DNA from: Deltaproteobacteria bacterium
GTDB taxonomy: Bacteria; Bdellovibrionota_B; Oligoflexia; Oligoflexales; Bog-1112
NCBI GenBank assembly: GCA_020635195.1
Contig: JACKAG010000006.1
Span: forward strand, 4,010-68,009
Reading direction: 5' to 3'
DNA length: 64,000 bases
In this document: piece after piece, positions 1-64,000 of the stretch
How positions within the stretch are numbered: the stretch's first letter is position 1
Layout of the letters: each line of letters opens with the position of its first letter
Program-made: the position numbers and the translations under genes
The notes under the pieces: model-generated
The model's input: the letters and a program-made list of their open reading frames with translations, nothing else
The model's database searches: none
Told to the model about the DNA's origin: nothing

Positions 1-478
1 GGTTCAACAGATAAAGTCGATTCTGTTTTGCAAACGCATGATGAAAGTCATTGCCTTTCTCTGTAACCTCAATGAAATATTTGGGCCAGTAATAACGAGG
101 TGTTGGGCTTATTATTTCCGTGGCTTTGATCAGCGCACCTTCCATCGAGATCTCTTTTACCGGAGTTGTGTCTTCCTGATAACTGTCGATATGCGCTGCT
201 GTAAGAACATGGCAAACGGTTGGAAAGTCCGGCTTCATTAGCAGCTGGCTCGCTGAAATACTGAGAATATCGACAATACGATCAAGAATATCGTTCATCT
301 CTTTGACAAACAGCGCCTGATCAACTTCATCCAGACTGCAGTTAAGCCCAAGATTTCCTATAATTTTTGTGATTTCAAAGGAGATTTCTTTTTCTGGAAT
401 AATATCTTCTCTGCTAAGAGAGTATGTCCTGCTACCTGGCAGCATGAAAAAAAATATGACGATTGTGATCCATTTCAT
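1..478 (-). CDS. 5' part of an exported protein that continues the tra operon and runs off the left edge; weak TraU-like motif only
   Basis: Absent from the ORF track because it has no stop in the window. My manual minus-strand translation from the ATG at 478 gives MKWITIVIFFFMLPGSRTYSLSREDIIPEKEISFEI...SPTPRYYWPKYFIEVTEKGNDFHH... and stays open to position 2. The ATG overlaps the upstream stop (ATGA at 475-478). The hydrophobic N-terminus looks like a signal peptide. YYWPKYFIEVT loosely recalls the TraU SYWEP..DVT segment. Confidence 0.4.
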   Translation of the reverse strand, partial: MKWITIVIFFFMLPGSRTYSLSREDIIPEKEISFEITKIIGNLGLNCSLDEVDQALFVKEMNDILDRIVDILSISASQLLMKPDFPTVCHVLTAAHIDSYQEDTTPVKEISMEGALIKATEIISPTPRYYWPKYFIEVTEKGNDFHHAFAKQNRLYLLN

Positions 479-2214
479 AGCTGATCTTTCCCTGACAAAG
501 CTGGTGCTGCGATACTATCCTGAAGAGGATTTTCCTTATCCAGAGTTTTTTCTGTCACAAAGCTGACGGCCGCTATGGCTGATCCGGTGGGGACAGAGCG
601 AACAGCCGTGTACGTAGCGGATACCGAGGAGGATCGATGACTCTGCTCTGAGACATGTTCTGAGACACGTTCTGAGACATGGCAGGACTCTGTTCTGTTT
701 TGCCGCTGATCTGTAAGCACAAGAGAACGACGGGAGGAGATCTGGCCTCCGGAAGACAGAACCGTCCTCTGTATCTGCCGAAAGGAGTGCCCGGAAAACC
801 ATAATCCTGCGGGAAAAATCATAAAAATTCCGCCCCAGAGCCAGGCTTCGATGGTCAGCAGGGTCTGCTGTAACTGAAGCGCGATATCTGACATTCTGTT
901 CGCCGCAGCAAAGCTGATTCCGCTGAGAAGATAGGCCGGATCTGATTCTTTTATGATATCAGCCTGAGTCGCAAGGCCGGAAAGACCACTCATATAAAGA
1001 TGGAAAGAATCAGAAACGGATCTCATGAAATAAAGGTAAACCGGAGTTAGAAGAGACATCAGCCAGACCCATGAGAATATCTTAAACGGAACAGAAGAGA
1101 AAAAAAGCAGCAGACATATCATGGGAAAGGCCATTTTTACAAGAAGCTGCACTCCTGCAATCATCAGCGGAATATCCGACATATTCTGCTCAATGCCGGA
1201 CAGCAACCAGGCACGGAGCATAGCAGATTCCAGACCCATAAATCTGCGGACGGATGCAGCGATCGTATTCAGCTCAACGTCTGCTGTCGATGCGAGCCCG
1301 AAAGAGAGGGCATGATTCCTGCTCTCTCCTGTCAGATCCACAGCATAGTACTGCCGTAACATTTCTTTCTGGATCATCGCAGCCTGTGCCAGATTTGCCG
1401 CAACAGAATAGAGTTCCATGTAGAAGCTGGACTGTTCTGCTGTCCATGCTCTGATCTCCTGAATCCCCACGTGCTGCGTTTCACCATGGTTTGAGCCGAC
1501 CAGCACAAGGTTTTCCGGCATTTTAAGCGGATTTTTTTCACGGATATATGCTACCAGCTGTTCTCTTGTCCTCTTAAGATAGCTCAGACATATATGCTGA
1601 TCGTTTCCCATCGTAAATGTCCGCTGATTCAGAGCATCGCTCAGTTCCGCCACGATCTCATATTCATACTGTCCTGCATCTGTCATATGGCTTCTGCCAC
1701 TGAAGAGATCTGCCGGACTTGCTACCTTCCGGATCACATGTCCGTCGGATGAAATCTGATGAGTCAGAAGAGGAATGTCGGGGACACAGTTTTCGACCAG
1801 GACTCTGATCTGCCCTCCCAGAGCCGGATCTTCGATATCCATAGAGGCGGCTCTGGACAGAGCATTGTAGACAAAGCCAGGAGGAAAGGACATATCCGGC
1901 CTTGTCGTGCTCAGAATCCCATGGGTCATTTTGCTTAAGCTGTGCGAAAATGCCGTGCTTATATGATTAATCACCGTAAAACCGAAGGGAATTCCATGAA
2001 CCGGGACGCAGGCAAGCCAGGCCGCAAAAAATCGGGGAAAATGCCGGGAAAACACTCCATGCCTGAAAGAGGAAAACGTCTTCAGGCAGGCAAAAACAAA
2101 GGCTGCCCAGATGATGATTTTTGCAAAGATCGACTGATAAAGGTATGAAACCTCCTGTTCCATCACCATATCGCCGAAGTCTTTGACAAATTTTGCTAAG
2201 AGGGTATCAACCAC
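475..2214 (-). CDS. traG: TraG N-terminal-domain-like polytopic membrane protein (F-type T4SS)
   Basis: 579 aa with several hydrophobic segments (IIIWAAFVFACL, PLMIAGVQLLVKMAFPMICLLLFF, WVWLMSLLTPVYLYF, WLWGGIFMIFPAGLWF). VLVENCVPD resembles the TraG_N YVQNCV segment. It is adjacent to the traH-like gene, as in F. It is far shorter than F TraG, with no C-terminal domain, and has a low-complexity tail VSERVSEHVSEQ. Confidence 0.5.
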   Translation of the reverse strand: MVDTLLAKFVKDFGDMVMEQEVSYLYQSIFAKIIIWAAFVFACLKTFSSFRHGVFSRHFPRFFAAWLACVPVHGIPFGFTVINHISTAFSHSLSKMTHGILSTTRPDMSFPPGFVYNALSRAASMDIEDPALGGQIRVLVENCVPDIPLLTHQISSDGHVIRKVASPADLFSGRSHMTDAGQYEYEIVAELSDALNQRTFTMGNDQHICLSYLKRTREQLVAYIREKNPLKMPENLVLVGSNHGETQHVGIQEIRAWTAEQSSFYMELYSVAANLAQAAMIQKEMLRQYYAVDLTGESRNHALSFGLASTADVELNTIAASVRRFMGLESAMLRAWLLSGIEQNMSDIPLMIAGVQLLVKMAFPMICLLLFFSSVPFKIFSWVWLMSLLTPVYLYFMRSVSDSFHLYMSGLSGLATQADIIKESDPAYLLSGISFAAANRMSDIALQLQQTLLTIEAWLWGGIFMIFPAGLWFSGHSFRQIQRTVLSSGGQISSRRSLVLTDQRQNRTESCHVSERVSEHVSEQSHRSSSVSATYTAVRSVPTGSAIAAVSFVTEKTLDKENPLQDSIAAPALSGKDQL

Positions 2215-2281
2215 GTGCCCCGAGCCTCACGTCTTTATAAAATGGTTCGTGATAAAATATTTCGCACTGATCTGTATCTGT

Positions 2282-3757
2282 TTAAGAGGCTCCCGGGACG
2301 TGGATTTCCCCTTTCTGGCTGCTCTGATAAAGGCCAGAGGAGGACTCTCCGGCAGAAATGCCTGAATAGCGAGCTGCTTTTTCCATCACCCGAGTCCGGA
2401 CCCTTTCATGAATGCGCCGACCCAGCTCAGAAGATCTCTCTTCGGACTCCTGCTTAATCATCAGCATATCAATACTTGTTTTTGCTCTGGTCATCAGAAG
2501 CTCACAGTTTTTCTGTGCAACTGCGGAATGAAGCTCCGGATCTGTCATGCATCGCTGCTCAGCTCCCATGTAAATATCCCGAAGCTTGTCGATCTGCCGG
2601 ATATAGGAGGCGTCTGACGCAAGCTGATCGATGATATGCTCCATTTCTTCTGAAACAGAGAAAGAACCGTCATGATTCATATCTGCCAGAGGAAGGAGCA
2701 TCAGAATCTGTGACGGGGCAATCAGAAAGCCCGGCTCTTCATCATCCTTTGCTGGCCGGTAAATCAGTGAAGGCTGACCATGCCTCTCCCAGGCCTGTCT
2801 GTCCTTCCAGAGCGGCTCCGATTTTTCAAGAATCTGCCTGTCTGACAGACCTTTTTTCTTATACTCCATCATCGCCTTCACAATCTGTATCACGGCTTCT
2901 CTGATCTCATGCTTTTCTTTTTTCTGCCGAAACTCCGGGCTGTCCGGAAACGCTCCTCCCTGCATCACCTTATGGGTTTTACTGACAGATATCCCGGGAA
3001 ACAACTGCTCCGCAAAGGATCTGGCCTGAAAATAGCGGGAGTATCTTCTTTTGGAAGCGTTCAAAGACCGGCTCTCTGCTGCGCCCTTCACTTCATCGGG
3101 AAAAATCTTTGCGATCAGATCTTTCATGCTGAAATGATGATTGTTCTCAATGAGATCTGAGATATTCTCAGATCTTTTCTTTTTTGAAATTTCGTCGGGT
3201 GCTTTCCCTGAGTTGCAGGCAGCAATAGCCTGTCCTGCATAAGGGAACTCTGATTTATTCATCTTTTCTGCGACACAGCGTTTCATCGGCTCATGATGCA
3301 GGCGGCTCTGATCCGAGATCCCGTCAAAAATTTTGCAGGACTTCATGGTCAGACTGGCCTCCGAGGCAGCCAAAAGCTCGGCCTGGCTATACACACTACA
3401 AAACTGCGGGCTGATATTGCAGGCGATCATACTGGGCAGAGCTCCGGAAATCTGCACACTGACATCTTTGGCCTTCTTGCGGACCGGCTCACCCACATTC
3501 TTCCAGTAGTCCTTGGAAAGGATTTTAGGCGGCATATGCACCTGCACGGTCGTCCAGTCCGTATAGCCACAGACCTGTGATGCATTAAAATCCACCCTGA
3601 CATCCACAAGCTGCATCGTTGCCGCAGAAGGTGGCTGACCACTGTCCTGGCCAAAAGGAGCGATAACCCTGTCGGCTGGCCTGTGATAGATCGCGGCCCC
3701 GGCAAGGGCTTCTGTGGCAAAAAAAAGTCCTAAAATAACACGCTTCATGAACGACAC
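2282..3757 (-). CDS. traH: TraH-like periplasmic F-type T4SS protein
   Basis: 491 aa with signal peptide MKRVILGLFFATEALAG. ISPQFCSVYSQAELLAASEASLTMKSCK parallels the F TraH segment ...PEIKTAKDFLQKMASDINSMNLSSCQ, which I am recalling from memory. Size and position next to the traG-like gene fit. Confidence 0.5.
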   Translation of the reverse strand: MSFMKRVILGLFFATEALAGAAIYHRPADRVIAPFGQDSGQPPSAATMQLVDVRVDFNASQVCGYTDWTTVQVHMPPKILSKDYWKNVGEPVRKKAKDVSVQISGALPSMIACNISPQFCSVYSQAELLAASEASLTMKSCKIFDGISDQSRLHHEPMKRCVAEKMNKSEFPYAGQAIAACNSGKAPDEISKKKRSENISDLIENNHHFSMKDLIAKIFPDEVKGAAESRSLNASKRRYSRYFQARSFAEQLFPGISVSKTHKVMQGGAFPDSPEFRQKKEKHEIREAVIQIVKAMMEYKKKGLSDRQILEKSEPLWKDRQAWERHGQPSLIYRPAKDDEEPGFLIAPSQILMLLPLADMNHDGSFSVSEEMEHIIDQLASDASYIRQIDKLRDIYMGAEQRCMTDPELHSAVAQKNCELLMTRAKTSIDMLMIKQESEERSSELGRRIHERVRTRVMEKAARYSGISAGESSSGLYQSSQKGEIHVPGAS

Positions 3758-3769
3758 ACCCTGTTCCAG

Positions 3770-4636
3770 TTACATTCGGATCTCATTAAATGAGACATAT
3801 TTTAAAAAACAGCGGTCCTCCTTCACATGACAGAAAAATGAAAAGGTCAGATCCCCTGGTTTATATGTGTTGCTGTCACAATAGATCGAATAAGTTCCGG
3901 ACTGAGGATTTGAGGGGCTGACTTCCGGGCGAGCATCATCGTCTCCTTTGCTTAAGTCTGTCACATAGGCCTGACAGAAATTTTTGACATCCTCAGCGGA
4001 TATATCCTTGGTATCAAAGACATGGCCATTGACCTTCAGAATCCAGGTCATTTTTGGATGATCTTTTCTGCCCGAATAGGCCCCTTCGACCCGTATCATC
4101 GACTCACTCAGGCTTATACTCTCATCATCAGAGATCATGGGATAGTTTGATGGATACTGATAGATGGTTGCATCAGACCGTGAGCTACGGGACCTTGCCG
4201 TATACTTTCCCGGGTTAAATCCGCTTTCATTGAGCTCCTGAAGGGGCGTCTCTGTCAGATCATTGCCGATTCTGAAGAGGTTTTTTGTGCTGTCCACAGT
4301 CAGCACACCACGGCCACACTGATCATCAATCAGAATCCGCCCGCTTTCAAAGCTGCACAGAGGGACTGTCTTATCCGGATCAAGCTGAGACGCCATTTCA
4401 TCATGTCTGAGACAGTAACGAAAGTTCCAGTCGCAGCGTCTGTAGCACTGTCCGTTCACCAGCATCGGATTATCCGGATCATCACAGTGACCCGCCTGCG
4501 CGCGGGGCTCTGTATAGACATCATCCGGACGATCGGGTCGTCTTCGCCGGGAGCTGGAAGAAGACTCGTCCTGAGGACTGAAATCCGGAGAGCAGGCCAT
4601 CATGATCAGAAACAGCATGGAGACAATCAGGTTCAT
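3770..4636 (-). CDS. Cys-rich lipoprotein of unknown function embedded in the tra operon
   Basis: Lipobox FLIMMAC|S, followed by an SSSSRRRRPDRPDD linker and about 12 Cys residues. Its start overlaps the traC stop (4633-4636). I recognise no family. Confidence 0.6.
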   Translation of the reverse strand: MNLIVSMLFLIMMACSPDFSPQDESSSSSRRRRPDRPDDVYTEPRAQAGHCDDPDNPMLVNGQCYRRCDWNFRYCLRHDEMASQLDPDKTVPLCSFESGRILIDDQCGRGVLTVDSTKNLFRIGNDLTETPLQELNESGFNPGKYTARSRSSRSDATIYQYPSNYPMISDDESISLSESMIRVEGAYSGRKDHPKMTWILKVNGHVFDTKDISAEDVKNFCQAYVTDLSKGDDDARPEVSPSNPQSGTYSIYCDSNTYKPGDLTFSFFCHVKEDRCFLKYVSFNEIRM

Positions 4637-7215
4637 GATAAATCCTTTCCAAAAGGGTGATGCTTTGCCATATATTCGAGTGCAGTCGAAGGAGTATAGC
4701 CTTTTTTCATGGTGAGTCTGTCGTAGAGCTTTTTCTGATGATCATCTGTTGTGATCAGTGCATCCAGCAAGGGAGTCAGGGGAAGGAAGACACTGCCACG
4801 ATATCCATGACCTGTTCTGGATCTGATATATGCAGCGCTTCTTTTTAAGTGTTTTTCGAGTTTAAGTGAGGCAATAATCTGCCACTCGGCTTCTGTAAAC
4901 TGATCGCCCCAGGCTTCTTTTGCAAGGCTGACCATGTCTCCCATCGGCAAAAAGATCTTCTGACTGGCATTACTCCACAGATCCTGCCCGACTTCAGTAC
5001 AGTAGTCCCTGACCGAGTTGGTCACTGCCACAACAAAGGTATTGGTTTTGGGTCCGCTTTTAATGATGTCTGCTGCAAATGCGGACATATATTCTGCTGC
5101 CTTACCGCCACCTCTGACCAGAAGACCGAATTCCTCAAAGATCACCATTTTCGGAACACTGCGGTCCCCGTAATTATAAGAGATATCTCTTTTGATTCTG
5201 GTGGCTGCAATCTGCGTCGCCAGAATCTGATCCGCTTCTTTGGTTTTATCGGTGGCACCAAGGTCATAGATCACCACTCTGGTGGTAGGAGAAATGGGCT
5301 CTTTTCTCTCCCATGCCGAAAAGATGTAACCAAACTTGCCACCTTCAGAGAGGCCAAGCCCCCACTTGACCAGATCGGATTTCGCCTCTTCAAGATTTTT
5401 GACATGGTCTGATTTCAGCACCTGACAGGCTTCGTCAAATTCATTTTTGACATCCTGCCAGACCGGATGTGGATGAACCCCGCAGAGGCTTCCGGACTGT
5501 CCGGCAGCCTCTGCGGTTTTTCTGTGAGTTTTGTATGCCCTTGCCAGAGATTGTTTCAGAATTTCTTCGTGAGTCGAATCGAAACTGATGTTTGAATTGG
5601 CAAGATGAAGGGCTGTGACAATGATATTAAACAGCCTGCTCATTTCGGCACTGTCCTGACTGTCAACACCAGCAAAGGGGCTGAAGGGATCTTCAAGAAG
5701 GGCCTCAATCGAAAAATCGATAATGCGCCCCCCTGCAATATCAGAAGACTTTTTGTATGAGGTCCGGGCATCAATGCCTCTGACAATTCCATTCTGGGTT
5801 TCCAGAAACTCACACATCCAGACACTGGTCCACGAGCTTTTGCCTTTTCTGGCCTGCCCAAGGATCGCGGCAGTTCTCAGCTCAAAGCCTGTAAAGGGGC
5901 TGAAGCAGGTCGGTGTTCCGCAGCGTGAGATCAGCCATCTTGTCCCTTCGAGAGCTGAAGGACCATCGTAAACCGGCCAGAACGAGGCTGCATCTTCAAG
6001 GCGAACTTCCCGGGTTGCACCTTTGACCTTATGCCACTCTTTTCTGAGGTTCAGAGGAAGAGAGCACGAGATCATATGAACAGGAATTTCTTCTTCTTTC
6101 AGCATTCTTGCGCTGAGAAAATTGGTTGCATGGCTTCTGATCTGTGATTCATGAGCTTCTGTAGCATTGTAGACCAGAAGCCTCAGCGACTGGGTCCCGA
6201 AGGGGCGGGAATAACTGACAGACTGCTCAAAATCTTCATAGTCACGGACTTTTTCCTGACCATTGCCAGCCCATGCATACCAGACTTTAGCAACATTAAA
6301 AGATGATCGAGCCTGAAATGATCCGTCCGTAAAACACCAGACCATATCCCAGTTTTTAACAGGAAGCGCATCCATAAAATGGCGCAGAAGTCCGAAAGCA
6401 AAGTTCCCTGGCTCTGTCGCATTGTGAAGAATAAATGCCTTGATACTTTTTTCATCCCAGTAAAGACCGTCTTTTTTCCTTATCAGAGGAGGATTGTAGA
6501 TGGCCTTATGAATGTCTGTGCTTTCCGGATAAACTTTCTGCTTTGTTCCGCAATGAAGAATATCCTGTATGTATCCGATAAGCTCTTCAGAGGACAGCCT
6601 TCGTAAGGGAAATCCACTTTGCATCTGAAGTTCAAAAGATCGTATTTTTTCAAGGAACTCTCTTTTTGATGCTTCAAAAATATGGTCCAGCTCTTTTATC
6701 TGTTTTTTTTCCGGAACAAAATATGCGATAGCCGAACGAAGGATACTTGTCAGAGCGGTTTTTCGTTCCGGGTTCCAGTGAACCGCCAGATAAAATTTTC
6801 TTCTGACCGGCCTGATCATCTTAAAAAGATCTTTTTCATACTGATCCAGGATTTTTCCTGTCGCTGAATCCGAGTAAACGACCGGGTTTCCTGCTATCAT
6901 TTTTTCGGGAGCTTCTGCACTTTCTCTCTGGCTACAGTAAATCTGAATTGTGATGTTCCCCTGGCCATCCGGAATCCCACGGGAAAGCTCTCTTAATGCC
7001 TTAAAAATGAAAGAAAAGTCAGAAACAAGCCCGTCTGATCCGTTAAGGTTTTTGGGCTCGTCATAAATCCCGGGAAATTCCCAGACTATGCCAAGTCCTC
7101 CCTCCTGAGTCAGGAAAATATGATCTCCCATATCTTCTCTGATCGTCAGATGCCTTTCTGCAAAGGAGTCAGGAATATTATGAAACGGCTTACTATCCCG
7201 GAGCGTATTTTTCAT
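4633..7215 (-). CDS. traC: TraC/VirB4-family T4SS ATPase
   Basis: 860 aa, which is F TraC size. Walker A GQARKGKSS and Walker B-like PKMVIFEEFG. Positioned after the traB/lipoprotein genes, as in F-type operons. Confidence 0.85.
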   Translation of the reverse strand: MKNTLRDSKPFHNIPDSFAERHLTIREDMGDHIFLTQEGGLGIVWEFPGIYDEPKNLNGSDGLVSDFSFIFKALRELSRGIPDGQGNITIQIYCSQRESAEAPEKMIAGNPVVYSDSATGKILDQYEKDLFKMIRPVRRKFYLAVHWNPERKTALTSILRSAIAYFVPEKKQIKELDHIFEASKREFLEKIRSFELQMQSGFPLRRLSSEELIGYIQDILHCGTKQKVYPESTDIHKAIYNPPLIRKKDGLYWDEKSIKAFILHNATEPGNFAFGLLRHFMDALPVKNWDMVWCFTDGSFQARSSFNVAKVWYAWAGNGQEKVRDYEDFEQSVSYSRPFGTQSLRLLVYNATEAHESQIRSHATNFLSARMLKEEEIPVHMISCSLPLNLRKEWHKVKGATREVRLEDAASFWPVYDGPSALEGTRWLISRCGTPTCFSPFTGFELRTAAILGQARKGKSSWTSVWMCEFLETQNGIVRGIDARTSYKKSSDIAGGRIIDFSIEALLEDPFSPFAGVDSQDSAEMSRLFNIIVTALHLANSNISFDSTHEEILKQSLARAYKTHRKTAEAAGQSGSLCGVHPHPVWQDVKNEFDEACQVLKSDHVKNLEEAKSDLVKWGLGLSEGGKFGYIFSAWERKEPISPTTRVVIYDLGATDKTKEADQILATQIAATRIKRDISYNYGDRSVPKMVIFEEFGLLVRGGGKAAEYMSAFAADIIKSGPKTNTFVVAVTNSVRDYCTEVGQDLWSNASQKIFLPMGDMVSLAKEAWGDQFTEAEWQIIASLKLEKHLKRSAAYIRSRTGHGYRGSVFLPLTPLLDALITTDDHQKKLYDRLTMKKGYTPSTALEYMAKHHPFGKDLS

Positions 7216-7254
7216 CAGCTCAGCTGCCTTTATCCTTTGTTATGATCAGATGAT

Positions 7255-7629
7255 TCAGCTGTTTTCACTTCCTGCCTTCTGATCTTCTGTTCCTGTTTTT
7301 ATGTCTTTTTCATGATCATTTCGCAAAAAATTTTTCTGAAGAATCTGATGATAATCAAGATTCTCTCTTCCCAGATAAAAATAGACAGGCCCTCCGAGCC
7401 AGATATCACCACCCGGAGTAATCCGCCCATAAGACCAGCCCCTGATATGAACCGGACGACCCTTGCCTATATCTGTACTGCCATAGTCCTGACGGCCTTC
7501 TTTGTCTTTGTATTCCTCAAGGCCCGCGGAAAGCTGAGGACTTCCTTCAGGTGGAGTCTGACAGGAGCTTAAACCTGCTAAAGCGATCAGCATGGCGACC
7601 AGGACTTTTTGCTTCATCATAGCTGTCAT
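7255..7629 (-). CDS. traV: Small lipoprotein, possible TraV analogue
   Basis: Lipobox LAGLSSC|Q. RPVHIRGWSYGRITPGGDIWLGGPVYFYLG resembles the TraV C-terminal 'R..vWiaPy.D..g.l....vy.v' motif. It lies between traB and traC and overlaps the upstream stop (7626-7629). Confidence 0.4.
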   Translation of the reverse strand: MTAMMKQKVLVAMLIALAGLSSCQTPPEGSPQLSAGLEEYKDKEGRQDYGSTDIGKGRPVHIRGWSYGRITPGGDIWLGGPVYFYLGRENLDYHQILQKNFLRNDHEKDIKTGTEDQKAGSENS

Positions 7630-8093
7630 TTCTTTTTCTCTTCTTTTTCCAGTTTATGAACAAATTCCACAACTCCGCCGGATCTGTCCGCGGCCATCTT
7701 TTCTTCTACATACTTACGTGGATACTTAAAATCATGGTGAGTTTTCAACAGGACGAGTCCTTCATAGGACGGACTTATGCCCTCTTTGTGATTTTTATCA
7801 GAGACAACGGCATCAATATCATAAGAAGGTCCACAACTGATCCTTTGTACAAAGCCATGCTTTCTATAGTCATTCCAGTTAAACGCAAAGCGAGCCCTGA
7901 CCATACATGGCCTGATCCGGATAGCCTCTCCGTCAGTCCAGAAGTGGCTCAGACTGATTTCATCAGAATCTTTCTTCAGAAGCCCTATCAGATAAGATTC
8001 TTCCGGAATATGAATGGACTCATTGCAATTCTGACCATCTCCACAGCCACTCAGAAGCGACAAAAGGGCTAAGATCTGTAAAAAGCTCTTCAT
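7626..8093 (-). CDS. Lipoprotein of unknown function in the tra operon
   Basis: Lipobox LLSLLSGC|G and a Lys/Glu-rich C-terminus. It is translationally coupled on both sides (8090-8093 and 7626-7629). Confidence 0.55.
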   Translation of the reverse strand: MKSFLQILALLSLLSGCGDGQNCNESIHIPEESYLIGLLKKDSDEISLSHFWTDGEAIRIRPCMVRARFAFNWNDYRKHGFVQRISCGPSYDIDAVVSDKNHKEGISPSYEGLVLLKTHHDFKYPRKYVEEKMAADRSGGVVEFVHKLEKEEKKK

Positions 8094-9238
8094 GTGATCT
8101 CACCTTTCATCTTTCCGTTTGAATTTGTCTTTTTCATCATCTTTTTCAGGTAATCTGTCGGGATTCTTTCTCCAAAAAATTCTTCAGGAATCATCATATT
8201 GCCTTTAATTCCCATAAAGACTTTGGTTCCGGTTGGTACGGCAATTTTCGGCGACAGGGACATATAATAGTCAACCCACCAGTTCATCATTTTTCCCATG
8301 GATCCGCTCAGAGATTTTCCGGCAATATATTTTGCTTCATCACCAGTCACATTAGAGACACTTGTCGGATTTTCTATCCCCCTGATCTCTGTTTTCACCT
8401 GAAACTGAGCCATCGCTTCACCGAAAGCCCTCAGACCACTGTTAATAAAATCAAGAAACATCGCTGAATCTTTGCCATAAAAGACTGTTTCTCCTTTCAC
8501 GCCCATGTACTCGTCTGATCCGTCGATAATTTTTGCTTCACCGTCAACGGTGAAATCCCTGCCAGACTCCGACATACAGGTAATTTTTTCTGCCGAACCT
8601 TTGATCCTCTTCGTCGCTTCATCTCCCGTCACACTGGCCCACATCCGGCATCCGGACATTTCCACCACAGATCCGTTTGGCCCGATAAACGCATAATCCA
8701 GCTGAATCAGAACGTCTTCAGGATGCTGCGAGACTTCGACACCACTGAGCAGGGTTCCCATTGCGACGGAGCCATTCGGAAGGCTGACCATTTTCCGGTA
8801 AGAATCATTTCCGATATATTTCAGGTTCTGATGGATAATCCTCATTCCTGAAGGAAACCTGACAGGCTCTTCTCTGGTCACAGGTTGACGGATTTTCCTG
8901 GGCGCAGCGAATGAACGTTTGTGTCCCGGCTCTTTTATCTTTGTTCCTGTTCCCTGTACGGGCTGCACAGGCGAGACTGAGGCAGTCCTGACGGGGGCAC
9001 TCTCTGCTCCTGGGGCAATGGTCTTTACTGTACTTTCACGAAGAATCCTTCTCGAATTTTCTATAAAATCATCAATATTGACATCACTCAGATCCAGATG
9101 AGGAATCACCTGATCTCCCGGAATATAGGGACTGTTCATCGATCCTGAAATCACCTTATCCCCGGGAAGAGTCGAGTCCGATGGCGTCGCACTTATGTAC
9201 GAAGAGTTCAGCAATATAAAAAGGAACACTCGTTTCAT
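8090..9238 (-). CDS. traB: TraB/VirB10-like T4SS core protein
   Basis: 382 aa. A Pro-rich linker (APVRTASVSPVQPVQGTG) precedes a beta-rich C-terminal domain. The gene order K-B and the 4-nt overlap with traK (9235-9238) fit. Confidence 0.6.
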   Translation of the reverse strand: MKRVFLFILLNSSYISATPSDSTLPGDKVISGSMNSPYIPGDQVIPHLDLSDVNIDDFIENSRRILRESTVKTIAPGAESAPVRTASVSPVQPVQGTGTKIKEPGHKRSFAAPRKIRQPVTREEPVRFPSGMRIIHQNLKYIGNDSYRKMVSLPNGSVAMGTLLSGVEVSQHPEDVLIQLDYAFIGPNGSVVEMSGCRMWASVTGDEATKRIKGSAEKITCMSESGRDFTVDGEAKIIDGSDEYMGVKGETVFYGKDSAMFLDFINSGLRAFGEAMAQFQVKTEIRGIENPTSVSNVTGDEAKYIAGKSLSGSMGKMMNWWVDYYMSLSPKIAVPTGTKVFMGIKGNMMIPEEFFGERIPTDYLKKMMKKTNSNGKMKGEIT

Positions 9239-10074
9239 GGAAGCATCTCCAGAACATCTGTCGTGCTCAGCTTCACATGCCCCATCAGATAAATATAAAA
9301 GCTCTCTCCTGAATTAAGGTGCAGAGGGTGCTGCGCGTAGCCAGAAGACTTTTTTGCTGCGGAATAAATCAGATGTCCGGGAGTAGCATTGAAACTTTCC
9401 GGCATTGTAAAAGGAGTCAGGCTATAACCCTGCACCCTCCAGACGGTAAAGTTTTGTCCATCTGTTGCAGCATACTGGATAATATATCTGGCTTTTGCCG
9501 TGTCTTTTCCCTTCTGAATAAGTCCCCAGTTCGGTGTCATGTCACTGAGAAAACTCAGTGTGCCACCTTTAATTAATTCTCTGAATATATTCGAATAATT
9601 CTCATCTTTCATCATGGGAATATGGCTGCTGCTCTGTTTCTTAAGGGGCCTGAAATCTATGCCTGGCAGGGTGATATCAGGATTGGTTGAAATTTTCAGA
9701 TGAATCACATCATTATCAGCAAGTCTTATAATACATGATGCTGACTGAAGCTTTTTTACAGGAATAAGTTTCATCAGTCTGGCTGTAGAATCGGCCTCTT
9801 TTGCTTTTATTTTCTCAGCTTCCTTCTTATCATTTTGCATGATTCTGAGGGTTGCCTGATCATAGTCAGACAGATTTTCAACCTTCTCAAGACTGATCAC
9901 ATCAGATGGATTGCAGCTATATGCATAAGCAGGGGCCGGAAACGAAAGCATGGTCTGCTCGAAGGAATTCACCTCAACAGAAACCGGATCATTGCCATAA
10001 TAGACCGTCTTCTGAGCCCGTGCTATCCCTGATTCCAGAAGTAAAAGTAAGGATAATAAGACAAGTTTAAACAT
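9235..10074 (-). CDS. traK: TraK/VirB9-like T4SS core protein
   Basis: 279 aa with signal peptide MFKLVLLSLLLLLESGIARA. Size and position between the traE-like and traB-like genes fit. It overlaps the traE-like stop by 8 nt. Confidence 0.6.
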   Translation of the reverse strand: MFKLVLLSLLLLLESGIARAQKTVYYGNDPVSVEVNSFEQTMLSFPAPAYAYSCNPSDVISLEKVENLSDYDQATLRIMQNDKKEAEKIKAKEADSTARLMKLIPVKKLQSASCIIRLADNDVIHLKISTNPDITLPGIDFRPLKKQSSSHIPMMKDENYSNIFRELIKGGTLSFLSDMTPNWGLIQKGKDTAKARYIIQYAATDGQNFTVWRVQGYSLTPFTMPESFNATPGHLIYSAAKKSSGYAQHPLHLNSGESFYIYLMGHVKLSTTDVLEMLP

Positions 10075-10945
10075 CTTTTATACTCCCGTTTTTGGCTGCG
10101 GACATCAGCTGCTGCATTTCCTGCTTATTTCCTACCACCAGTCGTGTCACTTTTAAGGCATAGGGGTTTTGTTTGGTCGGATACACGTCTTTTGCCAGAA
10201 GAAAATAAGTTTTTTCTTCTGTTTTATAGGGCTGGTTGTGACCAATATAAATCGTAGATCTTCCTGAAACCAGAGCGCAGGCTCTTGCAATCGCTCCACA
10301 CCAGGTAAATTCTCCTGCAATTTTTTTTGCTTTCTTTTCGTAACCATTATGATCTGAATAGTCCCATTTCCATATGGAAACCATACTTTTTTCTCTGGCG
10401 ATCCTGAAACGGTCAGAGGAGATCAGATCGGCCTTACTTTTAGTTTCCAGAAGATGGCTATAAAAATCATGAAAGATCTGATGATAACTGTCTTCCATAT
10501 TTTCGTAGGTCCAGCTTTCCAGATGGCTGATCACATGGGTTGTCAACCCTTTGACATAATCATCTGAAACCATCGAGCCTCTTTCGATTTCTTCTCTGGC
10601 AGTCACTGCCGGAGTCAGAATAACTCGTGCAGTGGTCAGAGCTTTTTCCAGCTTCATGTCGAGTGTCATATAATTCTCAGCAATCCTGCTACTGTTGTAG
10701 TGGCTGTACGCCAGGAGGACAACGAGAATAATATTTAGTGAAAACGAGATATTTCGGTCTACATAGAGTTTTTTAATCCGGTCTGTATATTTCACTTTCG
10801 TCAGCTCCTGTAAGATTCCTGGGTTGCTCTTATTCCACTCAGATGCGGAAATAAATTCTGCATGAACGGGACCCTCCAGACGAGCTTCAGAAAGGACTGA
10901 TTCAGTGTGATGTGTTTTTGCCGGAGAGCCCGTGTGTTGCTCCAC
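10067..10945 (-). CDS. traE: TraE/VirB8-like bitopic T4SS protein
   Basis: Single N-terminal TM segment (ISFSLNIILVVLLAY) followed by a periplasmic domain, positioned after the traL-like gene. The track start (GTG at 10945) overlaps traL by 145 nt. A GTG at about 10795, just after the traL stop (VKYTDRIKKLY...), is the more likely start. Confidence 0.6.
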   Translation of the reverse strand: MEQHTGSPAKTHHTESVLSEARLEGPVHAEFISASEWNKSNPGILQELTKVKYTDRIKKLYVDRNISFSLNIILVVLLAYSHYNSSRIAENYMTLDMKLEKALTTARVILTPAVTAREEIERGSMVSDDYVKGLTTHVISHLESWTYENMEDSYHQIFHDFYSHLLETKSKADLISSDRFRIAREKSMVSIWKWDYSDHNGYEKKAKKIAGEFTWCGAIARACALVSGRSTIYIGHNQPYKTEEKTYFLLAKDVYPTKQNPYALKVTRLVVGNKQEMQQLMSAAKNGSIKDV

Positions 10946-11118
10946 TGAAAAAAGGAAAAAAGAAGCATCACGAAAACAAAGCCCACCATCACATCAGAGA
11001 CACAGAAAATAAGTGATCCGGCTCCAAGAAGCATCTGATAGTCTTTAAGACCTGCAAACACGATTTCATGATCGACACAACGCAGGCGAAATCCTTCCTG
11101 CTCTGTATAATCGTACAT
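10801..11118 (-). CDS. traL: TraL-like small membrane protein
   Basis: 105 aa with one hydrophobic segment (LLGAGSLIFCVSDVMVGFVFVMLLF). It occupies the canonical slot between pilin and traE. Confidence 0.5.
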   Translation of the reverse strand: MYDYTEQEGFRLRCVDHEIVFAGLKDYQMLLGAGSLIFCVSDVMVGFVFVMLLFSFFQWSNTRALRQKHITLNQSFLKLVWRVPFMQNLFPHLSGIRATQESYRS

Positions 11119-11138
11119 CTGGATGAATTTCTCCGATA

Positions 11139-11468
11139 TTATCCGCTGATTGAGCTGACGATTTTCAGGGCTCCGGCAGCAAGAAGGCCACCAAGAAAGA
11201 CCATAAGCGCCATAACATACTGAGCCCGGACCAACATAATGGCAGCAAAGAGCAGAAGGCCGACGGCAACCACCATAGGCGCCGTCTCCATAAACCAGTT
11301 AGCGGAGGCCACGACTTCCGTCACATGGCTACTGTTTTTTAAGGTACCGCTTGGTGCACTGATCGTAGCTCGCGTGCTGTCATGGTCGCAAAAAGCAGGA
11401 ACCGCACTGAAGATTGATGCAAGTACTGCCAGGACATAACACAGCCGGATGATGTTTCTTCGCAGCAT
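11139..11468 (-). CDS. TraA/VirB2-type pilin paralog 2
   Basis: I chose the internal ATG at 11468, which is preceded by AAGGAG, over the 167-aa track ORF. The product MLRRNIIRLCYVLAVLASIFSAVPAFC... has a signal peptide plus two hydrophobic helices (WFMETAPMVVAVGLLLFAAIMLVRAQYVMALMVFLGGLLAAGALKI), the typical conjugative-pilin layout. Confidence 0.65.
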   Translation of the reverse strand: MLRRNIIRLCYVLAVLASIFSAVPAFCDHDSTRATISAPSGTLKNSSHVTEVVASANWFMETAPMVVAVGLLLFAAIMLVRAQYVMALMVFLGGLLAAGALKIVSSISG

Positions 11469-11482
11469 TTTCTGACTCCTTA

Positions 11483-11743
11483 TCAGTAGAAAAAAACAGG
11501 TGCTATTTTTGGTGAGAGGCCGACAATCAGACTCACAAAAAATAAGCTTAATGAATGAACGAACTGCCCTCTGCAAATCAGAACTGCCGCTGTCAGAATT
11601 CCGATGACAGATGCGACAGAGCACGCACTTTCGGCAAACCACAGAAGTGAATGCATTGTATCCGTTACATGAGGACCCAGTGATCTCAGAACTTCATCCT
11701 CATCGAGAGCAAAAGAACTCGCAGCAAAAAGCAGGGGCATCAT
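11483..11743 (-). CDS. TraA/VirB2-type pilin paralog 1
   Basis: 86 aa. WFAESACSVASVIGILTAAVLICRGQFVHSLSLFFVSLIVGLSPKI aligns by eye with paralog 2 (WF.E.A ... R.Q[FY]V ... KI). Its start overlaps the traF-like stop (ATGA, 11740-11743). Confidence 0.6.
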   Translation of the reverse strand: MMPLLFAASSFALDEDEVLRSLGPHVTDTMHSLLWFAESACSVASVIGILTAAVLICRGQFVHSLSLFFVSLIVGLSPKIAPVFFY

Positions 11744-12531
11744 AATCTTTCCTTTGTGTCTTTTCTCATTCTGACAAGTTTTAAGGATGCTTCTGTCAGG
11801 CTTTTTTTACTCTGAGCTCCGCTTAATCTGACAACACGATTGTGGAGACGGTCGGCAATCACAACAACAGGCACCACACCATCAGGAGCATAGTCTTTCA
11901 GAGTTTCTGGTGATGCATGCTTCGACTCGGGCAAACCTTTCCAGTGATACAGAGCCGAAGACGTTGCCTGCAACGGAATGACATTGTTAAAATCTCTGAT
12001 CTCTTCTGCTGTTCGCTGACTGGCATGACATTCTGCTCTGAAGATGAAAAAGTAGGTCAGCGATTTCATCACATCTTTGAACAATTTGTTAAGCTGTTCA
12101 TATTCCGGATAGTCGGATGAAACCATATGATAACGGTCTTTCATCTTTCCTTCCCGAACCAGATCCTTCTGAGCCTTCGATGTCAGACTCAATACTTCTT
12201 CTGCGATTTCTGCTTTTTTTTCCATTCTCAGAAGCCAGTTTCTGGCATCTTCCGGCCTTCTGTGTTTCAGGAGCAACAGAAATCCTTCGTCAGGAATGTG
12301 ATTGCCCTCCTTCCAGAAATCGTCTGTGGAAGGGTCCAGAAGCCTCTTCCATCTCTCATCTGCTTTCACTGTCTGTGTATCCACAGAGCTCCGCAATTCT
12401 GGTCGTCCGGACAAGTCTGCGTTGTCAGACGTGTTCCGTCTCGCTGAAACAGCAATCTCTGATATGCTCAGACAGCATAAAATAAAGGCAATTTTGTATT
12501 CCGGACGCATTCGACAGGACCTGTCCTTCAC
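11740..12531 (-). CDS. traF: TraF-like thioredoxin-fold periplasmic protein, first gene of the tra operon
   Basis: Signal peptide IAFILCCLSISEIAVSA. YFFIFRAECHASQRTAEEIRDF...VVPVVVIAD matches the TraF 'FFF.RsdCpyC...' region but has a degenerate CxxC (C-HAS). Confidence 0.5.
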   Translation of the reverse strand: MKDRSCRMRPEYKIAFILCCLSISEIAVSARRNTSDNADLSGRPELRSSVDTQTVKADERWKRLLDPSTDDFWKEGNHIPDEGFLLLLKHRRPEDARNWLLRMEKKAEIAEEVLSLTSKAQKDLVREGKMKDRYHMVSSDYPEYEQLNKLFKDVMKSLTYFFIFRAECHASQRTAEEIRDFNNVIPLQATSSALYHWKGLPESKHASPETLKDYAPDGVVPVVVIADRLHNRVVRLSGAQSKKSLTEASLKLVRMRKDTKERL

Positions 12532-12779
12532 ATGAATGGCACATACTTTTAACGCACAGATCCTGTTCAGATATTTTCTTCAGAGGGAAAAATCCGGCGA
12601 TAAAACAAGCAGAGTTCTGATTTGTTTCTGGATTGACTTGATTATTGACTGATGGCAATCTCGCTTTTGCTCAGGATATTGCTCAGTTCATAATTCAGCT
12701 CAGATCCAACATCAGCATTGATAGACCGCTCAAAAATGAAAGTCAAACGGAATTTTCATCATTTAAATGAGGTTTTTAA
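12532..12779. promoter_or_regulatory. Divergent control region between the tra operon and the XRE regulator, carrying short direct repeats
   Basis: ATTGACT occurs at 12632 and 12644. TTGCTCAG occurs at 12667 and 12679, with a third GCTCAG at about 12698. The region is AT-rich, and genes diverge from both sides. Confidence 0.4.
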
Positions 12780-13262
12780 TTGCCTGATATTAAAGACAAT
12801 AATAAGTCCATCGATGAAGAATCCATTCAGAAAAGGTTCTTCCACTTACTGCAAGTGGTTAAAAAAGAAAAGAACTGGACCAATAAGGATCTGGCCAGAC
12901 ATTTAAATGTGTCGGTTTCTCTTGTGGAAAAATGGAACTCAAACACAGTTTCAACTTTTGTCCGAAACTATTTTAAGAAAATTCATATGCTGGCACACAT
13001 ATCCGGACATTCGACAGCCAGCCTGATGGCAATGCTGGAAGGCACGGACTACCGCAGCACTTCCGGGTCAGATGTGGCCGGGAATTTGTCATCTGTACCC
13101 CCTTCATACCAGCAGCTGATCAGAAAGCTTCTGATACTGGATCAGGATGGGATGAAGATGGCAATGAAGTACATCACGTTTTTTCTGCAATTAGACAAAA
13201 ACGAGCGGGACATCGTGTTGCAGTTTGTTGAGCTGATTCAGAAAGAACCATGCGACTGCTGA
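12780..13262 (+). CDS. XRE-family helix-turn-helix transcriptional regulator
   Basis: WTNKDLARHLNVSVSLVEKWNSN is a typical Cro/C1 HTH. TTG start preceded by GAGG. Divergent from the tra operon. Confidence 0.7.
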   Translation: MPDIKDNNKSIDEESIQKRFFHLLQVVKKEKNWTNKDLARHLNVSVSLVEKWNSNTVSTFVRNYFKKIHMLAHISGHSTASLMAMLEGTDYRSTSGSDVAGNLSSVPPSYQQLIRKLLILDQDGMKMAMKYITFFLQLDKNERDIVLQFVELIQKEPCDC

Positions 13263-13305
13263 CATGGTCCTGTCTCTCTGCAGCAGATCTGTCTCTTTCA
13301 GGCTT

Positions 13306-14166
13306 TCAGTTGTTGTAGGTGTAAACACCCCGGCCAGATTTTCTGCCAAGCCAGCCTGCATCAACATACTGGCGCAATAAAGGACAGGGGCGATATTTCG
13401 GGTCTCCGAAGCCCGTATGCAAAACCTCCATGATCGCAAGGCAGGTATCAAGACCGATAAAATCGGCCAGTGTCAGAGGGCCCATCGGCTGGTTTGTTCC
13501 CAGCTTCATGCCTTTGTCGATATCTTCAGCAGAGGCGACTCCTTCCATCAGAGCAGCAAATGCTTCATTGATCATAGGCATAAGAATCCGGTTGACCACA
13601 AAACCAGGAAAATCCCGGCTCAGAGAGACTTCTTTTCCAAGAGCAGTGACCAGCTCCACCGCACGACTCTGCACTTCAGGAGATGTGGCGATTCCCGGAA
13701 TGATCTCAACCAGACGCATCAGGGGCACCGGGTTCATAAAATGAATACCGATCACGCGATCTGCTCTGTTGGTCACCGAAGCAAGGCGGGTAACAGGCAA
13801 AGAAGAGGTGTTGGTCGCCAGGACAGTCTCCGGAGAGACAGACTGATCCAGCCTGACGAAGAGATCCTTTTTTATCGCTTCATCTTCTATGACCGCCTCT
13901 ATAATCAGATCACAGTCCCGCAGCCTGCTGAGATCGGTCGTATAATCAATCTCAGCTGTGAGTTTCTGCTGTTCTGCTGTCAGATGCCCTTTCTGACAGA
14001 GCCTGGCAGCAGATGCCTGAATGTTTCGTGATGCAGCCTCAAGAACGCCTGAGCTGAGATCTGTCACAGTCACTCGCAGACCACTGCTGGCACAAACCTG
14101 AGCAATACCCGCGCCCATCTGCCCTGCTCCGACAACACCCACCTGGCTGAAACCTGCTATTGCCAT
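13306..14166 (-). CDS. hbd: 3-hydroxybutyryl/3-hydroxyacyl-CoA dehydrogenase
   Basis: N-terminal Rossmann motif VGVVGAGQMGAGIAQV. 286 aa. IGIHFMNPVPLM and FVVNRIL are motifs of the 3HCDH family. Confidence 0.85.
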   Translation of the reverse strand: MAIAGFSQVGVVGAGQMGAGIAQVCASSGLRVTVTDLSSGVLEAASRNIQASAARLCQKGHLTAEQQKLTAEIDYTTDLSRLRDCDLIIEAVIEDEAIKKDLFVRLDQSVSPETVLATNTSSLPVTRLASVTNRADRVIGIHFMNPVPLMRLVEIIPGIATSPEVQSRAVELVTALGKEVSLSRDFPGFVVNRILMPMINEAFAALMEGVASAEDIDKGMKLGTNQPMGPLTLADFIGLDTCLAIMEVLHTGFGDPKYRPCPLLRQYVDAGWLGRKSGRGVYTYNN

Positions 14167-14255
14167 TCAAACCTCCTTTATGTATAGGAGCCTGTTGCCC
14201 GGCCATATAGCAGGGCGGCTTTTAAGACACAACGAGCTATCCGGATATTAGACAG

Positions 14256-15638
14256 ATGATTGCCACAGAATGCAACAAAAGGGAGCTCCCATGGAAAGAG
14301 CCAGCTGAGATCCTCCTGCGCTGGCCTGCCATGACACCGCTTCTTTTTCTTGGCGGAGGAGGGCGTTTCAGTTTTCTGGCCACCTCTTTCTGGCAGCTTT
14401 CCACCCGGGAATTTCTGGCTCAACCATATACCCTTTTGCTGTCGGCTCCCTCGGGTGAAGATCCGTCGCAACCCTGCCCTTGTGGCTACTGGGGTTTGCT
14501 GAGCTTTGACGATTTCAGCCCTTTTTCATCCGGCGCCGGCTGCAAACCCTCTCTTATTTTCAGGGTTTCACAGGCGCTGGTCTTTGATCATATGCACAAG
14601 AAGGTCTGGCTGTCCGCCTTCCGGGACTGCCCTCTTCGCATGCCACCCATGGCTCCGGCGTTTCATATCCTTCCGGATGAAATTGAGGAGATGTTCCAAT
14701 CTTCTGCGTCACAGCTCAGACATGGAAGATACCAGACACTGACACCCATCCCCCGCTGCCTGGATGCACATTATCTGGATATGGTAAGCTCTGTTCTCGA
14801 GGAGATCCGCTGCGGGCGTTACTATCAGATCAATCTGCTACGTTATTTTGATCTGGCAGAGTCACCGCGGAGGGACAGCCTGATCTCTCTGATCTGTCAG
14901 CGCGGGGGGCCATATTCTGCCCTCTGGGATACTCAGACTTTCTGTCTGGCCTCACTCAGCCCGGAATGCTTTATCCGTCTTCAGCCTGAAGCAGGCCGCA
15001 TTCAGGTGATCACATGCCCGATCAAAGGCACGATCCAAAGATCTGCCGATTCAGCAGAGGACAAAGCACTTCGCTCACAGCTGAGGCAGAGCCAGAAGGA
15101 TCAGGCTGAGCTGCATATGATTGTTGATCTGATGCGAAATGATCTCAACAGTATTTCCCGCCCTGGTTCTGTCAGAGTCCTCTCTCCGGGAAAGCTACGG
15201 AGCTTTCCGACAGTACACCATCTGATTGCTGACATTCGCTCGCAGCTCAGCGACGGCCTCAGTATCGGTGAGATTTTCCACAAACTCTGTCCCGCAGGTT
15301 CCATAACCGGAGTGCCAAAGCGGGAAGTTATGGAAGCTATCAGGGCTTATGAAGGATGCCACCGGGGATATTTTATGGGGAATCTCTTCCGCCTCGGAGA
15401 TCAGGGGAGCCTCGATTCTTCTGTTCTGATCCGGACCCTGTGGGGAGAGCGGAGCGGGGATTTTACTCCCTGCCGTTTTTCATGGGCAGCCGGAAGCGGC
15501 CTGACCCTTGGAAGCATTCCGGAATGTGAACTGGAAGAGATCAGGATAAAAACGCGGGTTCTGGAAGAATCTTTCAGGTCATACTGGCTGTCTGACCAGG
15601 GAGACGAAAATGCTCCAGCGTTTCACTCGAACTTTTGA
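14256..15638 (+). CDS. pabB: Chorismate-binding enzyme, aminodeoxychorismate/anthranilate synthase component I-like
   Basis: Motifs CPIKGT, AELHMIVDLMRNDL, CPAGSITGVPK and RGYFMG. 460 aa. Confidence 0.75.
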   Translation: MIATECNKRELPWKEPAEILLRWPAMTPLLFLGGGGRFSFLATSFWQLSTREFLAQPYTLLLSAPSGEDPSQPCPCGYWGLLSFDDFSPFSSGAGCKPSLIFRVSQALVFDHMHKKVWLSAFRDCPLRMPPMAPAFHILPDEIEEMFQSSASQLRHGRYQTLTPIPRCLDAHYLDMVSSVLEEIRCGRYYQINLLRYFDLAESPRRDSLISLICQRGGPYSALWDTQTFCLASLSPECFIRLQPEAGRIQVITCPIKGTIQRSADSAEDKALRSQLRQSQKDQAELHMIVDLMRNDLNSISRPGSVRVLSPGKLRSFPTVHHLIADIRSQLSDGLSIGEIFHKLCPAGSITGVPKREVMEAIRAYEGCHRGYFMGNLFRLGDQGSLDSSVLIRTLWGERSGDFTPCRFSWAAGSGLTLGSIPECELEEIRIKTRVLEESFRSYWLSDQGDENAPAFHSNF

Positions 15639-17394
15639 GCAGAGTCAGATGACGGTTGGCGACCCGCTGGCTAAACTCATCGAGGGAAATGGGCCCCTCT
15701 TTTGTGTTGAGTTGTTCCAGAGCCACCTTAAGACTCATGGTTGAGTGTTTATTTTCTGTTGCTTGTTTTTCGAGTTCCAGAACCAGATGCGTTGTATCCA
15801 GAAGCATTTTTTCACAGTGGTTCAGTTCATGAAACTGCTTTGACAGGAGCTGAGACAACTTATCAGAATAGGCAGTCAGGCGGCTGGTCTCATCATTTAT
15901 ACGTCCACTGAGCTTATCATCCGCCTCCAGCAAAGAAGACAGTTTGTCGAAAAAAACAGAGCTTGTCTTACCCAGTTTTTCGACTTCCCGTAATTTATTC
16001 ACATGAATACTAAACTCATTATCCAGCAGGCTCATTTCAGAGAGGGCGTACTTAGTCGCTGCGACAGCCTTGCGATAACTGTTGCCACAGTCGCTGACAC
16101 TGGTAAACGCATCTTCCATCGCCTCACAGGCTCCGTTCAGCTGGCCACTTGCCCGGCCTGTTTCTTCCTGAATGGTTGTCAGCAACTCTGACACCGACTG
16201 ACTGGCAACACTCGAACGGGAGGTCAGCTTACACAGACGCTCCGCAATTTCTGCAAACTGATAGCCATGGTGCCCCATTTTTGCAGCTTCGATTGAAGCA
16301 TTAAGGGCCTGAAGATTGATCTGATCTGCGAGATCATCAATCATCTGAATCAGATTGACGATTGCTTCAGCCTTCTGAGTCAGGCCACTGACGAGATTTC
16401 CAGCCTGACCGGACTGCTCCTTTGCCTCGGCAATTCTGGTTACCATCAGATTGATGTCCTGAAAGCCTGCTTTTGCCTCTTCCTGAACCTGGCCAAGATA
16501 TCCTGAGATCGTTTTGTATCGGTCATGAAAGACCAGCTCAATACCAAAAATTTCCTGTAGCAAACGGCTTGCGGACTGGTGTACCGAGCGGATATGGCTG
16601 GCTGTATCATGAATTTTATCCTGCCCCTCTTTAACCTGTCTGAGGTTATTGATCATGATATTTCGCTTCCAGTCCAGCTGGGTGGTCGCTGAAAAATTAG
16701 CACTGTCCCGGCACTGGTATGCCAACCGTTGCAGTCTCTTACTGGTTTTCAAAAGGGCTTTATGAACCCCCTGAATCTCATTGCAGATCAGGTTACCAAA
16801 GGCAGCAACATGGACGATTTTGTTATACTGAGCTTCATAGCATTCCAGATCTCCCTGAATATCAGCCAGGCTTCCTTTACCCACAATCCGGGCAAGAGCT
16901 TCTGTTGCTGACTTCAGATCATCAAGAGCTTTACTGAACATTTTGTAATTTTCATTTTCCGGAACCTTCAGATTCTGATCCAGCCGATAGATGGGATCTC
17001 CTTTGATCTCTGAAGGGAGAATCTCCGGAACCTTTCTGTGGGTCCGCTGTCTGAATTTCTGTGACTCTGCGAGTAAAAACCAGGAGCATGCCAGTCCCAC
17101 AGAACATATAAAAAGGGTCAGGAGCCACAGAAACGGTGTACTGATATAAAGACCTGACTCATGGGTCAGGTGGAGAAAATCCATCAGATCTCTGAATTCT
17201 GATGTTTTCAGAACCTGAGCCATCACCGCCAGAGAACGCAGATGAAGCTCTAACTGTTCCCATTCTGTACCATGATTGAAGATACGAAAAAGAAGACGAA
17301 GAGCAATACCTGTGCTGGCTGCAATTGCAAAACCCATTAAAATCTGAATTATCTTTTGGCGACTCATCGTTAACCGGGCCCCATGAAGTGTCAT
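15574..17394 (-). CDS. Methyl-accepting chemotaxis protein with a divergent signalling tip
   Basis: Two N-terminal TM segments and a long coiled-coil. INLQALNASIEAAKMGHHGYQFAEIAERLCKLTSRS corresponds to the conserved MCP hairpin. Its 3' end overlaps the pabB-like 3' end by 65 nt. Confidence 0.75.
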   Translation of the reverse strand: MTLHGARLTMSRQKIIQILMGFAIAASTGIALRLLFRIFNHGTEWEQLELHLRSLAVMAQVLKTSEFRDLMDFLHLTHESGLYISTPFLWLLTLFICSVGLACSWFLLAESQKFRQRTHRKVPEILPSEIKGDPIYRLDQNLKVPENENYKMFSKALDDLKSATEALARIVGKGSLADIQGDLECYEAQYNKIVHVAAFGNLICNEIQGVHKALLKTSKRLQRLAYQCRDSANFSATTQLDWKRNIMINNLRQVKEGQDKIHDTASHIRSVHQSASRLLQEIFGIELVFHDRYKTISGYLGQVQEEAKAGFQDINLMVTRIAEAKEQSGQAGNLVSGLTQKAEAIVNLIQMIDDLADQINLQALNASIEAAKMGHHGYQFAEIAERLCKLTSRSSVASQSVSELLTTIQEETGRASGQLNGACEAMEDAFTSVSDCGNSYRKAVAATKYALSEMSLLDNEFSIHVNKLREVEKLGKTSSVFFDKLSSLLEADDKLSGRINDETSRLTAYSDKLSQLLSKQFHELNHCEKMLLDTTHLVLELEKQATENKHSTMSLKVALEQLNTKEGPISLDEFSQRVANRHLTLLKSSSETLEHFRLPGQTASMT

Positions 17395-17596
17395 TCTCTA
17401 CTGAAATTAAGTCCATAAGACCAATGAAAAGATCAGCGTCTCAGCACTGTTTACATGACAACAGTTGAATTAAGCTATGATCCTACAGACCGCGTCCGTC
17501 TGAAACTACCTGGATCGTAAAAAAGGGTCAAGATCATTGTGTCAGAAATCCCTCGTGAAATGACCAGGTAAGAGCCTCTCCTGCCTTTTCAGCCAT

Positions 17597-20500
17597 ATGA
17601 CTTTACGAATGGAAGACTTAGTTATAGAAATCTTTCTGAAACCCGTATCCGATGAGGTGATCATGAGGCAAAGAACATGTCCGTCTTTTTTTTCATTCCT
17701 TCTGCGATTCATGACGGTCCATCGGAGGACTCAACGACGACAGTCTGGCCGGATTTTTCTGATGACATTATCTCTTGTTTTTATACCCGATGCCTTTGCC
17801 CAAAAAGGCCCAAAGACGCCCTCTGAGCAAAAGCAAAGCACAGAACACGAGCATTGTTGTGAACCGGAAAGACAGAGAGCCGGGCAAAGTCACTCCTTTT
17901 CTGTGGAGCTTTCAGAAGATGATGATGAAGAAGAAAACCATCAGCATCTGTCTTATCTGATGGCAGCAGAAAATGTCGAAGCCCTTCCTGATGATGAGCT
18001 GGAGGCTCTTCTTTCGGAACTTTATGTTTCCACTCAGGGAGACGCCCGGAACATTGATACCGCGATGATGGAACAATATGTCCTTGGCATAAAAGGGCAG
18101 GGACGCCTGATGACATTTGTCGAAGCCTGGAAGGAGCGTGTGTTACAGAGCCATGAAATAGGAGCGATCTTTTGCAAAGTCAGAACCTTATCCGATGGAG
18201 AGATCCGAACTCTGCATATGTGTTTTGGTCAGTATTCCGGTGACGAGATCATTGTCGGTCGTCGTCCGGCCATGCTTCTGGAAAAATCACAGACAGAATC
18301 CTTTTTCAATCCTGCAAACCCTCCTCTGGGAGCTTTTATTAAATGGCTGGATCTGATGGGCTACATGACATGGGTCAGACCACCAGGCCCGGGCAGCCGG
18401 GCCTCTGCTGACAGCAGTAGTCGCTATAATTTTCAGTATTCACTCCCTGCGCTGGCCACATCCATGAGCGCCAACTACTTCAGCAAAGAGGCAAACAGGG
18501 GATTTTTCGGATCAGCCAATATGAATCCGTTCGGGACCGGGGTTTCAGTCGGGACAACCGGAGAAAACAGCAATCATTCTCTCTGGTACTCCGTTATGAG
18601 CGGCTGGCATGGCCTGGGCTATTCCGGGGTGTTCAATCTTGAAGAACAACAGCTAAGATTATCTGCCCTGGGAGTCGGAGCCTGGGCGGCAGGGTGGAAA
18701 AATTATGTGCAGTTCGGTGCCTCGCTCAACGCAATTTTTGCCAGTGGAAATCAGCTGGGCCTTGGTGCCGTCATCACTCTGTCGAAAGACCGGATCACCC
18801 GATATCTTGGTGCGTATCAGGGAGAGTATGATCCGCTGATCAATCGTTTTATTTTTGCCCTCAGGAAAAGAAAAACTTACCTGAAAGAAGAAATAAAAGT
18901 CACTTCGTTATTAAGATCATTTCTTGAAAAACATGATCTCCTCGCTGAGATGGATCAATCCGATCAGGAAATCATAAAAATAGAAAAGGAACTCAAAAAC
19001 ATCCGCCATATGACAGAACAGTATAAAGAAGAATTGTCTTTTTTACATGGAAAACACCTGATTGAAGTGGTTGACACCAGTAGTAAAGGCTTAGCCCTTC
19101 AGGGCGGTGCTTATATCAACAGCCCTGGTATAGGCTTTAAATCTGCATTTTCTAAAAAACGAGAATCTGTATACAGGTTTTATACAGAGCTCAGTCATGC
19201 ACAGGAACTTTTAGAAGACGGAAGCGGTGATAAAATCGCCTTAATCAGGCTTCCTGAAAAGTTAAAAAAAAATAAATTTCCGGACCTTCTTAAGCCCCAT
19301 AAATGGCATGTTGGTGAAGAACTGGTCACAACGGTCGAAAAAAAATTAAGTGGAAGTATTGTGATGGGATGGAGTTACCTTCCCGGAATCAATACCAATG
19401 TTGGTATCAGCGGAACGATCACAGGATCGTTTGAGCTTGGCCTCAGAAAATTAGCAGATAACAAGCTGGAAATGACATTTCGTCCTGTCGCGATTAAAGA
19501 GATGGGAGCCTTTGTTTCTATGCTCGGAGCGGTAGGACCAAGATTATCTGCATCATCAAGTGTCGCTCTTGCGATGCGTCAGACCTTTATCTTTGATCTG
19601 AATAATCACCAGGCAACCGATACTTATATGCTTTTCATCTCCGGAGGGGTTCTGCCTCTTGATTTTTCCGGGACGGCAAATATCATCGGTCCAAGAGAGG
19701 CAGAAAATTTGCTGGACCTGGCGAGAATTTTAAGAGCGACTCTCCTTGATAAAGGAATTTTACTGACATACCTTGAAAAAATTGATATTCCGGCGAAAAA
19801 ATTTTATGCAGGTGTTGGCAAAATTCCGTGCCTGGGAGAAAAAAAATGGAAGGGTTTATCTTACGAATATCTCAATGGACACGCTAAGGTCGTCAGTACA
19901 AATGGTGATCTTGCTGTGACACGAAATACCAGCCTTGTGCAGGAATCAGCAGATCAGGGATATAGCGGAACAAGAGCTTATTCTGCATATGCGACGATCA
20001 AACGAACATTTCGTAAGACTGAGCGGGAGCAGGACAGAGTGCATATTTCGTCTGACGATTCTGTTGCCGACCGCTATTTCTGGACATTTAATGGAATTTC
20101 TCTCAGAGCCAGAATCAGCGATGATAAAATTACAGGGACAGAACATAATCAGATGATCGACAAGATCAACCGAATGTTTCATGCTAACATCAGAAGATTT
20201 CCACATGAAAGCCTTGGTCACAAACAGACCCGGGATATTCTGCTGGAACGGGAGCTGACATCTTCAGACCTTGATCTTTTCAGTATGCTACGGCAGAGTG
20301 ATCTGGAAACCGCAGCACATGGTTCAGGAGTTGAAAAGTCGGTTCTGACGGACCTTCTGGCAGAGCTTGAAAATAAGGGACATAATCAGAAAGCCGAGAT
20401 CATCAAAGCGTTTATCGGTGAAAAAGGCTTCTCCGGAGTTTCAGCAGTTCATCTGATGTTGCACGGCAATTGCCGTAATCTCATCATCCGGACAGAGAGC

Positions 20501-21283
20501 GATGCTTATACAGCACCTCTGGAAGAGGGCCGAAGGCTGGAAGCCCTCTACATCACTCCGGATGATTCTGAAAAAGACCGCCTGCTGAACCTCAGTCATG
20601 ATTCGACAGCATCGAAAGTTGCTGAAGTTTATAAAAACGTAAATCTTGCGATTAAACATCTGGATCAGGCTCTGAAAGATCTGGACGAAGATCCTTTTTA
20701 TGAAGAATATGATGATCTTCTTCGTTTTGAAGAAGGAAACTTAAGAGAAAAAAAGTGCCCCTTGCGAAGTACTTTGTTGGCTGCAAAAAAGCGCCTGCAT
20801 GATCTGATCCATCTTGAACATCAGGGTTTTTCAAAGGATACGATACTGAAAATTTATAAAAACATTCCGTCAAAACACAGATCTCTGAATCAGAGAGTCA
20901 CGATTCTGGAAGATCAGTATAAATATCCCATCAGTCTGAATGATCGCCGCAAAGTAATTACCGAACGATGGGAAGCCGTCAGCGATCTGTTCGATGACAT
21001 CACAGAAGAGATTCGTCAGCTTGAAACAGAGGATAGCAGAAGAATTCTGGGTTCTGTCTGGACCGATAAGCGGATCGCTGAAGGCCATAGTCTGAAAAAA
21101 AGGGCGATCAATCTGATCAGCCTGAATCATCTGCTCTCATGTGCGGAAGAGTTCATTGCCAAGATGACAAAAGCTCAGAAGAAAATCTTCCCTGCCCGTC
21201 CTGTCCATTTCACCATAGCAGGGCATGTCCGTCAGATGCTTCTGGGGCAGCCTCAGGAACTTGTCATGGGAGGTGGTGGATAG
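17597..21283 (+). CDS. Very large secreted protein of unknown function
   Basis: 1228-aa uninterrupted ORF. A signal-peptide-like segment (IFLMTLSLVFIPDAFA|Q) follows a dispensable-looking leader, so the true start is probably a downstream Met. There is an acidic stretch SEDDDEEEN and a Gly/aromatic-rich block. I recognise no domain. Confidence 0.7.
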   Translation: MTLRMEDLVIEIFLKPVSDEVIMRQRTCPSFFSFLLRFMTVHRRTQRRQSGRIFLMTLSLVFIPDAFAQKGPKTPSEQKQSTEHEHCCEPERQRAGQSHSFSVELSEDDDEEENHQHLSYLMAAENVEALPDDELEALLSELYVSTQGDARNIDTAMMEQYVLGIKGQGRLMTFVEAWKERVLQSHEIGAIFCKVRTLSDGEIRTLHMCFGQYSGDEIIVGRRPAMLLEKSQTESFFNPANPPLGAFIKWLDLMGYMTWVRPPGPGSRASADSSSRYNFQYSLPALATSMSANYFSKEANRGFFGSANMNPFGTGVSVGTTGENSNHSLWYSVMSGWHGLGYSGVFNLEEQQLRLSALGVGAWAAGWKNYVQFGASLNAIFASGNQLGLGAVITLSKDRITRYLGAYQGEYDPLINRFIFALRKRKTYLKEEIKVTSLLRSFLEKHDLLAEMDQSDQEIIKIEKELKNIRHMTEQYKEELSFLHGKHLIEVVDTSSKGLALQGGAYINSPGIGFKSAFSKKRESVYRFYTELSHAQELLEDGSGDKIALIRLPEKLKKNKFPDLLKPHKWHVGEELVTTVEKKLSGSIVMGWSYLPGINTNVGISGTITGSFELGLRKLADNKLEMTFRPVAIKEMGAFVSMLGAVGPRLSASSSVALAMRQTFIFDLNNHQATDTYMLFISGGVLPLDFSGTANIIGPREAENLLDLARILRATLLDKGILLTYLEKIDIPAKKFYAGVGKIPCLGEKKWKGLSYEYLNGHAKVVSTNGDLAVTRNTSLVQESADQGYSGTRAYSAYATIKRTFRKTEREQDRVHISSDDSVADRYFWTFNGISLRARISDDKITGTEHNQMIDKINRMFHANIRRFPHESLGHKQTRDILLERELTSSDLDLFSMLRQSDLETAAHGSGVEKSVLTDLLAELENKGHNQKAEIIKAFIGEKGFSGVSAVHLMLHGNCRNLIIRTESDAYTAPLEEGRRLEALYITPDDSEKDRLLNLSHDSTASKVAEVYKNVNLAIKHLDQALKDLDEDPFYEEYDDLLRFEEGNLREKKCPLRSTLLAAKKRLHDLIHLEHQGFSKDTILKIYKNIPSKHRSLNQRVTILEDQYKYPISLNDRRKVITERWEAVSDLFDDITEEIRQLETEDSRRILGSVWTDKRIAEGHSLKKRAINLISLNHLLSCAEEFIAKMTKAQKKIFPARPVHFTIAGHVRQMLLGQPQELVMGGGG

Positions 21284-21303
21284 CTCTTGTCAGCAGAGCT
21301 GCT

Positions 21304-23651
<2,348 letters not shown>

Positions 23652-23791
23652 CTATAACACAGATTTGATGATCAGACAGAGGGAACATTTCTGACACAGA
23701 GCCTGTTATTTTTTCAGAGTCTTCTGACAGACCCCGGGTGAGGGTCTGCATTCTGGCCTGTTGATGGGCGGAACTGATAAGGAACGTTATT

Positions 23792-25330
23792 ATGCAGCAA
23801 GAACAAAAAACCGGACAGCAGGCATGGAAAACCTTTCTTCCAGAACTATTTAACTGGGCTGGACAGGTCAAACTTTCGGTTCATCCGGATTGTCCCGAAA
23901 GCCATCACCATCTGCTTATGTTGCGTGAAAAAAAGGACAGCGAGGGCGCTTATGAAATTGATGCACCACTGCTTCCTGATGAGCAGCGCCGTCAGCTGAT
24001 GCAACAGATGACAGAACTGGGCTATCAGAAAATACCAGAGCCGGTGACACTCCGGCTTGGAGATTCTTTTTATACACTGGTTTCTCAGTCCGCCCTGGAC
24101 CTCAGCGATGTCCGCAAAGCCCGGCAGGCCGGGCTGGATGGAGCGAGAATACTCAAAAACCTTGGCGTGAAGAGTCTTTGCCTTCATGCCGGAGAACAGG
24201 TTCCGTCTTCAGGGATACTCGAAGGGCTGGGACTGGGACTCTATCAGCTCACCGGCTTCAGAAACCAGTCGGGAAACAACCGAGTCTCACAGCAGTGGCC
24301 GGAGCGTATTATGCTGGCTGGCAACTGTCATGGAGATCCTGAGGAAATCCGGACCTCCATTCTGGCCTCCTGCCTGAGTCGCCTGCTGGCAGATGCACCT
24401 TCTGACTGGCTGAATCCGGAGCAGTTTGCCAAAATTGCCGAGGATATGTCAGCAGAACAGGGCCTCAGCTGTCGTATCAGGAAGCGTGCAGAGTTACAGG
24501 ATATGGGAATGGGAGCCTTTATCAGTGTCGGAAATGGCTCCGTCTGTGAACCTCATCTGATTGAAATTCAAATCAAAGGGAAAAATCCGGACAAAACCAT
24601 GGTCCTGGTAGGCAAGGGTCTGACCTTTGATGCCGGAGGAGTCAGCCTTAAACCCTCTCTGGGCATGGATGAAATGAAGTACGATATGTGCGGCGGAGCT
24701 GCTGTGCTTGGAGCTGCCTATTACCTTTCCCGTCATCAGCCCCCGGTAAACGTGGTCTGTCTGATTGGCGCTGTTGAAAACCTCATCGGCAGTACATCCA
24801 CAAGGCCGGGAGATATCGTCCGTTCTATGAGCGGCAAAACCATTGAAGTGCTGAATACAGATGCGGAGGGTCGTCTGGTTCTGGCTGATCTGCTTCATTA
24901 TGCCCAGAGCCAGTGGAAACCTGAGGCAGTGGTTGATGTCGCAACTCTGACAGGGGCTGTCCTCTATGCCCTGGGAAGCATCGGCTCTGCCTTCGTCAGT
25001 AACGACCGCCACCTGGCCAGCTACCTGCGTAATACTGCGGAGAGTGCAGGAGAACCACTCTGGGAACTTCCTTTGTGGCCTGAGCTTGCCAGAGAGGTTC
25101 GCTCAGAGCTTGCAGATCTCAAAAATATCGCAGGTTCTGCTGTCAAAGCCGGAACTCTGGTAGGAGGAACGTTTCTGAGGGAATTTGCCGGATCGGTTCC
25201 CTGGGCTCATATCGATATCGCCGGAACTGCCTGGAATTGTAAAGGCACCGGCTATCCTGCTTCTGGCAGCTCTGCGTTTATTCTGAAGACTCTGGCAAAG
25301 CTATGCCTCAATTATGAAAGCGCTTTATAA
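23792..25330 (+). CDS. pepA: Leucyl aminopeptidase (M17)
   Basis: The NTDAEGRLVLAD signature, VGKGLTFDAGG and MKYDMCGGA. Confidence 0.9.
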   Translation: MQQEQKTGQQAWKTFLPELFNWAGQVKLSVHPDCPESHHHLLMLREKKDSEGAYEIDAPLLPDEQRRQLMQQMTELGYQKIPEPVTLRLGDSFYTLVSQSALDLSDVRKARQAGLDGARILKNLGVKSLCLHAGEQVPSSGILEGLGLGLYQLTGFRNQSGNNRVSQQWPERIMLAGNCHGDPEEIRTSILASCLSRLLADAPSDWLNPEQFAKIAEDMSAEQGLSCRIRKRAELQDMGMGAFISVGNGSVCEPHLIEIQIKGKNPDKTMVLVGKGLTFDAGGVSLKPSLGMDEMKYDMCGGAAVLGAAYYLSRHQPPVNVVCLIGAVENLIGSTSTRPGDIVRSMSGKTIEVLNTDAEGRLVLADLLHYAQSQWKPEAVVDVATLTGAVLYALGSIGSAFVSNDRHLASYLRNTAESAGEPLWELPLWPELAREVRSELADLKNIAGSAVKAGTLVGGTFLREFAGSVPWAHIDIAGTAWNCKGTGYPASGSSAFILKTLAKLCLNYESAL

Positions 25331-25384
25331 GTACCCCCTCTTTTTATTATGGTATAATTCCGGAAGAATGATCAGCCAGACAGT

Positions 25385-26206
25385 TTGATTTTATTCCGGA
25401 GTTTTTATATGCGCACTTCATTGTATGCCTGCATGATCCCCCTTTGTTTTTTTCTGTTACAACCCTTGCTTGCTCAGCGTCTGACTGCTGAAGACCGGAT
25501 CGGAGAACGTGCTGTTTACAAGCTGAACCGGGATTCATCGAGGACCTCATGGCTGATCCGATCGGGAACCTTTCGCACAGAGGTTGTTGCTTATAATCGT
25601 GAACATGAAAAAGGGCCAGTCTACCGGCTGAGTTCGGACTATACTATGGACATTCGTTTTGCAGGAAAAAAAGAGGGCAATGAAGAAGTTGATCTCTCAG
25701 AAGAGCTGTTTACAGAAGATTTTATGACACGCCTCCGGGCCAAAAAACAAATCAAAACCAGGCATTTTACCACCCGCTACCTGGGGCAGAAAGAGCTGAT
25801 GCAGAAAGGTCAGCAGCAAAGAGTTCTGGCAGATCAGATAGAAATCACGGATGTTGACCTGAACTCAGGTGGAATGTTTGCTCCGATGCTTGAAGGGGTC
25901 ATGATGTCTTTAAGCGCAGAGCTCTGCGAACGACAAAGCGAAGAACAAACAGAAAGCTGCATGTTGCAGACAGAGCCGCTACTGGAAGGTCCGGAAGACA
26001 TCAGGATCAGAGTTTCTGTGAAGCAGGGTATGGTCCCTGTTCTGGGGGTTCTTCTGGCTGACATCAGTCTGAAGTGGTCAGGGGTTTCCGTCAAAGTCGG
26101 TTTTGATCTTGACCCAGAGCAATCTTCCGCTGAGGTTATGCTGAACAGCAATTTTAGTCAAAATGAGGCAGGACTGATGAGTGAGTCATATCAGCAGATT
26201 AAGTGA
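25385..26206 (+). CDS. Hypothetical exported protein
   Basis: 273-aa ORF with a hydrophobic N-terminus (YACMIPLCFFLLQPLLA|Q). No recognised domain. Confidence 0.5.
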   Translation: MILFRSFYMRTSLYACMIPLCFFLLQPLLAQRLTAEDRIGERAVYKLNRDSSRTSWLIRSGTFRTEVVAYNREHEKGPVYRLSSDYTMDIRFAGKKEGNEEVDLSEELFTEDFMTRLRAKKQIKTRHFTTRYLGQKELMQKGQQQRVLADQIEITDVDLNSGGMFAPMLEGVMMSLSAELCERQSEEQTESCMLQTEPLLEGPEDIRIRVSVKQGMVPVLGVLLADISLKWSGVSVKVGFDLDPEQSSAEVMLNSNFSQNEAGLMSESYQQIK

Positions 26207-26512
26207 GCCCTGTCCGGGCTGTTGAGCCGGAATCATCCTGACAGCGGGAGATCTTCCCAAAGCTGATAAGCCCCACCTCAGTGTTCCCCTGATCTGTCCC
26301 GGTGTGTCGTCATTTTGGGAAATCATGATCGCCGTTAACCGCATTTTTGACCCAAATCAGGTCTGCGACAACTTTCCCCCGACAGTTTCCGGGAGTTGCT
26401 GAGGGAAAAGCCTCTCTGGCTGACATAGCGCAAGAAGTTCGGTATAGTGGTGCCTCTTTTAAAAACACGGAAAACTGACCGGATTCGGCAGTTCCGGGAC
26501 ATCGGGGGGTTT

Positions 26513-26908
26513 ATGACGGGATTTATGAGTACGGCCGCTTTGGCCTCTGCATCAGAAGAAACGGCAACAGCAACAGGGCAGCAACCTTCGCTGTTCGAAA
26601 GCATGATTCCGATGCTTCTGATTTTTGTTGTCATGTACTTTATTATCATCAGACCTCAGGCAAAAAAAGCAAAAGATCACGCTAGCTTGCTAAAAAACAT
26701 CAAGGAAGGTGATGAGGTCGTAACGAGTGGTGGCATTATCGGAAGGGTCCGGAGCGTTTCCGATTCTTTTGTAAGCCTTGACCTTGGCGGTAGCACGATT
26801 AAAGTGATGAAAGAGCATATCAGTCGTTTTTCAAAGCCACAGTCCGCTAAGCAGACTCAGGCTCCTGTTAAGGCATCAAAAAACCTTAAAAAAGCGACTC
26901 AGAGCTGA
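26513..26908 (+). CDS. yajC: Preprotein translocase subunit YajC
   Basis: PMLLIFVVMYFIIIRPQAKKAK...GDEVVTSGGIIGRV is the YajC core. I chose the start at the internal ATG (MTGFMS...) after a G-rich RBS. Confidence 0.85.
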   Translation: MTGFMSTAALASASEETATATGQQPSLFESMIPMLLIFVVMYFIIIRPQAKKAKDHASLLKNIKEGDEVVTSGGIIGRVRSVSDSFVSLDLGGSTIKVMKEHISRFSKPQSAKQTQAPVKASKNLKKATQS

Positions 26909-26944
26909 TTCCGGACCAGGCATACAGAGCTTGTCCTCTCAGAT

Positions 26945-28012
26945 GTGTCCCGGAAGCGAGGGATGGTGAAGAACGCCAGCCAGATGGAGGATAAACGGAT
27001 GTTACTGACGAAAAGATGCATGCTTGTGCTGCTTGGCAGCATGGTTCTGGCATCATTAAAGCTGACGGCCATTGAACAGGGACAGCGAGTCCCTGATGAG
27101 TTTGAAAGCGTAGGTGGGCGCGGCCTCGGTCTGGGGAATAGTGCTGCCGCTGCCATGACAGATGTCGGAGCAGTCCGTAGCAATCCCGCCATGATGGCTC
27201 TGGATAAACAGTATGTTGTATCCGCAGGCTTGCACTGGCCATCTGTGGGACGGGATTTCTGGCAGGCTGGAGCCGTCGACTCCAGAACATCCGGTGTTGC
27301 AGCTGGCCTTCTTTACTCTGCCGGAAGAGAGGCTTACAAGCCGGAGTCAGAGCCTCTTAGCGAGGAGGATCAGATCCGGAAGTATTATGACGCTCCGCTT
27401 AAATACAGGGCAAGTGGAGCGCTGGCCCAGCCTTTAGGTTCGCTTGCCTTTGGGGTGGGGGCCTCATACCTGGAAGGTTTCGTCCCGGAAAACGCAGAAC
27501 GTGCTGATTCGAAGTTAAAACTCACAAAAGGCACTGTCTATGGACTTGGTCTGGCAGGCGTTCTGGCTTCCCAGCTTTATTTTTCTGCTTCCGTCGAAAA
27601 CTTAAGCAATACACAATTACGCGATCTGGCACCCAGGATCTGGCGTGGAGGCCTTTCCTGGGGAGGTTTGCTGTCGGGCTTAAGCCTCAATCTGGACTAT
27701 CGCCAGCGTGAGAGAGTGTATCAGGAAAGAATGCCAGTAACTTTTGGAATGATCAGTCTGGCCCCGGAAGGAGAGGGACTGACAGACGATGAAAAACTTG
27801 TCTCTGCTTCATTTATTATGAGCTTTCAGAATCTGGTTCAGATTCTTGGTTCATACGGAGAAGACTTATCCGGAACGAAGCGACGCACGCTGGCAGGAGG
27901 TGTGGCCTTCAGCAATCAGACCCTTTCTCTCTCATGGCTGGCAGCTCGTCCCTATCTGTCAGATGAGCAGGTTCATCATGCCATTCATCTGTCGATGCAG
28001 GTTACGATCTGA
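26945..28012 (+). CDS. Putative outer-membrane beta-barrel protein
   Basis: Signal peptide MLVLLGSMVLASLKLTA. GRGLGLGNSAAAAMTDVGAVRSNPAMMA resembles the N-terminal motif of FadL/PorV-like barrels. The rest shows alternating beta-strand-like sequence. The start is probably downstream of the track GTG. Confidence 0.5.
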   Translation: MSRKRGMVKNASQMEDKRMLLTKRCMLVLLGSMVLASLKLTAIEQGQRVPDEFESVGGRGLGLGNSAAAAMTDVGAVRSNPAMMALDKQYVVSAGLHWPSVGRDFWQAGAVDSRTSGVAAGLLYSAGREAYKPESEPLSEEDQIRKYYDAPLKYRASGALAQPLGSLAFGVGASYLEGFVPENAERADSKLKLTKGTVYGLGLAGVLASQLYFSASVENLSNTQLRDLAPRIWRGGLSWGGLLSGLSLNLDYRQRERVYQERMPVTFGMISLAPEGEGLTDDEKLVSASFIMSFQNLVQILGSYGEDLSGTKRRTLAGGVAFSNQTLSLSWLAARPYLSDEQVHHAIHLSMQVTI

Positions 28013-28236
28013 CACACGAACAGGACCCAAACAGAAGACGAAGCTCTGCCTGTGGATTTCCTGATTGGTTTCCCTCTCTTCCTGAGGTATCCTCTCCTTA
28101 AGAGTCAGAAAGACAGGCCAGATGTCTGGCTCATACAGATGTCATGATTAACGACAGATAAAAGCAGGAATATGCAGAAAGCTTGCTTTTCTGTTAAGAA
28201 GCTGAGTTTTTGAAGGCTGGTTATGAGGGTTTCCGG

Positions 28237-28902
28237 ATGAACTGGGTTGGCAGACTTCTGACTTCTTCTGTCGGATGCAAAGTATTGATGGCTGTCACAG
28301 GTGCCATCATGCTGTTCTTTTTACTTGGCCATGTGGCAGGGAATCTGCTGGTATTTGCAGGAGCAGATGTTATCAATGCCTATGCCCGTGGCTTGCGTGA
28401 CTATCTCCCCCTGCTGTGGCTTTTAAGGGCTGGTCTGCTGATCTCTTTTGTCCTGCATGTGATCGCAGCGATCAGACTGACTCGTCTGAGCCGGAGAGCC
28501 AGACCTGTTGCATATCAGAAACAGGATCTTTCGGGAGTGAGCCTTAACTCCCGTACTATGGTTCTCAGCGGTCTGGTCTTGCTCGCTTTTATCATTTACC
28601 ATCTCGCTCATCTGACCTTCCGCCTGACTCATCCTGCATTTGCCTCTCTTGATGACTACGATGTCTACAGCATGCTGCAAATCAGTTTTCAGCAGCCTCT
28701 TCTGGCCTTCACTTATATTATCTCTGTTGCTCTGCTGATGATGCATCTGAGCCATGGGATCACGAGTCTTTTTCAGACGCTGGGACTAAATCATACACAA
28801 TATAATGGGCTGATCAGATGTCTGGGACCAGCTCTGGGTCTGCTTTTGGGGCTGGGCTTTAGCTCGGTCCCTCTGGCGATTATGCTGAGGCTGCTCCCGT
28901 AA
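28237..28902 (+). CDS. sdhC: Succinate dehydrogenase/fumarate reductase cytochrome b subunit (b558 type)
   Basis: About 220 aa with five hydrophobic helices and conserved His residues (LLGHVAGN, FVLHVIAA, IIYHLAHL, MMHLSHG). It lies immediately upstream of sdhA/B. Confidence 0.85.
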   Translation: MNWVGRLLTSSVGCKVLMAVTGAIMLFFLLGHVAGNLLVFAGADVINAYARGLRDYLPLLWLLRAGLLISFVLHVIAAIRLTRLSRRARPVAYQKQDLSGVSLNSRTMVLSGLVLLAFIIYHLAHLTFRLTHPAFASLDDYDVYSMLQISFQQPLLAFTYIISVALLMMHLSHGITSLFQTLGLNHTQYNGLIRCLGPALGLLLGLGFSSVPLAIMLRLLP

Positions 28903-28962
28903 TTTTCGTACTGTGATAGCCTGTTTTCCAAAATCAACCTTGTCAGGGTGGGTCAGTGAGCT

Positions 28963-30876
28963 ATGGATCTTGATGCAAAAATACCCTCCGGACCGCTTGC
29001 GGAGAAGTGGAATCGCCATAAGTTTGAGATGAAGCTCGTGTCTCCGGCAAATAAGCGTCGTTACCGAATTATCGTGGTTGGAACAGGGCTGGCAGGAAGC
29101 TCCGCAGCGGCAAGTCTTGCAGAACTGGGATATCAGGTAGAAGCTTTCTGCTATCAGGACAGTCCTCGCAGGGCCCATAGTATTGCAGCGCAGGGTGGGA
29201 TCAACGCATCAAAAAACTATCCGGCAGATGGTGACAGCATTTTCAGGCTGTTTTATGACACAATTAAAGGTGGCGACTTTCGCTCCAGAGAAGCGAACGT
29301 GTATCGCCTGGCAGAAGTTTCCGGATCTATTATTGATCAGGCTGTCGCTCAGGGGGTCCCCTTTGCCCGGGAATATGGTGGTTCTCTGGCAAACCGTTCT
29401 TTTGGAGGGGCCCAGGTTTCCCGGACATTCTATGCAAGAGGACAGACGGGGCAGCAGCTCTTACTGGGAGCTTACTCTGCCTTGTCCCGTCAGATCGGTC
29501 AGGGGTCGGTCCGGATGCATGCCAGAAAAGAAATGCTGGACCTGGTTCTGGTGGATGGCCGGGCAGCCGGAATCATTGTCCGGGACCTGGTGACGGGGCG
29601 TATCAGCCGTCATGCAGCGGATGCTGTCGTTCTGGCAACAGGCGGCTACGGAAACACGTTTTTTCTGTCTACAAATGCAGCAGGCTGTAATGTCACTGCG
29701 GCATTTCGTGCTTATAAAAGGGGAGCTGGCTTTGCGAACCCCTGTTTCACTCAGATTCACCCGACCTGCATACCCGTGAGCGGGGATCATCAGTCGAAGC
29801 TGACACTGATGTCCGAGTCTTTACGTAATGATGGCAGAGTCTGGGTTCCCCGAAAACAGGGAGATCAGAGAGCTCCTCACGAGATTCCGCCTGAAGAGCG
29901 GGACTATTATCTGGAGCGAAAATATCCGGCATTTGGAAACCTGGCACCACGGGATATTGCGTCGAGAAGTGCCAAGGAAGTCTGTGATGCCGGATACGGA
30001 ATCGGCCAGAGCGGCCTCGGGGTTTACCTGGATTTTGCAGATGCCATCCAGCGACTTGGTGAGAAGACCGTTCGTGAACGCTATGGCAATTTGTTTCATA
30101 TGTATCAAAAAATCACAGATGAAAATCCCTATCAAATTCCGATGCGGATTTATCCGGCGGTTCACTACACAATGGGTGGACTCTGGGTGGACTACAACCT
30201 TCAGAGCACCATCCCTGGTCTTCATGTGATAGGTGAAGCCAACTTCTCGGATCATGGAGCCAATCGTCTCGGAGCCAGCGCGCTGATGCAAGGGCTGGCG
30301 GACGGATACTTCGTTCTTCCTGGTACGATCGGCCACTACCTGGCAGGAATTACGCCGGGACAGGTGACTACGGAACATCCGGAATTCGGGGACGTAGAAA
30401 AGCAGGTTCGCGATAAAATCGGCAAATTTTTCTCCTCCAACGGAAGCCGCTCTCCCACATCCTTTCACAAGGAACTTGGTAAAATTATGTGGGATCACTG
30501 TGGAATGGCCCGGACAAAAGCCGGGCTTGAAGAAGCTCTGCGTAAGATACCGGAGTTACGTGATGAGTTCTGGAAGAACCTCAGGGTGACAGGTAACGGA
30601 GAAGAACTGAACCAACAGCTGGAGAAAGCGGGAAGAGTTGCAGACTTTCTTGAGTTTGGCGAGCTGATGTGCCGGGATGCGCTGATCCGGGAAGAGTCCT
30701 GCGGGGGGCATTTCCGCGAAGAGCATCAGACCGAGGATGGAGAAGCCAGGCGCAATGATGCAGCCTTTTCACATGTGGCGGTCTGGGAGCATAAGGGAAA
30801 AGAAAAAGTTCCTCAGCGCCATCAGGAAGAGCTGAAGTTTGAAAATGTCAAAGTTGCCATCAGGAGTTATAAGTGA
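28963..30876 (+). CDS. sdhA: Succinate dehydrogenase/fumarate reductase flavoprotein subunit
   Basis: Motifs [32 protein letters not shown] and [10 protein letters not shown]. 637 aa. Confidence 0.95.
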
Positions 30877-31640
30877 AGCTGAGACTCAAAATCTGGAGGC
30901 AGAAATCCCAGGACTCAGACGGAGCGTTTGAAAACTACGAGCTCGATGGAGTGAGTTCCGGGATGTCCTTTCTTGAAATGCTTGATTTTCTCAATGAAAG
31001 ACTGGTGAGTGAAGGCCGAGAGCCCGTTGCATTTGATCATGACTGCCGCGAGGGGATTTGTGGGGCATGCTCCCTTATGATCAATGGTGCTGCACACGGA
31101 CCTCAGCAGGAGGTCACAACCTGTCAGCTACATATGCGAGCCTTCCGGGACGGGGATGAAATTTGCATAGAGCCCTGGCGCTCCGCTGCTTTCCCGGTTC
31201 TGAAAGATCTGATTACAGACCGTTCTGCCCTGGATCGGGTCATGCAGGCAGGGGGCTTTGTTTCTGTATCGACAGGTGGTGTACCTGATGCCAATACGAT
31301 TCCGGTTTCAAAAAATCTGGCAGACCTTGCGATGGACGCAGCGGCCTGTATCGGCTGCGGAGCCTGTGTTGCTGCCTGCAAGAACTCTTCTGCCATGCTT
31401 TTTGTGTCTGCCAAGGTTTCTCAGCTGAGCCTGTTACCGCAGGGACAGCCTGAGCGAGGCCGACGGGCTTTACGGATGGTCGGACAGATGGACAAAGAAG
31501 GCTTTGGGCATTGCACGAATACATCTGCTTGTGAAGCTGCATGTCCGAAGCATATCAGTGTCAGTCATATTGCAAGACTGAACAGGGAATATCTCAAAGC
31601 CTCCTTATGCGGAGGAGAGGAAGAGCTTCTTTCGGATTAG
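30873..31640 (+). CDS. sdhB: Succinate dehydrogenase/fumarate reductase iron-sulfur subunit
   Basis: Cys clusters [21 protein letters not shown] and [12 protein letters not shown]. 4-nt overlap with sdhA. Confidence 0.95.
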
Positions 31641-31776
31641 CTTTTTTCTGACAGAGAAGATGTCTGACTCTGCCGCAGCTGCCATCTTGTGCTTACGCGC
31701 ATACGCTCAGAGCATAATGATCCACTGCTTTTAAAGCATCTGATTTTAATTTGTTTTTTTAAAAGGACCTGTTGTT

Positions 31777-32301
31777 ATGGGGAGTCCTTCTGACTGGCCG
31801 GTACCAGCTACTCTGATTTATCTGTTCCGGGATGATCAGGTTCTGCTACTCAGGAGAAATAAAAAAGCCGGTGATACTCACCAGGGTAAATATGTTGGCC
31901 TGGGAGGGAAGCTTGCACCCGGAGAGTCCCTCCTTGAGTGTGCCGTCAGAGAAGTTTATGAAGAAAGTGGCTTTATCCTGGAACCCTCTTCGCTCTGTTT
32001 TCGTGGGCACCTCAACTGTCCTGGCTTTGACAGGAAAGGGAGGGACTGGCTGGTATTTGTCTACAGCTGTCATCAGTTTTCCGGAAATCAGACTTCTGTC
32101 TGTCAGGAAGGGGAGCTTGTATGGGTGGACAGAAGCAAGATACAGTCCTTTCCTATGTGGGAAGGCGACTACCGTTTTTTAAACTGCCTTCTGGCCGGAG
32201 AGAATTTTGATATGACAGTCCGTTATGAAGGAGAGGCTCTGAAAGAATGTCGCCTTAATATTCTGGCACAGGCATTCCGGATAACCGGGCCAGAGGAGTA
32301 A
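31777..32301 (+). CDS. NUDIX hydrolase
   Basis: NUDIX box GGKLAPGESLLECAVREVYEESGF. Confidence 0.85.
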   Translation: MGSPSDWPVPATLIYLFRDDQVLLLRRNKKAGDTHQGKYVGLGGKLAPGESLLECAVREVYEESGFILEPSSLCFRGHLNCPGFDRKGRDWLVFVYSCHQFSGNQTSVCQEGELVWVDRSKIQSFPMWEGDYRFLNCLLAGENFDMTVRYEGEALKECRLNILAQAFRITGPEE

Positions 32302-32307
32302 AAGGTT

Positions 32308-33372
32308 TCAGTCTTTCAGAATCCGGATTTTATTACGTAAGCGCTCTTCTTTCAGCCAGCTGGTCAGCTGACGCCCAAGCTCTTTTTGCCGCAATTCATA
32401 CGTGATCTGTTTTTTCTTTTCAGAATTTTTTCTGAATTCAGAGTCAACGCCTGTCTTTTTATCTTCCAGAAAGAAGATATAGACCTGGTCCTCAATCTCT
32501 ATGGGTTTTGTGAACTGTCCTTTTTCCAGAGAACTTACAGCATCCCGGATGGTACTGTTGAGGTCATTCAGCTTAAATTCAGTCGCGTCATCGACTTTAT
32601 CCTGACCAGAATGAAGTTTCTCTGCTTCCGTGAAGCTCATCCCTCCGGACAATTTTTTATATATTTCCTGTGCATAGTCGACTCTGGCCCTCCTGACTGC
32701 TCCGGAGTCTCTCGGGAGAGAGACGACAATCTGCCGTAAAGAGAGGAGAACCGAGCCATGCTCACCATGGCTGTGCTGCTTCAGATAATAGGATTCGACA
32801 TCCTTGTCTGTAAGTTTAACCAGAGGCATGATAACCCGCCCCTGAAACCTCATAAACAGAAGCTGCGCTTTCATATCCTTCAGGTATTCATCAAAGGATT
32901 TTCCTTCTTTTTCAACTTCATACTTTAACTGTTCTCTGCTCAGATGATACTGGTCACAGATCCTCTGTAAATGCTCTTCAAGAACCTCATCTGAGATCTG
33001 TAGTTCAATTTTTGCTGCGTATGCTCTGATCAGTCGCCAGTTGATTTCATCCTGAAGCGCCTGCTTATATGCTGTGTCTGACGGGGACGCCGGAAAGGGA
33101 TTCACGCGAATCCGGGGACCTTTCGTTATTTTTGTCTGAATTGTGCTGTGGAAGATAGGCTCTTCTGATCCGACTTCTGCGACAAGTCTGTCAAGCAGGA
33201 TACGTCCAGCTGGCTGCGACTCATGAGCCTGCTTAGCTCTGGCAGATGGACTGTTTATGGTAAGAAAAGAGAGCGGGATGATCACAAGGCAGGTCGTAAT
33301 CGTGACAAGACGGATTACCAGAGAGTGCCTGGAGTGCTGATGCGGGTTGAATGGAGTGCGAAGTCGACCCAT
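32308..33372 (-). CDS. SurA-like periplasmic chaperone (no obvious parvulin signature)
   Basis: N-terminal TM/signal segment LVIRLVTITTCLVIIPLSF. A SurA_N-like helical region, plus genomic pairing with the parvulin gene. Low-specificity call. Confidence 0.5.
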   Translation of the reverse strand: MGRLRTPFNPHQHSRHSLVIRLVTITTCLVIIPLSFLTINSPSARAKQAHESQPAGRILLDRLVAEVGSEEPIFHSTIQTKITKGPRIRVNPFPASPSDTAYKQALQDEINWRLIRAYAAKIELQISDEVLEEHLQRICDQYHLSREQLKYEVEKEGKSFDEYLKDMKAQLLFMRFQGRVIMPLVKLTDKDVESYYLKQHSHGEHGSVLLSLRQIVVSLPRDSGAVRRARVDYAQEIYKKLSGGMSFTEAEKLHSGQDKVDDATEFKLNDLNSTIRDAVSSLEKGQFTKPIEIEDQVYIFFLEDKKTGVDSEFRKNSEKKKQITYELRQKELGRQLTSWLKEERLRNKIRILKD

Positions 33373-34343
33373 TTCTGATAAGCCTTTTCTTGTTCCTGTC
33401 GGGACAGGTGTTCTCTGATGACCGGAGTTGCTTCCTCTAACGTCAGGAAGTGTTCCGGAATTTTTTTCTCCAGCATAATGATGTGAAACCCATATGTCGA
33501 CTTCAGAATCTCACTGATCTGGCCATGCCTCATAGAAAACGCGACATCAAAAAAATGAGGCATCCTGTATCCTTTTGAAAAAGAAGGGAAAAGACCGCCG
33601 TCTTGGGCCTCAGGAGAGATAGAGTGGGCGATCGCTGTTTTAGCAAAATTGCTGCGTGTTACGGTTGATTTAATCTTTCTGGCCTTTCTTTCATCGGCAA
33701 GAACAATCTGACGGATCACAACCTGGAGCGGCTGAAAAAAAAGATTTTTATTCTTACGGTAATAATCAGAGATATCGTCTTCTGAAATATGGATCTGAGA
33801 GTAAAGCACCTCTTTAAGGTACTGGCGGATCACATCCTGTTCACACAATCTTGCTTTGAGAAAGGCTTTGTCTTGCTCTGAGCTGAAGAGCTTTGGCTGA
33901 GACTGGAGGGCAAGCATCCAGCTGCGGACACACTCAGTATATCGCCCGGGATCATCCAGGGAAAAGTTTTCATCTTTGCTGACGATCTGATAAAGCATGA
34001 GCCTCTCAACCAGACTATCGATAATATTTTCTTTCAGAGGACGGCTGATTTGTCCTGACTCCGGATAAGTTTCTGGAATAGAACTGATATCCTGTTCCTG
34101 CAGATGAGTGGTCAGAACTTTCATTTCAAATTCAACATTTTCCTGCTTAATTTCGATGTCATTCACAGTTACAAGAATATCGTGATCTTTCTGTTGTGTA
34201 TGATATCTGTTACGAATCATTCTGCTGTGACTGTTCTGGGTATTCATCGTCTGCCATATCCAGGCGCCCAAAGCAAAGCAGATGATGAGCAGAAAAGGAA
34301 AGATGGTTTTACTGCTCATGAAAATATAATCCTTATAAGACAA
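33315..34343 (-). CDS. Parvulin-type peptidyl-prolyl isomerase (PrsA/PpiC-like)
   Basis: Signal anchor IFPFLLIICFALGAWIW. C-terminal FDVAFSMRHGQISEILKSTYGFHIIMLEKK is the rotamase motif. Confidence 0.7.
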   Translation of the reverse strand: MSYKDYIFMSSKTIFPFLLIICFALGAWIWQTMNTQNSHSRMIRNRYHTQQKDHDILVTVNDIEIKQENVEFEMKVLTTHLQEQDISSIPETYPESGQISRPLKENIIDSLVERLMLYQIVSKDENFSLDDPGRYTECVRSWMLALQSQPKLFSSEQDKAFLKARLCEQDVIRQYLKEVLYSQIHISEDDISDYYRKNKNLFFQPLQVVIRQIVLADERKARKIKSTVTRSNFAKTAIAHSISPEAQDGGLFPSFSKGYRMPHFFDVAFSMRHGQISEILKSTYGFHIIMLEKKIPEHFLTLEEATPVIREHLSRQEQEKAYQKWVDFALHSTRISTPGTLW

Positions 34344-34388
34344 CTCTGTTCAGATATTTTTTTGCTTCTGATCAGGCTAAAAAGCATC

Positions 34389-35444
34389 TCAGAGTTCAAT
34401 TTCAATGTCCTCAAGATCATCTTCAGAAGGAGCCGACGTTGATAATGTGCTACCGGAAGGCTGTGGAATCACAGGATGCTCCGACAAGAGTTGTCCGCTT
34501 GTTCGTTGAGTCATATCAGATCTTTTATAATGATCATTATCCTCATGTTTTTTAAATGCATCCAGAATACTTCGATATTGATTCATCCATATTCTGCTTT
34601 TTTTGAGTATTTCCATAAAAAATTCTTTATGATCATTTTCATTGTCAGATAACATGGTCTGACAAAGCTTATTAGCTTTATAAAACTGAAACGTCTGACA
34701 ATAGAGTCTGGTCTGTAACATCATTCGCTCTGTATTTAGTGTATTAAAAATACTTAATTTCTCTGCTATTTCAATCGCATCACAATAATAATTCTCTGAT
34801 CTGGCATATAATTTCATGAGATCCCAAGCCGCCCATAAGAGCGTGGGATCTTTTCTGAGTACGTTTTTCAAAATTTTTGAAGCATCTTTTGAACGGTTTA
34901 TATTCTGATATACATAGCTAGAAATTCGCTCGCAGCTCTGATTATTGGCAGATATGCGAAAATTTTTTATTAAAAATTCTATTTTTTTTATATCATTTTT
35001 TTTCATACAGTGATGAATTTCAGATTGATAATAGGACGACGATCCAATCATCTCATGATCATAGATAGCTTTGTTTACAAATGCTTTCAGATGACTCGCT
35101 CTCATTTTTCCTGAAAATATTTTTTCAATACCCAGTTCATTCAGAAGATTCAAAACAGCATCAGATGGTTGACCATCATCATCAAGAATAATAATTTTTC
35201 GACAGAGGACAGGATTACCTTTTGAAAGAGAGGGCAACAAGGACGATATATTCTGAAGACGATCCTGTGTCAGGACCACAGCATGAATATACTGATGATG
35301 GTCTGGAAGTTTCTCCGATGAAAGGAGATTGATTCCTGGTGTTTTTGAAAGGAACTGTGTGAAGGCAGGATATATTCCTTCAACAACAAATTTAATTGGA
35401 TTTTCTGCTATTGAGACATGAGTCTCATGCTCTGCATTCGTCAT
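34389..35444 (-). CDS. Hypothetical protein, possibly a pseudo-receiver plus TPR-like helical repeats
   Basis: 351 aa and AT-rich. HAVVLTQD...RKIIILDDDG...LGIEKIFSGKM...LKAFV follows the strand/helix order of a CheY-like fold without the canonical acidic pocket. The C-terminal half is helical, and the tail is acidic (EDDLEDIEIEL). Confidence 0.4.
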   Translation of the reverse strand: MTNAEHETHVSIAENPIKFVVEGIYPAFTQFLSKTPGINLLSSEKLPDHHQYIHAVVLTQDRLQNISSLLPSLSKGNPVLCRKIIILDDDGQPSDAVLNLLNELGIEKIFSGKMRASHLKAFVNKAIYDHEMIGSSSYYQSEIHHCMKKNDIKKIEFLIKNFRISANNQSCERISSYVYQNINRSKDASKILKNVLRKDPTLLWAAWDLMKLYARSENYYCDAIEIAEKLSIFNTLNTERMMLQTRLYCQTFQFYKANKLCQTMLSDNENDHKEFFMEILKKSRIWMNQYRSILDAFKKHEDNDHYKRSDMTQRTSGQLLSEHPVIPQPSGSTLSTSAPSEDDLEDIEIEL

Positions 35445-35968
35445 AAGGAAACCGTCATTTTCATATTTCTTTTCATGAGAAACTCCTGAAGATGACGATA
35501 AAAATTTGAATCCTTTAAATTTTTATAGATAATTTCAGATCGATCTGATGAATGATCAATCAGCCTTATAAAAACGTCTGAATCTTCCGGATAATTTTGT
35601 ATAAATTCTTTCATCTGAACCACATAGTAATGTTCAAGCCGAAGAAGTACTTTTGGATACTTATTGTTTCTGCTCCAGGGATGGAGCGTTTTTAAAATCC
35701 ACTCTGCCCTTTTTATCAATTTCTTCATGTCTGCATACGCTCTGCTCTGATCCGGATAGGGGATTCCATATTCAGATTCAGCACATATCAGAGACCAGCA
35801 TTCGTGAATTTGCTCCAGATCATCAATAATAATTGTATTGAGATCATTCCAGTGTTCTTTTCTCTCTGATGAAGGATCGATGTCTGCAAGCTGTGAATAA
35901 ATATTAGAAAAAACGATCAGAACCTGATAGATGCATTGTAAATCACCAAAATTTTGTTCTTGTGTCAT
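35441..35968 (-). CDS. Hypothetical helical protein
   Basis: 175 aa and AT-rich, with a 4-nt overlap with the downstream gene. No recognised domain. Confidence 0.45.
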   Translation of the reverse strand: MTQEQNFGDLQCIYQVLIVFSNIYSQLADIDPSSERKEHWNDLNTIIIDDLEQIHECWSLICAESEYGIPYPDQSRAYADMKKLIKRAEWILKTLHPWSRNNKYPKVLLRLEHYYVVQMKEFIQNYPEDSDVFIRLIDHSSDRSEIIYKNLKDSNFYRHLQEFLMKRNMKMTVSL

Positions 35969-36107
35969 CCAAAGCTTTCCTGATTTTTATTATATAAAAA
36001 TTTTTTATATTTTCCAGTCACTTACTATATAAATGTCATGTTTTGTCCATGATGATCCGATCCGAATGTCAGGATTTTTTTACACACCCCCATTATTTTA
36101 GCAGCTG

Positions 36108-37013
36108 ATGGAGTCAGGATCATTGGAAAAACTTACCTGGCACTCTCTAAAAGGAGGACAGGATGGTGCGAGTTTACTGGAATATCTCATTGCAATGACT
36201 ATTTTTTTGGTCGTTGTATTGGGACTTTTTTCAAATATGGATCATATTATCTATTCTGGAAAACTAAATGAAATTGCACCATCTGTTTATGAAAAGGATC
36301 AGGTTGTCCGCTATGAAATTATTACAACGATGGATTATTTTCAGAGAGAACTGATCATTAATGATTGTCCGGATCTTGACGGAGATCAGATACTGGATGA
36401 AAATGAAATTTTCTTCTGCACCAAACCTGCTGAAAAACTAAAGAACTCCCAGCAAAACTTCACCTTTCCACGAACGATCTACTGGGGAAACCACAATGAC
36501 TTATTTCAGGAGCCCTATGTTCGTAATATTATCAATCAGTTTGATACTCTTGTTGCGAGTATGACAGAAAAAAACTCCGGTAAACTTCATTCCTCCTTCA
36601 CGGAAGCTCTCAAATCATGTGAAAATCAATCCTTTAAGATGGATACAGAAGATATTGCAGACAGAAGCTCTTATTTTGTCTGTGGATTTGGAAAAAATAT
36701 TCTCGTTCAGATAAAAGTCAATTTCTGGGATTTTTTATCAGGATCATCTGCAAAGTGCAGGAATCTGAATGCCAAGCCAGGACGCGGACTTCAGGCTGTC
36801 TATCGATTTTTTCATATTGAGCCATATAAAGATGAAGGAAAGCAATTGTATCGTATTGCAATCCATAGTTCAAAATTATTTATCCCTAAAAAAGTAGATG
36901 CCCATTTTATTCCTTCGAGAAATCTGTGGAGTTCTGAATCTGACCCAAAAGATCATGATGGTGGGTCATCTTCTGATGGGAAACCCGATTATATGAAAAA
37001 CTGCAGATCTTAA
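36108..37013 (+). CDS. Prepilin/TadE-like protein (class III signal peptide)
   Basis: The N-terminus ...KGGQDG|ASLLEYLIAMTIFLVVVLGLF has Gly at -1, Glu at +5 and then a hydrophobic helix. It resembles the TadE N-terminal motif. At 301 aa it is unusually large for a pilin. Confidence 0.6.
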   Translation: MESGSLEKLTWHSLKGGQDGASLLEYLIAMTIFLVVVLGLFSNMDHIIYSGKLNEIAPSVYEKDQVVRYEIITTMDYFQRELIINDCPDLDGDQILDENEIFFCTKPAEKLKNSQQNFTFPRTIYWGNHNDLFQEPYVRNIINQFDTLVASMTEKNSGKLHSSFTEALKSCENQSFKMDTEDIADRSSYFVCGFGKNILVQIKVNFWDFLSGSSAKCRNLNAKPGRGLQAVYRFFHIEPYKDEGKQLYRIAIHSSKLFIPKKVDAHFIPSRNLWSSESDPKDHDGGSSSDGKPDYMKNCRS

Positions 37014-37024
37014 AGGATTTTTTC

Positions 37025-39733
37025 ATGTTTCGTTGTGTTCAACTGATCTCTGTCATGAAAGATATGGTACAGAAGATATCTGGGAATTCTGGCCAGACTC
37101 CTATGTTGCTTGTACTGATGCTAAGTGCACTTGGGGTCACAGTTGGCTCTGTTATGCAAAAATATATAGAAAACTCAAACTATGGTATCCGAATTGAGCA
37201 GGATGATCGTTATCTCAGACAGGGTTGCACCGAAGCAATGGAACAGCTGTCTCAGCTGCTCGGTTCCGGGGTTCTTAATATCAATGAACAAAGCATGCGT
37301 TTTGTTCCCAACAGCCATCTCCCATCATCAATTTCTTCAGAAATTGTCGGCGATCAGATCTCAGAATATCAAAGGGGAGGAAGAAACTGGAATCTTTCTT
37401 CTTCGGATGGCTCTGTGAAAGTACGAACCTGTGCGGAAGTAGAGATGAATGAAGGTGATATGTCCCAGATGATGATGAATACGGATCATACGATTCCGAA
37501 TCAACCATGCCAGCATTCCAGAATGACCGCAACGATCTGGCCTGAGAAAATCCTTGATCCTGTAGAAAACCCAGAATATGAACACCTTGTCTGGAAAAAA
37601 GCAGTAGTCAGGGCAAACTGTCAGATGGATTCCGATAAGAAGACACTGGAGAGCCGGGCACGGATTAACTTTCTTCCTCCCTCCCAGATCTGTAATTTTG
37701 AGAATGAAAAAACAAACCCCTACTGTAGTGTTGATCATTGCCGCTATATGATGCCTTTGATGGTTGAGAATCCGGAGCAAGGATCTTCCGAAAACCGGGG
37801 GGATGTTTATTTTCAGAAAGGGGACCAGTTATCAGAAGATATCAACTTAAAACTTGTGCCTAATCCATCTTATGTCGCAAAGATTAAGCTTCCGGTCCCA
37901 AGGAACATCCCAACCATTGCAGCGTATCGTAACTCAGAGGATGCCGCTGATCAACCACTGGAGCTGATCAGCTTTATTAAACAATCAATATGCGCAGGGC
38001 TTAACAATCCTTTTAAAGGTTATCAGGGTGTAGAAGGGACTTATGATATTGAGGATTATTTTTCGGGAGAGCGGGATGAAAATGGTTTCGTGGAGTTTGG
38101 AATACCGGCCTTTTCTCAGATAGATTCTGATGCAGGTCAACAAGCCCGAAGAGCCTTAACCTTTCAGGGTTACCTTTATTTTGATCGTAACACTGAGTTT
38201 TTTAGTAAAAATCCTGAGACTGGCGGAGGAGGGAGCCTTGCCAGAAACTGGGATACAGAGCTGCAACAACAGGACCCTGAGTATCACAAAAAATTATTAC
38301 ATAACGGCTGTGTGCGGACGGTTGGTGTGAGTGACGCAGATTTTTGCTCAAGGGTCAGACTAACTCATGCTTCATTTTCTTATACTTATCCAAGAAAACG
38401 ATTATGCCACTATAAAGGTCCTTCTTATGACCTGGTAAGCCATGATGAATATAAAAAAATTCTTTCTGAGTTACGTCCGGATCTTGATGTCAGTCGTCTT
38501 TATAAATGGGAAGAAAGTGATCTGTCTCTGATCCCCGAATCATCAGAATGGCGTGATACCAATTATCAACAGACAGGAATTTTTCCTCTTGCAGGGGCTG
38601 AGTCCATTCAGACATACGAAGATCCTCAAATATTTTTTCATCATACAGCAACAGAAACATCATCCTTATCAAAGGAATCCGCAAAAGTTCCTCATGATTT
38701 TAGTGGTGTAATCGAATCGTCCATTGATGCTATCGAGGTCCGGAGTGTCACTGAATCATACCAGAAGATCTGTTCTCAGACAGATGAATCATCCGGACAA
38801 TGTCTGCAATGGGAGGCCGGGGAAAAGCTGACAGATGCAGAAAAAATTGCATTACCGGATGCTGACATGATCACTCAGACCAAACTGAAAGAACGTCAGG
38901 TTATCTTACAATGGAAAGCTGACTGTAGCGAAGTCATCGATACAATTCCCGGAGAAAGCATCGAGATTCAACCTGAAGCTATGGCGTTATGTAACTACAG
39001 AGAAACTCCTGTTCGTCCTGTTGTAGAGAAAAAATTTGATCGTTGTTATTACATTGCTTATTACAACAGTGAAAATCGTCTGGGCTGTACGGTAAATTCG
39101 CCATCTGCTGTAGGTGCAAATCCTTATATATGTCGGAACTCTAATGGCTGTTTTGCCAGAGGAACACCTGTTCTGATGGCGGATGGTCAGAGCAAAGCTG
39201 TGGAGCAGATTGTACAAGGAGACTTTGTCCGGAACCCTGTCACAGGACAATCTTCAAGAGTTTCCGCGGTGACGGTTGGACCTCAGCAGAAACCCATGTT
39301 GCGAATTTTTTACGGAGAAGGAAAAAAACTGGAATCCACATGGAATCATCCGTTTCTGACTCCTGAAGGACTGATGAGAGCGGATCAGTTATCTCCTGGT
39401 CAGAAACTACTATTTTTGGGGGATCATTTGTATTTTACGTCTGTGACCAGGATAGAAGAAATCCCTCTGGATTCAGAGCGTCTGGTCTGGAACCTGCTTC
39501 TTGAAAAAGATGAACTTTCAACATATTCCGATATCAACGGCTCTTTTTCAGAAGATTTCATGAAGATCAAAGATCTTCAGCAACATGTCTTTATTGCAAA
39601 TGGTGTTGTAACCGGGGATTATCACATTCAGAGCCTTGAAAATTTTGAAGAAGTTGCCAAATGGTTTCGCCCAGGAGAGAACTTTCCAGAAGCTGCATCA
39701 GACAATGAGGCTTCGGGAAGGCCGGACAGATGA
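37025..39733 (+). CDS. Large Cys-rich pilin-like (TadG/GspK-style, no Glu+5) protein with a C-terminal Hint domain
   Basis: N-terminus KISGNSG|QTPMLLVLMLSALGVTVGSV. About 20 Cys residues lie in the 700-aa middle region. The C-terminal Hint blocks are CFARGTPVLMADG (Cys709), TWNHPFL (TxxH), VWNLLLE and HVFIANGVVTGD. Confidence 0.7.
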   Translation: MFRCVQLISVMKDMVQKISGNSGQTPMLLVLMLSALGVTVGSVMQKYIENSNYGIRIEQDDRYLRQGCTEAMEQLSQLLGSGVLNINEQSMRFVPNSHLPSSISSEIVGDQISEYQRGGRNWNLSSSDGSVKVRTCAEVEMNEGDMSQMMMNTDHTIPNQPCQHSRMTATIWPEKILDPVENPEYEHLVWKKAVVRANCQMDSDKKTLESRARINFLPPSQICNFENEKTNPYCSVDHCRYMMPLMVENPEQGSSENRGDVYFQKGDQLSEDINLKLVPNPSYVAKIKLPVPRNIPTIAAYRNSEDAADQPLELISFIKQSICAGLNNPFKGYQGVEGTYDIEDYFSGERDENGFVEFGIPAFSQIDSDAGQQARRALTFQGYLYFDRNTEFFSKNPETGGGGSLARNWDTELQQQDPEYHKKLLHNGCVRTVGVSDADFCSRVRLTHASFSYTYPRKRLCHYKGPSYDLVSHDEYKKILSELRPDLDVSRLYKWEESDLSLIPESSEWRDTNYQQTGIFPLAGAESIQTYEDPQIFFHHTATETSSLSKESAKVPHDFSGVIESSIDAIEVRSVTESYQKICSQTDESSGQCLQWEAGEKLTDAEKIALPDADMITQTKLKERQVILQWKADCSEVIDTIPGESIEIQPEAMALCNYRETPVRPVVEKKFDRCYYIAYYNSENRLGCTVNSPSAVGANPYICRNSNGCFARGTPVLMADGQSKAVEQIVQGDFVRNPVTGQSSRVSAVTVGPQQKPMLRIFYGEGKKLESTWNHPFLTPEGLMRADQLSPGQKLLFLGDHLYFTSVTRIEEIPLDSERLVWNLLLEKDELSTYSDINGSFSEDFMKIKDLQQHVFIANGVVTGDYHIQSLENFEEVAKWFRPGENFPEAASDNEASGRPDR
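39149..39619 (+). other. Hint (Hedgehog/intein-like) autoprocessing domain, residues about 709-865 of the 902-aa protein
   Basis: Block A is G|CFARGTPVLMADGQSKAVEQIVQGDFV. Block B is STWNHPFLTPEGLMRADQLSPGQKL. Blocks F/G are RLVWNLLLE...HVFIANGVVTGD. The usual terminal His-Asn plus downstream nucleophile is absent (GD-Y instead). Confidence 0.7.
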
Positions 39734-40650
39734 GCAGAATACGAAGTCGTGTGATCATAAGAAAAAGGCAGAGAAAAAATACCCGATGGTCCATGGAGAG
39801 CGGTGTAAGCTTGCTGGAAATGATCATCGTAATCGGTCTGATGGGTCTGCTTCTGTCTCTGAGCACGGCTGTCTATGTCAATCTCGATCTTTTTACAGGA
39901 CGCTACAAATCCAGGCTCTCCGCAAGAAACGAAGCTCTGCAATTGATTGCTATGATCAGAAGACGTTATAACATTGATCTGATAAAAGAAGATGACCCGG
40001 CAAGGAAAGTGGGGAGTAAGTCAGAGCGTATTGAAGGGAAAATAATGGATAAGTCTGGTGATATGATCCAGGGAGTTCTGAGTGTGATTAATACGATTTC
40101 CACCGTGTCGGAAAATAAATCCGTTGATCTGATGACAATCACGAATGGTTGCGTTGAGTTACCGGATCACCTGAAAAATCAGATTCCCATGTTTAATCAG
40201 GATTATTTTCATGTAGTTTTTGATCAGCTCAGAGTCAGTGATTCATATTCAGATGCGTCTTCATCTCCAGGAATTACTGATTTTGCTACGGTTCAGACGA
40301 CCTGCGAGGAGTATCTTCAGGGATTTCAGTGCGGCTATAATTCAGTTCCTTTTATTTCTTTTGATGATGGCAAAAGAGGACTTCAGATCCCTGCTGATAT
40401 GACAAAAAAGGCACGTTTTACATCTGTCCGGGAAAGCGCTGTAGCAGCCTTTATCTGTGATACAGAATCGTTTGGCGAAGCAGATCTCAGATTATTCAAA
40501 GATATTACGGTCTTTATTGCAACATTTGATATGTCGAAAAAAAATCATCCGGACCCTGCAAAACGACTTCACTGGCAAAAATTCAGGAGTATCTTTTCGG
40601 TTTCCTCTCCTTCTGAAAATGTCGAGTTTATTTCAGACAAGGGTCTGTAG
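39730..40650 (+). CDS. Type IV pilin/pseudopilin-like protein
   Basis: MESG|VSLLEMIIVIGLMGLLLSLSTAVYV is a classical N-methylation-type motif with Glu+5. The start is either the ATG at 39730 (ATGA overlap with the Hint gene stop, giving a long basic leader) or the ATG at 39793 (leader MESG). Confidence 0.65.
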   Translation: MSRIRSRVIIRKRQRKNTRWSMESGVSLLEMIIVIGLMGLLLSLSTAVYVNLDLFTGRYKSRLSARNEALQLIAMIRRRYNIDLIKEDDPARKVGSKSERIEGKIMDKSGDMIQGVLSVINTISTVSENKSVDLMTITNGCVELPDHLKNQIPMFNQDYFHVVFDQLRVSDSYSDASSSPGITDFATVQTTCEEYLQGFQCGYNSVPFISFDDGKRGLQIPADMTKKARFTSVRESAVAAFICDTESFGEADLRLFKDITVFIATFDMSKKNHPDPAKRLHWQKFRSIFSVSSPSENVEFISDKGL

Positions 40651-40789
40651 CGCTTACCTGAAAGATCGTCCTGACTTATCCTGAAAAATTTTTATGTTAA
40701 ATTTGCACTCTTCGGTCTGTTTTTAAACAAAAAAGTCATATTTTATTTGTATTTTCCGATGCTCATATAGAGGTTTTTAAGGAGATGAT

Positions 40790-42634
40790 ATGGGCATATC
40801 GGGAGTTGTGAAAGTTTCATCGCATCATGCGATCCCTGATGCACAGACTTTTACTGATATTATCTCGCCATCACAGCCTTTTCTTCTGGCGGAGAATGTG
40901 ACAGAGCGATTTCCTTTCCAGCCGGAGTTGCCTGCTTCACATCCTGCGCTGAAATCCGATTATCTGATTCTGAAGTCTATGAAAGGCTCCTTATTTTTTG
41001 CTTCAGAATCCTTTCGTGATGAAAGCTTATACCTGAAGATGGTGATAGAAAAAAATCGTGAACTGGCCTCTATACTGCGCTATAGCAAATTTATGGAATA
41101 TCACAAAATCGTTGAGGAGCGGCTCTTGCGGCATCTCTTCCAGGAGCATTTACGGAAGACAGCAGAAAAATTTGAGAAAAGGGCTGTCAAGGTTCATCAG
41201 CAAAAGGATTTATTTACAGAGCTCCGCCAGACATCATCTGATATAAGAAGAGAACTCTTTTCTTTTTTATTATCGATCCGGGATGACAGCAGACAGGATT
41301 ATCATCGGATGTTCTGGGATGCGGTCCGGAAGAATCTTGAGCAGGAGCCGTCAGCTGTTATTTTATCATCAACAAATTTACAAGAACTTCTGACGGGTTT
41401 TCGCTATGAGGAAAGTGAGGGATCTCTGCTAAGGGCTATTTTTCTCCTGAAAGAGAATCAGCTGAGAGCCAGGGCCTCTCAGATTCTCGAACATGTATCA
41501 GGGCTTTCCTTGCCAGCAGCGTTGCATCCTCTTTTCAGGCTCCACTTTCACAGACAGAGTTTTGAAAAAGAACTTCAGACTGAACTTAGCAAGAAAAGGT
41601 CTGACGTTTTTATGAAAAACCTTGCAACATCATCACTTCGTTCTCACTTTCGTCAGTTCTTATCTGATCAGAGCCTTTCTGTAGCCTCTGAGGGAGTTCC
41701 GCTGAGCTTACGGCCTCAGACATGGACATCTTATGCGACTCCCGAAAATCAACAAGGCAATATGCGGGCAATATCAGGAGGGTCTGAACCTTATACACAG
41801 ATCTCATCATTGCAGAATAAGATCTCTCAGATTCCTTCAAAAGGAAGCATAGCACCATTGTTTTTAGCACTTGGTTTTTTTCCGGAAAAAACAGAATTTA
41901 CTTCACCTGAAGCATCTGTCATATCTTTGCAGAATATCCCGCCAGCTATGGTGACCACACATATCAGCAAGGACCAGGCCGGAACGCTTTTCCCTCCCAC
42001 AGACCTGCTCCCAAAAACCCAAACAGAAAGGATACATTCAGATTCTGATCAGTCTGTGTCAGGATTTTATATTCAGTCTTTCCTGACTCCGGCAGAGCAG
42101 AGCTTTTTATCCCGCTCTCTTCCTTCAAAAGACAGGCATCTTTATCGATTTGAAGCCGTATACCTCCTGCAAACATCCACAAATATTATAAAACAACCAG
42201 CGGTCTTAAGCTGGAACTCAGGAGAAGCAAGAGATCTCGAACAAAAGGCTCAGATCAGTATGGAAGTACGTCCTGATATCGGACATTCAAAAGAGAACAC
42301 AGAGCCTATGAAGGATCCGTTTACTCAGGAGAGAAGAGTCGATCACAACCGCAATTATCCACAGCAATTCAGAGTGATTACAGAACATGATCTGGCATTT
42401 TTCGGAAATCCTGTGATGACATCAGAACTGAGCCGAACCTCTGTTTTTCTGAAGCACTACAGTCAGACTGAGAACCCTCCGGACTCCTTTGAAAACAAGG
42501 TAATTCGTGCAGGGCAGATAAAAAAATCATCTCATTCAACAGAAACAGCCCCCTTCGTATCTTTGAAGGGATCAGAGAAGCCAGAAATCCCTGTTTTTAC
42601 CCGTGACAATTTTTCTAAACCCCGAAAAGACTGA
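40790..42634 (+). CDS. Hypothetical 614-aa protein, last gene of the pilin/Hint cluster
   Basis: Strong RBS (AAGGAG) upstream of the ATG. No signal peptide or TM segment. The N-terminal third is helical and the C-terminal half is Ser/Pro/Thr/Gln-rich. No recognised domain. Confidence 0.6.
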   Translation: MGISGVVKVSSHHAIPDAQTFTDIISPSQPFLLAENVTERFPFQPELPASHPALKSDYLILKSMKGSLFFASESFRDESLYLKMVIEKNRELASILRYSKFMEYHKIVEERLLRHLFQEHLRKTAEKFEKRAVKVHQQKDLFTELRQTSSDIRRELFSFLLSIRDDSRQDYHRMFWDAVRKNLEQEPSAVILSSTNLQELLTGFRYEESEGSLLRAIFLLKENQLRARASQILEHVSGLSLPAALHPLFRLHFHRQSFEKELQTELSKKRSDVFMKNLATSSLRSHFRQFLSDQSLSVASEGVPLSLRPQTWTSYATPENQQGNMRAISGGSEPYTQISSLQNKISQIPSKGSIAPLFLALGFFPEKTEFTSPEASVISLQNIPPAMVTTHISKDQAGTLFPPTDLLPKTQTERIHSDSDQSVSGFYIQSFLTPAEQSFLSRSLPSKDRHLYRFEAVYLLQTSTNIIKQPAVLSWNSGEARDLEQKAQISMEVRPDIGHSKENTEPMKDPFTQERRVDHNRNYPQQFRVITEHDLAFFGNPVMTSELSRTSVFLKHYSQTENPPDSFENKVIRAGQIKKSSHSTETAPFVSLKGSEKPEIPVFTRDNFSKPRKD

Positions 42635-42821
42635 CCACTGAAAAAAAAATCTCATGCAGCCTGCTGATTTAATAAAAAGAACGAAGAGTCTCTTGTATTG
42701 ACTCATCGGGACAGACTGCTAAGATTCTGCCTGCACTGAGTCTGTATTCTTCTGGATCTGAAGGCTTCAAACAGAACCTCAGAGGCTTCTGAAGAACTGA
42801 GTAAACTAATCAGGGTGGATT

Positions 42822-44450
42822 ATGTCAGATAAAAAAATTCCCGATCCGGAAGATATTCAGAGAGAATTTGAGGACTTCGTTCAAAAACGTTTTGGCAAAA
42901 ATATTCAGGTTTTTGCTCAGGAGTTGCCCTCCTCTTTTCTTTCGAAAGAAAAAACAGAACCGGAGGAAAAAAACGATCTTCAGGAAGAAAAGAAACTGGA
43001 TGAGAAAATTTTTTCCTTTAATATGAAACCCAAAGATCTGAAAGAGCAACTGGATCGCTTTATTATCGGACAGGATGAAGCCAGAAAAGCGCTGTCGATT
43101 GCTGTCTGTGATCACTATAATCAGGTGTCTTTGCATCATCGTCATCCGGATCTGGATGATCATGCCTATTATGCGAAACAGAATGTTCTGGTTCTTGGCC
43201 CTACTGGTGTTGGAAAAACCTGCATGATCCGGCATATCGCTGAAATGGTAGGAGTTCCTTTTGTCAAGGCAGATGCAACCCGCTTCTCTGAAACGGGTTA
43301 TATGGGAGCCAATGTTGATGATCTGATCCGGGATCTGGTGACTCAGGCAGATGGAAATATTCAGCTGGCTCAGTATGGCATTGTTTATCTTGATGAAGTC
43401 GACAAACTGGCTCAGGCGCCCGGCCATGTCGGAAGAGATGTAAGCGGCAGGGGAGTACAGCTGGGGCTGCTTAAGCTGATGGAAGATACAGATATCGATC
43501 TCAGGGCAGCCCATGATCCTGCATCTCAGATGCAGATTTTTATGGAGATGCAGCAAAAAGGGAAGGTCGAAAAACAGCTGATCAGTACCCGTCATATTCT
43601 TTTTATTGTAAGTGGAGCTTTTACCGGACTTGAGACGATCGTCAGTAAACGGCTAAACCGATCCTCAATCGGCTTCGATCAGGCAGCAAAAGAAACTATA
43701 GATCGCTATGAGCTACTTGCAGAGGCCATGACCGAGGACTTTGTTCTTTATGGATTTGAGCCGGAGTTTGTTGGTCGGCTTCCGGTCCGGGTCGCCTGTC
43801 ATCCTCTGGATGAGGAAAAACTCTTTGAAATTCTGAAACACTCAGAAGGATCGATTATCAGACAATATAAGCAGGCATTCCATAGCTATGGAATTCATCT
43901 TAGCTTTGAAGATGCCGCACTCAGGGAGATTGCCAGGCAAGCATCCCGGGAAGAAACCGGAGCCCGGTCATTGATGACGATCTGTGAAAAAATCTTCCGT
44001 TGTTTTAAATATGAATTACCATCTTCCTCAATACAGGAACTGGTGGTTTCAGAAGATGTCGTCCGGGACCCTGCCGGGTCTTTGCAGCGCCTGCTCAGAG
44101 ATGCCCCGCAGACAGATCCTGTCGACATTCGTGAGATCCGTCTCTTTGAGGAAAATTTTTTCCGGAAGTACCGGATGAAGATATGCTTTTCACCTGAAGC
44201 TCGCAATCTGATTTGCCAGTCGGCACAGACAAAGCATGTTGGGATTGGACAGTTCTGTCAGAATCTTCTGGAAAATTATGAACATGCTCTGATGCTGATA
44301 AGCCAGAAGACCGGAGTCAATGAGTTTATTCTTAAAGAAGATGTCGTCAGAGATCCGCAACAGGCTCTGGAAGTGATGGTCCGGGAATCCTGCATCCAGA
44401 GCTCTTCCGATCAATCCGAGAAAAGAGAACCGCAAAGCCCTGTTCTCTGA
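42822..44450 (+). CDS. ClpX-like AAA+ unfoldase paralog lacking the N-terminal zinc-binding domain
   Basis: Motifs LDRFIIGQDEARKAL, Walker A GPTGVGKT, pore loop GYMG, Walker B IVYLDEVDK, RDVSGRGVQLGLLKLMEDT, an IGF tripeptide (SSIGFDQ) and sensor-2 GARSL. There is no Cys cluster in the first 80 aa. An extra C-terminal segment of about 130 aa is present. Confidence 0.8.
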   Translation: MSDKKIPDPEDIQREFEDFVQKRFGKNIQVFAQELPSSFLSKEKTEPEEKNDLQEEKKLDEKIFSFNMKPKDLKEQLDRFIIGQDEARKALSIAVCDHYNQVSLHHRHPDLDDHAYYAKQNVLVLGPTGVGKTCMIRHIAEMVGVPFVKADATRFSETGYMGANVDDLIRDLVTQADGNIQLAQYGIVYLDEVDKLAQAPGHVGRDVSGRGVQLGLLKLMEDTDIDLRAAHDPASQMQIFMEMQQKGKVEKQLISTRHILFIVSGAFTGLETIVSKRLNRSSIGFDQAAKETIDRYELLAEAMTEDFVLYGFEPEFVGRLPVRVACHPLDEEKLFEILKHSEGSIIRQYKQAFHSYGIHLSFEDAALREIARQASREETGARSLMTICEKIFRCFKYELPSSSIQELVVSEDVVRDPAGSLQRLLRDAPQTDPVDIREIRLFEENFFRKYRMKICFSPEARNLICQSAQTKHVGIGQFCQNLLENYEHALMLISQKTGVNEFILKEDVVRDPQQALEVMVRESCIQSSSDQSEKREPQSPVL

Positions 44451-44596
44451 GCGTCGTCAGAACATCCGAGTCCTCCGGACTTTAATCTGAAAACATCATT
44501 TTTTGTCATCCTGTCATGATCAGAAAAATCAGTTTTCCCTGAATAATTCCGATTGTTCCAGACAGAGCAGACCAGCCCGACTCTGCTCTGTCATGG

Positions 44597-45100
44597 ATGC
44601 TTATATCTGAGGTTCTGGAATTGGGACATCTGAAGGTTGTGATCAGAGAACAGGAAGGACGTGCCAGATATACCCTGGCAGGCGATGTGGATGAGGCCAT
44701 CTCGCAGGAGAGCTTTCCCGCAACAGATCTCAATGAGGTGATCCTTGATCTTTCCGGGATCATGAGCTTCAATTCCTGCGGTTTGAGAGAGTGGATTCGC
44801 TGGATTCAGATCTTTTCCTCTCATCATAAAGTTTACTTTGAGAACTGCTCTGTACCCACCATTGATCAGATGAATATGATGCCTCAGACTATGGGGAAAG
44901 GGACTGTTCTGTCTTTTTATGCTCCTTATTATTGTGAAACCTGTGGAGAAGTCAATCAGCTGGTTCTTATGGATCGCTACGCTGAAATGCTCCGGCAGAA
45001 AAAAGCTCCGGACTTTTCTTGTGAAACCTGTGGTGATGTTCTCTGTTTTGATGCGCTGGCAGCGAGTTATTTTTTATTTGCAGACAGTCGCGCAGGATGA
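44597..45100 (+). CDS. STAS-like domain protein with a C-terminal CxxC...CxxC zinc ribbon
   Basis: ILDLSGIMSFNSCGLREWIRWI is typical of STAS / anti-sigma-antagonist folds. It is followed by CETCGEV...CETCGDV. The gene lies directly upstream of cheA. Confidence 0.5.
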   Translation: MLISEVLELGHLKVVIREQEGRARYTLAGDVDEAISQESFPATDLNEVILDLSGIMSFNSCGLREWIRWIQIFSSHHKVYFENCSVPTIDQMNMMPQTMGKGTVLSFYAPYYCETCGEVNQLVLMDRYAEMLRQKKAPDFSCETCGDVLCFDALAASYFLFADSRAG

Positions 45101-45150
45101 ATATAGCAAAGAAATATTGACCGGATCAGAAAGACGATAATGGAGATGGG

Positions 45151-47544
45151 ATGATGGGAATGGATGCACTCACACAAAAGGCTTTTGAAGCACTGGTGAA
45201 AGACATTCTTCCCAGACTTGCTTCTCATCTGAGTTCTCTGGAAGCTCTGGCTCCAGAATCACGGGAATCTGATAATGACTGTCGTTTTCTGATCAGGGAA
45301 GCCTCTGAGCTATTAAAGCTCATGGATAAATGGAGTCAGAGTTCTGCTAAAACAGATCTGCCAGAGCACGATATTTCCGAAATTCCGGAAACATCGACTC
45401 AGGAAGAATATCCGGCCGATTCTGTCACAGAAGAGTCCGATCCTTCGGCAGAAATGAGTGATGATGAAGCCCGCAGATTGCTGGCAATGATGGATGGAAC
45501 TGACTCATCTCCGCCAACTCCTGCCAAAAATCACTGTGATTCCAGCTCTGACATGAGTGATGAAGAAGCTATGGCCGCACTGGCTGCGATGGACAGCCCG
45601 GTGCAGGAGTCCTCCTCTGACAGCGGAGACGAAGACGATGATGCAGCTCTGAAAATGCTGGCCCGACTTGAAGAAGAGGCCGAAGGCACCCCCGGCGCAA
45701 CCCAGGACTCACAGGAGCCCTCAGCAACAACAGGAAGCGCGCCTGCTTTTACTGATGAGATAGTAGAAGAAGTTGAAGAATTCGGAGAGAGTGAATTTAG
45801 CTCAGATCCTGATATGATCCAGGATTTTATCACCAATGCTGATGAACTCATGGAAAATCTGGATACACAAGTTCTGGCTCTTGAAAAATCACCGACAAGT
45901 CAGGAAATCATCAACGAAATTTTTCGCTCTGCCCATACCCTGAAAGGGGCTGCTGGTATGTTTGCATTCCGTGCGATTGAACGGATTATGCACCGGATGG
46001 AGAACTATTTTGATCAGATCAGTAAGGGCAAACAAACGGTAAGTGGGGCTGCTGTTGACGTGCTTTTTAGCGCAATGGATATTCTGAGACATCTGATTGA
46101 TGGAGTCAGAAATGGCAAACCCACGGGTCGCCAGACTGCTCAGATTGTTCATCAGCTTAACCAGCTTTGTGCAGGAACATTAATATCATCCTCTGCCAGC
46201 CATGCATCTTCCCCTAAGGAAAAAGAAGAAGAACAGGCGACAGAAAATCCAGCAGATGACACAGCAAAAAAGCAAAAGCAGTCGACAATCCGGGTTGATC
46301 TTCAACGGCTTGATGCTCTTGTGAATCTGGTAGGGGAGCTGGTGATTGACAGAACACGTTTTATGAGTATTGAAGAACAGCTCAGAATAAAAGGACCTCA
46401 TCCGAACCTTGCCGGAAATATGTCAGAAACAGTTCAGCTTTTTGGGCGCCATATGAATGAAGTCCAGGACATTATTATGAAAGTCAGGATGGTCCCTATC
46501 GGAAATGCTTTTAATAAATATACGAGGATTGTCCGTGATCTGTCCAGGAGCCTTGGAAAAGAAATTGACCTGATTATTGACGGAGAGCACACAGAGCTGG
46601 ATAAAACGATTGTGGAAGAAATCGGTGATCCTCTGATCCATCTGATCCGTAACTCAGTCGATCATGGAATAGAACTTCCTGAAGACAGGGTTTCAGCAGG
46701 CAAAAAATCGCGAGGAAAAATTATGCTTGCCGCTCGTCAGGAAGGAAACCAGATTATGATCACGATTGAGGACGACGGAAAAGGTATGGCTAAGGAGAAA
46801 ATTCGTCAGAAGGGCATAGAAAAAGGTCTGATTAAAGAAGATGATAATTTAAGCGATCGTGATATTTTCAGTCTGATTTTTGAGCCTGGATTTTCGACGG
46901 CTGATCAGGTCACCAATATTTCCGGTCGTGGTGTTGGGATGGATGTTGTAAAGCGACAGATTCTGAAATTAAAAGGAAATATTGACATCCATTCTGAAGC
47001 TGGCGTTGGTACAAGCATTTCAATTCAGTTACCACTGACTCTGGCTATTGTACAGAGCTTACTTGTTAAATCAAAAGAAGATGTCTTTGCGATCCCTCTG
47101 AGTACTGTTGTGGAATCGATCCGGATTAAACCGTCGGATCTGCAACGGGTCGGGGACTCTGAGGTCATCAGACGTCGCAACAGAGTGCTTCCTCTGTTTC
47201 ATCTTCATGATGTTCTGGATCTGGATCAGAAAGCAAATCACTTCTGGTATCAGTCCCCTGAACATGAGCACTCACATGGTCGCAGGAAAAAAAACAAAGT
47301 CTATGAAGAGCGTTTATTTGTCGTGGTTGTCGGGACAGCAGAAAGAAGATTTGGCCTGATCGTAGATTCCCTCTTAAATCAACAGGAAATGGTGATTAAG
47401 TCGATGGGAAATCTGATGGCAGATATTCCCTGCGTTGCAGGAGGAGCGATCCTTGGGAACGGAGAAGTGGTGCTGGTTCTGGATATTGTCGAAATGGAAA
47501 GTTATTTTCGTCATAAAGTCCGGGGAATTCAGCAAGTCGCATAA
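45151..47544 (+). CDS. cheA: Chemotaxis histidine kinase CheA (P1-P3-P4-P5, no P2, long acidic N-terminal extension)
   Basis: HPt motif FRSAHTLKGAAGMF (His262). P3 is IRVDLQRLDALVNLVGELVI. The N box is HLIRNSVDHGIE, G1 is EDDGKGM, the F box is FEPGFST and G2 is GRGVGMDVV. A CheW-like P5 forms the C-terminus. Confidence 0.9.
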   Translation: MMGMDALTQKAFEALVKDILPRLASHLSSLEALAPESRESDNDCRFLIREASELLKLMDKWSQSSAKTDLPEHDISEIPETSTQEEYPADSVTEESDPSAEMSDDEARRLLAMMDGTDSSPPTPAKNHCDSSSDMSDEEAMAALAAMDSPVQESSSDSGDEDDDAALKMLARLEEEAEGTPGATQDSQEPSATTGSAPAFTDEIVEEVEEFGESEFSSDPDMIQDFITNADELMENLDTQVLALEKSPTSQEIINEIFRSAHTLKGAAGMFAFRAIERIMHRMENYFDQISKGKQTVSGAAVDVLFSAMDILRHLIDGVRNGKPTGRQTAQIVHQLNQLCAGTLISSSASHASSPKEKEEEQATENPADDTAKKQKQSTIRVDLQRLDALVNLVGELVIDRTRFMSIEEQLRIKGPHPNLAGNMSETVQLFGRHMNEVQDIIMKVRMVPIGNAFNKYTRIVRDLSRSLGKEIDLIIDGEHTELDKTIVEEIGDPLIHLIRNSVDHGIELPEDRVSAGKKSRGKIMLAARQEGNQIMITIEDDGKGMAKEKIRQKGIEKGLIKEDDNLSDRDIFSLIFEPGFSTADQVTNISGRGVGMDVVKRQILKLKGNIDIHSEAGVGTSISIQLPLTLAIVQSLLVKSKEDVFAIPLSTVVESIRIKPSDLQRVGDSEVIRRRNRVLPLFHLHDVLDLDQKANHFWYQSPEHEHSHGRRKKNKVYEERLFVVVVGTAERRFGLIVDSLLNQQEMVIKSMGNLMADIPCVAGGAILGNGEVVLVLDIVEMESYFRHKVRGIQQVA

Positions 47545-47558
47545 CATGAGGGGCAGCT

Positions 47559-48134
47559 ATGCAGTGGGATCATGGTAATTCCAGAAGCGGAGTTCAGGGC
47601 TCTGGTATTTTTGCCATCAGAGGAAATCTGGATGGTGAGACAGAAGAAGAATTTACAGAAAAAGAACAGTTTATTGGCCTGAAGATCGGCGATGAGGAAT
47701 TTTACCTGCCCATTGCTGCGGTTAATGAAATTGTGATGCTTATTCCAATTACTTATGTCCCACAATCCGGAAAAATGATTGAAGGAGTGATCAATCTTCG
47801 CGGTACCATTTTGCCTGCAATTAACCTGAGAAAAATGATGGGTCTTAAAAAAGGAACGGTAACACCCGCCACCCGTATTATCATTGTCCGTCATAATGAT
47901 ATGCTGATTGGTCTGATTGTGGATACAATTACTTACGTACACTCAATCTATCCATCTGAAATTGAAACACAGACACTTCCAGGTAAAGGCATGGGTTCTG
48001 ATCTTGTCACCAGGATTTCTAAAAACGGATCAAATATCACTGGTATTCTTGATATCAGTAAAATTTTCTCTCATGCCTCAGAATCAGCAAAATCAGGTCA
48101 TGACTACGAAAACATGGGGCATCTGGCAGGATAG
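47559..48134 (+). CDS. cheW: CheW coupling protein
   Basis: EFYLPIAAVNEIVMLIPITYVPQSGKMIEGVINLRGTILPAINLRKMMGL is a canonical CheW core. It starts 15 nt after cheA. Confidence 0.85.
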   Translation: MQWDHGNSRSGVQGSGIFAIRGNLDGETEEEFTEKEQFIGLKIGDEEFYLPIAAVNEIVMLIPITYVPQSGKMIEGVINLRGTILPAINLRKMMGLKKGTVTPATRIIIVRHNDMLIGLIVDTITYVHSIYPSEIETQTLPGKGMGSDLVTRISKNGSNITGILDISKIFSHASESAKSGHDYENMGHLAG

Positions 48135-48426
48135 GCACCATGTGCATGAAAAAACCATTAAAATTATCTATTTATGTATCCAATGCTGTGGATATTATCT
48201 AAAGTCGCATACAACTCCATTAAAGCCCATCTGAATCTTTGATTCTCCATACATCGGATTTCCTGATGGAATTTAAACTCTGAAATATTCAACCTTGAGT
48301 CTTTTTATCTATGCTTGCTGCCGGAAGATCAGACATGAGACACTCAGATACGTGAATGTTTTCGTGATGAGAATGCAGAGAGCTTTCTTTAAGCGGAGGC
48401 CCGGATAACTGAGCAGGAGCAGGTAT

Positions 48427-49269
48427 ATGAAACGTGTTGTATTCAATCAGAAAGGTGGTGTAGGCAAGACCTCTGTTGCCTGTAACCTTGCAGCAGCTTT
48501 TGCGGACTCCGGTAAGAAAGTCTTGCTGATTGATCTGGACAGCCAATGCAACAGCAGCCAGTATCTGCTGGGTGACGATTTCAGAAAAAGAAAATATTCG
48601 GTCGCGGATTTTTTTGAAGACAGCCTGAAAATTAAAATTTTTAAAAATAGCCTCACTGAGGCTATGCAGCCAACTTCCTGTGAAACGCTCTGGGTGATCC
48701 CCTCTTCTGGCAGACTCGCAGAATTGCAGGTCAGACTGGAAAGTCGTTATAAAATTATGAAACTAAAGCAGGCTCTGGATGAGCTTGTGAGCCGAATGGG
48801 AATAGATGAAGTTCTGATTGATACACCACCAGCACTCAATTTCTACAGTATGAGTGCACTGCTTGCATCCGATCGGGTGCTGATTCCTTTTGACTGCGAT
48901 GCCTTCAGCGCGAGCGCTCTGGACCAGGTAATGGAGCGTGTGGAGGAGGTGTCTGAGGACCACAACAGCGAGCTAAAGGTTGAGGGAATTATTGTCAATG
49001 GATTTCAGTCACAGACCAGGATACCGACAGCTGCCATCGATGCTTTACTGGCGCAGCAGCTGCCTATTCTGACACCGTACCTCTCTTACTCGGTGATCAT
49101 GAAAGAAAGTCATGCCCGACACAAACCATTGATCTGGATGAAAAAAAATCATAAACTTTCTTCAGAGTATCTGGAACTTGCCGCTAAGCTACTTCAGACA
49201 GAAGAACAGCATGTGGGAGTTTTTTCACATCATCCGGATTCCAGGGTTGCAGAAAAACCGTCATCCTGA
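48427..49269 (+). CDS. ParA/MinD-family ATPase (ParC/PpfA-like by context)
   Basis: Deviant Walker A NQKGGVGKTS. LLIDLDSQCNSS and VLIDTPPALN motifs. 280 aa. Located downstream of cheA-cheW. Confidence 0.8.
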   Translation: MKRVVFNQKGGVGKTSVACNLAAAFADSGKKVLLIDLDSQCNSSQYLLGDDFRKRKYSVADFFEDSLKIKIFKNSLTEAMQPTSCETLWVIPSSGRLAELQVRLESRYKIMKLKQALDELVSRMGIDEVLIDTPPALNFYSMSALLASDRVLIPFDCDAFSASALDQVMERVEEVSEDHNSELKVEGIIVNGFQSQTRIPTAAIDALLAQQLPILTPYLSYSVIMKESHARHKPLIWMKKNHKLSSEYLELAAKLLQTEEQHVGVFSHHPDSRVAEKPSS

Positions 49270-49281
49270 AGAAAGGTCACA

Positions 49282-50397
49282 ATGGCATCCTGTTCTGAGG
49301 AAATATCAGTAATTCGTGGCAGTATTCATGCATACCGGATTTTTGATATCGGCAGTGAAATGGATATCCTGCATGCTGAACAGCTACTGAAAGATCAGAA
49401 CGCGAGTCAGTATTCTCCCGATCTTCCCGGACGTGGGATGCTGATTGCCGAGCGTCCTCTGGGCCTGATTCTGTCCTCATGGACAGAATCGATTGCGGAT
49501 CAGGAGTACCAGGTCATTCCGTTTGTTAAAATATGGAGTTTTGGAACGATTTCCATTCGTTTTCGCCTGGATCTGGATGGGCACTTTTCTTTGCCCGACC
49601 TTTGTGAAATCAGTCACTATCTTGAAAACAGTGAATCGTTTCATCAAAAGGCTGTAAACCAGGTGACAGAACTGATTACACTCCTGAATCCGGCGATTAA
49701 AAAGCCAGGATTATGGCGTCAGTTCGAAGATTATCTGTTCTTTCATTTTGAAAAAATTACTGAGGAACAAGAAGACCTTAAAAAGGTTTTTTATGGAGAT
49801 GGTATTTCATCTCTGATTCTTGGTGAAAAGTATATGGAGTTTTCCGATCAGATTAATGATTCGGTGGCTTCCACGATCTTTCAATATGAAAAGAATGATT
49901 TACTGTTGATCCACTGGAATGGTTCGATTCTTTATGATGCTGAACATGACGAAAATATTCTTCATGTGATTGAGTTTGCGTTGTGCCAGCTTCTGGAGCT
50001 TCGCTATTATGATGATCTTCTCGATCATCAGCTGGAAAGCTTGTATCACAAAATTGAAAACAAAAGAGGGACTGTTTTCAGAAATCCTTATACAGAACTG
50101 GCCAGATTTGCAGCTCTGGAGTACATTGATATCAGTGACATCGTAGACAAAGTAGGAAACGCCTTTAAAATTATCGGGGATTTTTATTATGCGACGATTT
50201 TTCGTGCCGCAACAGAAAAATTCCAGATTCCGGTCTGGAGAAAAATCGTTGACCACAAGCTCGGAAACCTTGCGGAGGTTTCCAGATTATTTCTCGGAGA
50301 TGTCAATGAAAAGCGCAACCAGATTCTGGAAGGAATTATTATTGTGCTGATTGCAATTGAGGTCATCCCTTTTATTCTCAGCCTCACTCAGCACTGA
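49282..50397 (+). CDS. RMD1/YagE (DUF155)-like protein with a C-terminal membrane anchor
   Basis: The C-terminus ...VNEKRNQILEGIIIVLIAIEVIPFIL matches the DUF155 ending (LEwiIIvLIaiEv). The core contains WSFGTISIRF and LLLIHWNGSILY strands. It starts 12 nt after the parA-like gene. Confidence 0.5.
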   Translation: MASCSEEISVIRGSIHAYRIFDIGSEMDILHAEQLLKDQNASQYSPDLPGRGMLIAERPLGLILSSWTESIADQEYQVIPFVKIWSFGTISIRFRLDLDGHFSLPDLCEISHYLENSESFHQKAVNQVTELITLLNPAIKKPGLWRQFEDYLFFHFEKITEEQEDLKKVFYGDGISSLILGEKYMEFSDQINDSVASTIFQYEKNDLLLIHWNGSILYDAEHDENILHVIEFALCQLLELRYYDDLLDHQLESLYHKIENKRGTVFRNPYTELARFAALEYIDISDIVDKVGNAFKIIGDFYYATIFRAATEKFQIPVWRKIVDHKLGNLAEVSRLFLGDVNEKRNQILEGIIIVLIAIEVIPFILSLTQH

Positions 50398-50403
50398 AAT
50401 GAC

Positions 50404-50442
50404 GTATAGCTTTCTTTAGAAAGCTATACATCGGATTTTTTT
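50404..50442 (+). terminator. Rho-independent terminator candidate
   Basis: Perfect inverted repeat GTATAGCTTTCT/AGAAAGCTATAC (50404-50429), followed after 6 nt by TTTTTTT. It begins 7 nt after the stop at 50397. Confidence 0.6.
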
Positions 50443-50491
50443 GCAGGTATTTATCCGGAAGATAATCTGTTCCATAAGGGTTCAAAACAGA

Positions 50492-51011
50492 ATGAAAAAG
50501 TTCTTTGTCATCTTATTTGTTTTTTTCATCGCAAATCCTTCCATGGCCACAGATCAGCAATCTGGTATACAAATGCTGCTTGAAGTGGAAAAACAGAAGT
50601 GCCACGATGGACTTCAAATGCTTTTTGCATCGGGTGTGGAAGATGATGCCATAGACGAAGATGGCAACACTCCTGTCCACAGTTTAGTGATAGCGGGAAA
50701 TACAGTCGCTGTTGACGCGCTCCTCAGGTATGGAAAAAATATAGAGACGTTGGTTAATAAGGCCGACAAGCATGGAATTACTCCCCTCTATTCGGCATTG
50801 TGGTACGGACATAAAGATATTGTGCGGCTCCTTCTCCGGCATAAGGGAGCACATACAACTGACACGTATAGCCGCATAATCTCTCCGCTATTGGACAGGG
50901 CAGAATGGACACACAGATCTCGCAGGGCTTCTTCTCATAGCTGGAGCGAAGGCAAATGTTGCTGCCAATGATGACACCGTGTTCCCTTCTCTGTTATCCG
51001 GCGATGCATGA
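50492..51011 (+). pseudogene. Signal-peptide ankyrin-repeat gene interrupted by a 1-nt frameshift near 50885-50892
   Basis: Frame a reads MKKFFVILFVFFIANPSMA...DEDGNTPVHSLVIAGNTVAVDALLRYG...HGITPLYSALWYGHKDIVRLLLRH...ISPL, then becomes nonsense. The +1 frame continues with the ankyrin consensus ...YWTGQNGHTDLAGLLLIAGAKANVAANDD and stops at 51009-51011. Confidence 0.65.
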
Positions 51012-51281
51012 ACGATAAAGGCCCCAAAATCTGGACAGTGGGTTATTTCTTTCTGTCTGTCTCTGCCAGACACAATCATCAATCATATCCTGAATATCAG
51101 CTAAAATAATATATATAAAGTAATTTCGAAATAATATAACACAATGATTTAAATATGAAAAAATCCTGTCAGACGACACCGGGAAGCCTGTAGGGAACAG
51201 AGGGACAGAACCCTCATCATAATTCTCTTCCGGAAATCCCGGTTTATAATAATTTTATCGGAAACAAACAGGGATACCGGG

Positions 51282-52607
51282 ATGACACATAAAGATCATT
51301 CATTTTTCAGTTCCTTTTCTGCAGTCATGAGGCTGATTTCAGAAAAAAGAACAGCCAGAGAACTGAAAGAATACGAAAGCCTGTCGGCAGAGCTGATTGC
51401 AGAGTATACAGACCTGTCCGATCGTGGAGGCTGTATTTATCTGAAATATATCCAGACTGAGCTTTTATATACTCTGCTGCGACATGAACTATGGCTCGGA
51501 AATGAATATTTCAGGACGGTCTTCATACAGATGGTCGGAAATATGTGCCGGGTTCCTCAGGATCAGGCAACACAGATCGCAGAGGGCCTTCTGGCATGTG
51601 CCTATGACTGGCAGGAGGGCGGCGGGGAAAGGCCCGTACTGTTTGCCAGCGATGAAGAATTTGTGCTGTATGCCTATACACAGGTACTGTCTGCCGGACC
51701 ATCAGCTCAGGATAGCGATCTCTCTGGTTTTGGTCCGTTGTTCCGGGAAAAGCTCATCAGGATGACCGACGTCTGTAGCCGCATCCTTAGCCGGAAGCAG
51801 GACCTTGCCTTCAGCTATGATGATCAGGATCTGATCTTTCTGAAAGCACTACAAAAGCTTTCAGCGATGCGGGCCAGATGGCCATGGTATCTGGATGTCC
51901 TTGAACTCCGTTACCGACTTGGAGGGCTCAGCCCTGAGTGGAGCGACTATCTCTGTGATGAACAGCAGTCTGACCTTGTCCTGAAGCTTTTGACAGACGC
52001 CGGCCTGAAAGCATTCGATGCCGGCATGTTTGTCGCCGAATGGTGCCGAAAGACAAAGCCCTCGTTTCATCAGCTCGATCCGGCAGAATTACTGCTGGAG
52101 CTCAGATCACAAGACCTGATCTGGTTTCCTGACTTCGACGAAAAAGAAAAGCGGCAACCTGAAAGACGCAGACTTGAACTGACTGAGGCCGGATTTCGCC
52201 TGACCTCCGGATTTTTTAGTGGAGCCTGTTTTGAATCTTTCAGTCCGCTAAAGGCTCTTGAGCCTGGACAGAGTCCTTACTGGCAGTGCGCATGGGTACG
52301 ACGCTGCCTGGATTCAGATAAGGATCTAAGGGACGCCCTTCTTTCGGAAGCACTCAGCAGAAGAGCGCTCCCATCAGGGGTGCCAGAACTGATCTGTGAA
52401 GAGATGGTCCGGATCGGACGGGTGCAGGAACTGGAATCATGGCTGAAGCGCTTGTATCAGGCCAGCCTGAATCCGACAATGAAACTCAGACTGTGGGAGC
52501 TTATGGCAAAAGAGAGCATGCCGGAAAGCAGCCGGAATCTGTTCAGGCAGCTGATGAAGAATGATCCGAGTCATAGGGTCAGAAATCAGCTCAGATCTCT
52601 GTCGTAA
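51282..52607 (+). CDS. Hypothetical protein
   Basis: 441-aa ORF with typical coding composition. The C-terminus is HEAT-like (NDPSHRVRNQL). Its 3' end overlaps the tlyA 3' end by 17 nt. Confidence 0.5.
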   Translation: MTHKDHSFFSSFSAVMRLISEKRTARELKEYESLSAELIAEYTDLSDRGGCIYLKYIQTELLYTLLRHELWLGNEYFRTVFIQMVGNMCRVPQDQATQIAEGLLACAYDWQEGGGERPVLFASDEEFVLYAYTQVLSAGPSAQDSDLSGFGPLFREKLIRMTDVCSRILSRKQDLAFSYDDQDLIFLKALQKLSAMRARWPWYLDVLELRYRLGGLSPEWSDYLCDEQQSDLVLKLLTDAGLKAFDAGMFVAEWCRKTKPSFHQLDPAELLLELRSQDLIWFPDFDEKEKRQPERRRLELTEAGFRLTSGFFSGACFESFSPLKALEPGQSPYWQCAWVRRCLDSDKDLRDALLSEALSRRALPSGVPELICEEMVRIGRVQELESWLKRLYQASLNPTMKLRLWELMAKESMPESSRNLFRQLMKNDPSHRVRNQLRSLS

Positions 52608-53394
52608 CAGCCTCCCTGCACGGCTCCTGCTCTGCTTCTTTCATCATATAAAGGAATGTTTCCTGATTTCCCCGCCGCCCCCTGATCGAAGAATCAGCAG
52701 AGGCAATAAAACGAAAGCCACATCTTTCAAAAGCATACCTGGCCTGACTAAGAGCCTGCTGCTGCAACGCAGGGTCTGTCACGACCCCACCAGAAGGAAC
52801 CAGCTCCTGTGGAAGCTCAAATTGCGGTTTGACCATCGCCAGCAATCTGCTGCCGCTCCCTGAGAGGGCACTGATATGTCCGGCCACCAGAGAAAGGCGA
52901 ATAAAGCCCAGATCTGCAACGATCCAGTCCGGGCAGCCGTAGGCACTTGCAGAAAAGTCCCGTAAATCGGTTTTCTCTACAGAAATGACTCTGGGGTCCT
53001 GAAGCAGCCTCCATGCCAGCTGTGCTGCACCAATATCTACAGCGATGACCTGTCTGGCTCCCGCCTGGAGAACACAGTCGGTAAAACCTCCGGTCGAGGC
53101 CCCAAGGTCAAAGACAAGCGTGTCCTGAAAGCTCTGGCTAAGGCCCAGCTGCCGGATGGCACTCCAGAGTTTTTCTCCTCCCCGGCTGACAAATAACCCC
53201 TGTTTTTTCAGACGAATTTCTGATTTTATAGAGTAGAGGCTTCCGGGTTTATCAGCTCTTTGCTCATTAACGACAACCTGCCCTGCCAGAATCAAAGCCC
53301 GGGCTGAAGGGATGCTGTCCGCCAGCCCTGCTTCTGTCAGTAACTGATCGAGCCTTTTACGTTTTGTCTGACGAAGATCTGACGGTTTAGTCAA
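52591..53394 (-). CDS. tlyA: TlyA-family rRNA 2'-O-methyltransferase (hemolysin A-like)
   Basis: N-terminal S4 domain (RLDQLLTEAGLADSIPSARALILAGQVVVN) plus an FtsJ SAM motif (VFDLGASTGGFTDCVL). Confidence 0.85.
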   Translation of the reverse strand: MTKPSDLRQTKRKRLDQLLTEAGLADSIPSARALILAGQVVVNEQRADKPGSLYSIKSEIRLKKQGLFVSRGGEKLWSAIRQLGLSQSFQDTLVFDLGASTGGFTDCVLQAGARQVIAVDIGAAQLAWRLLQDPRVISVEKTDLRDFSASAYGCPDWIVADLGFIRLSLVAGHISALSGSGSRLLAMVKPQFELPQELVPSGGVVTDPALQQQALSQARYAFERCGFRFIASADSSIRGRRGNQETFLYMMKEAEQEPCREAVTTEI

Positions 53395-53538
53395 CTGACA
53401 GCCCTTTACTTTCCTTGATTATCATATAGTTAACCCTGAATTTAGCCCTGATACTGAAGCTTTGAACCTGACGTCCGAAAGCTCTTTTGTGGGCCAGTCC
53501 CGCTTATCTTAACCTGAAGAAAGCTTCCGGGGGAACAG

Positions 53539-54291
53539 GTGACATACAGTCCGATCAGAATGTTACTGGTAGATGATGCTTCGGTCAGTGCGACACTGGA
53601 CCGGGCGGGCTACCGGAGTATGGGAATGCAGGTCTTTGCGGTTTCTTCTCCTGATTCGGTGATGGCTCTGGCCAGAGAGAAGAAAGCTGAAATGATTGTT
53701 CTGAACTTTGATTTTCTGGGAGAAGAAACCGCACGCTTATGTGAAAGCCTGCGGGCTGATGAAGATTTTCATCTGATTCCATTGGTTGTTACGAGTGTCC
53801 AGGGAGATGCCGGACTCAAAAAAAAGCTCCTCGCAAAAGGGGTGAATCTCTTTGTCGAACAGCCAATCCCGAGGCCGTACTTTGTTGAACAGCTGAAAAA
53901 ACTCTTAACCAGAATGATACGGGGAGAAGACCGGATTCATGCGCAGGAAGGAGACTCTGTCCATGTGACCATTCATGGACAGAAATACCCTGCAATGATA
54001 GGAGATTTATCCAGCTCCGGCCTCTTTCTCTGCCCCCAGGGGGATGACATCCCCTTCAGTGAGGGAGATCATTGTTCGGTATTGATATCTATGGCGGGCA
54101 TGACTCAAGCCTGCCAGGCAGAGTGTGAGGTGGTACGAATTCTGCATCATGACTCCAGATTTCCGGACAGACAGGCCGGAGCAGGACTTATCTTCAGGGC
54201 CTTTGAAAAGGATGGAGAGAAGGTTCTTATGGATTTTCTGGCGGTTCATGGCAGGGCTGAGGAAGATCAACGCATGCTGTATTACCTCTGA
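53539..54291 (+). CDS. Receiver-like domain plus PilZ c-di-GMP-binding domain protein
   Basis: The N-terminus IRMLLVDDASV...MIVLNFDF...PLVVTS has a CheY-like layout. The PilZ motifs are RGEDR (RxxxR) and DLSSSG (DxSxxG). GTG start. Confidence 0.7.
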   Translation: MTYSPIRMLLVDDASVSATLDRAGYRSMGMQVFAVSSPDSVMALAREKKAEMIVLNFDFLGEETARLCESLRADEDFHLIPLVVTSVQGDAGLKKKLLAKGVNLFVEQPIPRPYFVEQLKKLLTRMIRGEDRIHAQEGDSVHVTIHGQKYPAMIGDLSSSGLFLCPQGDDIPFSEGDHCSVLISMAGMTQACQAECEVVRILHHDSRFPDRQAGAGLIFRAFEKDGEKVLMDFLAVHGRAEEDQRMLYYL

Positions 54292-54344
54292 GGATCTTCT
54301 CTTCATTGTCCGCTCCCCGGCAGCTATGAAAATAACCCTTCGAT

Positions 54345-55463
54345 TCAGCTACGGTAGTTGTATGTGATCTCTTCTCTGTATTTATCAAATTCGTCCTGTG
54401 GGTACGGAATTTCACGCACGATTGTGACTTTTAACAATCTGTTCCTGTCCACATCCCATTCAAAAGCCGTCGTCGTATTTTCAGACAAGGAATCATCTTT
54501 TTTTGCTTCTCTTCTTTTCTGAGAAACGATAAAGCCATTGGAGTCAATATCTGTATCCAGTGTGTATCTGGCCTTTTCTTGATTGCTGTTCTCATATTTT
54601 CGATCTTCATGACTTAAAATCCATGTAAAGGATTCGCCCAGTAATATGTTTATAAAGACCTGTTGTGTGTGATATGTCTCAGATTCCGAAACAAAACGAC
54701 CATCACACACTAACTGATCGCCTTTATCATCCAGGGTGCATGAATAATCGCTTTTTCCATAGCACGAACTGCTGAGGATGGGTCCATCATTGTAACTACA
54801 TGCACCATAAGTGATGGAAGATACATCTCGTGCCCGCACAAGATTTTCAAGTTTTTCGTACGTCACGGTTGAATCGATGCGCTCGCCTCCCGAGCGCATC
54901 GCTGTGACTGTCGTAACTGTATTATTGTCATAGTCAAAGACAGTTTTATTCAGCCCTTTGTTTACTTGACGGACCCGACCAGCATCATCATAAGTGATTT
55001 CAACATAAGCCTTTGCATTTTTTTCTATTCTTATGAGCTGATCATTATTATCATACTGATATGCAAGAAATTCTTGTCCATCTTTGGCTAAGATCTCTTT
55101 TTCAGCCCAGATATTAAATGAATGCTTAGGAAGCCCATTTTTCTTGTATTCCCAATTTTCAAACACATTAAAATACGGCGATTTTTGACTGTCTTCACCC
55201 TCTATCGTTCTGCGATATCCTTGCGTTTTTGAACGCAGCAAATAACCTTCCTCGTTATACTCGTATACGGGCTGGTCTGAGGCAGGATTTCCTTCCCTGT
55301 CAAAGCCAAGATATTTTATGCTCTTCAAAGCAGGAAACCATGATTTTTCTCCGCGGATTATCATTCTTTCTCTGTTTTTTTCATTTTGATTATTGATCTT
55401 AAATGATGTTGCAAATGAAACAGAGCTGATCAGGCTTGCAGCGATGATCAAAAGCACTTTCAT
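54345..55463 (-). CDS. Small exported YD-repeat protein
   Basis: Signal peptide MKVLLIIAASLISSVSFA. YD repeats YEYNEEGYLLRS, YQYDNNDQLIRIE, ITYDDAGRVRQVN and FDYDNNTVTTV. Confidence 0.65.
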   Translation of the reverse strand: MKVLLIIAASLISSVSFATSFKINNQNEKNRERMIIRGEKSWFPALKSIKYLGFDREGNPASDQPVYEYNEEGYLLRSKTQGYRRTIEGEDSQKSPYFNVFENWEYKKNGLPKHSFNIWAEKEILAKDGQEFLAYQYDNNDQLIRIEKNAKAYVEITYDDAGRVRQVNKGLNKTVFDYDNNTVTTVTAMRSGGERIDSTVTYEKLENLVRARDVSSITYGACSYNDGPILSSSCYGKSDYSCTLDDKGDQLVCDGRFVSESETYHTQQVFINILLGESFTWILSHEDRKYENSNQEKARYTLDTDIDSNGFIVSQKRREAKKDDSLSENTTTAFEWDVDRNRLLKVTIVREIPYPQDEFDKYREEITYNYRS

Positions 55464-55890
55464 AATCCCTCCTTAATCTGAGTTTGACAAAAAGAACTAT
55501 AAGATCATGTATAACAAAAATTTAATGACATATGCGCTGTTTTTTCCAAAGACTCTCCTGAATCGAAAATAAAAAGATCATTTTTTAAACAAAAGGACAT
55601 ATCAGAATCCAGACCATCACAATCAAGCAGATCCTGTCACCTGGAAAGGACTCCATCGTTATGCCCTCCACTGTTTAATCTTTCTTCTGACTGAGATCTT
55701 CCGAGCATCTGAACAAAGGCTCATAAACAGACTGAAGTCTGTTTGACACGAAACATTATGAAGACCAGGAATTCTTGCAGATTTTTGGTTCTTTTGTTAT
55801 GTTCCTCACTTTTCCACAGACAACGTTCAGAAAACTGAGCCTCCTGCAGGAAGCAATCATCTGAACTCATATAAGAAAAAGGACTTCAAG

Positions 55891-56646
55891 ATGAAAATCT
55901 TATCTGTAATTTTGTTTGCGATTTTCGGAAGCAACCTGTCTGTGGGGATAGGCCACGATGATCAGGGTCAAAGCCAGGCCTGTCTCGCTACAGAGAAGGG
56001 AAAACTGATGGCCGCACGCTTGCTGACCGGAGAGGGGAGCAGCCCTGATAAGCCAGCGGAACATGGCCGAAGCTCTCTTGATGTGGCAGCGGAGAATGGC
56101 GACAGCAAGAAGGTACAGGCTCTCATCGCAGCCGGAGCGGATGTGAATCACACAAACAAGAATGGCGAGACAGCCATCCATTATGCTGCATGGAATGGGC
56201 TCGAAAAAACCGTGCAGGTTCTCCTCACAGCTGGAGCGCGTGTAGATCTGGCAGACAACAATGGATGCACCCCCCTCTTCTGGGCATCAGAGAGGGGACA
56301 TAGCGATATCGTTATACTTCTGATTCTTTATGGAAATGAAACGAATGTGAATCTGGCTGATAACAAAGGCTATACCTGCCTCCATTATGCAACTTATGGT
56401 TTCAGAGAGACCGTGCAAACTCTCATCGCAGCCGGTGCAAATCTGAATCTGCCTGACAAGCATGGGCATACCCCGCTCCATCATGCGGCAGCAAGTGGAG
56501 ACTATGATATTGTGAGAGATCTTATCGCAGCCGGTGCAAAGATGAATCTGCCTGACAACAAAGGTTGCACCCCTCTCTTTTGGGCAGACAGGAAACATCA
56601 CAAAGAGACCGGAGACTTTCTCTTCCAGGCGGGAGCCGTCTATTAG
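55891..56646 (+). CDS. Signal-peptide ankyrin-repeat protein
   Basis: MKILSVILFAIFGSNLSVG is followed by about six ANK repeats (GETAIHYAAWNGLEKTVQVLLTAGARVD, GCTPLFWASERGHSDIVILLI, GHTPLHHAAASGDYDIVRDLIAAGAKMN and others). Confidence 0.85.
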   Translation: MKILSVILFAIFGSNLSVGIGHDDQGQSQACLATEKGKLMAARLLTGEGSSPDKPAEHGRSSLDVAAENGDSKKVQALIAAGADVNHTNKNGETAIHYAAWNGLEKTVQVLLTAGARVDLADNNGCTPLFWASERGHSDIVILLILYGNETNVNLADNKGYTCLHYATYGFRETVQTLIAAGANLNLPDKHGHTPLHHAAASGDYDIVRDLIAAGAKMNLPDNKGCTPLFWADRKHHKETGDFLFQAGAVY

Positions 56647-56746
56647 TCAGTCTTTAATTCGAAATAAACAAAATGATTTCAAACAAATGACATTCAAAAA
56701 CGGAAACGCAAGCATCCTTTCCAGAGGAGGCAGTAAACTTCAGATC

Positions 56747-59065
56747 TCAGAATGAGCTATTATCAGAGGGTTTTTCCTCTTTTTCCATTTCCAGAGCGGT
56801 TTCAATGGGCATGATCTTTGATCCTCTGCGCCTTTTGCCAAGAATGGCAACTCCGGCATTATCCTCGCTTATCTGAACAGGAGATCCTCCGACATGGAGG
56901 TCGACATTGGCAAACAGGGTTTCTGCGACAAAAATTTTGACATCCTGATCGTAAACCAGCTGAGATCTGGCATGCTCCAGATGACGTTCCATGTGTTCCA
57001 GTAATTTTCGTCCTTTAACCAGTCGCTCCTGATAGAATTTTTTTCGCTGAACGTGTTTTTCTGTCATCTGGCTTTGCTTTTTACTTGTGATTTCGCGGAG
57101 TGCTTGCCGGTCTTTTATGTGGACCTCCTGAACTTTCTCAATGCGGTGGCTTCTGATCCGCACAGACAACTCTGTTTGCCAGTCCACTCCGGCATTGATC
57201 TGGGTGACATTTCCATTTTTAAAACCAAGATTAGCTGTATAAATGTTTTCCCGACAACTGACCATTCCTCCGGCGATGACAGACTGCTTTTTATCCAGAA
57301 GCGTTATTTTCCCTCCAGCAATAATATTGCTGTTAAGAATGGCTTTTTTGACCAGAAGAGACCCCCCACACTGTAAGGTCGAATTTTCAATAAACTCCGC
57401 CCTGACATGGCCATTAGCATGGATCAGACCTTTTCGTCCTGTTACGATGCCATGACTAACCTCAAGATCTCCTCCACACCGGACAAAAGCATTGCGAACC
57501 GATCCTCTCACAGTCAGATTTCCGCTGACATGAACATAAGCTCCGCTGTCAATAGAACCGAGGACTTCAACCGGGCCATCAAAGGTAATATTGCCTGAAC
57601 GAAGGTTCACATCGCCTTTGTGGACCATTGTTTTGGTCAATGACAGTGAATTGTTATGAACCGAAGGAACTCCGTCAAACAGTGCATAAAAACGTCCCGG
57701 GCGACGTTCTTCCACACCTTCACCGGTTTCGACATGAAACTCCTCATGCCGGGAAGCTTCCAGCAGCTCTCCGTAAACATTTTTACCAGCTTTCGGAGGA
57801 TTCTGGTATCGCACGGAAGCAATCAGTTGCCCTGCTTTTGCAAAGTTTTTTTTCTGTACATTTCGTATGTTAACAACTTCATTCGTATGATTGCTTTCTA
57901 TGTCAGAGCCTTCTTCAAAGCTGGTATGCAGGTATGGTTTGCGGCCTCCCACACTCTCCATACCTATCGCAACGATCATATCATTGAGGCTTTCTTTGTG
58001 CCGGATGGCTTCGCTAAGATCTTTCAGGTAGGGAGCAGAGGCTTCACTACTGATTCCATATCTTGCTATTTCATTTTTTAGCCAGGTATCATTCAGGCTG
58101 AAATCCGCCGTCTGATAAAAATCCTCAGGAAAATTGGCGACCAAGGCCTTCATGCCGTCAGGACTGACCACAATATGGAGCTTACCAGCGCCGCTATAGT
58201 GAGCCACTTTACTGGCCGACGGTCGATCCGGGAGAAGCCCGCCAGCTCCGGACCAGCCGGATGCTGCCAGGATCGTCATGGGCAGATCCATACCTATCCG
58301 TTCGGGGCCATTGAGTGCCTGTTGCACTTCCTGACTGATGTTTTTTTGTAAAATCTGATAGTGCTCACCGAATTGTTCGGCCACCTTGTCTGTCGCTTCT
58401 CCTATCATTTCTATAATTTTTGGAATGCCTGTCTGCTCCACCAGCTGTAAAAGGTTTCTGATGACAAGGATGACCTCTTTTCTGTTTTTATTGGCGGTAA
58501 TCGTATAAGGTTTTTGCGCCGTTCCTTCGGAAGACTGAAGCCCTGGTGCAGGGCAAAGGGACAAATCTTCGACAGTTTCACCATGTGCAGCCTTTATCCA
58601 GGCACCATAAATCTGGGCAGAATTACATTTTCCTGCTATCCCAAGAGACTTAAGTTTGTGCCCGATAGAAAACTGAAGCCATTCAGGCCTCCAGACTCTG
58701 ACTTCTGAGGCTGGAGCATCGATGGTAAGAAGGGCCAGAGATTTTTCAGAGTCACCGGGCTGAAGTTCCACTCCCGAAAGGGCTGGACTCCCCTCAGCAA
58801 GTACAAAATTCAGAGCTTCATGAAGAGGCAGCTCTTCTTTTTCAAGGCAGAGTTCACAAAATTCAGAGAATCGACTTTTATAAACAGAGAAAGCGTCAAT
58901 TTCCTGATTTTGCCTGACAGAAGACATTTTCTTCTGTGCTCTGGCAACGATCTCATCAATACTCTCTGCAAAAGGTGTCATCTTCCTGATCTCGGAACGA
59001 GTCACCTGTGCTTTGATGCGAAACGGACCGGGCAGATAGGAAAGTCTGATGATTCCCTTTGGCAC
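56747..59065 (-). CDS. FapA/DUF342-family protein
   Basis: 772 aa. The central beta-helix-like repeats GNITFDGPVEVLGSIDSGAYVHVSGNLTVRGSVRNAFVRCGGDLEVSHGIV are characteristic of DUF342. The C-terminus is a coiled-coil. Confidence 0.65.
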   Translation of the reverse strand: MPKGIIRLSYLPGPFRIKAQVTRSEIRKMTPFAESIDEIVARAQKKMSSVRQNQEIDAFSVYKSRFSEFCELCLEKEELPLHEALNFVLAEGSPALSGVELQPGDSEKSLALLTIDAPASEVRVWRPEWLQFSIGHKLKSLGIAGKCNSAQIYGAWIKAAHGETVEDLSLCPAPGLQSSEGTAQKPYTITANKNRKEVILVIRNLLQLVEQTGIPKIIEMIGEATDKVAEQFGEHYQILQKNISQEVQQALNGPERIGMDLPMTILAASGWSGAGGLLPDRPSASKVAHYSGAGKLHIVVSPDGMKALVANFPEDFYQTADFSLNDTWLKNEIARYGISSEASAPYLKDLSEAIRHKESLNDMIVAIGMESVGGRKPYLHTSFEEGSDIESNHTNEVVNIRNVQKKNFAKAGQLIASVRYQNPPKAGKNVYGELLEASRHEEFHVETGEGVEERRPGRFYALFDGVPSVHNNSLSLTKTMVHKGDVNLRSGNITFDGPVEVLGSIDSGAYVHVSGNLTVRGSVRNAFVRCGGDLEVSHGIVTGRKGLIHANGHVRAEFIENSTLQCGGSLLVKKAILNSNIIAGGKITLLDKKQSVIAGGMVSCRENIYTANLGFKNGNVTQINAGVDWQTELSVRIRSHRIEKVQEVHIKDRQALREITSKKQSQMTEKHVQRKKFYQERLVKGRKLLEHMERHLEHARSQLVYDQDVKIFVAETLFANVDLHVGGSPVQISEDNAGVAILGKRRRGSKIMPIETALEMEKEEKPSDNSSF

Positions 59066-59184
59066 AAAAACTCCACGTTACATAATATGGGTCCTGTGAT
59101 GGCAATGTGCTGCGGATCTTGTTTCGGATTTTTCCTGAAAAGTCTTAAATTCCTTCCAGAGAGACGAGAGAGGCAGAGTTCTTA

Positions 59185-60300
59185 TCAGAAATAAGCCAGC
59201 TGACCACAGGCTGCGGTGATATCCTGCCCTTTACTGAAGCGTATCATGGAGCGCAGGCCCATCTCGTGAAGCTCCTGCTGAAAGCTCCTGAGACTGTCAG
59301 GATCAGGAGGAGAGAGCGTGTTTGCACTGATCGGGTTAAGCGGAATGAGGTTGATACGTGTCCGGATGCCAGTCAGAGTCTGAGCCAGTCTTCTGGCATG
59401 ATCTCTGGAATCATTGACGCCAGAGATCAGGGTATATTGAATCAGGATATGCTTTCCTGATTGCTGAGTATATTCTTTCAGTAAGTTGAGCACATCAGCC
59501 AGAGGATAGCGACGGTTAATCGGCATCAGCCAGTTGCGCTTAGCCTGCTCCGTCTCATGCAGGCTAAGAGCCAGACCGACTCCGTAATTCTTTTCTGTCA
59601 GGACTTTCAGACCATCCAGGTGTCCGGCTGTGGAAACAGTCACTTTGCGGGGTGCCAGAGCAAGGCCATGGTGATCCAGCATGATTTCAATGGCCCGACA
59701 AAGTTCTGTCAGATTATCCAGCGGTTCGCCCATCCCCATAAAGACGACATTGGTCACCAGTGCAGATTCCGGAAGCCCTGTTCGGGTTTTCCACCAGGGA
59801 TTTGCCTGTATCCATGCATTGGCAGCCATCACCTGCCCGATCATTTCACCAGAGTTGAGGTTGCGTATCAGACCCATTTTGCCTGTGTGACAAAAGCGAC
59901 AGGCCTGACGACAGCCCACCTGCGAGGAAACACAGAGGGTGATCCTTGAAGATTCCGGCATCAGAACAGCTTCAGTCAGTTGCCCCTCCTCCAGGCGGAG
60001 GGCAAATTTAACAGAGTTGTCATAAGCGGATATCAGCTCTTTGTCGATGACCGGAGTCAGACAACGAAAGGCTTTGCCTGCTGTCCGGGGTAGGGCCAAA
60101 GGAAGGCCGGTGGCTTGCCAGGGTTCTGTCTCCAGATTGCGGTAAGCCTGACGAAAGATGAGCTGGCTATGGTCCTGATGATAGCCGGAGATTTTCAGCC
60201 AATTTTTCAGATCGTTCTGTGACAGAGAGTAAAAATTTTCCATGTGATTCCACACGATATATTGCCCGGGTTTTATTTTTGGACGGGGCTCCAATATCAT
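59185..60300 (-). CDS. rlmN: 23S rRNA/tRNA adenine-C2 methyltransferase RlmN (radical SAM)
   Basis: CVSSQVGCRQACRFCHTG is the CxxxCxxC cluster. GMGEPLDN motif. The C-terminal catalytic Cys lies in AACGQL. Confidence 0.9.
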   Translation of the reverse strand: MILEPRPKIKPGQYIVWNHMENFYSLSQNDLKNWLKISGYHQDHSQLIFRQAYRNLETEPWQATGLPLALPRTAGKAFRCLTPVIDKELISAYDNSVKFALRLEEGQLTEAVLMPESSRITLCVSSQVGCRQACRFCHTGKMGLIRNLNSGEMIGQVMAANAWIQANPWWKTRTGLPESALVTNVVFMGMGEPLDNLTELCRAIEIMLDHHGLALAPRKVTVSTAGHLDGLKVLTEKNYGVGLALSLHETEQAKRNWLMPINRRYPLADVLNLLKEYTQQSGKHILIQYTLISGVNDSRDHARRLAQTLTGIRTRINLIPLNPISANTLSPPDPDSLRSFQQELHEMGLRSMIRFSKGQDITAACGQLAYF

Positions 60301-60355
60301 GTGTTCTTCATAATGTCCAGAGTTGTCTGCCGGAGAGGTCTGCGAAAATGCGCGT

Positions 60356-61126
60356 TTATTCTGTCCCTCTATGTTTTTTTTCCGGAGCTGAAGGGCTCTT
60401 GTCTTTGTTTACAGACCCCTGTCTTTCAAGGACCTCGGCGAGTTGATTGAGCTTTTTAGCAAGATCCTGCAGCTCATCTTTGCTGCGAACATGAATTCTC
60501 GACGAATATTTTCCCCGGATCAGATCATCAATAAAGCGATCAATTGAAACCAGAGGTCCATAGTATCGGTGTGTCAGGGAGACTGCGATACTGAAGGTAA
60601 CCGTCATAAAAATAAGAAAGAATAAAAGAATACGGATTGCATTCGTTTCAAAAACTGTATTAAGACGAAGTTCCCACAGCTCTTCCGGGTCAACCACACT
60701 GAAAATACTGATCAGCTGTGTATACTGGTCATCAAAAGCATTCCAGAACATAATTCCTGATGCCAGAATAAAAGCAAACGAAGTCCCTATCATATAGAGG
60801 CCAAATTTAATCTGGCTGAAAGGCTCGATCAGAAAGGATCTCAGAGTCCTCTTTTTACCGGAACGTTTGCCTGCTTCTGATGTCAAATGGCACCTCTTCA
60901 TCTGGAAATACTGGCTGTCTTTTCCCGATCCTGTTTCGGATTTCCTTCGCTTTACATAAGCTTTATGCAGATCTCTCAGATAATCTACTGAAATAAGATC
61001 AGAAAAAAGTAACGCTCTTATAGCTTGCCTTTTTTTTATGAGGAGGGTAATCTGCGGAGCTTGGATAACTGTTATGCTTTTGGAGAGAAACCTTGCACGG
61101 ATCAAGACATAAGAGGAAACACTCAA
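60356..61126 (-). CDS. Membrane protein with a single HAMP-like domain
   Basis: Two TM segments (FGLYMIGTSFAFILASGIMFW and ILLFFLIFMTVTFSIAVSL) are followed by HRYYGPLVSIDRFIDDLIRGKYSSRIHVRSKDELQDLAKKLNQLAEVLE. The true start is probably the internal MKRCHL..., which would remove the overlap with the small basic ORF. Confidence 0.55.
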   Translation of the reverse strand: MSVSSYVLIRARFLSKSITVIQAPQITLLIKKRQAIRALLFSDLISVDYLRDLHKAYVKRRKSETGSGKDSQYFQMKRCHLTSEAGKRSGKKRTLRSFLIEPFSQIKFGLYMIGTSFAFILASGIMFWNAFDDQYTQLISIFSVVDPEELWELRLNTVFETNAIRILLFFLIFMTVTFSIAVSLTHRYYGPLVSIDRFIDDLIRGKYSSRIHVRSKDELQDLAKKLNQLAEVLERQGSVNKDKSPSAPEKKHRGTE

Positions 61127-61197
61127 AGGGCCGAAGAAAAGTCGGAAGGAAAAAACGTCGTATGATGAGAAAGCGCCGTTTATTACGAACGAAATAA
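61093..61197 (+). CDS. Candidate 34-aa hyper-basic small protein (bS22 / AURKAIP1-DUF1713-like)
   Basis: Below the ORF-track size cutoff. My manual translation reads (TTG)HGSRHKRKHSKGRRKVGRKKRRMMRKRRLLRTK*. GGAGAG lies 5-6 nt upstream of the TTG. The KKRRMMRKRRLLRT core resembles the mycobacterial bS22 KKRRKRMSKKKHRKLLRRT, recalled from memory. Confidence 0.35.
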   Translation: MHGSRHKRKHSKGRRKVGRKKRRMMRKRRLLRTK

Positions 61198-61276
61198 TAA
61201 TAAGGCGGCAGCTTTTGCCTCTGCGATGAAAAAGCGGTCCGGATATCTGTATCCTGAGCCTTTCTTCCGTTTTGAG

Positions 61277-61297
61277 AGGGTCTTTTTGACCCTTTTA
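61277..61297 (+). terminator. Hairpin plus T-tract, candidate terminator
   Basis: AGGGTC-TTTTT-GACCCT followed by TTTTATCTCTTCTTATTTTT. Confidence 0.4.
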
Positions 61298-61366
61298 TCT
61301 CTTCTTATTTTTCTGATATTTTCTGTATGAAGCAAGGCAAAACTCTGCGAAGAGCAACGCCGCATT

Positions 61367-61723
61367 TCATGGTATCAGCTTATAAACAAGCACGAGACTC
61401 ACAGCAATAGCCGCATAGCCTGCTTGTTCCAGGCGGCGCTGCCTTAGCAGCTCCCGCCCTTTTCGCTGATTCCGGAGCCGGGCATCCTGCTGCGCCTCAA
61501 AATTCCTGACTGCTTCTCTGCGCCCCTCTTTCGTGATCTTGCAGAATGGAAGCCTGAAGGTTTCTGGTGTTTGCCTGCACAGCACCGGCGCAGGCAAAGT
61601 CTGAACGAGCACGGGAAGTTTTATACTCTCCGGACGACCCTTTTGCCCAGAGCTTTTGTTTTCCATAGCGAAAGTCAGGTTGCTACTGAAGGTTATAAGG
61701 ATAAGCATAAGTAATCTTTGCAT
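61367..61723 (-). CDS. Small exported protein of unknown function
   Basis: 118 aa. Signal peptide MQRLLMLILITFSSNLTFA, a basic middle region and a C-terminal hydrophobic anchor (YAAIAVSLVLVYKLI). Confidence 0.5.
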   Translation of the reverse strand: MQRLLMLILITFSSNLTFAMENKSSGQKGRPESIKLPVLVQTLPAPVLCRQTPETFRLPFCKITKEGRREAVRNFEAQQDARLRNQRKGRELLRQRRLEQAGYAAIAVSLVLVYKLIP

Positions 61724-62088
61724 TCTGCTGTCCTTTTTTCCTATGATTTAAATTTATATAAAAAAGATACAAAAAAAACAAAGAATATACAATAATTTTT
61801 TTTAGATTTTATCTTCAACATATCGGATTGTTTTGTTTTTTATTTATTTCAAAGACTCCGACACTGTTCTGCTTCCAGCCAGGCAACAGGAGATATCACT
61901 TGTTTTCCATGATGGATTTACCTTTATATCCTGGTGTGTCAATCCAATGTACGGGGCCTTGCGCTCATAAAACAGATATAACCTATTGATTTTACTTCTG
62001 ACCCAATTAAATCCACCTAAGTTGTTGAGAAACTACCACATTCTATGTATATATCTACATTTTTTTATGACGAAAAAAGGATCACGCT

Positions 62089-63198
62089 ATGAAAAAAATC
62101 GCCTTTATCCTGATGTGCCTCTACCGGTCTTCTGAGATAGCTGCCTCCCCTTCCTCCGCAGACATCGAGTTTGGAAAGGCTTTTTACCAATGGATGGACT
62201 CAAAAACACAGGGACAAGCTCTTACACAACAGCAGCGTACTCAATTAGAACAGTCTTTTTCTGCGTTAATACGCCTCCATCCCGGACATCAGGATCAGGA
62301 TCAGGATCCAAGCTCCCGGAAGAAAAGAAAGAGAGATGAGCAGAGCAGATTAGAACAGTCTTTTTCTTCGTTAATACTCCACCCTCCCGGACATCAGGAT
62401 CAGCATCCGAGCTCCCGGAACAAAAGAAAGGAAGATGAGCAGAGCAGGTCACCAAAGGCAAAAACAACAATAGCTGAAGCCAGAGGAAAATTTACACCCG
62501 GTTCACGTCAGACAGCATCAGAAACGAAAGTGTCTACGACCCCCATAACCAACGACTACAGAGAGACAAATATTATTTATACCCTCACACCAGAAGGTGC
62601 GCATTTTCCAAGATTTGATGCTGAAAATGAAGAACTGACGACCTCTCAGATTAATAAAATCCTGAATGCCCTGATAAATCATGATGATCCGAATCAACCT
62701 TTTTATATTGGAAGAACAGGAGATTCTGCAAGGAGGGCACAGGAACATAAGAAAGACATAACCAATAGTACTTATAACAAAAAATCAGCTCTTTTTATGA
62801 GTTCTGATACCACAGAAACCGATATTCAGATGGAAGGTGTTATTTTCAATGTTCGTCCTGATCAGTTAGCCCTCCTTGAAGGCCTTATCATAAGACTGAC
62901 GAATGCTCACAGAAGAGAGTGTGGAGCGAACCAACAGGGCCCCGAATCAGCAGCCAACGATTACTGGGAAGAGCACAAGGAAGAAATTAAGAAAAAAAAT
63001 GATATTCAGCTGCAAGGCGACCATGTTTATACTCTGATCTCTGATAGCCAGTTTGTTCTGAAGGCCAGGACATCACAGCTGGAAAACATAAATACAGATG
63101 CTGATTGCGAGTCTCTTCTGGCAGCACATACTCTGCAATCAGATCAGAAAGACACAGTGCGAATACTGGATCTTTCTGAGGATGAGGATGAAGAATGA
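62089..63198 (+). CDS. Exported protein with tandem NLS-like repeats and a possible GIY-YIG-superfamily-like core
   Basis: MKKIAFILMCLYRSSEIAA is signal-like. There are two 33-35-aa repeats, LEQSFS.LI.(L)HPGHQDQ..(D)PSSR(K/N)KRK(R/E)DEQSR. Also present are FYIGRTGDSARRAQEH and LALLEGLIIRLTN, and an acidic tail LSEDEDEE. The upstream region is AT-rich. Confidence 0.6.
   Translation: MKKIAFILMCLYRSSEIAASPSSADIEFGKAFYQWMDSKTQGQALTQQQRTQLEQSFSALIRLHPGHQDQDQDPSSRKKRKRDEQSRLEQSFSSLILHPPGHQDQHPSSRNKRKEDEQSRSPKAKTTIAEARGKFTPGSRQTASETKVSTTPITNDYRETNIIYTLTPEGAHFPRFDAENEELTTSQINKILNALINHDDPNQPFYIGRTGDSARRAQEHKKDITNSTYNKKSALFMSSDTTETDIQMEGVIFNVRPDQLALLEGLIIRLTNAHRRECGANQQGPESAANDYWEEHKEEIKKKNDIQLQGDHVYTLISDSQFVLKARTSQLENINTDADCESLLAAHTLQSDQKDTVRILDLSEDEDEE
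62245..62448 (+). repeat. Imperfect tandem repeat (about 105 nt and about 99 nt) inside the CDS
   Basis: TTAGAACAGTCTTTTTCT[G/T]CGTTAATAC...CCCGGACATCAGGATCAG...AGCTCCCGGAA[G/C]AAAAGAAAG...GATGAGCAGAGCAG starts at 62245 and again at 62350. Confidence 0.85.
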
Positions 63199-63334
63199 CG
63201 AACACCCCGGCATTCATGTAAGAGATGGAGTCTTTTATATATAATAGACGGGGACAGTCATTCTCAAAGCTCTGCCCACGAGAGCATGTTTTCTGGCGCC
63301 TATGAACACCAAAGGAAGGTCCGGAGATGTTCTT

Positions 63335-64000
63335 ATGCCTTTAACATTTTCCGGAAATCTGGATCGCCTGCAAACGGAACAGGTTCAGCGGGACAGTCAT
63401 GCTCAGTGGGGTGAAGACAAGCAACCTGAAGAGCGTCTTTCAGATCTGTTTGATCTCATCGACACCTTCGGAGAGGCAGCACTGCATCTGGAAGGGCTCA
63501 TCGACAGATCTGCGACAGTCCTTTCTTCCCTTAAGCGCTACACCTATCGGATTGCTACTCCAGGCCTTTCCAGATCACTGGCAGCAGTTGGTCTTGGAGC
63601 CGTCTTCACGCATCCGGATCACCGTGGCTGCGGTTATGCCCCGACCTTAATCCATAAGACTCTGGAGAAAGCACGGAATGAAGGTTTTGATATGGCTCTG
63701 CTTTTTTCCGACATTACACCAGCGTTTTATGAAAAATGTGGATTCATGGCAATTCCTGCAGAAACCGCATGGATCGCTCTTTCTGCCGTTCCACAGGCCC
63801 CTCCTCTGCTGACCCGACCTGCCGCCCCCCGGGATCTGTCGCGTCTTCTGAGCTGGTATGAATCCTCGTGGTCAGATGACTGGATTCGCGTACAGCGTCA
63901 GCGTGAGACCTGGGATCTGATGTTAAGAATCAACGCCCATCCATCACTTCTGATTTTATCAGACGGAGCAGACGAACTTGGCTACGTTGCCGTAAGAGAG
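63335..64000 (+). CDS. GNAT-family N-acetyltransferase, 3' end beyond the window
   Basis: Not in the track because it has no stop in the window. My manual translation reads MPLTFSGNLDRLQTEQ...AVFTHPDHRGCGYAPTLIHKTLEKARNEGFDMALLFSDITPAFYEKCGF..., which contains GNAT motif A. It stays open to the window end. The RBS is AAAGGAAGG. Confidence 0.7.
   Translation, partial: MPLTFSGNLDRLQTEQVQRDSHAQWGEDKQPEERLSDLFDLIDTFGEAALHLEGLIDRSATVLSSLKRYTYRIATPGLSRSLAAVGLGAVFTHPDHRGCGYAPTLIHKTLEKARNEGFDMALLFSDITPAFYEKCGFMAIPAETAWIALSAVPQAPPLLTRPAAPRDLSRLLSWYESSWSDDWIRVQRQRETWDLMLRINAHPSLLILSDGADELGYVAVRE

What the first reader, a model, noticed from the sequence alone, without database searches (positions are those of the whole stretch)
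36108..42634. Orphan pilin-like operon built around a 902-aa pilin-like protein that ends in a Hint domain
Three consecutive plus-strand ORFs, separated by 11 nt and by a 4-nt overlap, carry class-III-signal-like N-termini.
- ORF1: QDG|ASLLEYLIAMTIFLVVVLGLF, TadE-like with Glu+5.
- ORF2: NSG|QTPMLLVLMLSALGVTVGSV, without Glu+5, as in GspK/TadG-type minor pilins.
- ORF3: MESG|VSLLEMIIVIGLMGLLL, a classical N-methylation motif with Glu+5.

All three are far larger than structural pilins (301, 902 and 306 aa). ORF2 has a Cys-rich ectodomain of about 700 aa and a C-terminal Hedgehog/intein-type domain. A 614-aa protein with no recognisable domain follows, preceded by a strong RBS.

No assembly ATPase, platform protein, secretin or prepilin peptidase lies within the window, so this looks like a minor-pilin or tip-complex cassette serving a machine encoded elsewhere. 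I do not know of a described pilus or pseudopilus subunit that carries a Hint autoprocessing module. A pilus-presented ectodomain that is self-cleaved, or transferred to a nucleophile, would be a new mechanism for surface display or cargo release.
Basis: partly seen in the sequence, partly recalled or inferred. Interest (0 to 1): 0.88.

Follow-up and report, generated by a model that had tools for sequence, protein, structure and literature searches.

The report
Tip pilin carrying self-cleaving Hint domain
A conserved three-gene set in a little-studied relative of predatory bacteria encodes pilus-tip-like proteins, and the largest one ends in a self-cleaving "Hint" module; nobody has characterised this combination, which could point to a new way of maturing or attaching a pilus tip.

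Summary
ORF1 (36108-37013), ORF2 (37025-39733) and ORF3 (39730-40650) are real, co-directional and tightly spaced.

- **Pilin-like N-termini.** ORF1 and ORF3 carry prepilin-type N-termini (Gly-1, Glu+5, uncharged hydrophobic helix). ORF2 carries the Glu5-less variant typical of the cap subunit of minor-pilin tip complexes.
- **Hint domain.** ORF2 ends in a genuine Hint fold. The family profile matches bacterial intein-like (BIL) structures best.
- **Catalytic motifs.** The Gly-Cys-Phe junction and the TxxH motif are (near-)invariant. There is no C-terminal Asn and no +1 nucleophile. That predicts cleavage or transfer at Gly708|Cys709 (77.5 + 21.8 kDa), not splicing.
- **Conservation.** Seven other distinct loci show the same rule: two Glu5 pilin-like genes plus one Glu5-less protein with a C-terminal Hint. 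Their flanks are unrelated, and no assembly machinery lies nearby. Named sources are Oligoflexales, including cultured Pseudobacteriovorax antillogorgiicola.
- **Corrections.** ORF4 is not part of the unit. "TadE-like" is unsupported. The 660-aa ectodomain matches no solved fold.

Modular pilins are known, and BIL domains were reported in predatory bacteria. N_methyl-PT-HINT appears once, uncommented, in a published table. No function has been assigned, so I rate this a new variant of known kinds. Pilus assembly and autoprocessing are inferred, not shown.

The parts
36108..37013 (+). ORF1, a 301-aa minor-pilin-like protein (NCBI aa from 36123). Leader MESGSLEKLTWHSLKGGQDG, predicted cleavage after Gly20, then ASLLE(+5)YLIAMTIFLVVVLGLF.
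   Evidence: One search gives the ORF. One search shows the motif is unique in the window. Pfam N_methyl is below threshold (E 0.021), and the same is seen in the orthologue. Orthologues flank the Hint gene in L002, L004, L005, L006 and L008. The family profile hits pilin N-termini in the PDB (E 1.2e-3). hhalign against the ORF3 family gives 92% probability over the N-terminal 63 columns only.
37025..37159 (+). ORF2 residues 1-45: polar leader ending in Gly23, then a 20-residue uncharged hydrophobic segment with no Glu at +5 (cap-subunit or GspK-type prepilin-like N-terminus).
   Evidence: Gly23 is nearly invariant in 30 relatives and in the set of 13. '[EQ][RKQS]G|hydrophobic' recurs in about 59 of the 150 best Hint-profile hits. 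The models show a continuous helix up to residue 81, followed by a beta-sheet. hhalign puts it in register with the ORF3 family, but weakly (E 0.0072, probability 5%).
37160..39004 (+). ORF2 residues 46-660: Cys-rich ectodomain, mostly beta, with no recognisable family or fold.
   Evidence: Pfam and NCBIfam give no hit. AlphaFold gives pLDDT about 72-74 and pTM 0.58. Foldseek against the PDB finds nothing at E <= 1e-3. Conserved Cys: C136, C162, C223, C234, C239, C429, C441, C461. The domain is shared without a Hint by P0022.
39005..39148 (+). ORF2 residues 661-708: conserved pre-Hint Cys motif (C674-Y-Y..Y679...C688...C703-R-N-x-N-G708), ending at the predicted scissile Gly708.
   Evidence: C674, Y676, Y679, C688, C703, R704, N705 and G708 are invariant or nearly so. 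This segment is 51% identical to P0002, against 41% for the ectodomain. The profile also matches this segment in many otherwise unrelated Hint proteins.
39149..39619 (+). ORF2 residues 709-865: BIL-type Hint domain. It has Cys709 (position 1), Thr772-x-x-His775 (block B), His854, and the terminal motif ANGVVTGD865 in place of the intein motif '...VHN'.
   Evidence: Foldseek: Tetrahymena BIL2 6y75 E 5.7e-9 (TM 0.77), gp41-1 intein TM 0.87, Clostridium thermocellum BIL 2lwy TM 0.82, Hedgehog 1at0 TM 0.78. Sequence against the PDB: E 1.7e-6. Family profile against the PDB: BIL2 6.8e-14 and 2lwy 1.3e-13, above all inteins. G708, P776 and D865 are invariant and C709, F710, T714, H775 and Q869 nearly invariant across 30 full-length relatives; G-C-F, T714, H775, P776, D865 and Q869 are invariant in the 30 C-terminal regions.
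39620..39733 (+). ORF2 residues 866-902 plus the stop codon: short, poorly conserved tail (YHIQ..., then a weak amphipathic 'F..F/W' motif). It is not a toxin domain.
   Evidence: 26% identity to P0002. Tails run 8-55 aa across the family. The 'F..F[LM]' motif is semi-conserved.
39730..40650 (+). ORF3, a 306-aa minor-pilin-like protein. Predicted cleavage after Gly25, then VSLLE(+5)MIIVIGLMGLLLSLS. Its start overlaps the ORF2 stop by 4 nt.
   Evidence: Gly25 and Glu30 are invariant in six orthologues. The profile hits 21 solved type IV pilins (best E 2.6e-6). Pfam N_methyl E 0.0039 and TIGR02532 E 0.029 are both below threshold. NCBI names the P. antillogorgiicola orthologue WP_132318265.1 'prepilin-type N-terminal cleavage/methylation domain-containing protein'.

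Best explanation
ORF1-ORF3 form a self-contained minor-pilin cassette of an Oligoflexia-type bacterium (phylum Bdellovibrionota). A type IV filament machine (T4P, T2SS or Tad class, undetermined) encoded elsewhere in the genome would use it.

Proposed steps:
1. All three proteins insert into the inner membrane through a class III signal peptide. A prepilin peptidase trims them after Gly20, Gly23 and Gly25.
2. The two Glu5-bearing subunits (ORF1, ORF3) and the Glu5-less ORF2 assemble through their N-terminal helices into the complex that primes and caps the filament. ORF2 sits on top, as GspK/PilK-type subunits do.
3. ORF2 is a modular pilin. A pilin-like stalk carries a 660-aa disulfide-rich ectodomain of unknown fold, probably the binding module, and a C-terminal BIL-type Hint domain.
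4. The Hint domain performs an N-S acyl shift at Gly708-Cys709. The resulting thioester is resolved by water or by another nucleophile.
5. That sheds the 21.8-kDa Hint-plus-tail fragment. The 77.5-kDa ectodomain stays on the filament, ending in Gly708, either free or carrying an adduct.

Protein splicing is not expected, because the C-terminal Asn and the +1 Cys/Ser/Thr are both missing.

Shown here: the gene unit and its conservation, the prepilin-type motifs, the Hint fold, and the conserved catalytic residues. Inferred: peptidase processing, incorporation into a filament, tip position, actual cleavage, and the identity of the nucleophile.
For: - **Unit.** The rule 'two Glu5 pilin-like genes plus one Glu5-less gene with a C-terminal Hint' holds in the window and in L002/L003, L004, L005, L006, L008, L009/L010 and L011. 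Gene order varies and the flanks are unrelated.
- **Prepilin motifs.** They are unique in the window. Gly-1 and Glu+5 are invariant in the ORF3 family. Profiles hit solved pilins. NCBI annotates an orthologue as prepilin-type.
- **Cap subunit.** The review PMC10191384 states that minor pilins form a tip-located complex capped by a subunit lacking Glu5, and that modular minor pilins carry grafted domains.
- **Hint.** G708, P776 and D865 are invariant and C709, F710, H775 and Q869 nearly so in the full-length relatives; all of these are invariant in the C-terminal regions.
- **Selection.** The Hint and pre-Hint segments are the best-conserved parts of the protein: 27-51% identity against 21-41% for the ectodomain in 12 relatives, higher in every one. 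That argues for selection on activity.
- **Register.** The motif HVFIANGVVTGD lines up with the 'H-x-F-x-A-N-G-x-x-V-H-N' end of BIL2 and inteins, so Asp865 takes the place of the terminal Asn (plus my recollection of the Ssp DnaB intein sequence).
- **Cysteines.** There are 18 Cys upstream of Cys709. An even number is compatible with a fully disulfide-bonded periplasmic domain and a free catalytic Cys.
Against: - No assembly ATPase, platform protein, secretin or prepilin peptidase lies in the 64-kb window or within 10 kb of any related cassette, so the link to a filament is circumstantial.
- All Pfam and NCBIfam prepilin hits in the window are below the curated thresholds.
- The N-terminus of ORF2 lacks Glu5 and could be a plain signal anchor. 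hhalign support for a pilin-like N-terminus is weak (probability 5%).
- The ectodomain model matches no pilin, GspK or PilY1 structure.
- One relative, P0160 in L007, has no pilin-like neighbours.
- The same Hint type also sits on lipoprotein-type proteins, so its role is not specific to pili.
- No experimental data on cleavage exist for this family. I could not read the 2009 paper on BIL domains of predatory bacteria.
Confidence: 0.55

Rival explanations
1. The proteins are envelope proteins unrelated to any filament. ORF2's N-terminus would be an ordinary Sec signal anchor. The three proteins would form a membrane-anchored periplasmic or surface complex, and the Hint domain would be a general maturation module of envelope proteins in this phylum.
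For: The same C-terminal Hint occurs on about 17 lipobox proteins among the 150 best hits. No filament machinery lies near any cassette. ORF2 has no Glu5 and no fold match to pilins.
Against: ORF1 and ORF3 families keep Gly-1 and Glu+5, and their profiles match solved pilins. A Gly immediately before the hydrophobic segment, preceded by [EQ][RKQS], is near-invariant in ORF2 relatives. That is a prepilin-peptidase-site feature, not a Sec feature. The Hint protein is linked to two Glu5 pilin-like genes in seven other loci.
Confidence: 0.15
2. The cassette is a pilus or pseudopilus tip complex, but the Hint domain is catalytically silent. It would serve as a structural, binding or docking module and stay attached.
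For: ORF2 itself scores below threshold for every Pfam Hint family. The intein-type terminal His-Asn is replaced by Gly-Asp. No cleavage data exist.
Against: The residues needed for the first step (Gly-1, Cys1, Thr-x-x-His) are (near-)invariant in the full-length relatives and invariant in the 30 C-terminal regions. Inactive Hint relatives usually lose Cys1 (general knowledge of the superfamily). The Hint is more conserved than the ectodomain.
Confidence: 0.15
3. ORF2 is a polymorphic-toxin-type protein. A pretoxin Hint (PT-HINT) would release a C-terminal toxin, and the downstream gene would be its immunity protein.
For: The orthologue P0002 passes the Pfam PT-HINT threshold. One PDB hit, 8w20, is a 1368-aa protein with an internal Hint.
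Against: Only 37 poorly conserved residues follow the Hint here, and 8-55 across the family. That is too short for a toxin domain. The downstream gene ORF3 is a conserved pilin-like protein, not a variable immunity gene. No Rhs, T6SS or CDI delivery domains were found.
Confidence: 0.03
4. The Hint is a true intein or a mobile-element remnant that splices out to join the ectodomain to the tail.
For: Inteins are among the structural matches. From memory, A-type BIL domains can splice without a +1 nucleophile, and some inteins use a C-terminal Asp. The invariant Asp865 could allow C-terminal cleavage.
Against: There is no homing endonuclease, no +1 Cys/Ser/Thr (the residue is Tyr, Phe or Leu) and no terminal Asn. 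The location is the extreme C-terminus of a non-housekeeping protein. The position is conserved across orthologues of about 20-40% identity.
Confidence: 0.07

Closest known systems
GspK / PilK-type cap subunit of the H-I-J-K minor-pilin tip complex (T2SS and T4aP)
   Same: It has a prepilin-like leader ending in Gly and no Glu5. It is the largest subunit of the set. It is encoded next to Glu5-bearing minor pilins. By analogy it should sit at the tip (for the rule).
   Different: It has no T2SSK or other GspK/PilX profile match and no structural match. It is about three times larger than typical GspK proteins (size from memory). It has only two partner pilins in most loci, no adjacent machinery genes, and a Hint domain at its end.
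Modular type IV pilins (Streptococcus sanguinis PilB and PilC; survey of Raynaud et al. 2021, PMC8179133)
   Same: A pilin module carries grafted non-pilin modules and is predicted to be exposed at the tip. The survey's Dataset S1 even lists 'IPR012902 - PF07591 (PT-HINT)' once among 1219 proteins.
   Different: The known examples carry binding modules (vWA, lectin) or peptidases. No autoprocessing module has been discussed or tested. Most members of this family escape the IPR012902 signature because they lack Glu5.
Bacterial intein-like (BIL) domains: Clostridium thermocellum BIL (2lwy), Tetrahymena BIL2 (6y75), and the 'C-type BIL' domains reported from Bdellovibrio bacteriovorus (Dori-Bachash et al. 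2009, PMID 19153786)
   Same: These are the best sequence-profile and structure matches. They share the lack of a +1 nucleophile and the presence in non-conserved secreted or envelope proteins. C-type BILs were described in predatory bacteria of the same phylum, together with a companion domain, PPS-1.
   Different: The terminal Asn is replaced by an invariant Asp. I could not read the 2009 paper, so identity with the C-type class and with PPS-1 is untested. A link of BIL domains to pilin-like N-termini or minor-pilin operons was not found in any paper I could search.
Hedgehog C-terminal autoprocessing (Hog/Hint) domain
   Same: Both have a Gly-Cys-Phe cleavage site, a Hint at the C-terminal end of a secreted signalling or binding domain, and a short extra segment after the Hint. 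The structural match has TM 0.78. In Hedgehog the chemistry releases the N-terminal domain with a C-terminal adduct (described in PMC5874633).
   Different: The sequence relationship is more distant than to BILs. The tail is 37 aa and not conserved, so a sterol- or adduct-recognition region is unproven. The host is a bacterium and the carrier is pilin-like.
PT-HINT of polymorphic toxins (Pfam PF07591)
   Same: It is the only Pfam Hint family whose threshold an orthologue passes.
   Different: No toxin domain follows the Hint and no immunity-like gene follows the ORF.
PilY1/PilC tip adhesins of T4aP
   Same: Both are large proteins presented on top of the minor-pilin complex. The ectodomain probably plays an adhesin role.
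   Different: PilY1 is not a pilin and has a C-terminal beta-propeller (IPR008707). ORF2 has its own pilin-like helix and matches no PilY1 profile or structure.

Membership tests
Type IV pilin / class III signal peptide (Pfam N_methyl PF07963, TIGR02532) | Short polar leader ending in Gly (or Ala) directly before the hydrophobic segment | tested here: met
   ORF1 Gly20, ORF2 Gly23 and ORF3 Gly25. The Gly is invariant in the ORF3 family and nearly invariant in ORF2 relatives.
Type IV pilin / class III signal peptide (Pfam N_methyl PF07963, TIGR02532) | Glu at position +5 of the mature protein | tested here: met
   Met for ORF1 (E25) and ORF3 (E30, invariant). It is also met in the flanking genes of L004, L005, L006, L008, L009 and L011. 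ORF2 does not meet it, as expected for a cap subunit.
Type IV pilin / class III signal peptide (Pfam N_methyl PF07963, TIGR02532) | Score above the curated profile threshold | tested here: not met
   N_methyl scores 14.9 bits (ORF1) and 17.2 bits (ORF3) against a cut-off of 21.2. TIGR02532 scores 14.2 against 16.3. Family profiles nevertheless hit solved pilins at E 2.6e-6 and 1.2e-3.
Type IV pilin / class III signal peptide (Pfam N_methyl PF07963, TIGR02532) | Long N-terminal alpha-helix packed on a beta-sheet (pilin fold) | tested here: inconclusive
   The ORF2 models show a helix up to residue 81, followed by strands 84-216, but no Foldseek match to a pilin.
Type IV pilin / class III signal peptide (Pfam N_methyl PF07963, TIGR02532) | Cleavage and N-methylation by a prepilin peptidase, and assembly by a type IV filament machine | not testable with these tools
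   No peptidase or machinery gene lies in the window or within 10 kb of any cassette. The rest of the genome was not available.
GspK/PilK-type cap minor pilin | Prepilin-like N-terminus lacking Glu5, encoded with Glu5-bearing minor pilins | tested here: met
   The rule is stated in PMC10191384.
GspK/PilK-type cap minor pilin | Homology of the globular part to GspK (Pfam T2SSK) or a structural match | tested here: not met
   No Pfam or NCBIfam hit. No Foldseek hit at E <= 1e-3 for residues 1-708.
TadE/TadF pseudopilins (Pfam TadE) | Match to the TadE-like N-terminal profile | tested here: not met
   The Pfam scan at E <= 1 returned only N_methyl and DUF4844 for ORF1.
Hint superfamily | Hint fold | tested here: met
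   Foldseek returned 58 PDB matches at E <= 0.001; all 50 listed are Hint domains, with TM 0.7-0.87 for the best ones.
Hint superfamily | Nucleophile at position 1 and the block B Thr-x-x-His motif | tested here: met
   Cys709, Thr772 and His775 are present. C709 and H775 are nearly invariant in the full-length relatives and invariant in the C-terminal regions.
Intein | C-terminal Asn plus a +1 Cys/Ser/Thr, and insertion in a conserved host protein | tested here: not met
   The terminus is Gly864-Asp865 and the +1 residue is Tyr, Phe or Leu. The position is the C-terminal end of a lineage-specific protein.
Bacterial intein-like (BIL) domains | Closer to BIL than to intein or Hedgehog Hints; no +1 nucleophile; found in variable secreted or surface proteins | tested here: met
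   The family profile gives BIL2 at 6.8e-14 and C. thermocellum BIL at 1.3e-13; the best individual intein (PhoCDC21-1 intein, 6rpq) reaches 9.8e-8 and Hedgehog about 1e-3. Foldseek rank 1 is BIL2.
C-type BIL of predatory bacteria (Dori-Bachash et al. 2009) | The C-type sequence motifs and the associated PPS-1 domain | not testable with these tools
   The paper is not held. Only its citation and a one-line summary were available. The shared phylum and the C-terminal location are a lead, not a test.
PT-HINT polymorphic toxin | Pfam PF07591 above threshold | tested here: inconclusive
   ORF2 scores 14.7 bits against a cut-off of 27.7, while its orthologue P0002 scores 34.9 bits.
PT-HINT polymorphic toxin | A toxin domain after the Hint, with a downstream immunity gene | tested here: not met
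   The tail is 37 aa and 26% conserved. The downstream gene is a conserved pilin-like protein.
Hedgehog-type autoprocessing (Hog) | Gly-Cys-Phe junction and a C-terminal Hint that releases the N-terminal domain | tested here: met
   G708-C709-F710 is invariant in the 30 C-terminal regions. The match to 1at0 has TM 0.78. Release itself has not been shown.
Hedgehog-type autoprocessing (Hog) | An adduct- or sterol-recognition region after the Hint, and transfer to a lipid | not testable with these tools
   A short tail with a weak 'F..F' motif exists. Its function is unknown.

The most novel reading that the evidence does not exclude
The Hint domain is not just a removable propeptide. It would arm the filament tip with a thioester. 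An amine or hydroxyl on a target then attacks the Gly708-Cys709 thioester. The target could be a prey or host surface molecule, the cell's own peptidoglycan or outer membrane, or another pilus subunit. The attack would ligate the tip ectodomain covalently to that target while releasing the Hint. This would be a Hedgehog-like transfer reaction used as a 'covalent grappling hook' or anchoring step for type IV filaments. More widely, it could apply to envelope proteins of Bdellovibrionota, which carry the same module on lipoproteins.
Probability: 0.12. Interest if true: 0.9.

Novelty: new variant of a known kind. Interest (0 to 1): 0.64.

Why it matters
Type IV filaments gain functions by grafting modules onto tip subunits, but an autoprocessing module has never been studied in that setting.

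This work defines a conserved family: at least 19 clusters at 50% identity with E <= 1e-30, and dozens more pilin-like proteins with the same Hint. It gives the exact predicted scissile bond and the catalytic residues. It also names a cultured carrier, Pseudobacteriovorax antillogorgiicola (WP_132318263/65/67).

Two questions become directly testable:
- What are BIL/Hint domains for in bacteria? This has been open since their discovery.
- How do predatory or host-associated Bdellovibrionota build the adhesive tip of their pili?

If the thioester is passed to a target molecule, it would be a new mode of covalent surface attachment and a new protein-ligation tool.

Tried and rejected
- **Word-indexed homologue search.** The search for homologous proteins found only self plus one relative for ORF2, and only two proteins for the Hint profile. 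It was not useful. The exhaustive representative search was the productive one.
- **Genome scan.** It gave one locus, L003, which is the same organism as L002.
- **Foldseek of the Hint-less ORF2 model (residues 1-708).** No hit reached E <= 1e-3. The best rows (phage portal, FBPase) have probability of at most 0.44 and were rejected as noise.
- **Promoter and terminator scan of 35800-42900.** Counts did not exceed the shuffles, so it was not used.
- **ORF4 as a fourth member.** Rejected, because it is not conserved beside any other cassette.
- **Divergent upstream genes (34389-35968, minus strand).** They are homologous in L002 but absent beside the other cassettes, so the match was read as plain synteny between close relatives.
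- **Toxin/immunity reading and true-intein reading.** Both considered and rejected (see the rival explanations).
- **The 2009 C-type BIL paper.** It could not be retrieved. Searches for 'C-type BIL', 'PPS-1' and 'BIL domain' plus 'predatory' gave only a secondary one-line mention.
- **A Cys703-Cys709 'redox trap'.** Considered only as a lead. C703 is conserved in the close family but not across the wider Hint subfamily, and the model coordinates could not be inspected.
- **Other copies in the window.** tblastn found no second Hint or ectodomain copy.

Full report
**1. The observation**

The four plus-strand ORFs are present exactly as described: 36108-37013 (301 aa), 37025-39733 (902 aa), 39730-40650 (306 aa) and 40790-42634 (614 aa). 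ORF1 and ORF2 are 11 nt apart. ORF2 and ORF3 overlap by 4 nt. A 139-nt gap precedes ORF4.

The quoted N-termini are correct. I scanned all 93 six-frame ORFs of at least 100 aa in the window. Only ORF1 and ORF3 carry 'Gly, four residues, Glu, then 15 uncharged hydrophobic residues' in the first 60 aa. Only ORF2 and one succinate-dehydrogenase membrane subunit carry the Glu-less form. The clustering of three such N-termini in consecutive genes is therefore not a chance pattern.

NCBI annotates all four products as hypothetical proteins: H6618_05250 to H6618_05265, from a 'MAG: Deltaproteobacteria bacterium'.

**2. Profile evidence**

Pfam N_methyl matches ORF1 (E 0.021) and ORF3 (E 0.0039) at the expected place, but below the gathering score. 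NCBIfam gives similar sub-threshold N-terminal matches to ComGE, GspI, GspH and TIGR02532. No TadE match appeared for ORF1.

ORF2 residues 708-777 give weak matches to Hom_end_hint (E 5.6e-5) and Vint. ORF4 and the two divergent upstream genes have no convincing family.

Scanning the remaining ORFs of at least 150 aa found no type IV filament ATPase, platform protein, secretin or prepilin peptidase in the 64 kb.

**3. Relatives and the gene unit**

The word-indexed search found only one relative, P0002 (39% identity). Its contig, L002, is the same as L003, from 'MAG: Oligoflexales bacterium DT_79'. It is syntenic and encodes orthologues of ORF1, ORF2 and ORF3 at 38-43% identity, with the same N-terminal motifs. 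It has no ORF4 orthologue.

An exhaustive profile search of 1.84 billion representatives gave 2421 hits at E <= 1e-3, mostly Hint-only, and 19 at E <= 1e-30. Among the best hits, eleven complete relatives of 775-858 aa (P0003-P0008, P0011-P0013, P0019, P0020) all begin with a polar leader, then Gly, then a hydrophobic segment without Glu5; P0017 is similar with a less hydrophobic segment. All twelve end with a Hint domain and a short tail. One of them, P0004, is WP_132318267.1 of the cultured Pseudobacteriovorax antillogorgiicola (Bdellovibrionota, Oligoflexia). It is named only 'Hint domain-containing protein'.

Gene neighbourhoods:

| Locus | Gene order |
|---|---|
| L004 | ORF1-like, ORF3-like, Hint protein |
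| L005, L006, L008 | ORF1-like, Hint protein, ORF3-like |
| L009/L010 | Hint protein, then two GFT..E pilins |
| L011 | two Glu5 pilins, one other gene, then the Hint protein |

In every case the partners carry Gly-1 and Glu+5, for example GFSLIE, GFTIIE, GFTLAE and GYTLIE, while the Hint protein lacks Glu5. The flanks differ completely between loci, and none contains filament machinery. Only L007 has a lone Hint protein.

The functional unit is therefore the three-gene set, and ORF4 is a neighbour.

**4. Are these pilins?**

In the ORF3 family, Gly25 and Glu30 are invariant. Its profile hits the N-terminal helix of 21 solved type IV pilins (best E 2.6e-6). The ORF1 family reaches E 1.2e-3. 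The two families resemble each other only in the first 63 columns (hhalign probability 92%). NCBI names the P. antillogorgiicola ORF3 orthologue a prepilin-type N-terminal cleavage/methylation domain protein.

For ORF2 the evidence is:
- the near-invariant Gly23;
- the recurrent '[EQ][RKQS]-Gly' site;
- the operon partners;
- a modelled helix running to residue 81, followed by a beta-sheet.

Profile-profile support is weak. A Foldseek search of the Hint-less model found nothing at E <= 1e-3.

A recent review states that essential minor pilins form a tip-located complex capped by a subunit lacking Glu5, and that modular minor pilins carry grafted domains (PMC10191384). ORF2 fits that description by motif and context, but not by demonstrable homology to GspK.

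**5. The Hint domain**

- **Sequence search.** The C-terminal 209 aa match the Tetrahymena BIL2 domain (6tmm/6y75) at E 1.7e-6. Cys709 aligns to the mutated Cys1 of the crystal construct.
- **Full-length model.** It has pLDDT 74 and pTM 0.58, with about 90 over much of the Hint. Foldseek gives 58 PDB matches at E <= 0.001; the 50 listed are all Hint domains, including BIL2 (E 5.7e-9, TM 0.77), gp41-1 intein (TM 0.87), Clostridium thermocellum BIL (TM 0.82) and Hedgehog 1at0 (TM 0.78).
- **Family profile.** A profile of 30 family Hints ranks BIL2 (6.8e-14) and the C. thermocellum BIL (1.3e-13) above every intein and above Hedgehog.
- **Pfam.** The orthologue P0002 passes the PT-HINT threshold.
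- **Conserved residues.** G708, P776 and D865 are invariant and C709, F710, T714, H775 and Q869 nearly invariant in the 30 full-length relatives; in the 30 aligned C-terminal regions G708, C709, F710, T714, H775, P776, D865 and Q869 are all invariant. Thr772-x-x-His775 is the block B motif.
- **C-terminal end.** The strand HVFIANGVVTGD is in register with the 'HNFFANGVL...' end of BIL2. It also matches the 'HNFVANDIIVHN' end of the Ssp DnaB intein as I remember it. Asp865 therefore replaces the terminal Asn. The next residue is Tyr, Phe or Leu.
- **Tail.** It is 37 aa here and 8-55 aa in the family. It is poorly conserved apart from a weak 'F..F' motif.
- **Relative conservation.** The Hint and the 48-residue Cys motif before it are better conserved than the ectodomain in all 12 relatives checked.

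**6. Mechanism**

The chemistry that the conserved residues allow is the first step shared by all Hint domains: an N-S acyl shift at Gly708-Cys709. The thioester is then resolved by water or by another nucleophile.

Canonical splicing is excluded, because there is no +1 nucleophile and no terminal Asn. The invariant Asp865 leaves open a slow C-terminal cleavage or a BIL-A-type ligation. I give that low weight.

The predicted products are 77.5 kDa (residues 24-708) and 21.8 kDa (residues 709-902). There are 18 Cys upstream of Cys709. That is compatible with a disulfide-bonded periplasmic or extracellular domain and a free catalytic Cys.

Because the N-fragment keeps the pilin-like helix, cleavage would leave the ectodomain on the filament tip and discard the Hint. 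What the cell gains is not determinable here. It could be a folding or quality-control propeptide, timed unmasking of a surface, or transfer of the activated C-terminus to an acceptor. I favour simple self-cleavage and treat covalent transfer as the most novel reading that remains open.

**7. Wider picture**

Of the 150 best Hint-profile hits:
- about 59 have the Glu5-less pilin-like N-terminus;
- 5 have a Glu5 form, including a canonical GFSLPE pilin (P0148) and TadE-like forms (P0057, P0092, P0150);
- about 17 have lipoprotein signal peptides.

This BIL-type Hint with a '[ST]-G-D-x-x-Q' end is therefore a common C-terminal module of envelope proteins in this lineage. Minor-pilin cap subunits are its most frequent carriers. 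P0022 shows that the ORF2 ectodomain also exists without the Hint.

**8. Comparison with the literature**

BIL domains of predatory bacteria ('C-type BIL', with a PPS-1 domain) were reported for Bdellovibrio bacteriovorus in 2009 (PMID 19153786). I saw only the citation and a one-line summary and could not read the paper. Membership in that class is likely but untested.

Modular pilins are an established concept (PMC8179133). That paper's Dataset S1 lists 'IPR012902 - PF07591' once among 1219 proteins and 264 architectures, and its main text never mentions Hint or intein.

Full-text searches found no paper that describes a Hint domain on a pilin. The terms tried were 'Hint domain' with 'minor pilin', 'type IV pil' and 'pseudopilin', 'bacterial intein-like' with 'pilin', and 'PT-HINT' with 'pilin'.

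**9. Verdict**

The corrections are listed above.

The finding is a new variant of known kinds: a modular cap minor pilin combined with a BIL-type Hint. It is not categorically new. It is an uncharacterised, conserved family that can be tested experimentally. Function as a filament subunit and actual autoprocessing remain inferences.

Noticed in passing
window 475-12531 (-): Ten co-directional ORFs of 155-860 aa. Only one has a Pfam match: 8090-9238, TrbI/VirB10-like (E 2e-8, just under the gathering score). This may be a very divergent type IV secretion or conjugation-like cluster.
   Followed up: no
window 50441-50971 (+) and 55891-56646 (+): Two ankyrin-repeat proteins (Ank_2 E 9e-13 and 8e-66). 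These are unusual for free-living bacteria and suggest interaction with a eukaryotic host or prey, in line with reports on Oligoflexales.
   Followed up: no
window 40790-42634 (+): ORF4 (614 aa) has no family match and is not conserved beside the cassette in any related locus. It is an orphan gene of this lineage, with only one near-identical cluster member elsewhere.
   Followed up: partly
window 42822-44450 (+): A ClpX-like AAA+ protein of 542 aa scores just under the NCBIfam ClpX cut-offs (342.5 against 359). It has about 125 extra C-terminal residues.
   Followed up: no
window 17597-21283 (+): A 1228-aa ORF with no Pfam match at E <= 1e-4.
   Followed up: no
window 44597-50397 and 56747-59065: Chemotaxis and flagellar-type genes lie downstream of the cassette: CheA (45151-47544), CheW (47559-48134), a ParA/MinD-like ATPase (48427-49269) and FapA (56747-59065, minus strand). 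An MCP lies upstream at 15574-17394 (minus strand).
   Followed up: no
window 34389-35968 (-): Two divergently transcribed genes of unknown function (175 aa, and 351 aa that is weakly TPR-like) sit in the lowest-GC stretch of the window (0.354). They are homologous and syntenic in L002 (24-27% identity) but absent beside the other cassettes.
   Followed up: partly
proteins P0043, P0058, P0061, P0064, P0069, P0070 and others: The same BIL-type C-terminal Hint ('[ST]GD..Q' end) is attached to lipoprotein-signal proteins of 300-460 aa. The module therefore serves envelope proteins in general, not only pilin-like ones.
   Followed up: partly
protein P0022 (1357 aa; ENA contig of 6 kb): This paralogue has the ORF2-type leader and the first 500 aa or so of the ectodomain, then a different long C-terminal region and no Hint.
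   Followed up: no
L006 9000-9260: A run of N (an assembly gap) removes the start of the ORF1-like gene. Translation just after the gap reads EGG|TSLIEMMMAFAILG, so this orthologue also has the Gly/Glu5 motif, although the gene call starts later.
   Followed up: yes
L007 (Oligoflexales MAG GCA_045106415.1), 10001-12352: The ORF2 relative P0160 stands alone, without pilin-like neighbours. A DDE transposase gene lies 4 kb upstream, so the locus may have been rearranged.
   Followed up: no
protein P0015 (199 aa, on a 2.44-Mb ENA contig): This gene call holds only the pre-Hint motif plus the Hint. It is either a truncated or frameshifted copy, or a mis-called start, in an almost complete genome. 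That genome could be used for a census of filament machinery.
   Followed up: no

Follow-up and report, generated by a model that had tools for sequence, protein, structure and literature searches.

Bacterial intein-like (BIL) domains have been known since 2003, and the domain described here is another member of this known kind, which leaves the general picture of BIL domains unchanged. B-type BIL domains were reportedly described by Amitai et al. in 2003, and C-type BIL domains of predatory bacteria, found with a PPS-1 domain, are said to have been described by Dori-Bachash et al. in 2009. Outside the BIL domains, G↓C-F (the arrow marks the cleaved bond) is the cleavage-site tripeptide of Hedgehog, inteins that end in Asp remain capable of cyclisation and cleavage, and non-cleaving Hint-like modules exist in nature. 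Among minor pilins, PilX and GspK lack Glu5, and we know of no PilX or GspK that carries a Hint domain. In B-type BIL domains, which lack His-Asn, cleavage is uncoupled from splicing and is reported to occur at both ends (PMC4031507, PMC7765530); uncoupling is described for BIL domains without His-Asn in general (PMC4031507). Hedgehog forms a thioester at its Gly-Cys bond (PMC5874633), and BIL2 of Tetrahymena thermophila conjugates its own N-terminal ubiquitin-like domain to Lys of other proteins (PMC8616854). A further article briefly mentions PPS-1 in connection with C-type BIL domains (PMC9185962).

The window, by which we mean the whole 64-kb stretch of DNA analysed here, contains a gene for a 902-aa protein that ends in a Hint domain and lies between two prepilin-like genes. 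The product is listed at NCBI, with an identical sequence, as 'MAG: hypothetical protein H6618_05255 [Deltaproteobacteria bacterium]', and its full-length relatives share 39-45 % identity (P0002) or 23-29 % identity (P0004-P0014) with it. The features of this gene set are as follows:

36108..37013, + strand: upstream prepilin-like gene, 301 aa, …GQDG↓ASLLEYLIAMTIFLVVV…, with weak N_methyl, ComGE and GspI N-terminal matches
37025..39733, + strand: gene for the Hint-bearing protein, 902 aa, from the open reading frame list
37082..37159, + strand: N-terminal anchor, residues 20-45, G-N-S-G23↓QTPMLLVLMLSALGVTVGSVM, where a Gly occupies the prepilin cleavage position ahead of a hydrophobic helix
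39044..39148, + strand: conserved Cys-rich module that leads up to the predicted cleavage site, residues 674-708, C674-Y-Y-x-x-Y…R685..C688…C703-R704-N705-x-x-G708
39730..40650, + strand: downstream prepilin-like gene, 306 aa, …MESG↓VSLLEMIIVIGLMGLLLSL…, with a weak N_methyl match and a G↓xxxxE motif

The two flanking genes encode the only canonical combinations of G↓xxxxE and a hydrophobic N-terminus in the window (G↓ASLLE and G↓VSLLE), and the ATG of the downstream gene overlaps the stop codon of the Hint gene (ATGA). Homologues of both are present in the relatives' loci L001/L005 and L004; canonical prepilin genes adjoin the Hint gene in these and also in L085, L086, L087 and L088, and this adjacency persists in relatives down to 19-22 % overall identity. 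We found no pilus assembly genes in the checked parts of the window and saw no conserved partner gene besides pilins at the relatives' loci examined.

The anchor of the Hint protein reads G23↓QTPML and, lacking Glu at +5, falls outside the G↓(F/M/A/S)xxxE pattern (PF07963/TIGR02532). G23 is nearly invariant in two alignments of relatives, whose anchors have Q(R/K)G(A/S)(S/T) ahead of a hydrophobic stretch. No pilin-type Pfam model matched the 902-aa protein at E <= 1, and no Pfam, PDB or structural relative was found for its 708-residue N-domain. The preliminary description had called this N-terminal part pilin-anchored; the prepilin genes on both sides agree with that, but the anchor is of the PilX/GspK kind without Glu5 and not that of a canonical pilin. 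Taken together, the short N-terminal motif and the neighbouring genes suggest that the Hint domain belongs to a tip minor pilin of the PilX/GspK type. Export is indicated across the family, whose N-termini carry either a PilX-like anchor or a lipoprotein signal peptide. A literature search on type IV pili and type II secretion found no tip-type minor pilin that sheds its own C-terminal domain, and the pilus-operon context of a terminal Hint domain appears to be undescribed.

The fold of the C-terminal domain was assigned from sequence, profile, model and fold searches. As a single sequence compared with PDB chains, the protein matched the Tetrahymena BIL2 Hint domain (E 1.6e-6), and a 33-sequence family profile matched BIL2 at E 1.6e-13 and the Clostridium thermocellum BIL domain at E 2.5e-12. 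An AlphaFold2 model of the Hint domain, built from the 33-sequence family alignment, had a pLDDT of 89.1 and a pTM of 0.84. In a Foldseek search of the PDB with this model, the best 50 matches were all Hint-fold structures (BIL2, inteins and Hedgehog 1at0) with a probability of 1.00; the best match was again BIL2 (E 1.4e-10), and TM-scores normalised to target length were 0.89 for gp41-1 and 0.79 for Hedgehog 1at0. The searches and the predicted structure agree on a horseshoe-like Hint fold, and among solved structures the domain is closest to BIL domains, inteins and Hedgehog. Against Pfam and NCBIfam, the 902-aa protein matched Hom_end_hint (5.6e-5), Vint (0.009) and intein_Nterm (0.031), in each case short of the curated cut-off, and the Pfam scan gave no match to Hint_2 (PF13403) at E <= 1 and none to Hint (PF01079). 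Relatives scored 13.6-26 bits against Hint_2, over the first ~28 model positions only and with a cut-off of 28.4 bits, and weakly, at 16.6-20.7 bits, against Hint (cut-off 29.7). The subtype is not reliably captured by any Pfam or NCBIfam model scanned, and no curated family model covers it.

In an exhaustive HMMER search, for which the library had been clustered at 50 % identity, the same domain turned up in at least 111 sequence clusters. Conservation was scored in 111 representatives that were chosen by a profile containing the scored residues, so that the counts below overstate it somewhat:

39149..39619, + strand: Hint domain, Cys709 to Asp865
39149..39154, + strand: block A, Cys709-Phe710; C 110/110, F 108/111
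39338..39349, + strand: block B, T772-W-N-H775; T 101 and S 9 of 111, H 111/111
39491..39493, + strand: Asn823 in V-W-N-L; N 111/111
39584..39586, + strand: His854, the block-F/G His of H-x-F-x-A-N-G; H 102/111
39614..39619, + strand: Gly864-Asp865, at the site of the intein penultimate His and terminal Asn; G 110/111, D 111/111
39620..39631, + strand: Y866-H-I-Q869, a hydrophobic-x-hydrophobic-Gln motif right after the Asp; Q869 111/111, position 866 L/Y/F/W/M/H/Q
39620..39730, + strand: C-terminal tail, residues 866-902, 37 aa, net acidic, with the stop codon at 39731-39733

These positions confirm the preliminary description, which had placed a Hint domain at 39149-39619, that is, exactly Cys709-Asp865 (the Asp865 codon ends at 39619), and every sequence feature that it named lies where it had been put. 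The Cys709 codon, tgt, occupies 39149-39151 directly after Gly708, within NSNGCFARG (residues 705-713); TWNHPFL, with T772 and H775, spans residues 772-778; the F/G-like blocks RLVWNLLLE and HVFIANGVVTGDY are residues 819-827 and 854-866; Gly-Asp-Tyr is residues 864-866; and the 37-residue tail, with 8 Asp/Glu and 4 Lys/Arg, is indeed acidic. The profile alignments to PDB chains, together with the structure model and its fold matches, put Cys709 and the TxxH motif at the positions expected for blocks A and B. In these alignments Cys709 pairs with BIL2 residue 1 (Ala in the solved C1A mutant), T772-W-N-H775 with T-V-N-H of BIL2 (family profile against the PDB), and His854 with the His of HNFFANG in BIL2. 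The register suggests that Asn823 occupies the block-F position (intein block F:4), which is Asp in many inteins.

Upstream of the domain, the scissile Gly708 (Gly-1) is kept in 110/110 family representatives. C674, C688, C703, R704 and G708 of the Cys-rich module are invariant in 29 full-length relatives, and R704 is found in 81/111 family representatives. Downstream, the Hint domain is always at the extreme C-terminus, followed by a tail of 8-55 aa (median 19; 111 representatives), and the residue after the Asp (L78, Y12, F9, W5, M3, H3, Q1) is never Cys, Ser or Thr. The absence of a C-extein and of a +1 nucleophile, noted earlier from Tyr866 and the short tail of this protein, holds for all 111 representatives. 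A weak F-x-x-F-[LM] motif recurs in the tails of the closest subfamily.

One earlier interpretation is not borne out in the form given. Gly-Asp-Tyr had been read as a lost His-Asn motif, but Asp865 (111/111) falls precisely where the terminal Asn of inteins lies, and Gln869 is equally invariant (111/111). Counted on from the printed alignment, A858-N-G860-V-V-T-G-D865 corresponds to A-N-G-V-L-A-(H)-N143 of BIL2, so that Asp865 follows the conserved Gly of A-[ND]-G by five positions, as does the terminal Asn of inteins. Tandem Hint arrays found in the same search end in canonical His-Asn, and because of this we regard Gly-Asp as a subtype signature and not as decay. The full signature is G↓C-F … T-x-x-H … V-x-N … A-[DN]-G-x-x-[TS]-G-D-hydrophobic-x-hydrophobic-Q, and it marks a large, tightly conserved and barely described subtype of terminal Hint domains, with at least 111 clusters.

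N-terminal autocleavage is the mechanism best supported by these sequence features, and we estimate a probability of about 60% that the Hint domain cuts itself off its PilX/GspK-like host within the minor-pilin set, in a single turnover and without splicing. We infer the following course for the reaction, its location in the cell and its effect on pilus assembly. The gene set would be a three-gene minor-pilin set consisting of a prepilin gene, the Hint gene as the PilX/GspK-like member, and a second prepilin gene. The last 194 residues of the exported Hint protein would be a self-processing BIL-type Hint domain plus its short tail. The N-terminal hydrophobic helix would anchor the host protein in the inner membrane and leave the remainder in the periplasm, where the Hint domain would fold. 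Cys709, the predicted nucleophile of an N-S acyl shift and aided by Thr772 and His775, would then attack the carbonyl of Gly708 at the predicted scissile bond, Gly708↓Cys709, and the resulting thioester would be resolved by water or another nucleophile. The products would be a Cys-rich pilus-type part of 708 residues, with Gly708 at its end, and the freed Hint domain with its tail. Asp865 and Gln869, which presumably lie beside the active site, probably help to resolve the thioester. Classical protein splicing, which had not been predicted earlier either, is excluded by the architecture as read from the sequence: lacking both a +1 nucleophile and a C-terminal domain, the protein would not splice two functional exteins.

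The preliminary description had restricted the reaction to the N-terminal end. A Hedgehog/BIL-like reaction at Gly708↓Cys709 is still the natural reading, but the invariant Asp865 leaves the word "only" unjustified. Because Asp865 is invariant and exactly at the intein terminal-Asn position, we entertain a catalytic role for it, possibly in thioester resolution or possibly in C-terminal cleavage. In the latter case both ends would be cut: Asp865 would cyclise, like the terminal Asn or Asp of inteins, and free the tail, whose new amino group might, in the manner proposed for A-type BIL domains, attack the Gly708 thioester and so ligate the tail to the 708-residue part. The register and conservation of Asp865 (111/111) fit this course, as does the conserved hydrophobic-x-hydrophobic-Gln after it, which could be retained in a mature product, and there are precedents in the atypical C-terminal cleavage reported for B-type BIL domains without His-Asn (PMC7765530) and in A-type BIL domains, which ligate their flanks without a +1 nucleophile (PMC4031507). 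However, in 110/111 representatives Gly stands in place of the penultimate His that helps inteins to cyclise, residues 866-869 (162-165 of the AlphaFold2 model) are modelled confidently within the folded unit as a short helix (block pLDDT 85-91), and beyond Gln869 the tails vary in sequence as well as in length (8-55 aa), which argues against a functional ligated product. We consider cleavage at both ends unlikely. We would also give a small chance, by analogy, to transfer of the thioester, in which Gly708 would become covalently joined, through an amine or hydroxyl, to a Lys of a neighbouring minor pilin, to peptidoglycan, to a lipid or to a prey-surface molecule. Such a transfer would be in keeping with BIL2 as the nearest solved relative by both sequence and fold, and with the occurrence of the same end-domain on lipoproteins and on pilus-type proteins, both of them envelope-anchored; moreover, invariant Gly-1, Asp865 and Gln869 and a conserved upstream Cys-rich module exceed the apparent needs of plain hydrolysis. 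Yet the idea is drawn purely from Hedgehog cholesterol transfer and BIL2 Lys conjugation, no acceptor can be identified from the sequence, the Hedgehog sterol-recognition region is much longer and less variable than the tail, and the only conserved neighbours seen are pilins. A bolder and quite improbable form of it would make the terminal Hint domain a built-in, ATP-independent ligase that charges Gly708 of a pilus-tip subunit as a thioester and passes it to an amine. The amine may belong to a Lys of an adjacent minor pilin, to peptidoglycan or to a prey-cell molecule, and the invariant Asp865 and Gln869 may position or activate the incoming nucleophile. If true, this would give a covalently locked or adhesive tip to a type IV-like filament of a Gram-negative predator lineage, and lipoproteins that carry this module would be tethered in the envelope by it.

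That the domain is a silent Hint fold with a structural or binding role, in a protein that remains full-length, would agree with the natural occurrence of non-cleaving Hint-like modules and with the scores below threshold against curated Hint models; we judge it very unlikely, since the invariance of Gly-1, Cys1 and the block-B His over 111 divergent clusters is hard to explain without catalysis. The last candidate was a pre-toxin Hint domain that releases the C-terminal toxin of a polymorphic toxin. Homologue P0002 has a precomputed match to PT-HINT (PF07591), several relatives reach the threshold of that model, and the Streptomyces umbrella-toxin protein 8w20 is among the PDB sequence matches, but the 902-aa protein itself has no PT-HINT match at E <= 1 in the Pfam scan. 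The stretch behind the domain is too short for a toxin (37 aa here, family range 8-55 aa), and the next gene encodes a prepilin and not an immunity-like protein, so that the architecture contradicts this candidate and leaves it extremely improbable.

Under the preferred reading, N-terminal autocleavage, an Oligoflexia-like tip-type minor pilin may mature by shedding its own C-terminal domain. The invariant Asp at the intein-Asn site offers a clean test of the role of that position where splicing is impossible, and small terminal Hint domains that cleave only at the N-terminus would be useful as purification tags and for generating C-terminal thioesters.

Compared with described systems, the Hint protein shares with the PilX/GspK tip minor (pseudo)pilins the Gly at the cleavage position, the lack of Glu5 and the hydrophobic helix, and it is likewise the largest member among a few adjacent minor-pilin genes. 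Unlike them, it is rich in Cys and much bigger, with 708 aa ahead of the Hint domain, and no sequence or profile similarity was detected beyond the N-terminal motif. With class 1 inteins, the domain shares the fold and blocks A, B, F and G in register, but it has no terminal Asn, penultimate His, +1 Cys/Ser/Thr or C-extein, no homing endonuclease and no insertion in a conserved housekeeping protein. A-type BIL domains are defined by His-Asn without a +1 nucleophile, and here His-Asn is absent; the match to the closest solved one, 2LWY, covers the N-terminal three quarters only (profile against the PDB). Hedgehog Hog/Hint (PDB 1AT0) is alike in that its Hint module is C-terminal and its cleavage site is G↓C-F, and it undergoes N-terminal cleavage only, without splicing, with the N-terminal product as the functional part. 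Hedgehog differs in being eukaryotic, in having a sterol-recognition region after the Hint domain and in transferring cholesterol, whereas the tail here is shorter and variable, down to 8 aa in relatives.

The best solved match by sequence and fold, Tetrahymena thermophila BUBL BIL2 (PDB 6Y75/6TMM), likewise shows a Gly ahead of residue 1, T-x-N-H as its block B and, close to the end, H-x-F-x-A-N-G. In contrast, BIL2 ends in His-Asn and has a ubiquitin-like domain on each side, joined via an isopeptide bond (PMC8616854), while the pilus-protein domain ends in Gly-Asp and has a short tail as its C-flank. B-type BIL domains (Hint_2, PF13403) are also bacterial Hint domains on secreted or variable proteins, with the N-terminal Cys and block B kept and with neither a His-Asn block G nor a +1 nucleophile. 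The sequence pattern of the family described here fits this type in that block G is replaced (111 representatives); the domain differs from the B type in the end motif G-D-hydrophobic-x-hydrophobic-Q and in always being terminal, and the 902-aa protein gives no Hint_2 match at E <= 1. The named relatives of the Hint protein come from Pseudobacteriovorax and Oligoflexales MAGs, which we take to belong to Bdellovibrionota, the phylum of Bdellovibrio. Compared by description only, C-type BIL domains have the same host lineage and also follow a conserved domain. If the GD…Q subtype is the C-type BIL domain, then the Hint subtype has already been described and only its pilus-operon context would be new.

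The 902-residue Hint protein is identical to H6618_05255 from a 'Deltaproteobacteria bacterium' MAG in NCBI, where it is annotated as hypothetical and no more. A preliminary description had predicted N-terminal cleavage only, in the manner of Hedgehog or bacterial intein-like (BIL) domains, at Gly708-Cys709, and the sequence details on which it relied were borne out. Cys709 (codon tgt, 39149-39151) stands directly after Gly708, the base at which the domain was said to end, 39619, is the last of the Asp865 codon, and every motif that was quoted is present in the Hint protein. A promoter and terminator scan of 35.8-41 kb of the window gave no signal exceeding shuffled expectation.

Features of the Hint gene and its translated ORF
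37025..39733, + strand: Hint-protein ORF, 902 aa
Residues 705-713, + strand, translated ORF: NSNG-CFARG, with the predicted cut point after Gly708
Starting at residue 772, + strand, translated ORF: T772-W-N-H775-PFL, block B
Residues 819-827, + strand, translated ORF: RLVWNLLLE
Residues 854-866, + strand, translated ORF: HVFIANGVVTGDY
Residues 866-902: C-terminal tail, 37 aa, with 8 acidic versus 4 basic residues

Curated models matched the Hint protein weakly, with Pfam Hom_end_hint at 5.6e-5 and Vint at 0.009, and NCBIfam intein_Nterm at 0.031 along with some intein-containing equivalogs, all of them below cut-offs. The single Hint-protein sequence matched the Hint domain of Tetrahymena BIL2 with an E value of 1.6e-6, and a profile of A4, a 33-sequence alignment of the domain, matched in the PDB BIL2 (1.6e-13), the Clostridium thermocellum BIL (2LWY; 2.5e-12) and the Streptomyces umbrella-toxin protein 8W20 (9.9e-12), with many inteins next. 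When A4 and BIL2 are aligned, G-C-F lies over G-A-F (from the BIL2 C1A mutant), T-x-N-H-P-F over T-V-N-H-R-F, and H-x-x-x-A-D/N-G-V-V-T over H-N-F-F-A-N-G-V-L-A. The AlphaFold2 model of the Hint domain that we used took the 33-sequence alignment as input and had a pLDDT of 89.1 and a pTM of 0.84; three-sequence input gave a pLDDT of 48 and was discarded. In a Foldseek comparison of this model with the PDB, the best 50 matches were all Hint-fold proteins, including BIL2 (E 1.4e-10), the NpuDnaB, SspDnaB, gp41-1 and RecA inteins, the C. thermocellum BIL, and Hedgehog 1AT0 (TM-score of 0.79 normalised to target length). Because the sequence and profile matches, the AlphaFold2 model and Foldseek all agree on the Hint fold, the identity of Cys709-Asp865 as a Hint domain is confirmed, far beyond chance. 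A search of the window found no second Hint domain.

Counting on from the BIL2 alignment, the end of BIL2 reads A-N-G-V-L-A-x-N143 and that of the Hint protein A858-N-G860-V-V-T-G864-D865, with the final residue fifth after the conserved Gly in both. This equal spacing places Asp865 at the terminal-Asn position of inteins and A-type BILs, and Gly864 at that of their penultimate His. The residues Gly-Asp-Tyr that the preliminary description had read at this site are as stated, but the position is not simply degenerate, because Asp865 is among the most conserved in the domain (111/111). The four residues that follow it (hydrophobic-x-hydrophobic-Gln) are conserved too, and AlphaFold2 models them with good confidence as a short helix. 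Farther along the otherwise variable tail (window 39620-39730; columns ~1160-1190 of the family alignment A3), members of the closest subfamily have a weak aromatic motif ~15-25 residues past the Asp, for example EEFGNFM, EQFTAFI, RSFTQFM, AKFDDFL and FNEFL, which in the Hint protein itself reads EEVAKWF.

A word-indexed protein search, run with the whole protein and with its Hint region, brought up the protein itself and two relatives, P0002 at full length (39-45 % identity) and P0003 as a fragment, and the same two were found when a 29-sequence alignment served as the query. We rejected near-uniqueness of the Hint protein as an artefact of the word index, since the family surfaced in an exhaustive HMMER search, in which a three-sequence profile gave 10,412 matches at E <= 0.001 among 1.84 billion representatives, 36 of them at E <= 1e-30. 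Among the 150 best of the 10,412 matches, 111 carry just one Hint domain, which reaches to within a few residues of the protein end; the other 39 differ, and those inspected are tandem Hint arrays.

Conservation among the 111 single-Hint representatives (library clustered at 50 % identity)
Gly-1: 110/110
Cys1: 110/110
Phe2: 108/111
Block-B Thr/Ser: 110/111
His775: 111/111
Asn823: 111/111
His854: 102/111
Gly864: 110/111
Asp865: 111/111
Gln869: 111/111

The residue after Asp865 (+1) in these representatives is Leu in 78, Tyr in 12, Phe in 9, Trp in 5, Met in 3, His in 3 and Gln in 1, and Cys, Ser or Thr in none, and 8 to 55 residues (median, 19) follow the Asp. These counts are to some extent circular, as the collecting profile itself contains residues counted as conserved; despite this, we regard full invariance across representatives clustered at 50 % as strong evidence of selection. 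In ten members, Pfam gave marginal matches scattered over Vint, PT-HINT, Hom_end_hint, Intein_splicing, Hint and Hint_2, and it has no model that captures the subtype with the terminal G-D…Q motif. A scan of a genome collection with A3 found mostly actinomycete Hint domains and one true relative, at locus L005 (the same sequence as L001); one of the two patterns used is a generic Hint motif, and the scan therefore says little on taxonomic spread. Named members come from Pseudobacteriovorax and Oligoflexales MAGs, both of which we take to belong to Bdellovibrionota, and are annotated 'Hint domain-containing protein'. One relative, WP_132318267, belongs to the culturable Pseudobacteriovorax antillogorgiicola.

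Arrays of 3-7 back-to-back Hint units were seen in P0015, P0016, P0022, P0026, P0027, P0029 and others, HMMER matches that lie outside the window. In the arrays inspected, a unit closes with a canonical …V-H-N and is followed by the (G)n-C-F of the next, and by this sequence pattern they would be tandem A-type-like BIL arrays.

The N-terminus of the Hint protein reads …G-N-S-G23, with the prepilin cleavage position after G23, followed by Q-T-P-M-L-L-V-L-M-L-S-A-L-G-V-T-V-G-S-V-M. Full-length relatives have Q-(R/K)-G-(A/S)-(S/T) and then a hydrophobic helix at the same stretch, and G23 is nearly invariant. The Hint protein has no Glu at +5; Glu5 is also absent from PilX and GspK, which are tip subunits in type IV pili and in the pseudopili of type II secretion, and we infer a PilX/GspK-like assignment for this N-terminus. 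The pilin-type family models of Pfam and NCBIfam gave no match to the protein. Residues 46-708 contain many invariant Cys, and no relative of this region emerged from profile searches of the PDB, Pfam and NCBIfam. The region ends, just before the predicted cleavage site, in a conserved module, C674-Y-Y…R685..C688…C703-R-N-x-x-G708.

The Hint gene lies between two prepilin-like genes, the second of which overlaps its stop codon by ATGA; no further canonical prepilin N-termini were found in the window.

Prepilin-like genes flanking the Hint gene
36108-37013: upstream gene, 301 aa, canonical N-terminus G-ASLLE (cut after G), then a hydrophobic helix
39730-40650: downstream gene, 306 aa, canonical N-terminus G-VSLLE (cut after G), then a hydrophobic helix

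The prepilin-Hint-prepilin arrangement recurs around P0002 (locus L001, identical to L005, from an Oligoflexales MAG) and P0003 (L004), and also at far more distant members, P0004 of Pseudobacteriovorax antillogorgiicola (L085), P0018 (L086), P0020 (L087) and P0055 (L088), where the neighbours read G-FTLLE, G-FTIIE, G-FTLAE, G-FSLIE and similar (cut after G). A second architecture places the same terminal G-D…Q Hint domain on small (300-460 aa) predicted lipoproteins that have a signal peptide, a lipobox Cys and low-complexity linkers and that stand alone, without pilin neighbours (P0050, P0052-P0054, P0065, P0067, P0074, P0082, P0084 and others; for example, L089 5001-6041).

At L004 (8262-10600), the Hint-protein homologue occupies two ORFs of 558 and 199 aa, with the break right after ~40 Asp codons. 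We rejected the 199-aa ORF as a naturally free-standing Hint protein; the run of Asp codons on a pilon-polished contig points to a probable assembly frameshift. The upstream pilin-like gene at this locus (7327-8284) is likewise split.

No pilus assembly gene was found among the larger window ORFs scanned. The flanks hold two SurA-like genes and, over 42822-50397, a gene for an AAA_2/ClpB-like AAA+ ATPase, a chemotaxis-type cluster of CheA with Hpt/CheW domains followed by CheW, and a gene for a ParA/MinD-like ATPase. The GC content falls to 0.35-0.43 over 34000-42000, where the pilin/Hint cluster lies together with two minus-strand genes that carry no annotation (34389-35968), versus ~0.51 at 22-32 kb. 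The order SurA-SurA-(351/419 aa)-(175/171 aa)-pilin-Hint-pilin is kept in L001/L005, and the low-GC region is therefore not an obvious recent insertion. Directly 3' of the cluster, a 614-aa ORF (40790-42634) has no family match and no counterpart at that place in L001. An ORF at 8090-9238 has a TrbI-like (conjugation/type IV secretion) match of 34.7 against a Pfam cut-off of 35 bits; its neighbours include several large minus-strand ORFs, of which those scanned gave no match.

The best-supported reading of these sequences is that the protein is exported and that its Hint domain would act as a single-turnover module for self-processing. The N-terminal helix would tether the Hint protein to the inner membrane and leave the remainder in the periplasm; export of the family is supported by the anchor and lipoprotein signals that occur across its members. 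Once the Hint domain had folded, Cys709, with Thr772 and His775, would convert the Gly708-Cys709 peptide bond to a thioester, and resolution of the thioester would part the 708-residue portion from the Hint domain and tail. We put the probability that plain N-terminal cleavage is the main outcome at about 0.6. Classical splicing is excluded by the architecture, which has no +1 nucleophile and no C-extein. This is in line with the preliminary description, which predicted no splicing, and with the cleavage uncoupled from splicing that is reported for BILs without block G (PMC4031507). Asp865 could possibly serve as a general base in hydrolysis of the thioester.

The same residue might instead cyclise and cleave the C-terminal side as well, an outcome that we consider unlikely. 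Asp cyclisation with C-terminal cleavage is known for inteins that end in Asp. For B-type BILs, too, C-terminal cleavage is reported, by an atypical mechanism (PMC7765530). By analogy, there is a small chance that the thioester is handed to a specific nucleophile. Hedgehog transfers to cholesterol in this way. BIL2, which is the closest relative of known structure, joins its N-terminal ubiquitin-like domain to lysines (PMC8616854). It is quite improbable that the Hint domain is silent, and a role in toxin release is more improbable still; toxin-sized sequence is absent after the Hint domain, and a polymorphic-toxin reading was rejected. A mobile intein was rejected too, as the protein lacks both an endonuclease and a +1 nucleophile and has no conserved site of insertion in a host protein.

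Bacterial intein-like autoprocessing domains without a splicing architecture are already known, and relatives of the Hint protein are labelled Hint-domain proteins in NCBI. To a specialist in Hint domains, N-terminal self-cleavage would be the expected prediction for this sequence. In the literature searched, we found no account of Hint domains that sit consistently on PilX/GspK-like proteins encoded within sets of minor-pilin genes, nor of the invariant G-D…Q end motif. The Hint protein resembles Hedgehog and B-type BIL modules in its terminal Hint domain, its G-C-F site and its predicted N-terminal cleavage without splicing. It differs from class 1 inteins, as tests for a terminal Asn, a +1 nucleophile and a C-extein each found none, and from A-type BILs in having no His-Asn, and by model score it is not a member of Pfam Hint_2, PT-HINT or Hedgehog Hint. 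A 2009 study (Dori-Bachash) reportedly described a 'C-type BIL' in Bdellovibrio and other predators, with a 'PPS-1' domain in front. The G-D…Q subtype may be this C-type BIL, and both the lineage and the conserved upstream domain of the Hint protein fit it.

Follow-up and report, generated by a model that had tools for sequence, protein, structure and literature searches.

Canonical CheA kinases carry P2, a folded α/β domain, between P1 and P3. Peptides from the N-terminus of FliM (the EIDAL motif, LSQxEIDALL) and the C-terminus of CheZ bind the α4-β5-α5 face of CheY(~P), and FlhG is a MinD-like protein. P2 is missing from more than half of all CheAs, and how such kinases find their partners is poorly understood. 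A linear-motif solution has been described only for F6-class CheAs of Vibrio and Pseudomonas, where an acidic 19-aa repeat of the localisation and inheritance domain, LID (DEITDAEFESLLDQLHGKG, core EFExLLD), is present in two to three copies in the P2-less region of the kinase. LID binds ParP, and the LID repeats overlap LID (Ringgaard 2014; Alvarado 2017, PMC5706961; preprint 10.1101/2025.10.27.684771); the contacts drawn between the repeat and the CheW-like (AIF) domain of ParP are AlphaFold predictions. LID–ParP binding keeps F6-class CheA in the receptor array, and the repeats have been reported only from organisms with ParC and ParP. CheY is bound by FliM's EIDAL motif (PMC6946799), and in Shewanella this motif is required for the binding of FlhG and suffices for it (preprint 10.1101/2022.04.21.489128). 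CheS of Sinorhizobium and Agrobacterium, encoded in a che cluster, is described as a STAS-only protein that binds CheA and changes how CheY is handled (PMC12654446, citing Dogra 2012).

Here we analyse a cheA locus in a window of 64,000 nucleotides, the whole stretch of DNA under study, from an Oligoflexia-type bacterium. The kinase lacks P2 and carries an acidic N-terminal arm with repeated short motifs.

Domain layout of the kinase and its N-terminal arm

45151–47544, + strand: cheA, 797 aa (open reading frame, GGAG Shine-Dalgarno, Pfam, AF2)
45166–45348, + strand: N-terminal helical hairpin of ~60 aa, residues 6–66 (AF2, conservation in the clade)
45769–45828, + strand: acidic/aromatic box EVEEFGESEFSSDPDMIQDF, which runs into helix A of P1 (conservation in homologues)
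45811–46173, + strand: P1/Hpt (Pfam Hpt at residues 221–321, E = 2.3e-16; AF2 helices at 220–341)
46174–46278, + strand: P1–P3 linker, 35 residues, disordered, without P2 (Pfam, AF2)
46279–47493, + strand: kinase core, P3 (377–445), P4 (493–630) and P5 (636–781) (Pfam, Foldseek)

The order along CheA is hairpin, motif array, acidic/aromatic box, P1, linker, P3, P4 and P5. The phospho-accepting residue lies within FRSAHTLKG and is His262 (codon 45934–45936), as a preliminary description had assigned it and as both translation and the Pfam Hpt match confirmed. Pfam placed H-kinase_dim, HATPase_c and CheW domains at residues 377–445, 493–630 and 636–781, respectively. An AF2 model built from a 92-sequence alignment had a mean pLDDT of 81; its best Foldseek matches were 3JA6, 1B3Q and 6S1K, with E = 1e-37 to CheA structures, and matches for the kinase core included CheA of T. 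maritima and E. coli. By its Hpt domain and P3-P4-P5 order, the protein is a histidine kinase, with catalytic activity predicted from these features.

As modelled, this CheA has neither room nor fold for P2, because the P1 helices end at residue 341, residues 349–379 are disordered (pLDDT below 50), and P3 begins at 384. No P2 or CheY-binding Pfam match was found in the whole protein or, at E ≤ 10, in the linker fragment, and this null result together with the disorder of the linker in the AF2 model ruled out a hidden P2 between P1 and P3. The Pfam annotation called for in the preliminary description thus agrees with its claims that P2 is absent and that P3 starts near residue 377 after a short linker. 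The absence is not unusual in itself: P2 is missing from more than half of CheAs, and therefore no replacement is required.

Residues 1–215 contain 55 Asp or Glu residues versus 14 Lys or Arg residues, a composition that bears out the acidic extension of about 215 aa first noted upstream of P1, and residues 68–215 carry a net charge of −39 over 148 residues. When the same extension was sought in other CheAs, it was found to be kept in over 100 homologues belonging to Oligoflexia/Bdellovibrionota, in which the hairpin and motifs are constant whereas the linkers that separate the motifs drift in length and composition. A translation start 3′ of the repeats, which had been raised as a possible objection, was ruled out by this protein-level conservation of hairpin and motifs and by the GGAG Shine-Dalgarno at 45142–45145, 5 nt before the cheA ATG. 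These results show that, in this CheA without P2, residues 1–215 form a genuine module that is translated and specific to the clade. We found no prior description of this extension in the literature searched, and the N-terminal arm has apparently gone undescribed so far.

The hairpin helices (residues 6–31 and 42–66) were predicted with pLDDT values of about 96 and follow the family consensus MDALTxxAxExLxKxILPxL...ExxxLLxLLxxW. No relative of the hairpin was present in Pfam or the PDB. The idea that it is a degenerate Hpt was rejected, as hhalign gave no match (probability 0.2%); the only matches to a profile searched against the PDB were designed helical hairpins. Even variants without P1 and the repeats keep the hairpin; in one relative a full Hpt occupies its position, and the layout there is Hpt-repeats-Hpt. 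The acidic/aromatic box occurs in 113 of 120 homologues, always starts 55 residues upstream of the phospho-accepting His, and had pLDDT values of 86–94 although residues 205–219 are non-helical. Neither the hairpin nor the box was mentioned in the preliminary description.

The repeated motif and the genes around it

45454–45498, + strand: motif copy 1, canonical, MSDDEARRLLAMMDG (PSSM, 51 bits)
45553–45600, + strand: motif copy 2, canonical, MSDEEAMAALAAMDSP (PSSM, 49 bits)
45628–45678, + strand: motif copy 3, terminal variant, DEDDDAALKMLARLEEE (PSSM, 27.6 bits)

Three copies had been reported at 45454–45680; their positions were confirmed, but only two are canonical, the third being a distinct terminal variant. 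The 16-residue motif reads Φ-S-D-D-E-A-x-x-L-L-A-x-M-D-x-P and consists of an S-x-x-E helix cap, a hydrophobic face (A/LL/M) and a D-x-P stop. The peptide EMSDDEARRLLAMMDG is a motif peptide from the CheA array. Copies 1 and 2 fit 9/9 and 8/9 class positions, and AF2 placed helices at residues 104–114 (pLDDT about 75), 137–148 and 163–175 for copies 1, 2 and 3, respectively. The terminal variant, with the family form (S)ADDEAxAMLxxLGG, was recognised in 76 of 120 homologues; in 64 it follows the final canonical copy. Motif helices had pLDDT values of 60–75 amid a disordered segment; these short helices in a disordered tether and the conservation of the motifs support the amphipathic, repeated character proposed at the outset.

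Multiple lines of evidence indicate selection on the motif. First, a PSSM built from homologues and scanned on a six-frame translation of the 2.3-Mb assembly gave 23 bits for the runner-up elsewhere, well under the scores of the three CheA copies. Second, the N-termini of 119 homologues contained 580 motif instances, versus 5 in the rest of these proteins, which is about twice as long. Third, a 30-position motif profile matched 23 cluster representatives (E ≤ 1e-3) among 1.84e9 representative proteins, all of them CheAs of this clade or their fragments; the motif was found in no other protein of the genome by the PSSM and in no other protein family by the profile. Finally, with a search pattern that did not demand Ala at the key position, Ala still stood there in 97% of instances, and Met was conserved in 94%. 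By these sequence measures, the repeats are genuine selected linear motifs. Proteins carry from 1 to 9 or more copies, and identity at variable positions was 0.44 within one protein versus 0.27 between proteins; copies of the same protein are thus more alike, which indicates that the array has expanded repeatedly. Hairpin, array and P1 always occur in fixed order, and every Hpt-bearing member has at least one motif copy, save one apparently N-terminally truncated protein. In one clade (loci L013, L015 and L016), the repeats and P1 are jointly missing.

44597–45100, + strand: STAS protein with a C-terminal Cys4 zinc ribbon, 167 aa (AF2, Foldseek, Pfam)
47559–48134, + strand: specialised CheW, 191 aa (Pfam CheW, E = 8e-31, 107 bits)
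48427–49269, + strand: ParA/Soj-type ATPase, 280 aa, an optional member (Pfam, NCBIfam)

Gene neighbourhoods were compared at 29 loci with usable flanks and at 26 repeat-CheA loci with a downstream flank. The STAS/zinc-ribbon gene lies directly upstream of repeat-CheA in all upstream-flanked loci but one (L001). Its product was modelled with a pLDDT of 93.6, most closely resembled the anti-sigma antagonists TM1442, SpoIIAA, RsfB and RsbV by Foldseek, and had weak Pfam Zn_ribbon and STAS matches; the family also occurs away from CheA, adjoining PAS-kinase and receiver pairs in Bacteriovoracia. The specialised CheW directly follows CheA in 26/26 loci and has a family-specific N-terminal peptide, GIFAIRGNLDGE (residues 16–27), whose hFAIRGDLDG form is kept across downstream-flanked loci and is absent from the other CheWs of this genome. 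This CheW, of 180–195 aa, is the sole CheW-domain gene at the loci, none of which has a second, ParP-like one. The ATPase adjoins CheW in 8/26 loci, has ParA/Soj as its best PDB match (8RAY, E = 1e-26, versus E = 3e-6 for FlhG/FleN), and has no orthologue in the genomes of 3/4 relatives. Where the repeats and P1 are gone (L013, L015 and L016), the CheW peptide is also lost or degraded, and the ATPase and STAS genes persist.

No gene for CheY or another standard receiver was found within about 8–10 kb at any of the 29 loci. A REC-PilZ protein (53539–54291) was rejected as the cognate regulator: its conserved Lys is Gln relative to the standard receiver consensus, its Pfam score is under the cut-off, and its synteny is kept in CheA-free loci. 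A charge comparison found all candidate partners to be acidic, making complementarity uninformative. FliM is present in 4/4 genomes of relatives that carry this CheA, which are therefore flagellated.

Candidate partners of the array

At a rough probability of 0.7, the motif array is a docking array for a partner protein, and the arm most likely holds that partner next to the phosphate-transfer domain. The motifs would be docking sites that fold upon binding, and the array would be a multivalent "fishing line" keeping copies of one partner beside the phosphotransfer domain.

For the reader of the array, we tentatively favour, at less than even odds, a CheW-family domain, namely that of the downstream specialised CheW or possibly CheA's own P5, because LID repeats overlap the part of CheA to which ParP binds through its CheW-like domain. 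By this analogy, the array would anchor the kinase and its P1 domain in the lattice of CheW and receptors and, where the ParA-like ATPase is present, would also reach a positioning system. The LID repeat fits 7/9 class positions (ITDAEFESLLDQLH, per-window P = 1.6e-4), but the likeness covers 14 residues and is partly a generic S/T-x-x-E cap and LL pair, and F6-class CheA is absent from the 23 motif-profile matches, so that homology to LID is not supported. A CheW with a clade-specific peptide after every downstream-flanked repeat-CheA also fits this reader, although the same CheW is canonical by Pfam score (107 bits) and must couple receptors too. The ParA-like ATPase that follows CheW in the window, as it does in about a third of loci, recalls ParC-ParP-CheW; by contrast, LID repeats are known only from organisms with ParC and ParP, the ATPase orthologue is missing from three of four relatives, and these loci have no second, ParP-like CheW-domain gene. 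Loss or degradation of repeats, P1 and CheW peptide in the same clade is consistent with a CheW-family reader but amounts to one event, effectively n = 1. The absence of CheY from the 29 loci argues for such a reader. An array directly N-terminal to P1 fits a phosphotransfer role at least equally.

In the preliminary proposal, a possible but somewhat doubtful one, the motifs would be peptides of the FliM-N/CheZ-C type that grip the α4-β5-α5 face of a CheY-like receiver, concentrate it at P1, and substitute for P2. With no CheY encoded in the operon, this receiver would have to come from another che cluster; one example is the orphan CheY of contig C1, which shares 46% identity with E. coli CheY. 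The FliM likeness on which the proposal was based is modest. S, E and LL are in register, and the FliM N-terminus of this lineage (MSQVLSQSEVDALLSAV) fits Φ-S-x-x-E-h-x-x-L-L-x-x-Φ at 6/9 positions (per-window P = 1.7e-3). However, the Ile/Val position of FliM is Ala in 97% of instances, the EIDAL Asp is Arg, Lys or Ala, E. coli FliM-N and CheZ-C fit at only 5/9 and 4/9 positions, and part of the likeness is again the generic helix cap and LL pair. In favour of CheY docking, the array abuts P1 on its N-terminal side, copies accompany the Hpt in every member bar the one truncated-looking protein, one relative has the Hpt-repeats-Hpt layout, the relatives are flagellated, and high copy numbers would suit the capture of an abundant diffusible protein. 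Repeats and P1 have also gone together in L013, L015 and L016, but the two are contiguous and a single deletion accounts for their joint loss. Moreover, all 29 loci lack a CheY or other standard receiver within about 8–10 kb, more than half of CheAs function without P2 or a known substitute, and CheY docking leaves the co-varying N-terminal peptide of CheW unexplained.

Rather unlikely is a bifunctional array, in which FliM-N, the LID repeats and the array would form one class of docking peptides, [ILM]-[ST]-x-x-E-h-x-x-L-L-x-x-Φ, with several origins. Here, the array would mimic the FliM N-terminus of its lineage and allow a CheY-less CheA to capture the flagellar pool of CheY/CheY~P; captured CheY~P could pass its phosphate back to P1 and so be drained. 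These helices would also tether the kinase to the specialised CheW, and the STAS/zinc-ribbon protein would set the active mode.

It is unlikely that the array is an intramolecular regulator whose motif helices bind within the CheA dimer, in cis or in trans, to the hairpin, P1 or P4 and gate access of P1 to the kinase domain, either as an autoinhibitory tether or as a pseudo-partner. The pLDDT values of the hairpin (about 96) and of the motif helices (60–75) in the monomer model would fit mutual packing, and the order of hairpin, array and P1 is fixed, but a cis regulator needs one copy, and 9 or more copies argue for avidity or capture of an external partner. Such a block might be relieved by the STAS/zinc-ribbon protein: a STAS gene precedes nearly every member, SpoIIAB and RsbW are examples of GHKL-fold partners bound by STAS proteins, and the STAS-only CheS of S. 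meliloti is reported to bind CheA (PMC12654446). In the repeat-less clade, however, the hairpin and the STAS gene outlast the motifs, so neither depends on them.

Docking of the ParA-like ATPase or of the STAS/zinc-ribbon protein is quite improbable. The EIDAL-FlhG interaction of Shewanella offers a precedent, and in the window the ParA-like gene lies two genes downstream of cheA and the STAS gene, as at all upstream-flanked loci but one, directly upstream. Against these points, the ATPase is of the ParA/Soj type and far from FlhG/FleN, is adjacent in no more than roughly one locus in three, and lacks an orthologue in three of four relatives; both genes are kept in repeat-less L013, L015 and L016, and the STAS family also occurs CheA-free with PAS-kinase and receiver pairs. 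The ATPase was accordingly down-weighted as a reader by analogy with FlhG. Lastly, a partnerless acidic entropic spacer, with helical segments that merely tune dimensions or charge, would suit a disordered, length-variable segment with a net charge of −39 but is very improbable, as Ala, Met, LL, S-x-x-E and D-x-P stay in register over hundreds of copies while the linkers drift.

Comparison with known systems

Compared with CheS, the locus is similar in having a STAS-fold protein conserved with the kinase, encoded upstream of this CheA, and differs in the added Cys4 zinc ribbon and in the occurrence of the STAS/zinc-ribbon family before non-CheA kinase and receiver pairs in Bacteriovoracia. The locus flags two further uncharacterised elements, the CheA hairpin and a widespread STAS/zinc-ribbon kinase partner. 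If CheY is the partner, the array would resemble P2 in raising the local concentration of receiver at P1, but would do so through linear motifs N-terminal to P1 rather than through a folded domain between P1 and P3.

Like the EIDAL motif of FliM and the C-terminal peptide of CheZ, each motif is an acidic amphipathic helix, capped by S-x-x-E and bearing an LL pair, on a flexible tether, and the FliM of this lineage shares six of the nine class positions. Unlike EIDAL, the copies are internal to a kinase and repeated (1 to 9 or more) instead of single and terminal; they have Ala for Ile/Val and Arg, Lys or Ala for Asp, possess an extra conserved A-x-M-D-x-P tail, and belong to an operon without cheY.

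The likeness to LID lies in a short acidic helix-type motif repeated in a disordered segment of a P2-less CheA, in the register [IM]-[ST]-D-x-E-h-x-x-L-L-x-x-[LM] (7/9 class positions, versus 6/9 for lineage FliM), and in the ParA-like ATPase and CheW-domain genes that adjoin cheA. The differences are that the array is N-terminal to P1 here but between P1 and P3 in F6-class CheA, that the key hydrophobic residue is Ala rather than Phe, that copies reach 9 or more rather than 2–3, and that F6-class CheA is not among the motif-profile matches. In addition, this system has no separate ParP gene and frequently lacks the ParA-like gene, whereas the N-terminal hairpin and STAS partner found here are absent from F6 systems. 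As classified here, the array is probably a multivalent docking array, a variant of known linear-motif docking, and this clade offers a second, independent example beside LID, with a sharper motif, a compact conserved gene set (STAS/zinc-ribbon protein, CheA and specialised CheW), and a wide range of copy numbers that constitutes a natural titration of valency.

Domain architecture of CheA

The window lies on contig C27 (assembly of 2.3 Mb, 59% complete) and contains the gene

45151-47544 (+), cheA, a 797-aa open reading frame with GGAG 5 nt 5' of the ATG

Pfam assigned Hpt (residues 221-321), H-kinase_dim (377-445), HATPase_c (493-630), and CheW (636-781) domains to this protein but matched no P2 or CheY-binding domain, and no family matched residues 1-220 or the P1-P3 linker in a relaxed scan. 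In an AlphaFold2 model (alignment of 92 homologues, mean pLDDT 81), two long N-terminal helices (residues 6-31 and 42-66, pLDDT about 96) were followed by a disordered region (68-196) with short internal helices at 104-114, 137-148, and 163-175 (pLDDT about 60-75), by the P1 bundle (220-341), by a second disordered segment (349-379), and by a P3-P4-P5 core that matched CheA structures with E=1e-37. Residues 68-215 contain 44 acidic and 5 basic residues. Translation confirmed the preliminary description in its placement of the Hpt histidine at residue 262, the start of P3 at residue 377, and three repeated peptides at 45454-45680, and the domain scans, the disorder of segment 349-379, and the charge count bore out its claims of a missing P2 and an acidic extension. 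Absence of P2 is ordinary: more than half of the thousands of CheAs surveyed lack it, and AlphaFold leaves the P1-P3 linker of such proteins unstructured (Berry, Andrianova and Zhulin, PMC10542144).

A repeated motif in the N-terminal extension

We found 344 homologues with residues 1-380 as the query, most of them spanning the whole N-terminus; those with names belong to Bdellovibrionota, Oligoflexales, and Pseudobacteriovorax. The extension proposed for this CheA thus recurs in others and, as judged from these sequences, is a feature of the clade rather than an accident. Literature searches found no prior description of it, and the CheA survey (PMC10542144) does not mention N-terminal repeats.

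Side-by-side reading of the N-termini revealed four common elements. The first is a hairpin with consensus MDALTxxAxExLxKxILPxL... The second is the repeat (E)MSDDEA(R/A)(K/R)LLA(E/A)MD(A/G)P, present in 1 to 9 or more copies per protein, whose starts are a median of 27 residues apart, with Pro-, Ala-, and Ser-rich linkers. The third, usually present as the last copy, is a distinct terminal version, (S)ADDEAxAMLxxLGG. The fourth, an acidic/aromatic box, E-h-x-E-(F/W)-x-x-x-(D/E)-F-x-x-D-P-x-M-x-x-D-F, starts 55 residues N-terminal of the histidine in 113/120 proteins; it may cap P1 or provide an additional docking element. Here it is

45769-45828 (+), acidic/aromatic box EVEEFGESEFSSDPDMIQDF, identified by homologue comparison and confident though non-helical in the AlphaFold2 model

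Several observations support selection on the repeat. First, a loose motif pattern occurred 580 times in homologue N-termini versus 5 times in the remainder of these proteins. Second, when the search pattern left the key Ala position free, Ala occupied it in 97% of 318 instances, in which Met reached 94% and the LL pair 80-93%. Third, the motif was confined to cheA in this genome (51, 49, and 27.6 bits, versus 23 for the next best match), and among 1.84e9 proteins its profile retrieved 23 cluster representatives, all CheAs of the clade or their fragments. Because the N-terminus is conserved and the motif statistics are so marked, the start codon is settled upstream of the repeats, not downstream of them, and the repeats are selected linear motifs. 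Copies were more alike at variable positions within one protein (identity 0.44) than between proteins (0.27), and arrays therefore expand and contract locally. In sequence and model, S-D-D-E would form a classical helix N-cap box and D-x-P a helix stop, with Ala, Leu-Leu, and Met as the putative conserved face. With a probability of about 0.7, the extension serves for multivalent docking, through an array of helices beside P1 that would fold upon binding.

Two architectural variants were observed. The distant relative P0135 (853 aa) is ordered Hpt, three motif repeats, Hpt, P3, P4, P5, and a complete Hpt domain, with its histidine in GVHSLKG, stands where the hairpin would be. In a second variant, the CheA-like proteins of three loci (469-518 aa) have the hairpin fused straight to P3 and jointly lack repeats and P1; the clade retains the STAS gene, CheW, and the ParA-like gene. 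Lacking a phosphotransfer domain, these kinases may act solely as scaffolds or receive P1 in trans. The genes are

L013:10566-11975, repeat-less CheA-like gene
L015:10566-11975, repeat-less CheA-like gene
L016:1889-3445, repeat-less CheA-like gene

Genomic context

Using the small protein encoded upstream as a probe, we collected 71 loci from species-representative genomes and added five through exact-protein look-ups. The Oligoflexia core consists of this 167-aa protein, a repeat-bearing CheA (1-6 motifs under strict counting), and a CheW of 180-195 aa. Among 29 loci with usable flanks, 27 encoded a repeat-bearing CheA and two (L015 and L016) the repeat-less variant; no CheY-like gene lay within about 8-10 kb in any of them. 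No MCP, CheB, or CheR was found in five Pfam-annotated loci. FliM was present in 4/4 genomes of relatives with this CheA, which are flagellated, and was not found in this incomplete assembly. Accompanying cheA in the window are

44597-45100 (+), STAS-fold protein, 167 aa (AlphaFold2 pLDDT 93.6)
47559-47666 (+), clade-specific CheW N-terminal peptide GIFAIRGNLDGE, from locus comparison
48427-49269 (+), ParA/Soj-type ATPase, directly 3' of CheW

The STAS gene lies directly 5' of nearly every repeat-bearing CheA, with one (L001) lacking it. The first roughly 100 residues of its product resemble the anti-sigma-factor antagonists TM1442, SpoIIAA, RsfB, and RsbV (Foldseek), and a Cys4 zinc ribbon is conserved at its C-terminus. 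P4 of CheA has the GHKL fold, the fold of the kinases to which STAS antagonists bind. In Bacteriovoracia, the same family occurs 5' of two genes, one for a receiver-containing protein of roughly 510 aa with an N-terminus that seems PAS-like by eye, the other a small CheY-like receiver gene. By analogy with CheS, a STAS-only protein that binds CheA in Sinorhizobium (PMC12654446), this protein may be a general kinase-binding regulator.

The CheW peptide, h-F-(A/S)-I-(R/H)-G-(D/N)-L-D-G, was conserved at every repeat-CheA locus with a downstream flank, whether ParA was present or not. None of this genome's other CheWs carries it, and the clade without repeats and P1 has it in degraded form or not at all. 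In the window, as in about a third of loci, the ParA-like gene followed CheW; an orthologue was missing from 3/4 relatives' genomes, where best matches were 28-31% identical, versus 55-62% for true orthologues. Among relatives, this gene is an indel between CheW and a roughly 1700-2000-aa opposite-strand protein with faint TPR matches; here it is followed by a 371-aa protein (49282-50397, +) without a family match.

Other neighbours were recorded. A ClpX-like AAA+ gene (42822-44450, +) lies 5' of the module in this genome only, with enolase and M28 peptidase at that position in relatives. A receiver-PilZ gene (53539-54291, +; counterpart L001:18094-18822), in whose receiver the conserved Lys is Gln, occupies a syntenic position about 6 kb downstream in two genomes; the gene also occurs at loci without CheA and is probably a conserved-gene-order neighbour and not the target of the kinase. 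Elsewhere in this genome are three other CheA loci and, on contig C1 (254611-256378, -), an orphan 122-aa CheY, 46% identical to that of E. coli, flanked by two roughly 200-aa apparent paralogues that might be CheY-directed accessory proteins.

Candidate readers of the motif and known docking peptides

We weighed candidate readers by resemblance and genomic context. By analogy with the LID repeats of other CheAs, a CheW-family domain is a tentative candidate, with the repeats acting as a LID-type tether; in favour of it, the specialised CheW is always adjacent to CheA, a ParA-like gene is frequent, and cheY is wholly absent from the loci. Docking of a CheY-type receiver, as first proposed by likeness to FliM, seems slightly less probable. 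In favour of such a phosphotransfer role, the repeats sit directly N-terminal to P1, occur between two Hpt domains in P0135, and were lost together with P1, a joint loss that is a single event in contiguous sequence. An intramolecular target is improbable, as a purely cis-regulatory role leaves 9-copy arrays unexplained. Still harder to credit is reading by ParA or STAS, since both are kept where repeats are lost and the ATPase is often absent and of the Soj/ParA rather than the FlhG type. A featureless spacer without any reader is very improbable, because it leaves residue-level conservation unexplained.

LID repeats (localisation and inheritance domain; core EFExLLD) are reported solely from CheAs whose organisms also have ParC and ParP and overlap the ParP-binding region shown in Vibrio, where the CheW-like AIF domain of ParP is the partner; AlphaFold 3 places that CheW-like domain on the repeats (Ringgaard 2014; PMC5706961; preprint 10.1101/2025.10.27.684771). 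We scored likeness to the motif over nine class-defined positions, at which random 14-residue windows of this genome gave at least 6 matches at a frequency of 1.7e-3 and at least 7 at 1.6e-4. The published Pseudomonas putida LID repeat ITDAEFESLLDQLH matched at 7/9 positions, the lineage's own FliM N-terminus LSQSEVDALLSAVS at 6/9, E. coli FliM at 5/9, and the CheZ C-terminus at 4/9. These sequence tests do not place the array in either the FliM-EIDAL or the LID family; by analogy it would resemble both in its kind of working.
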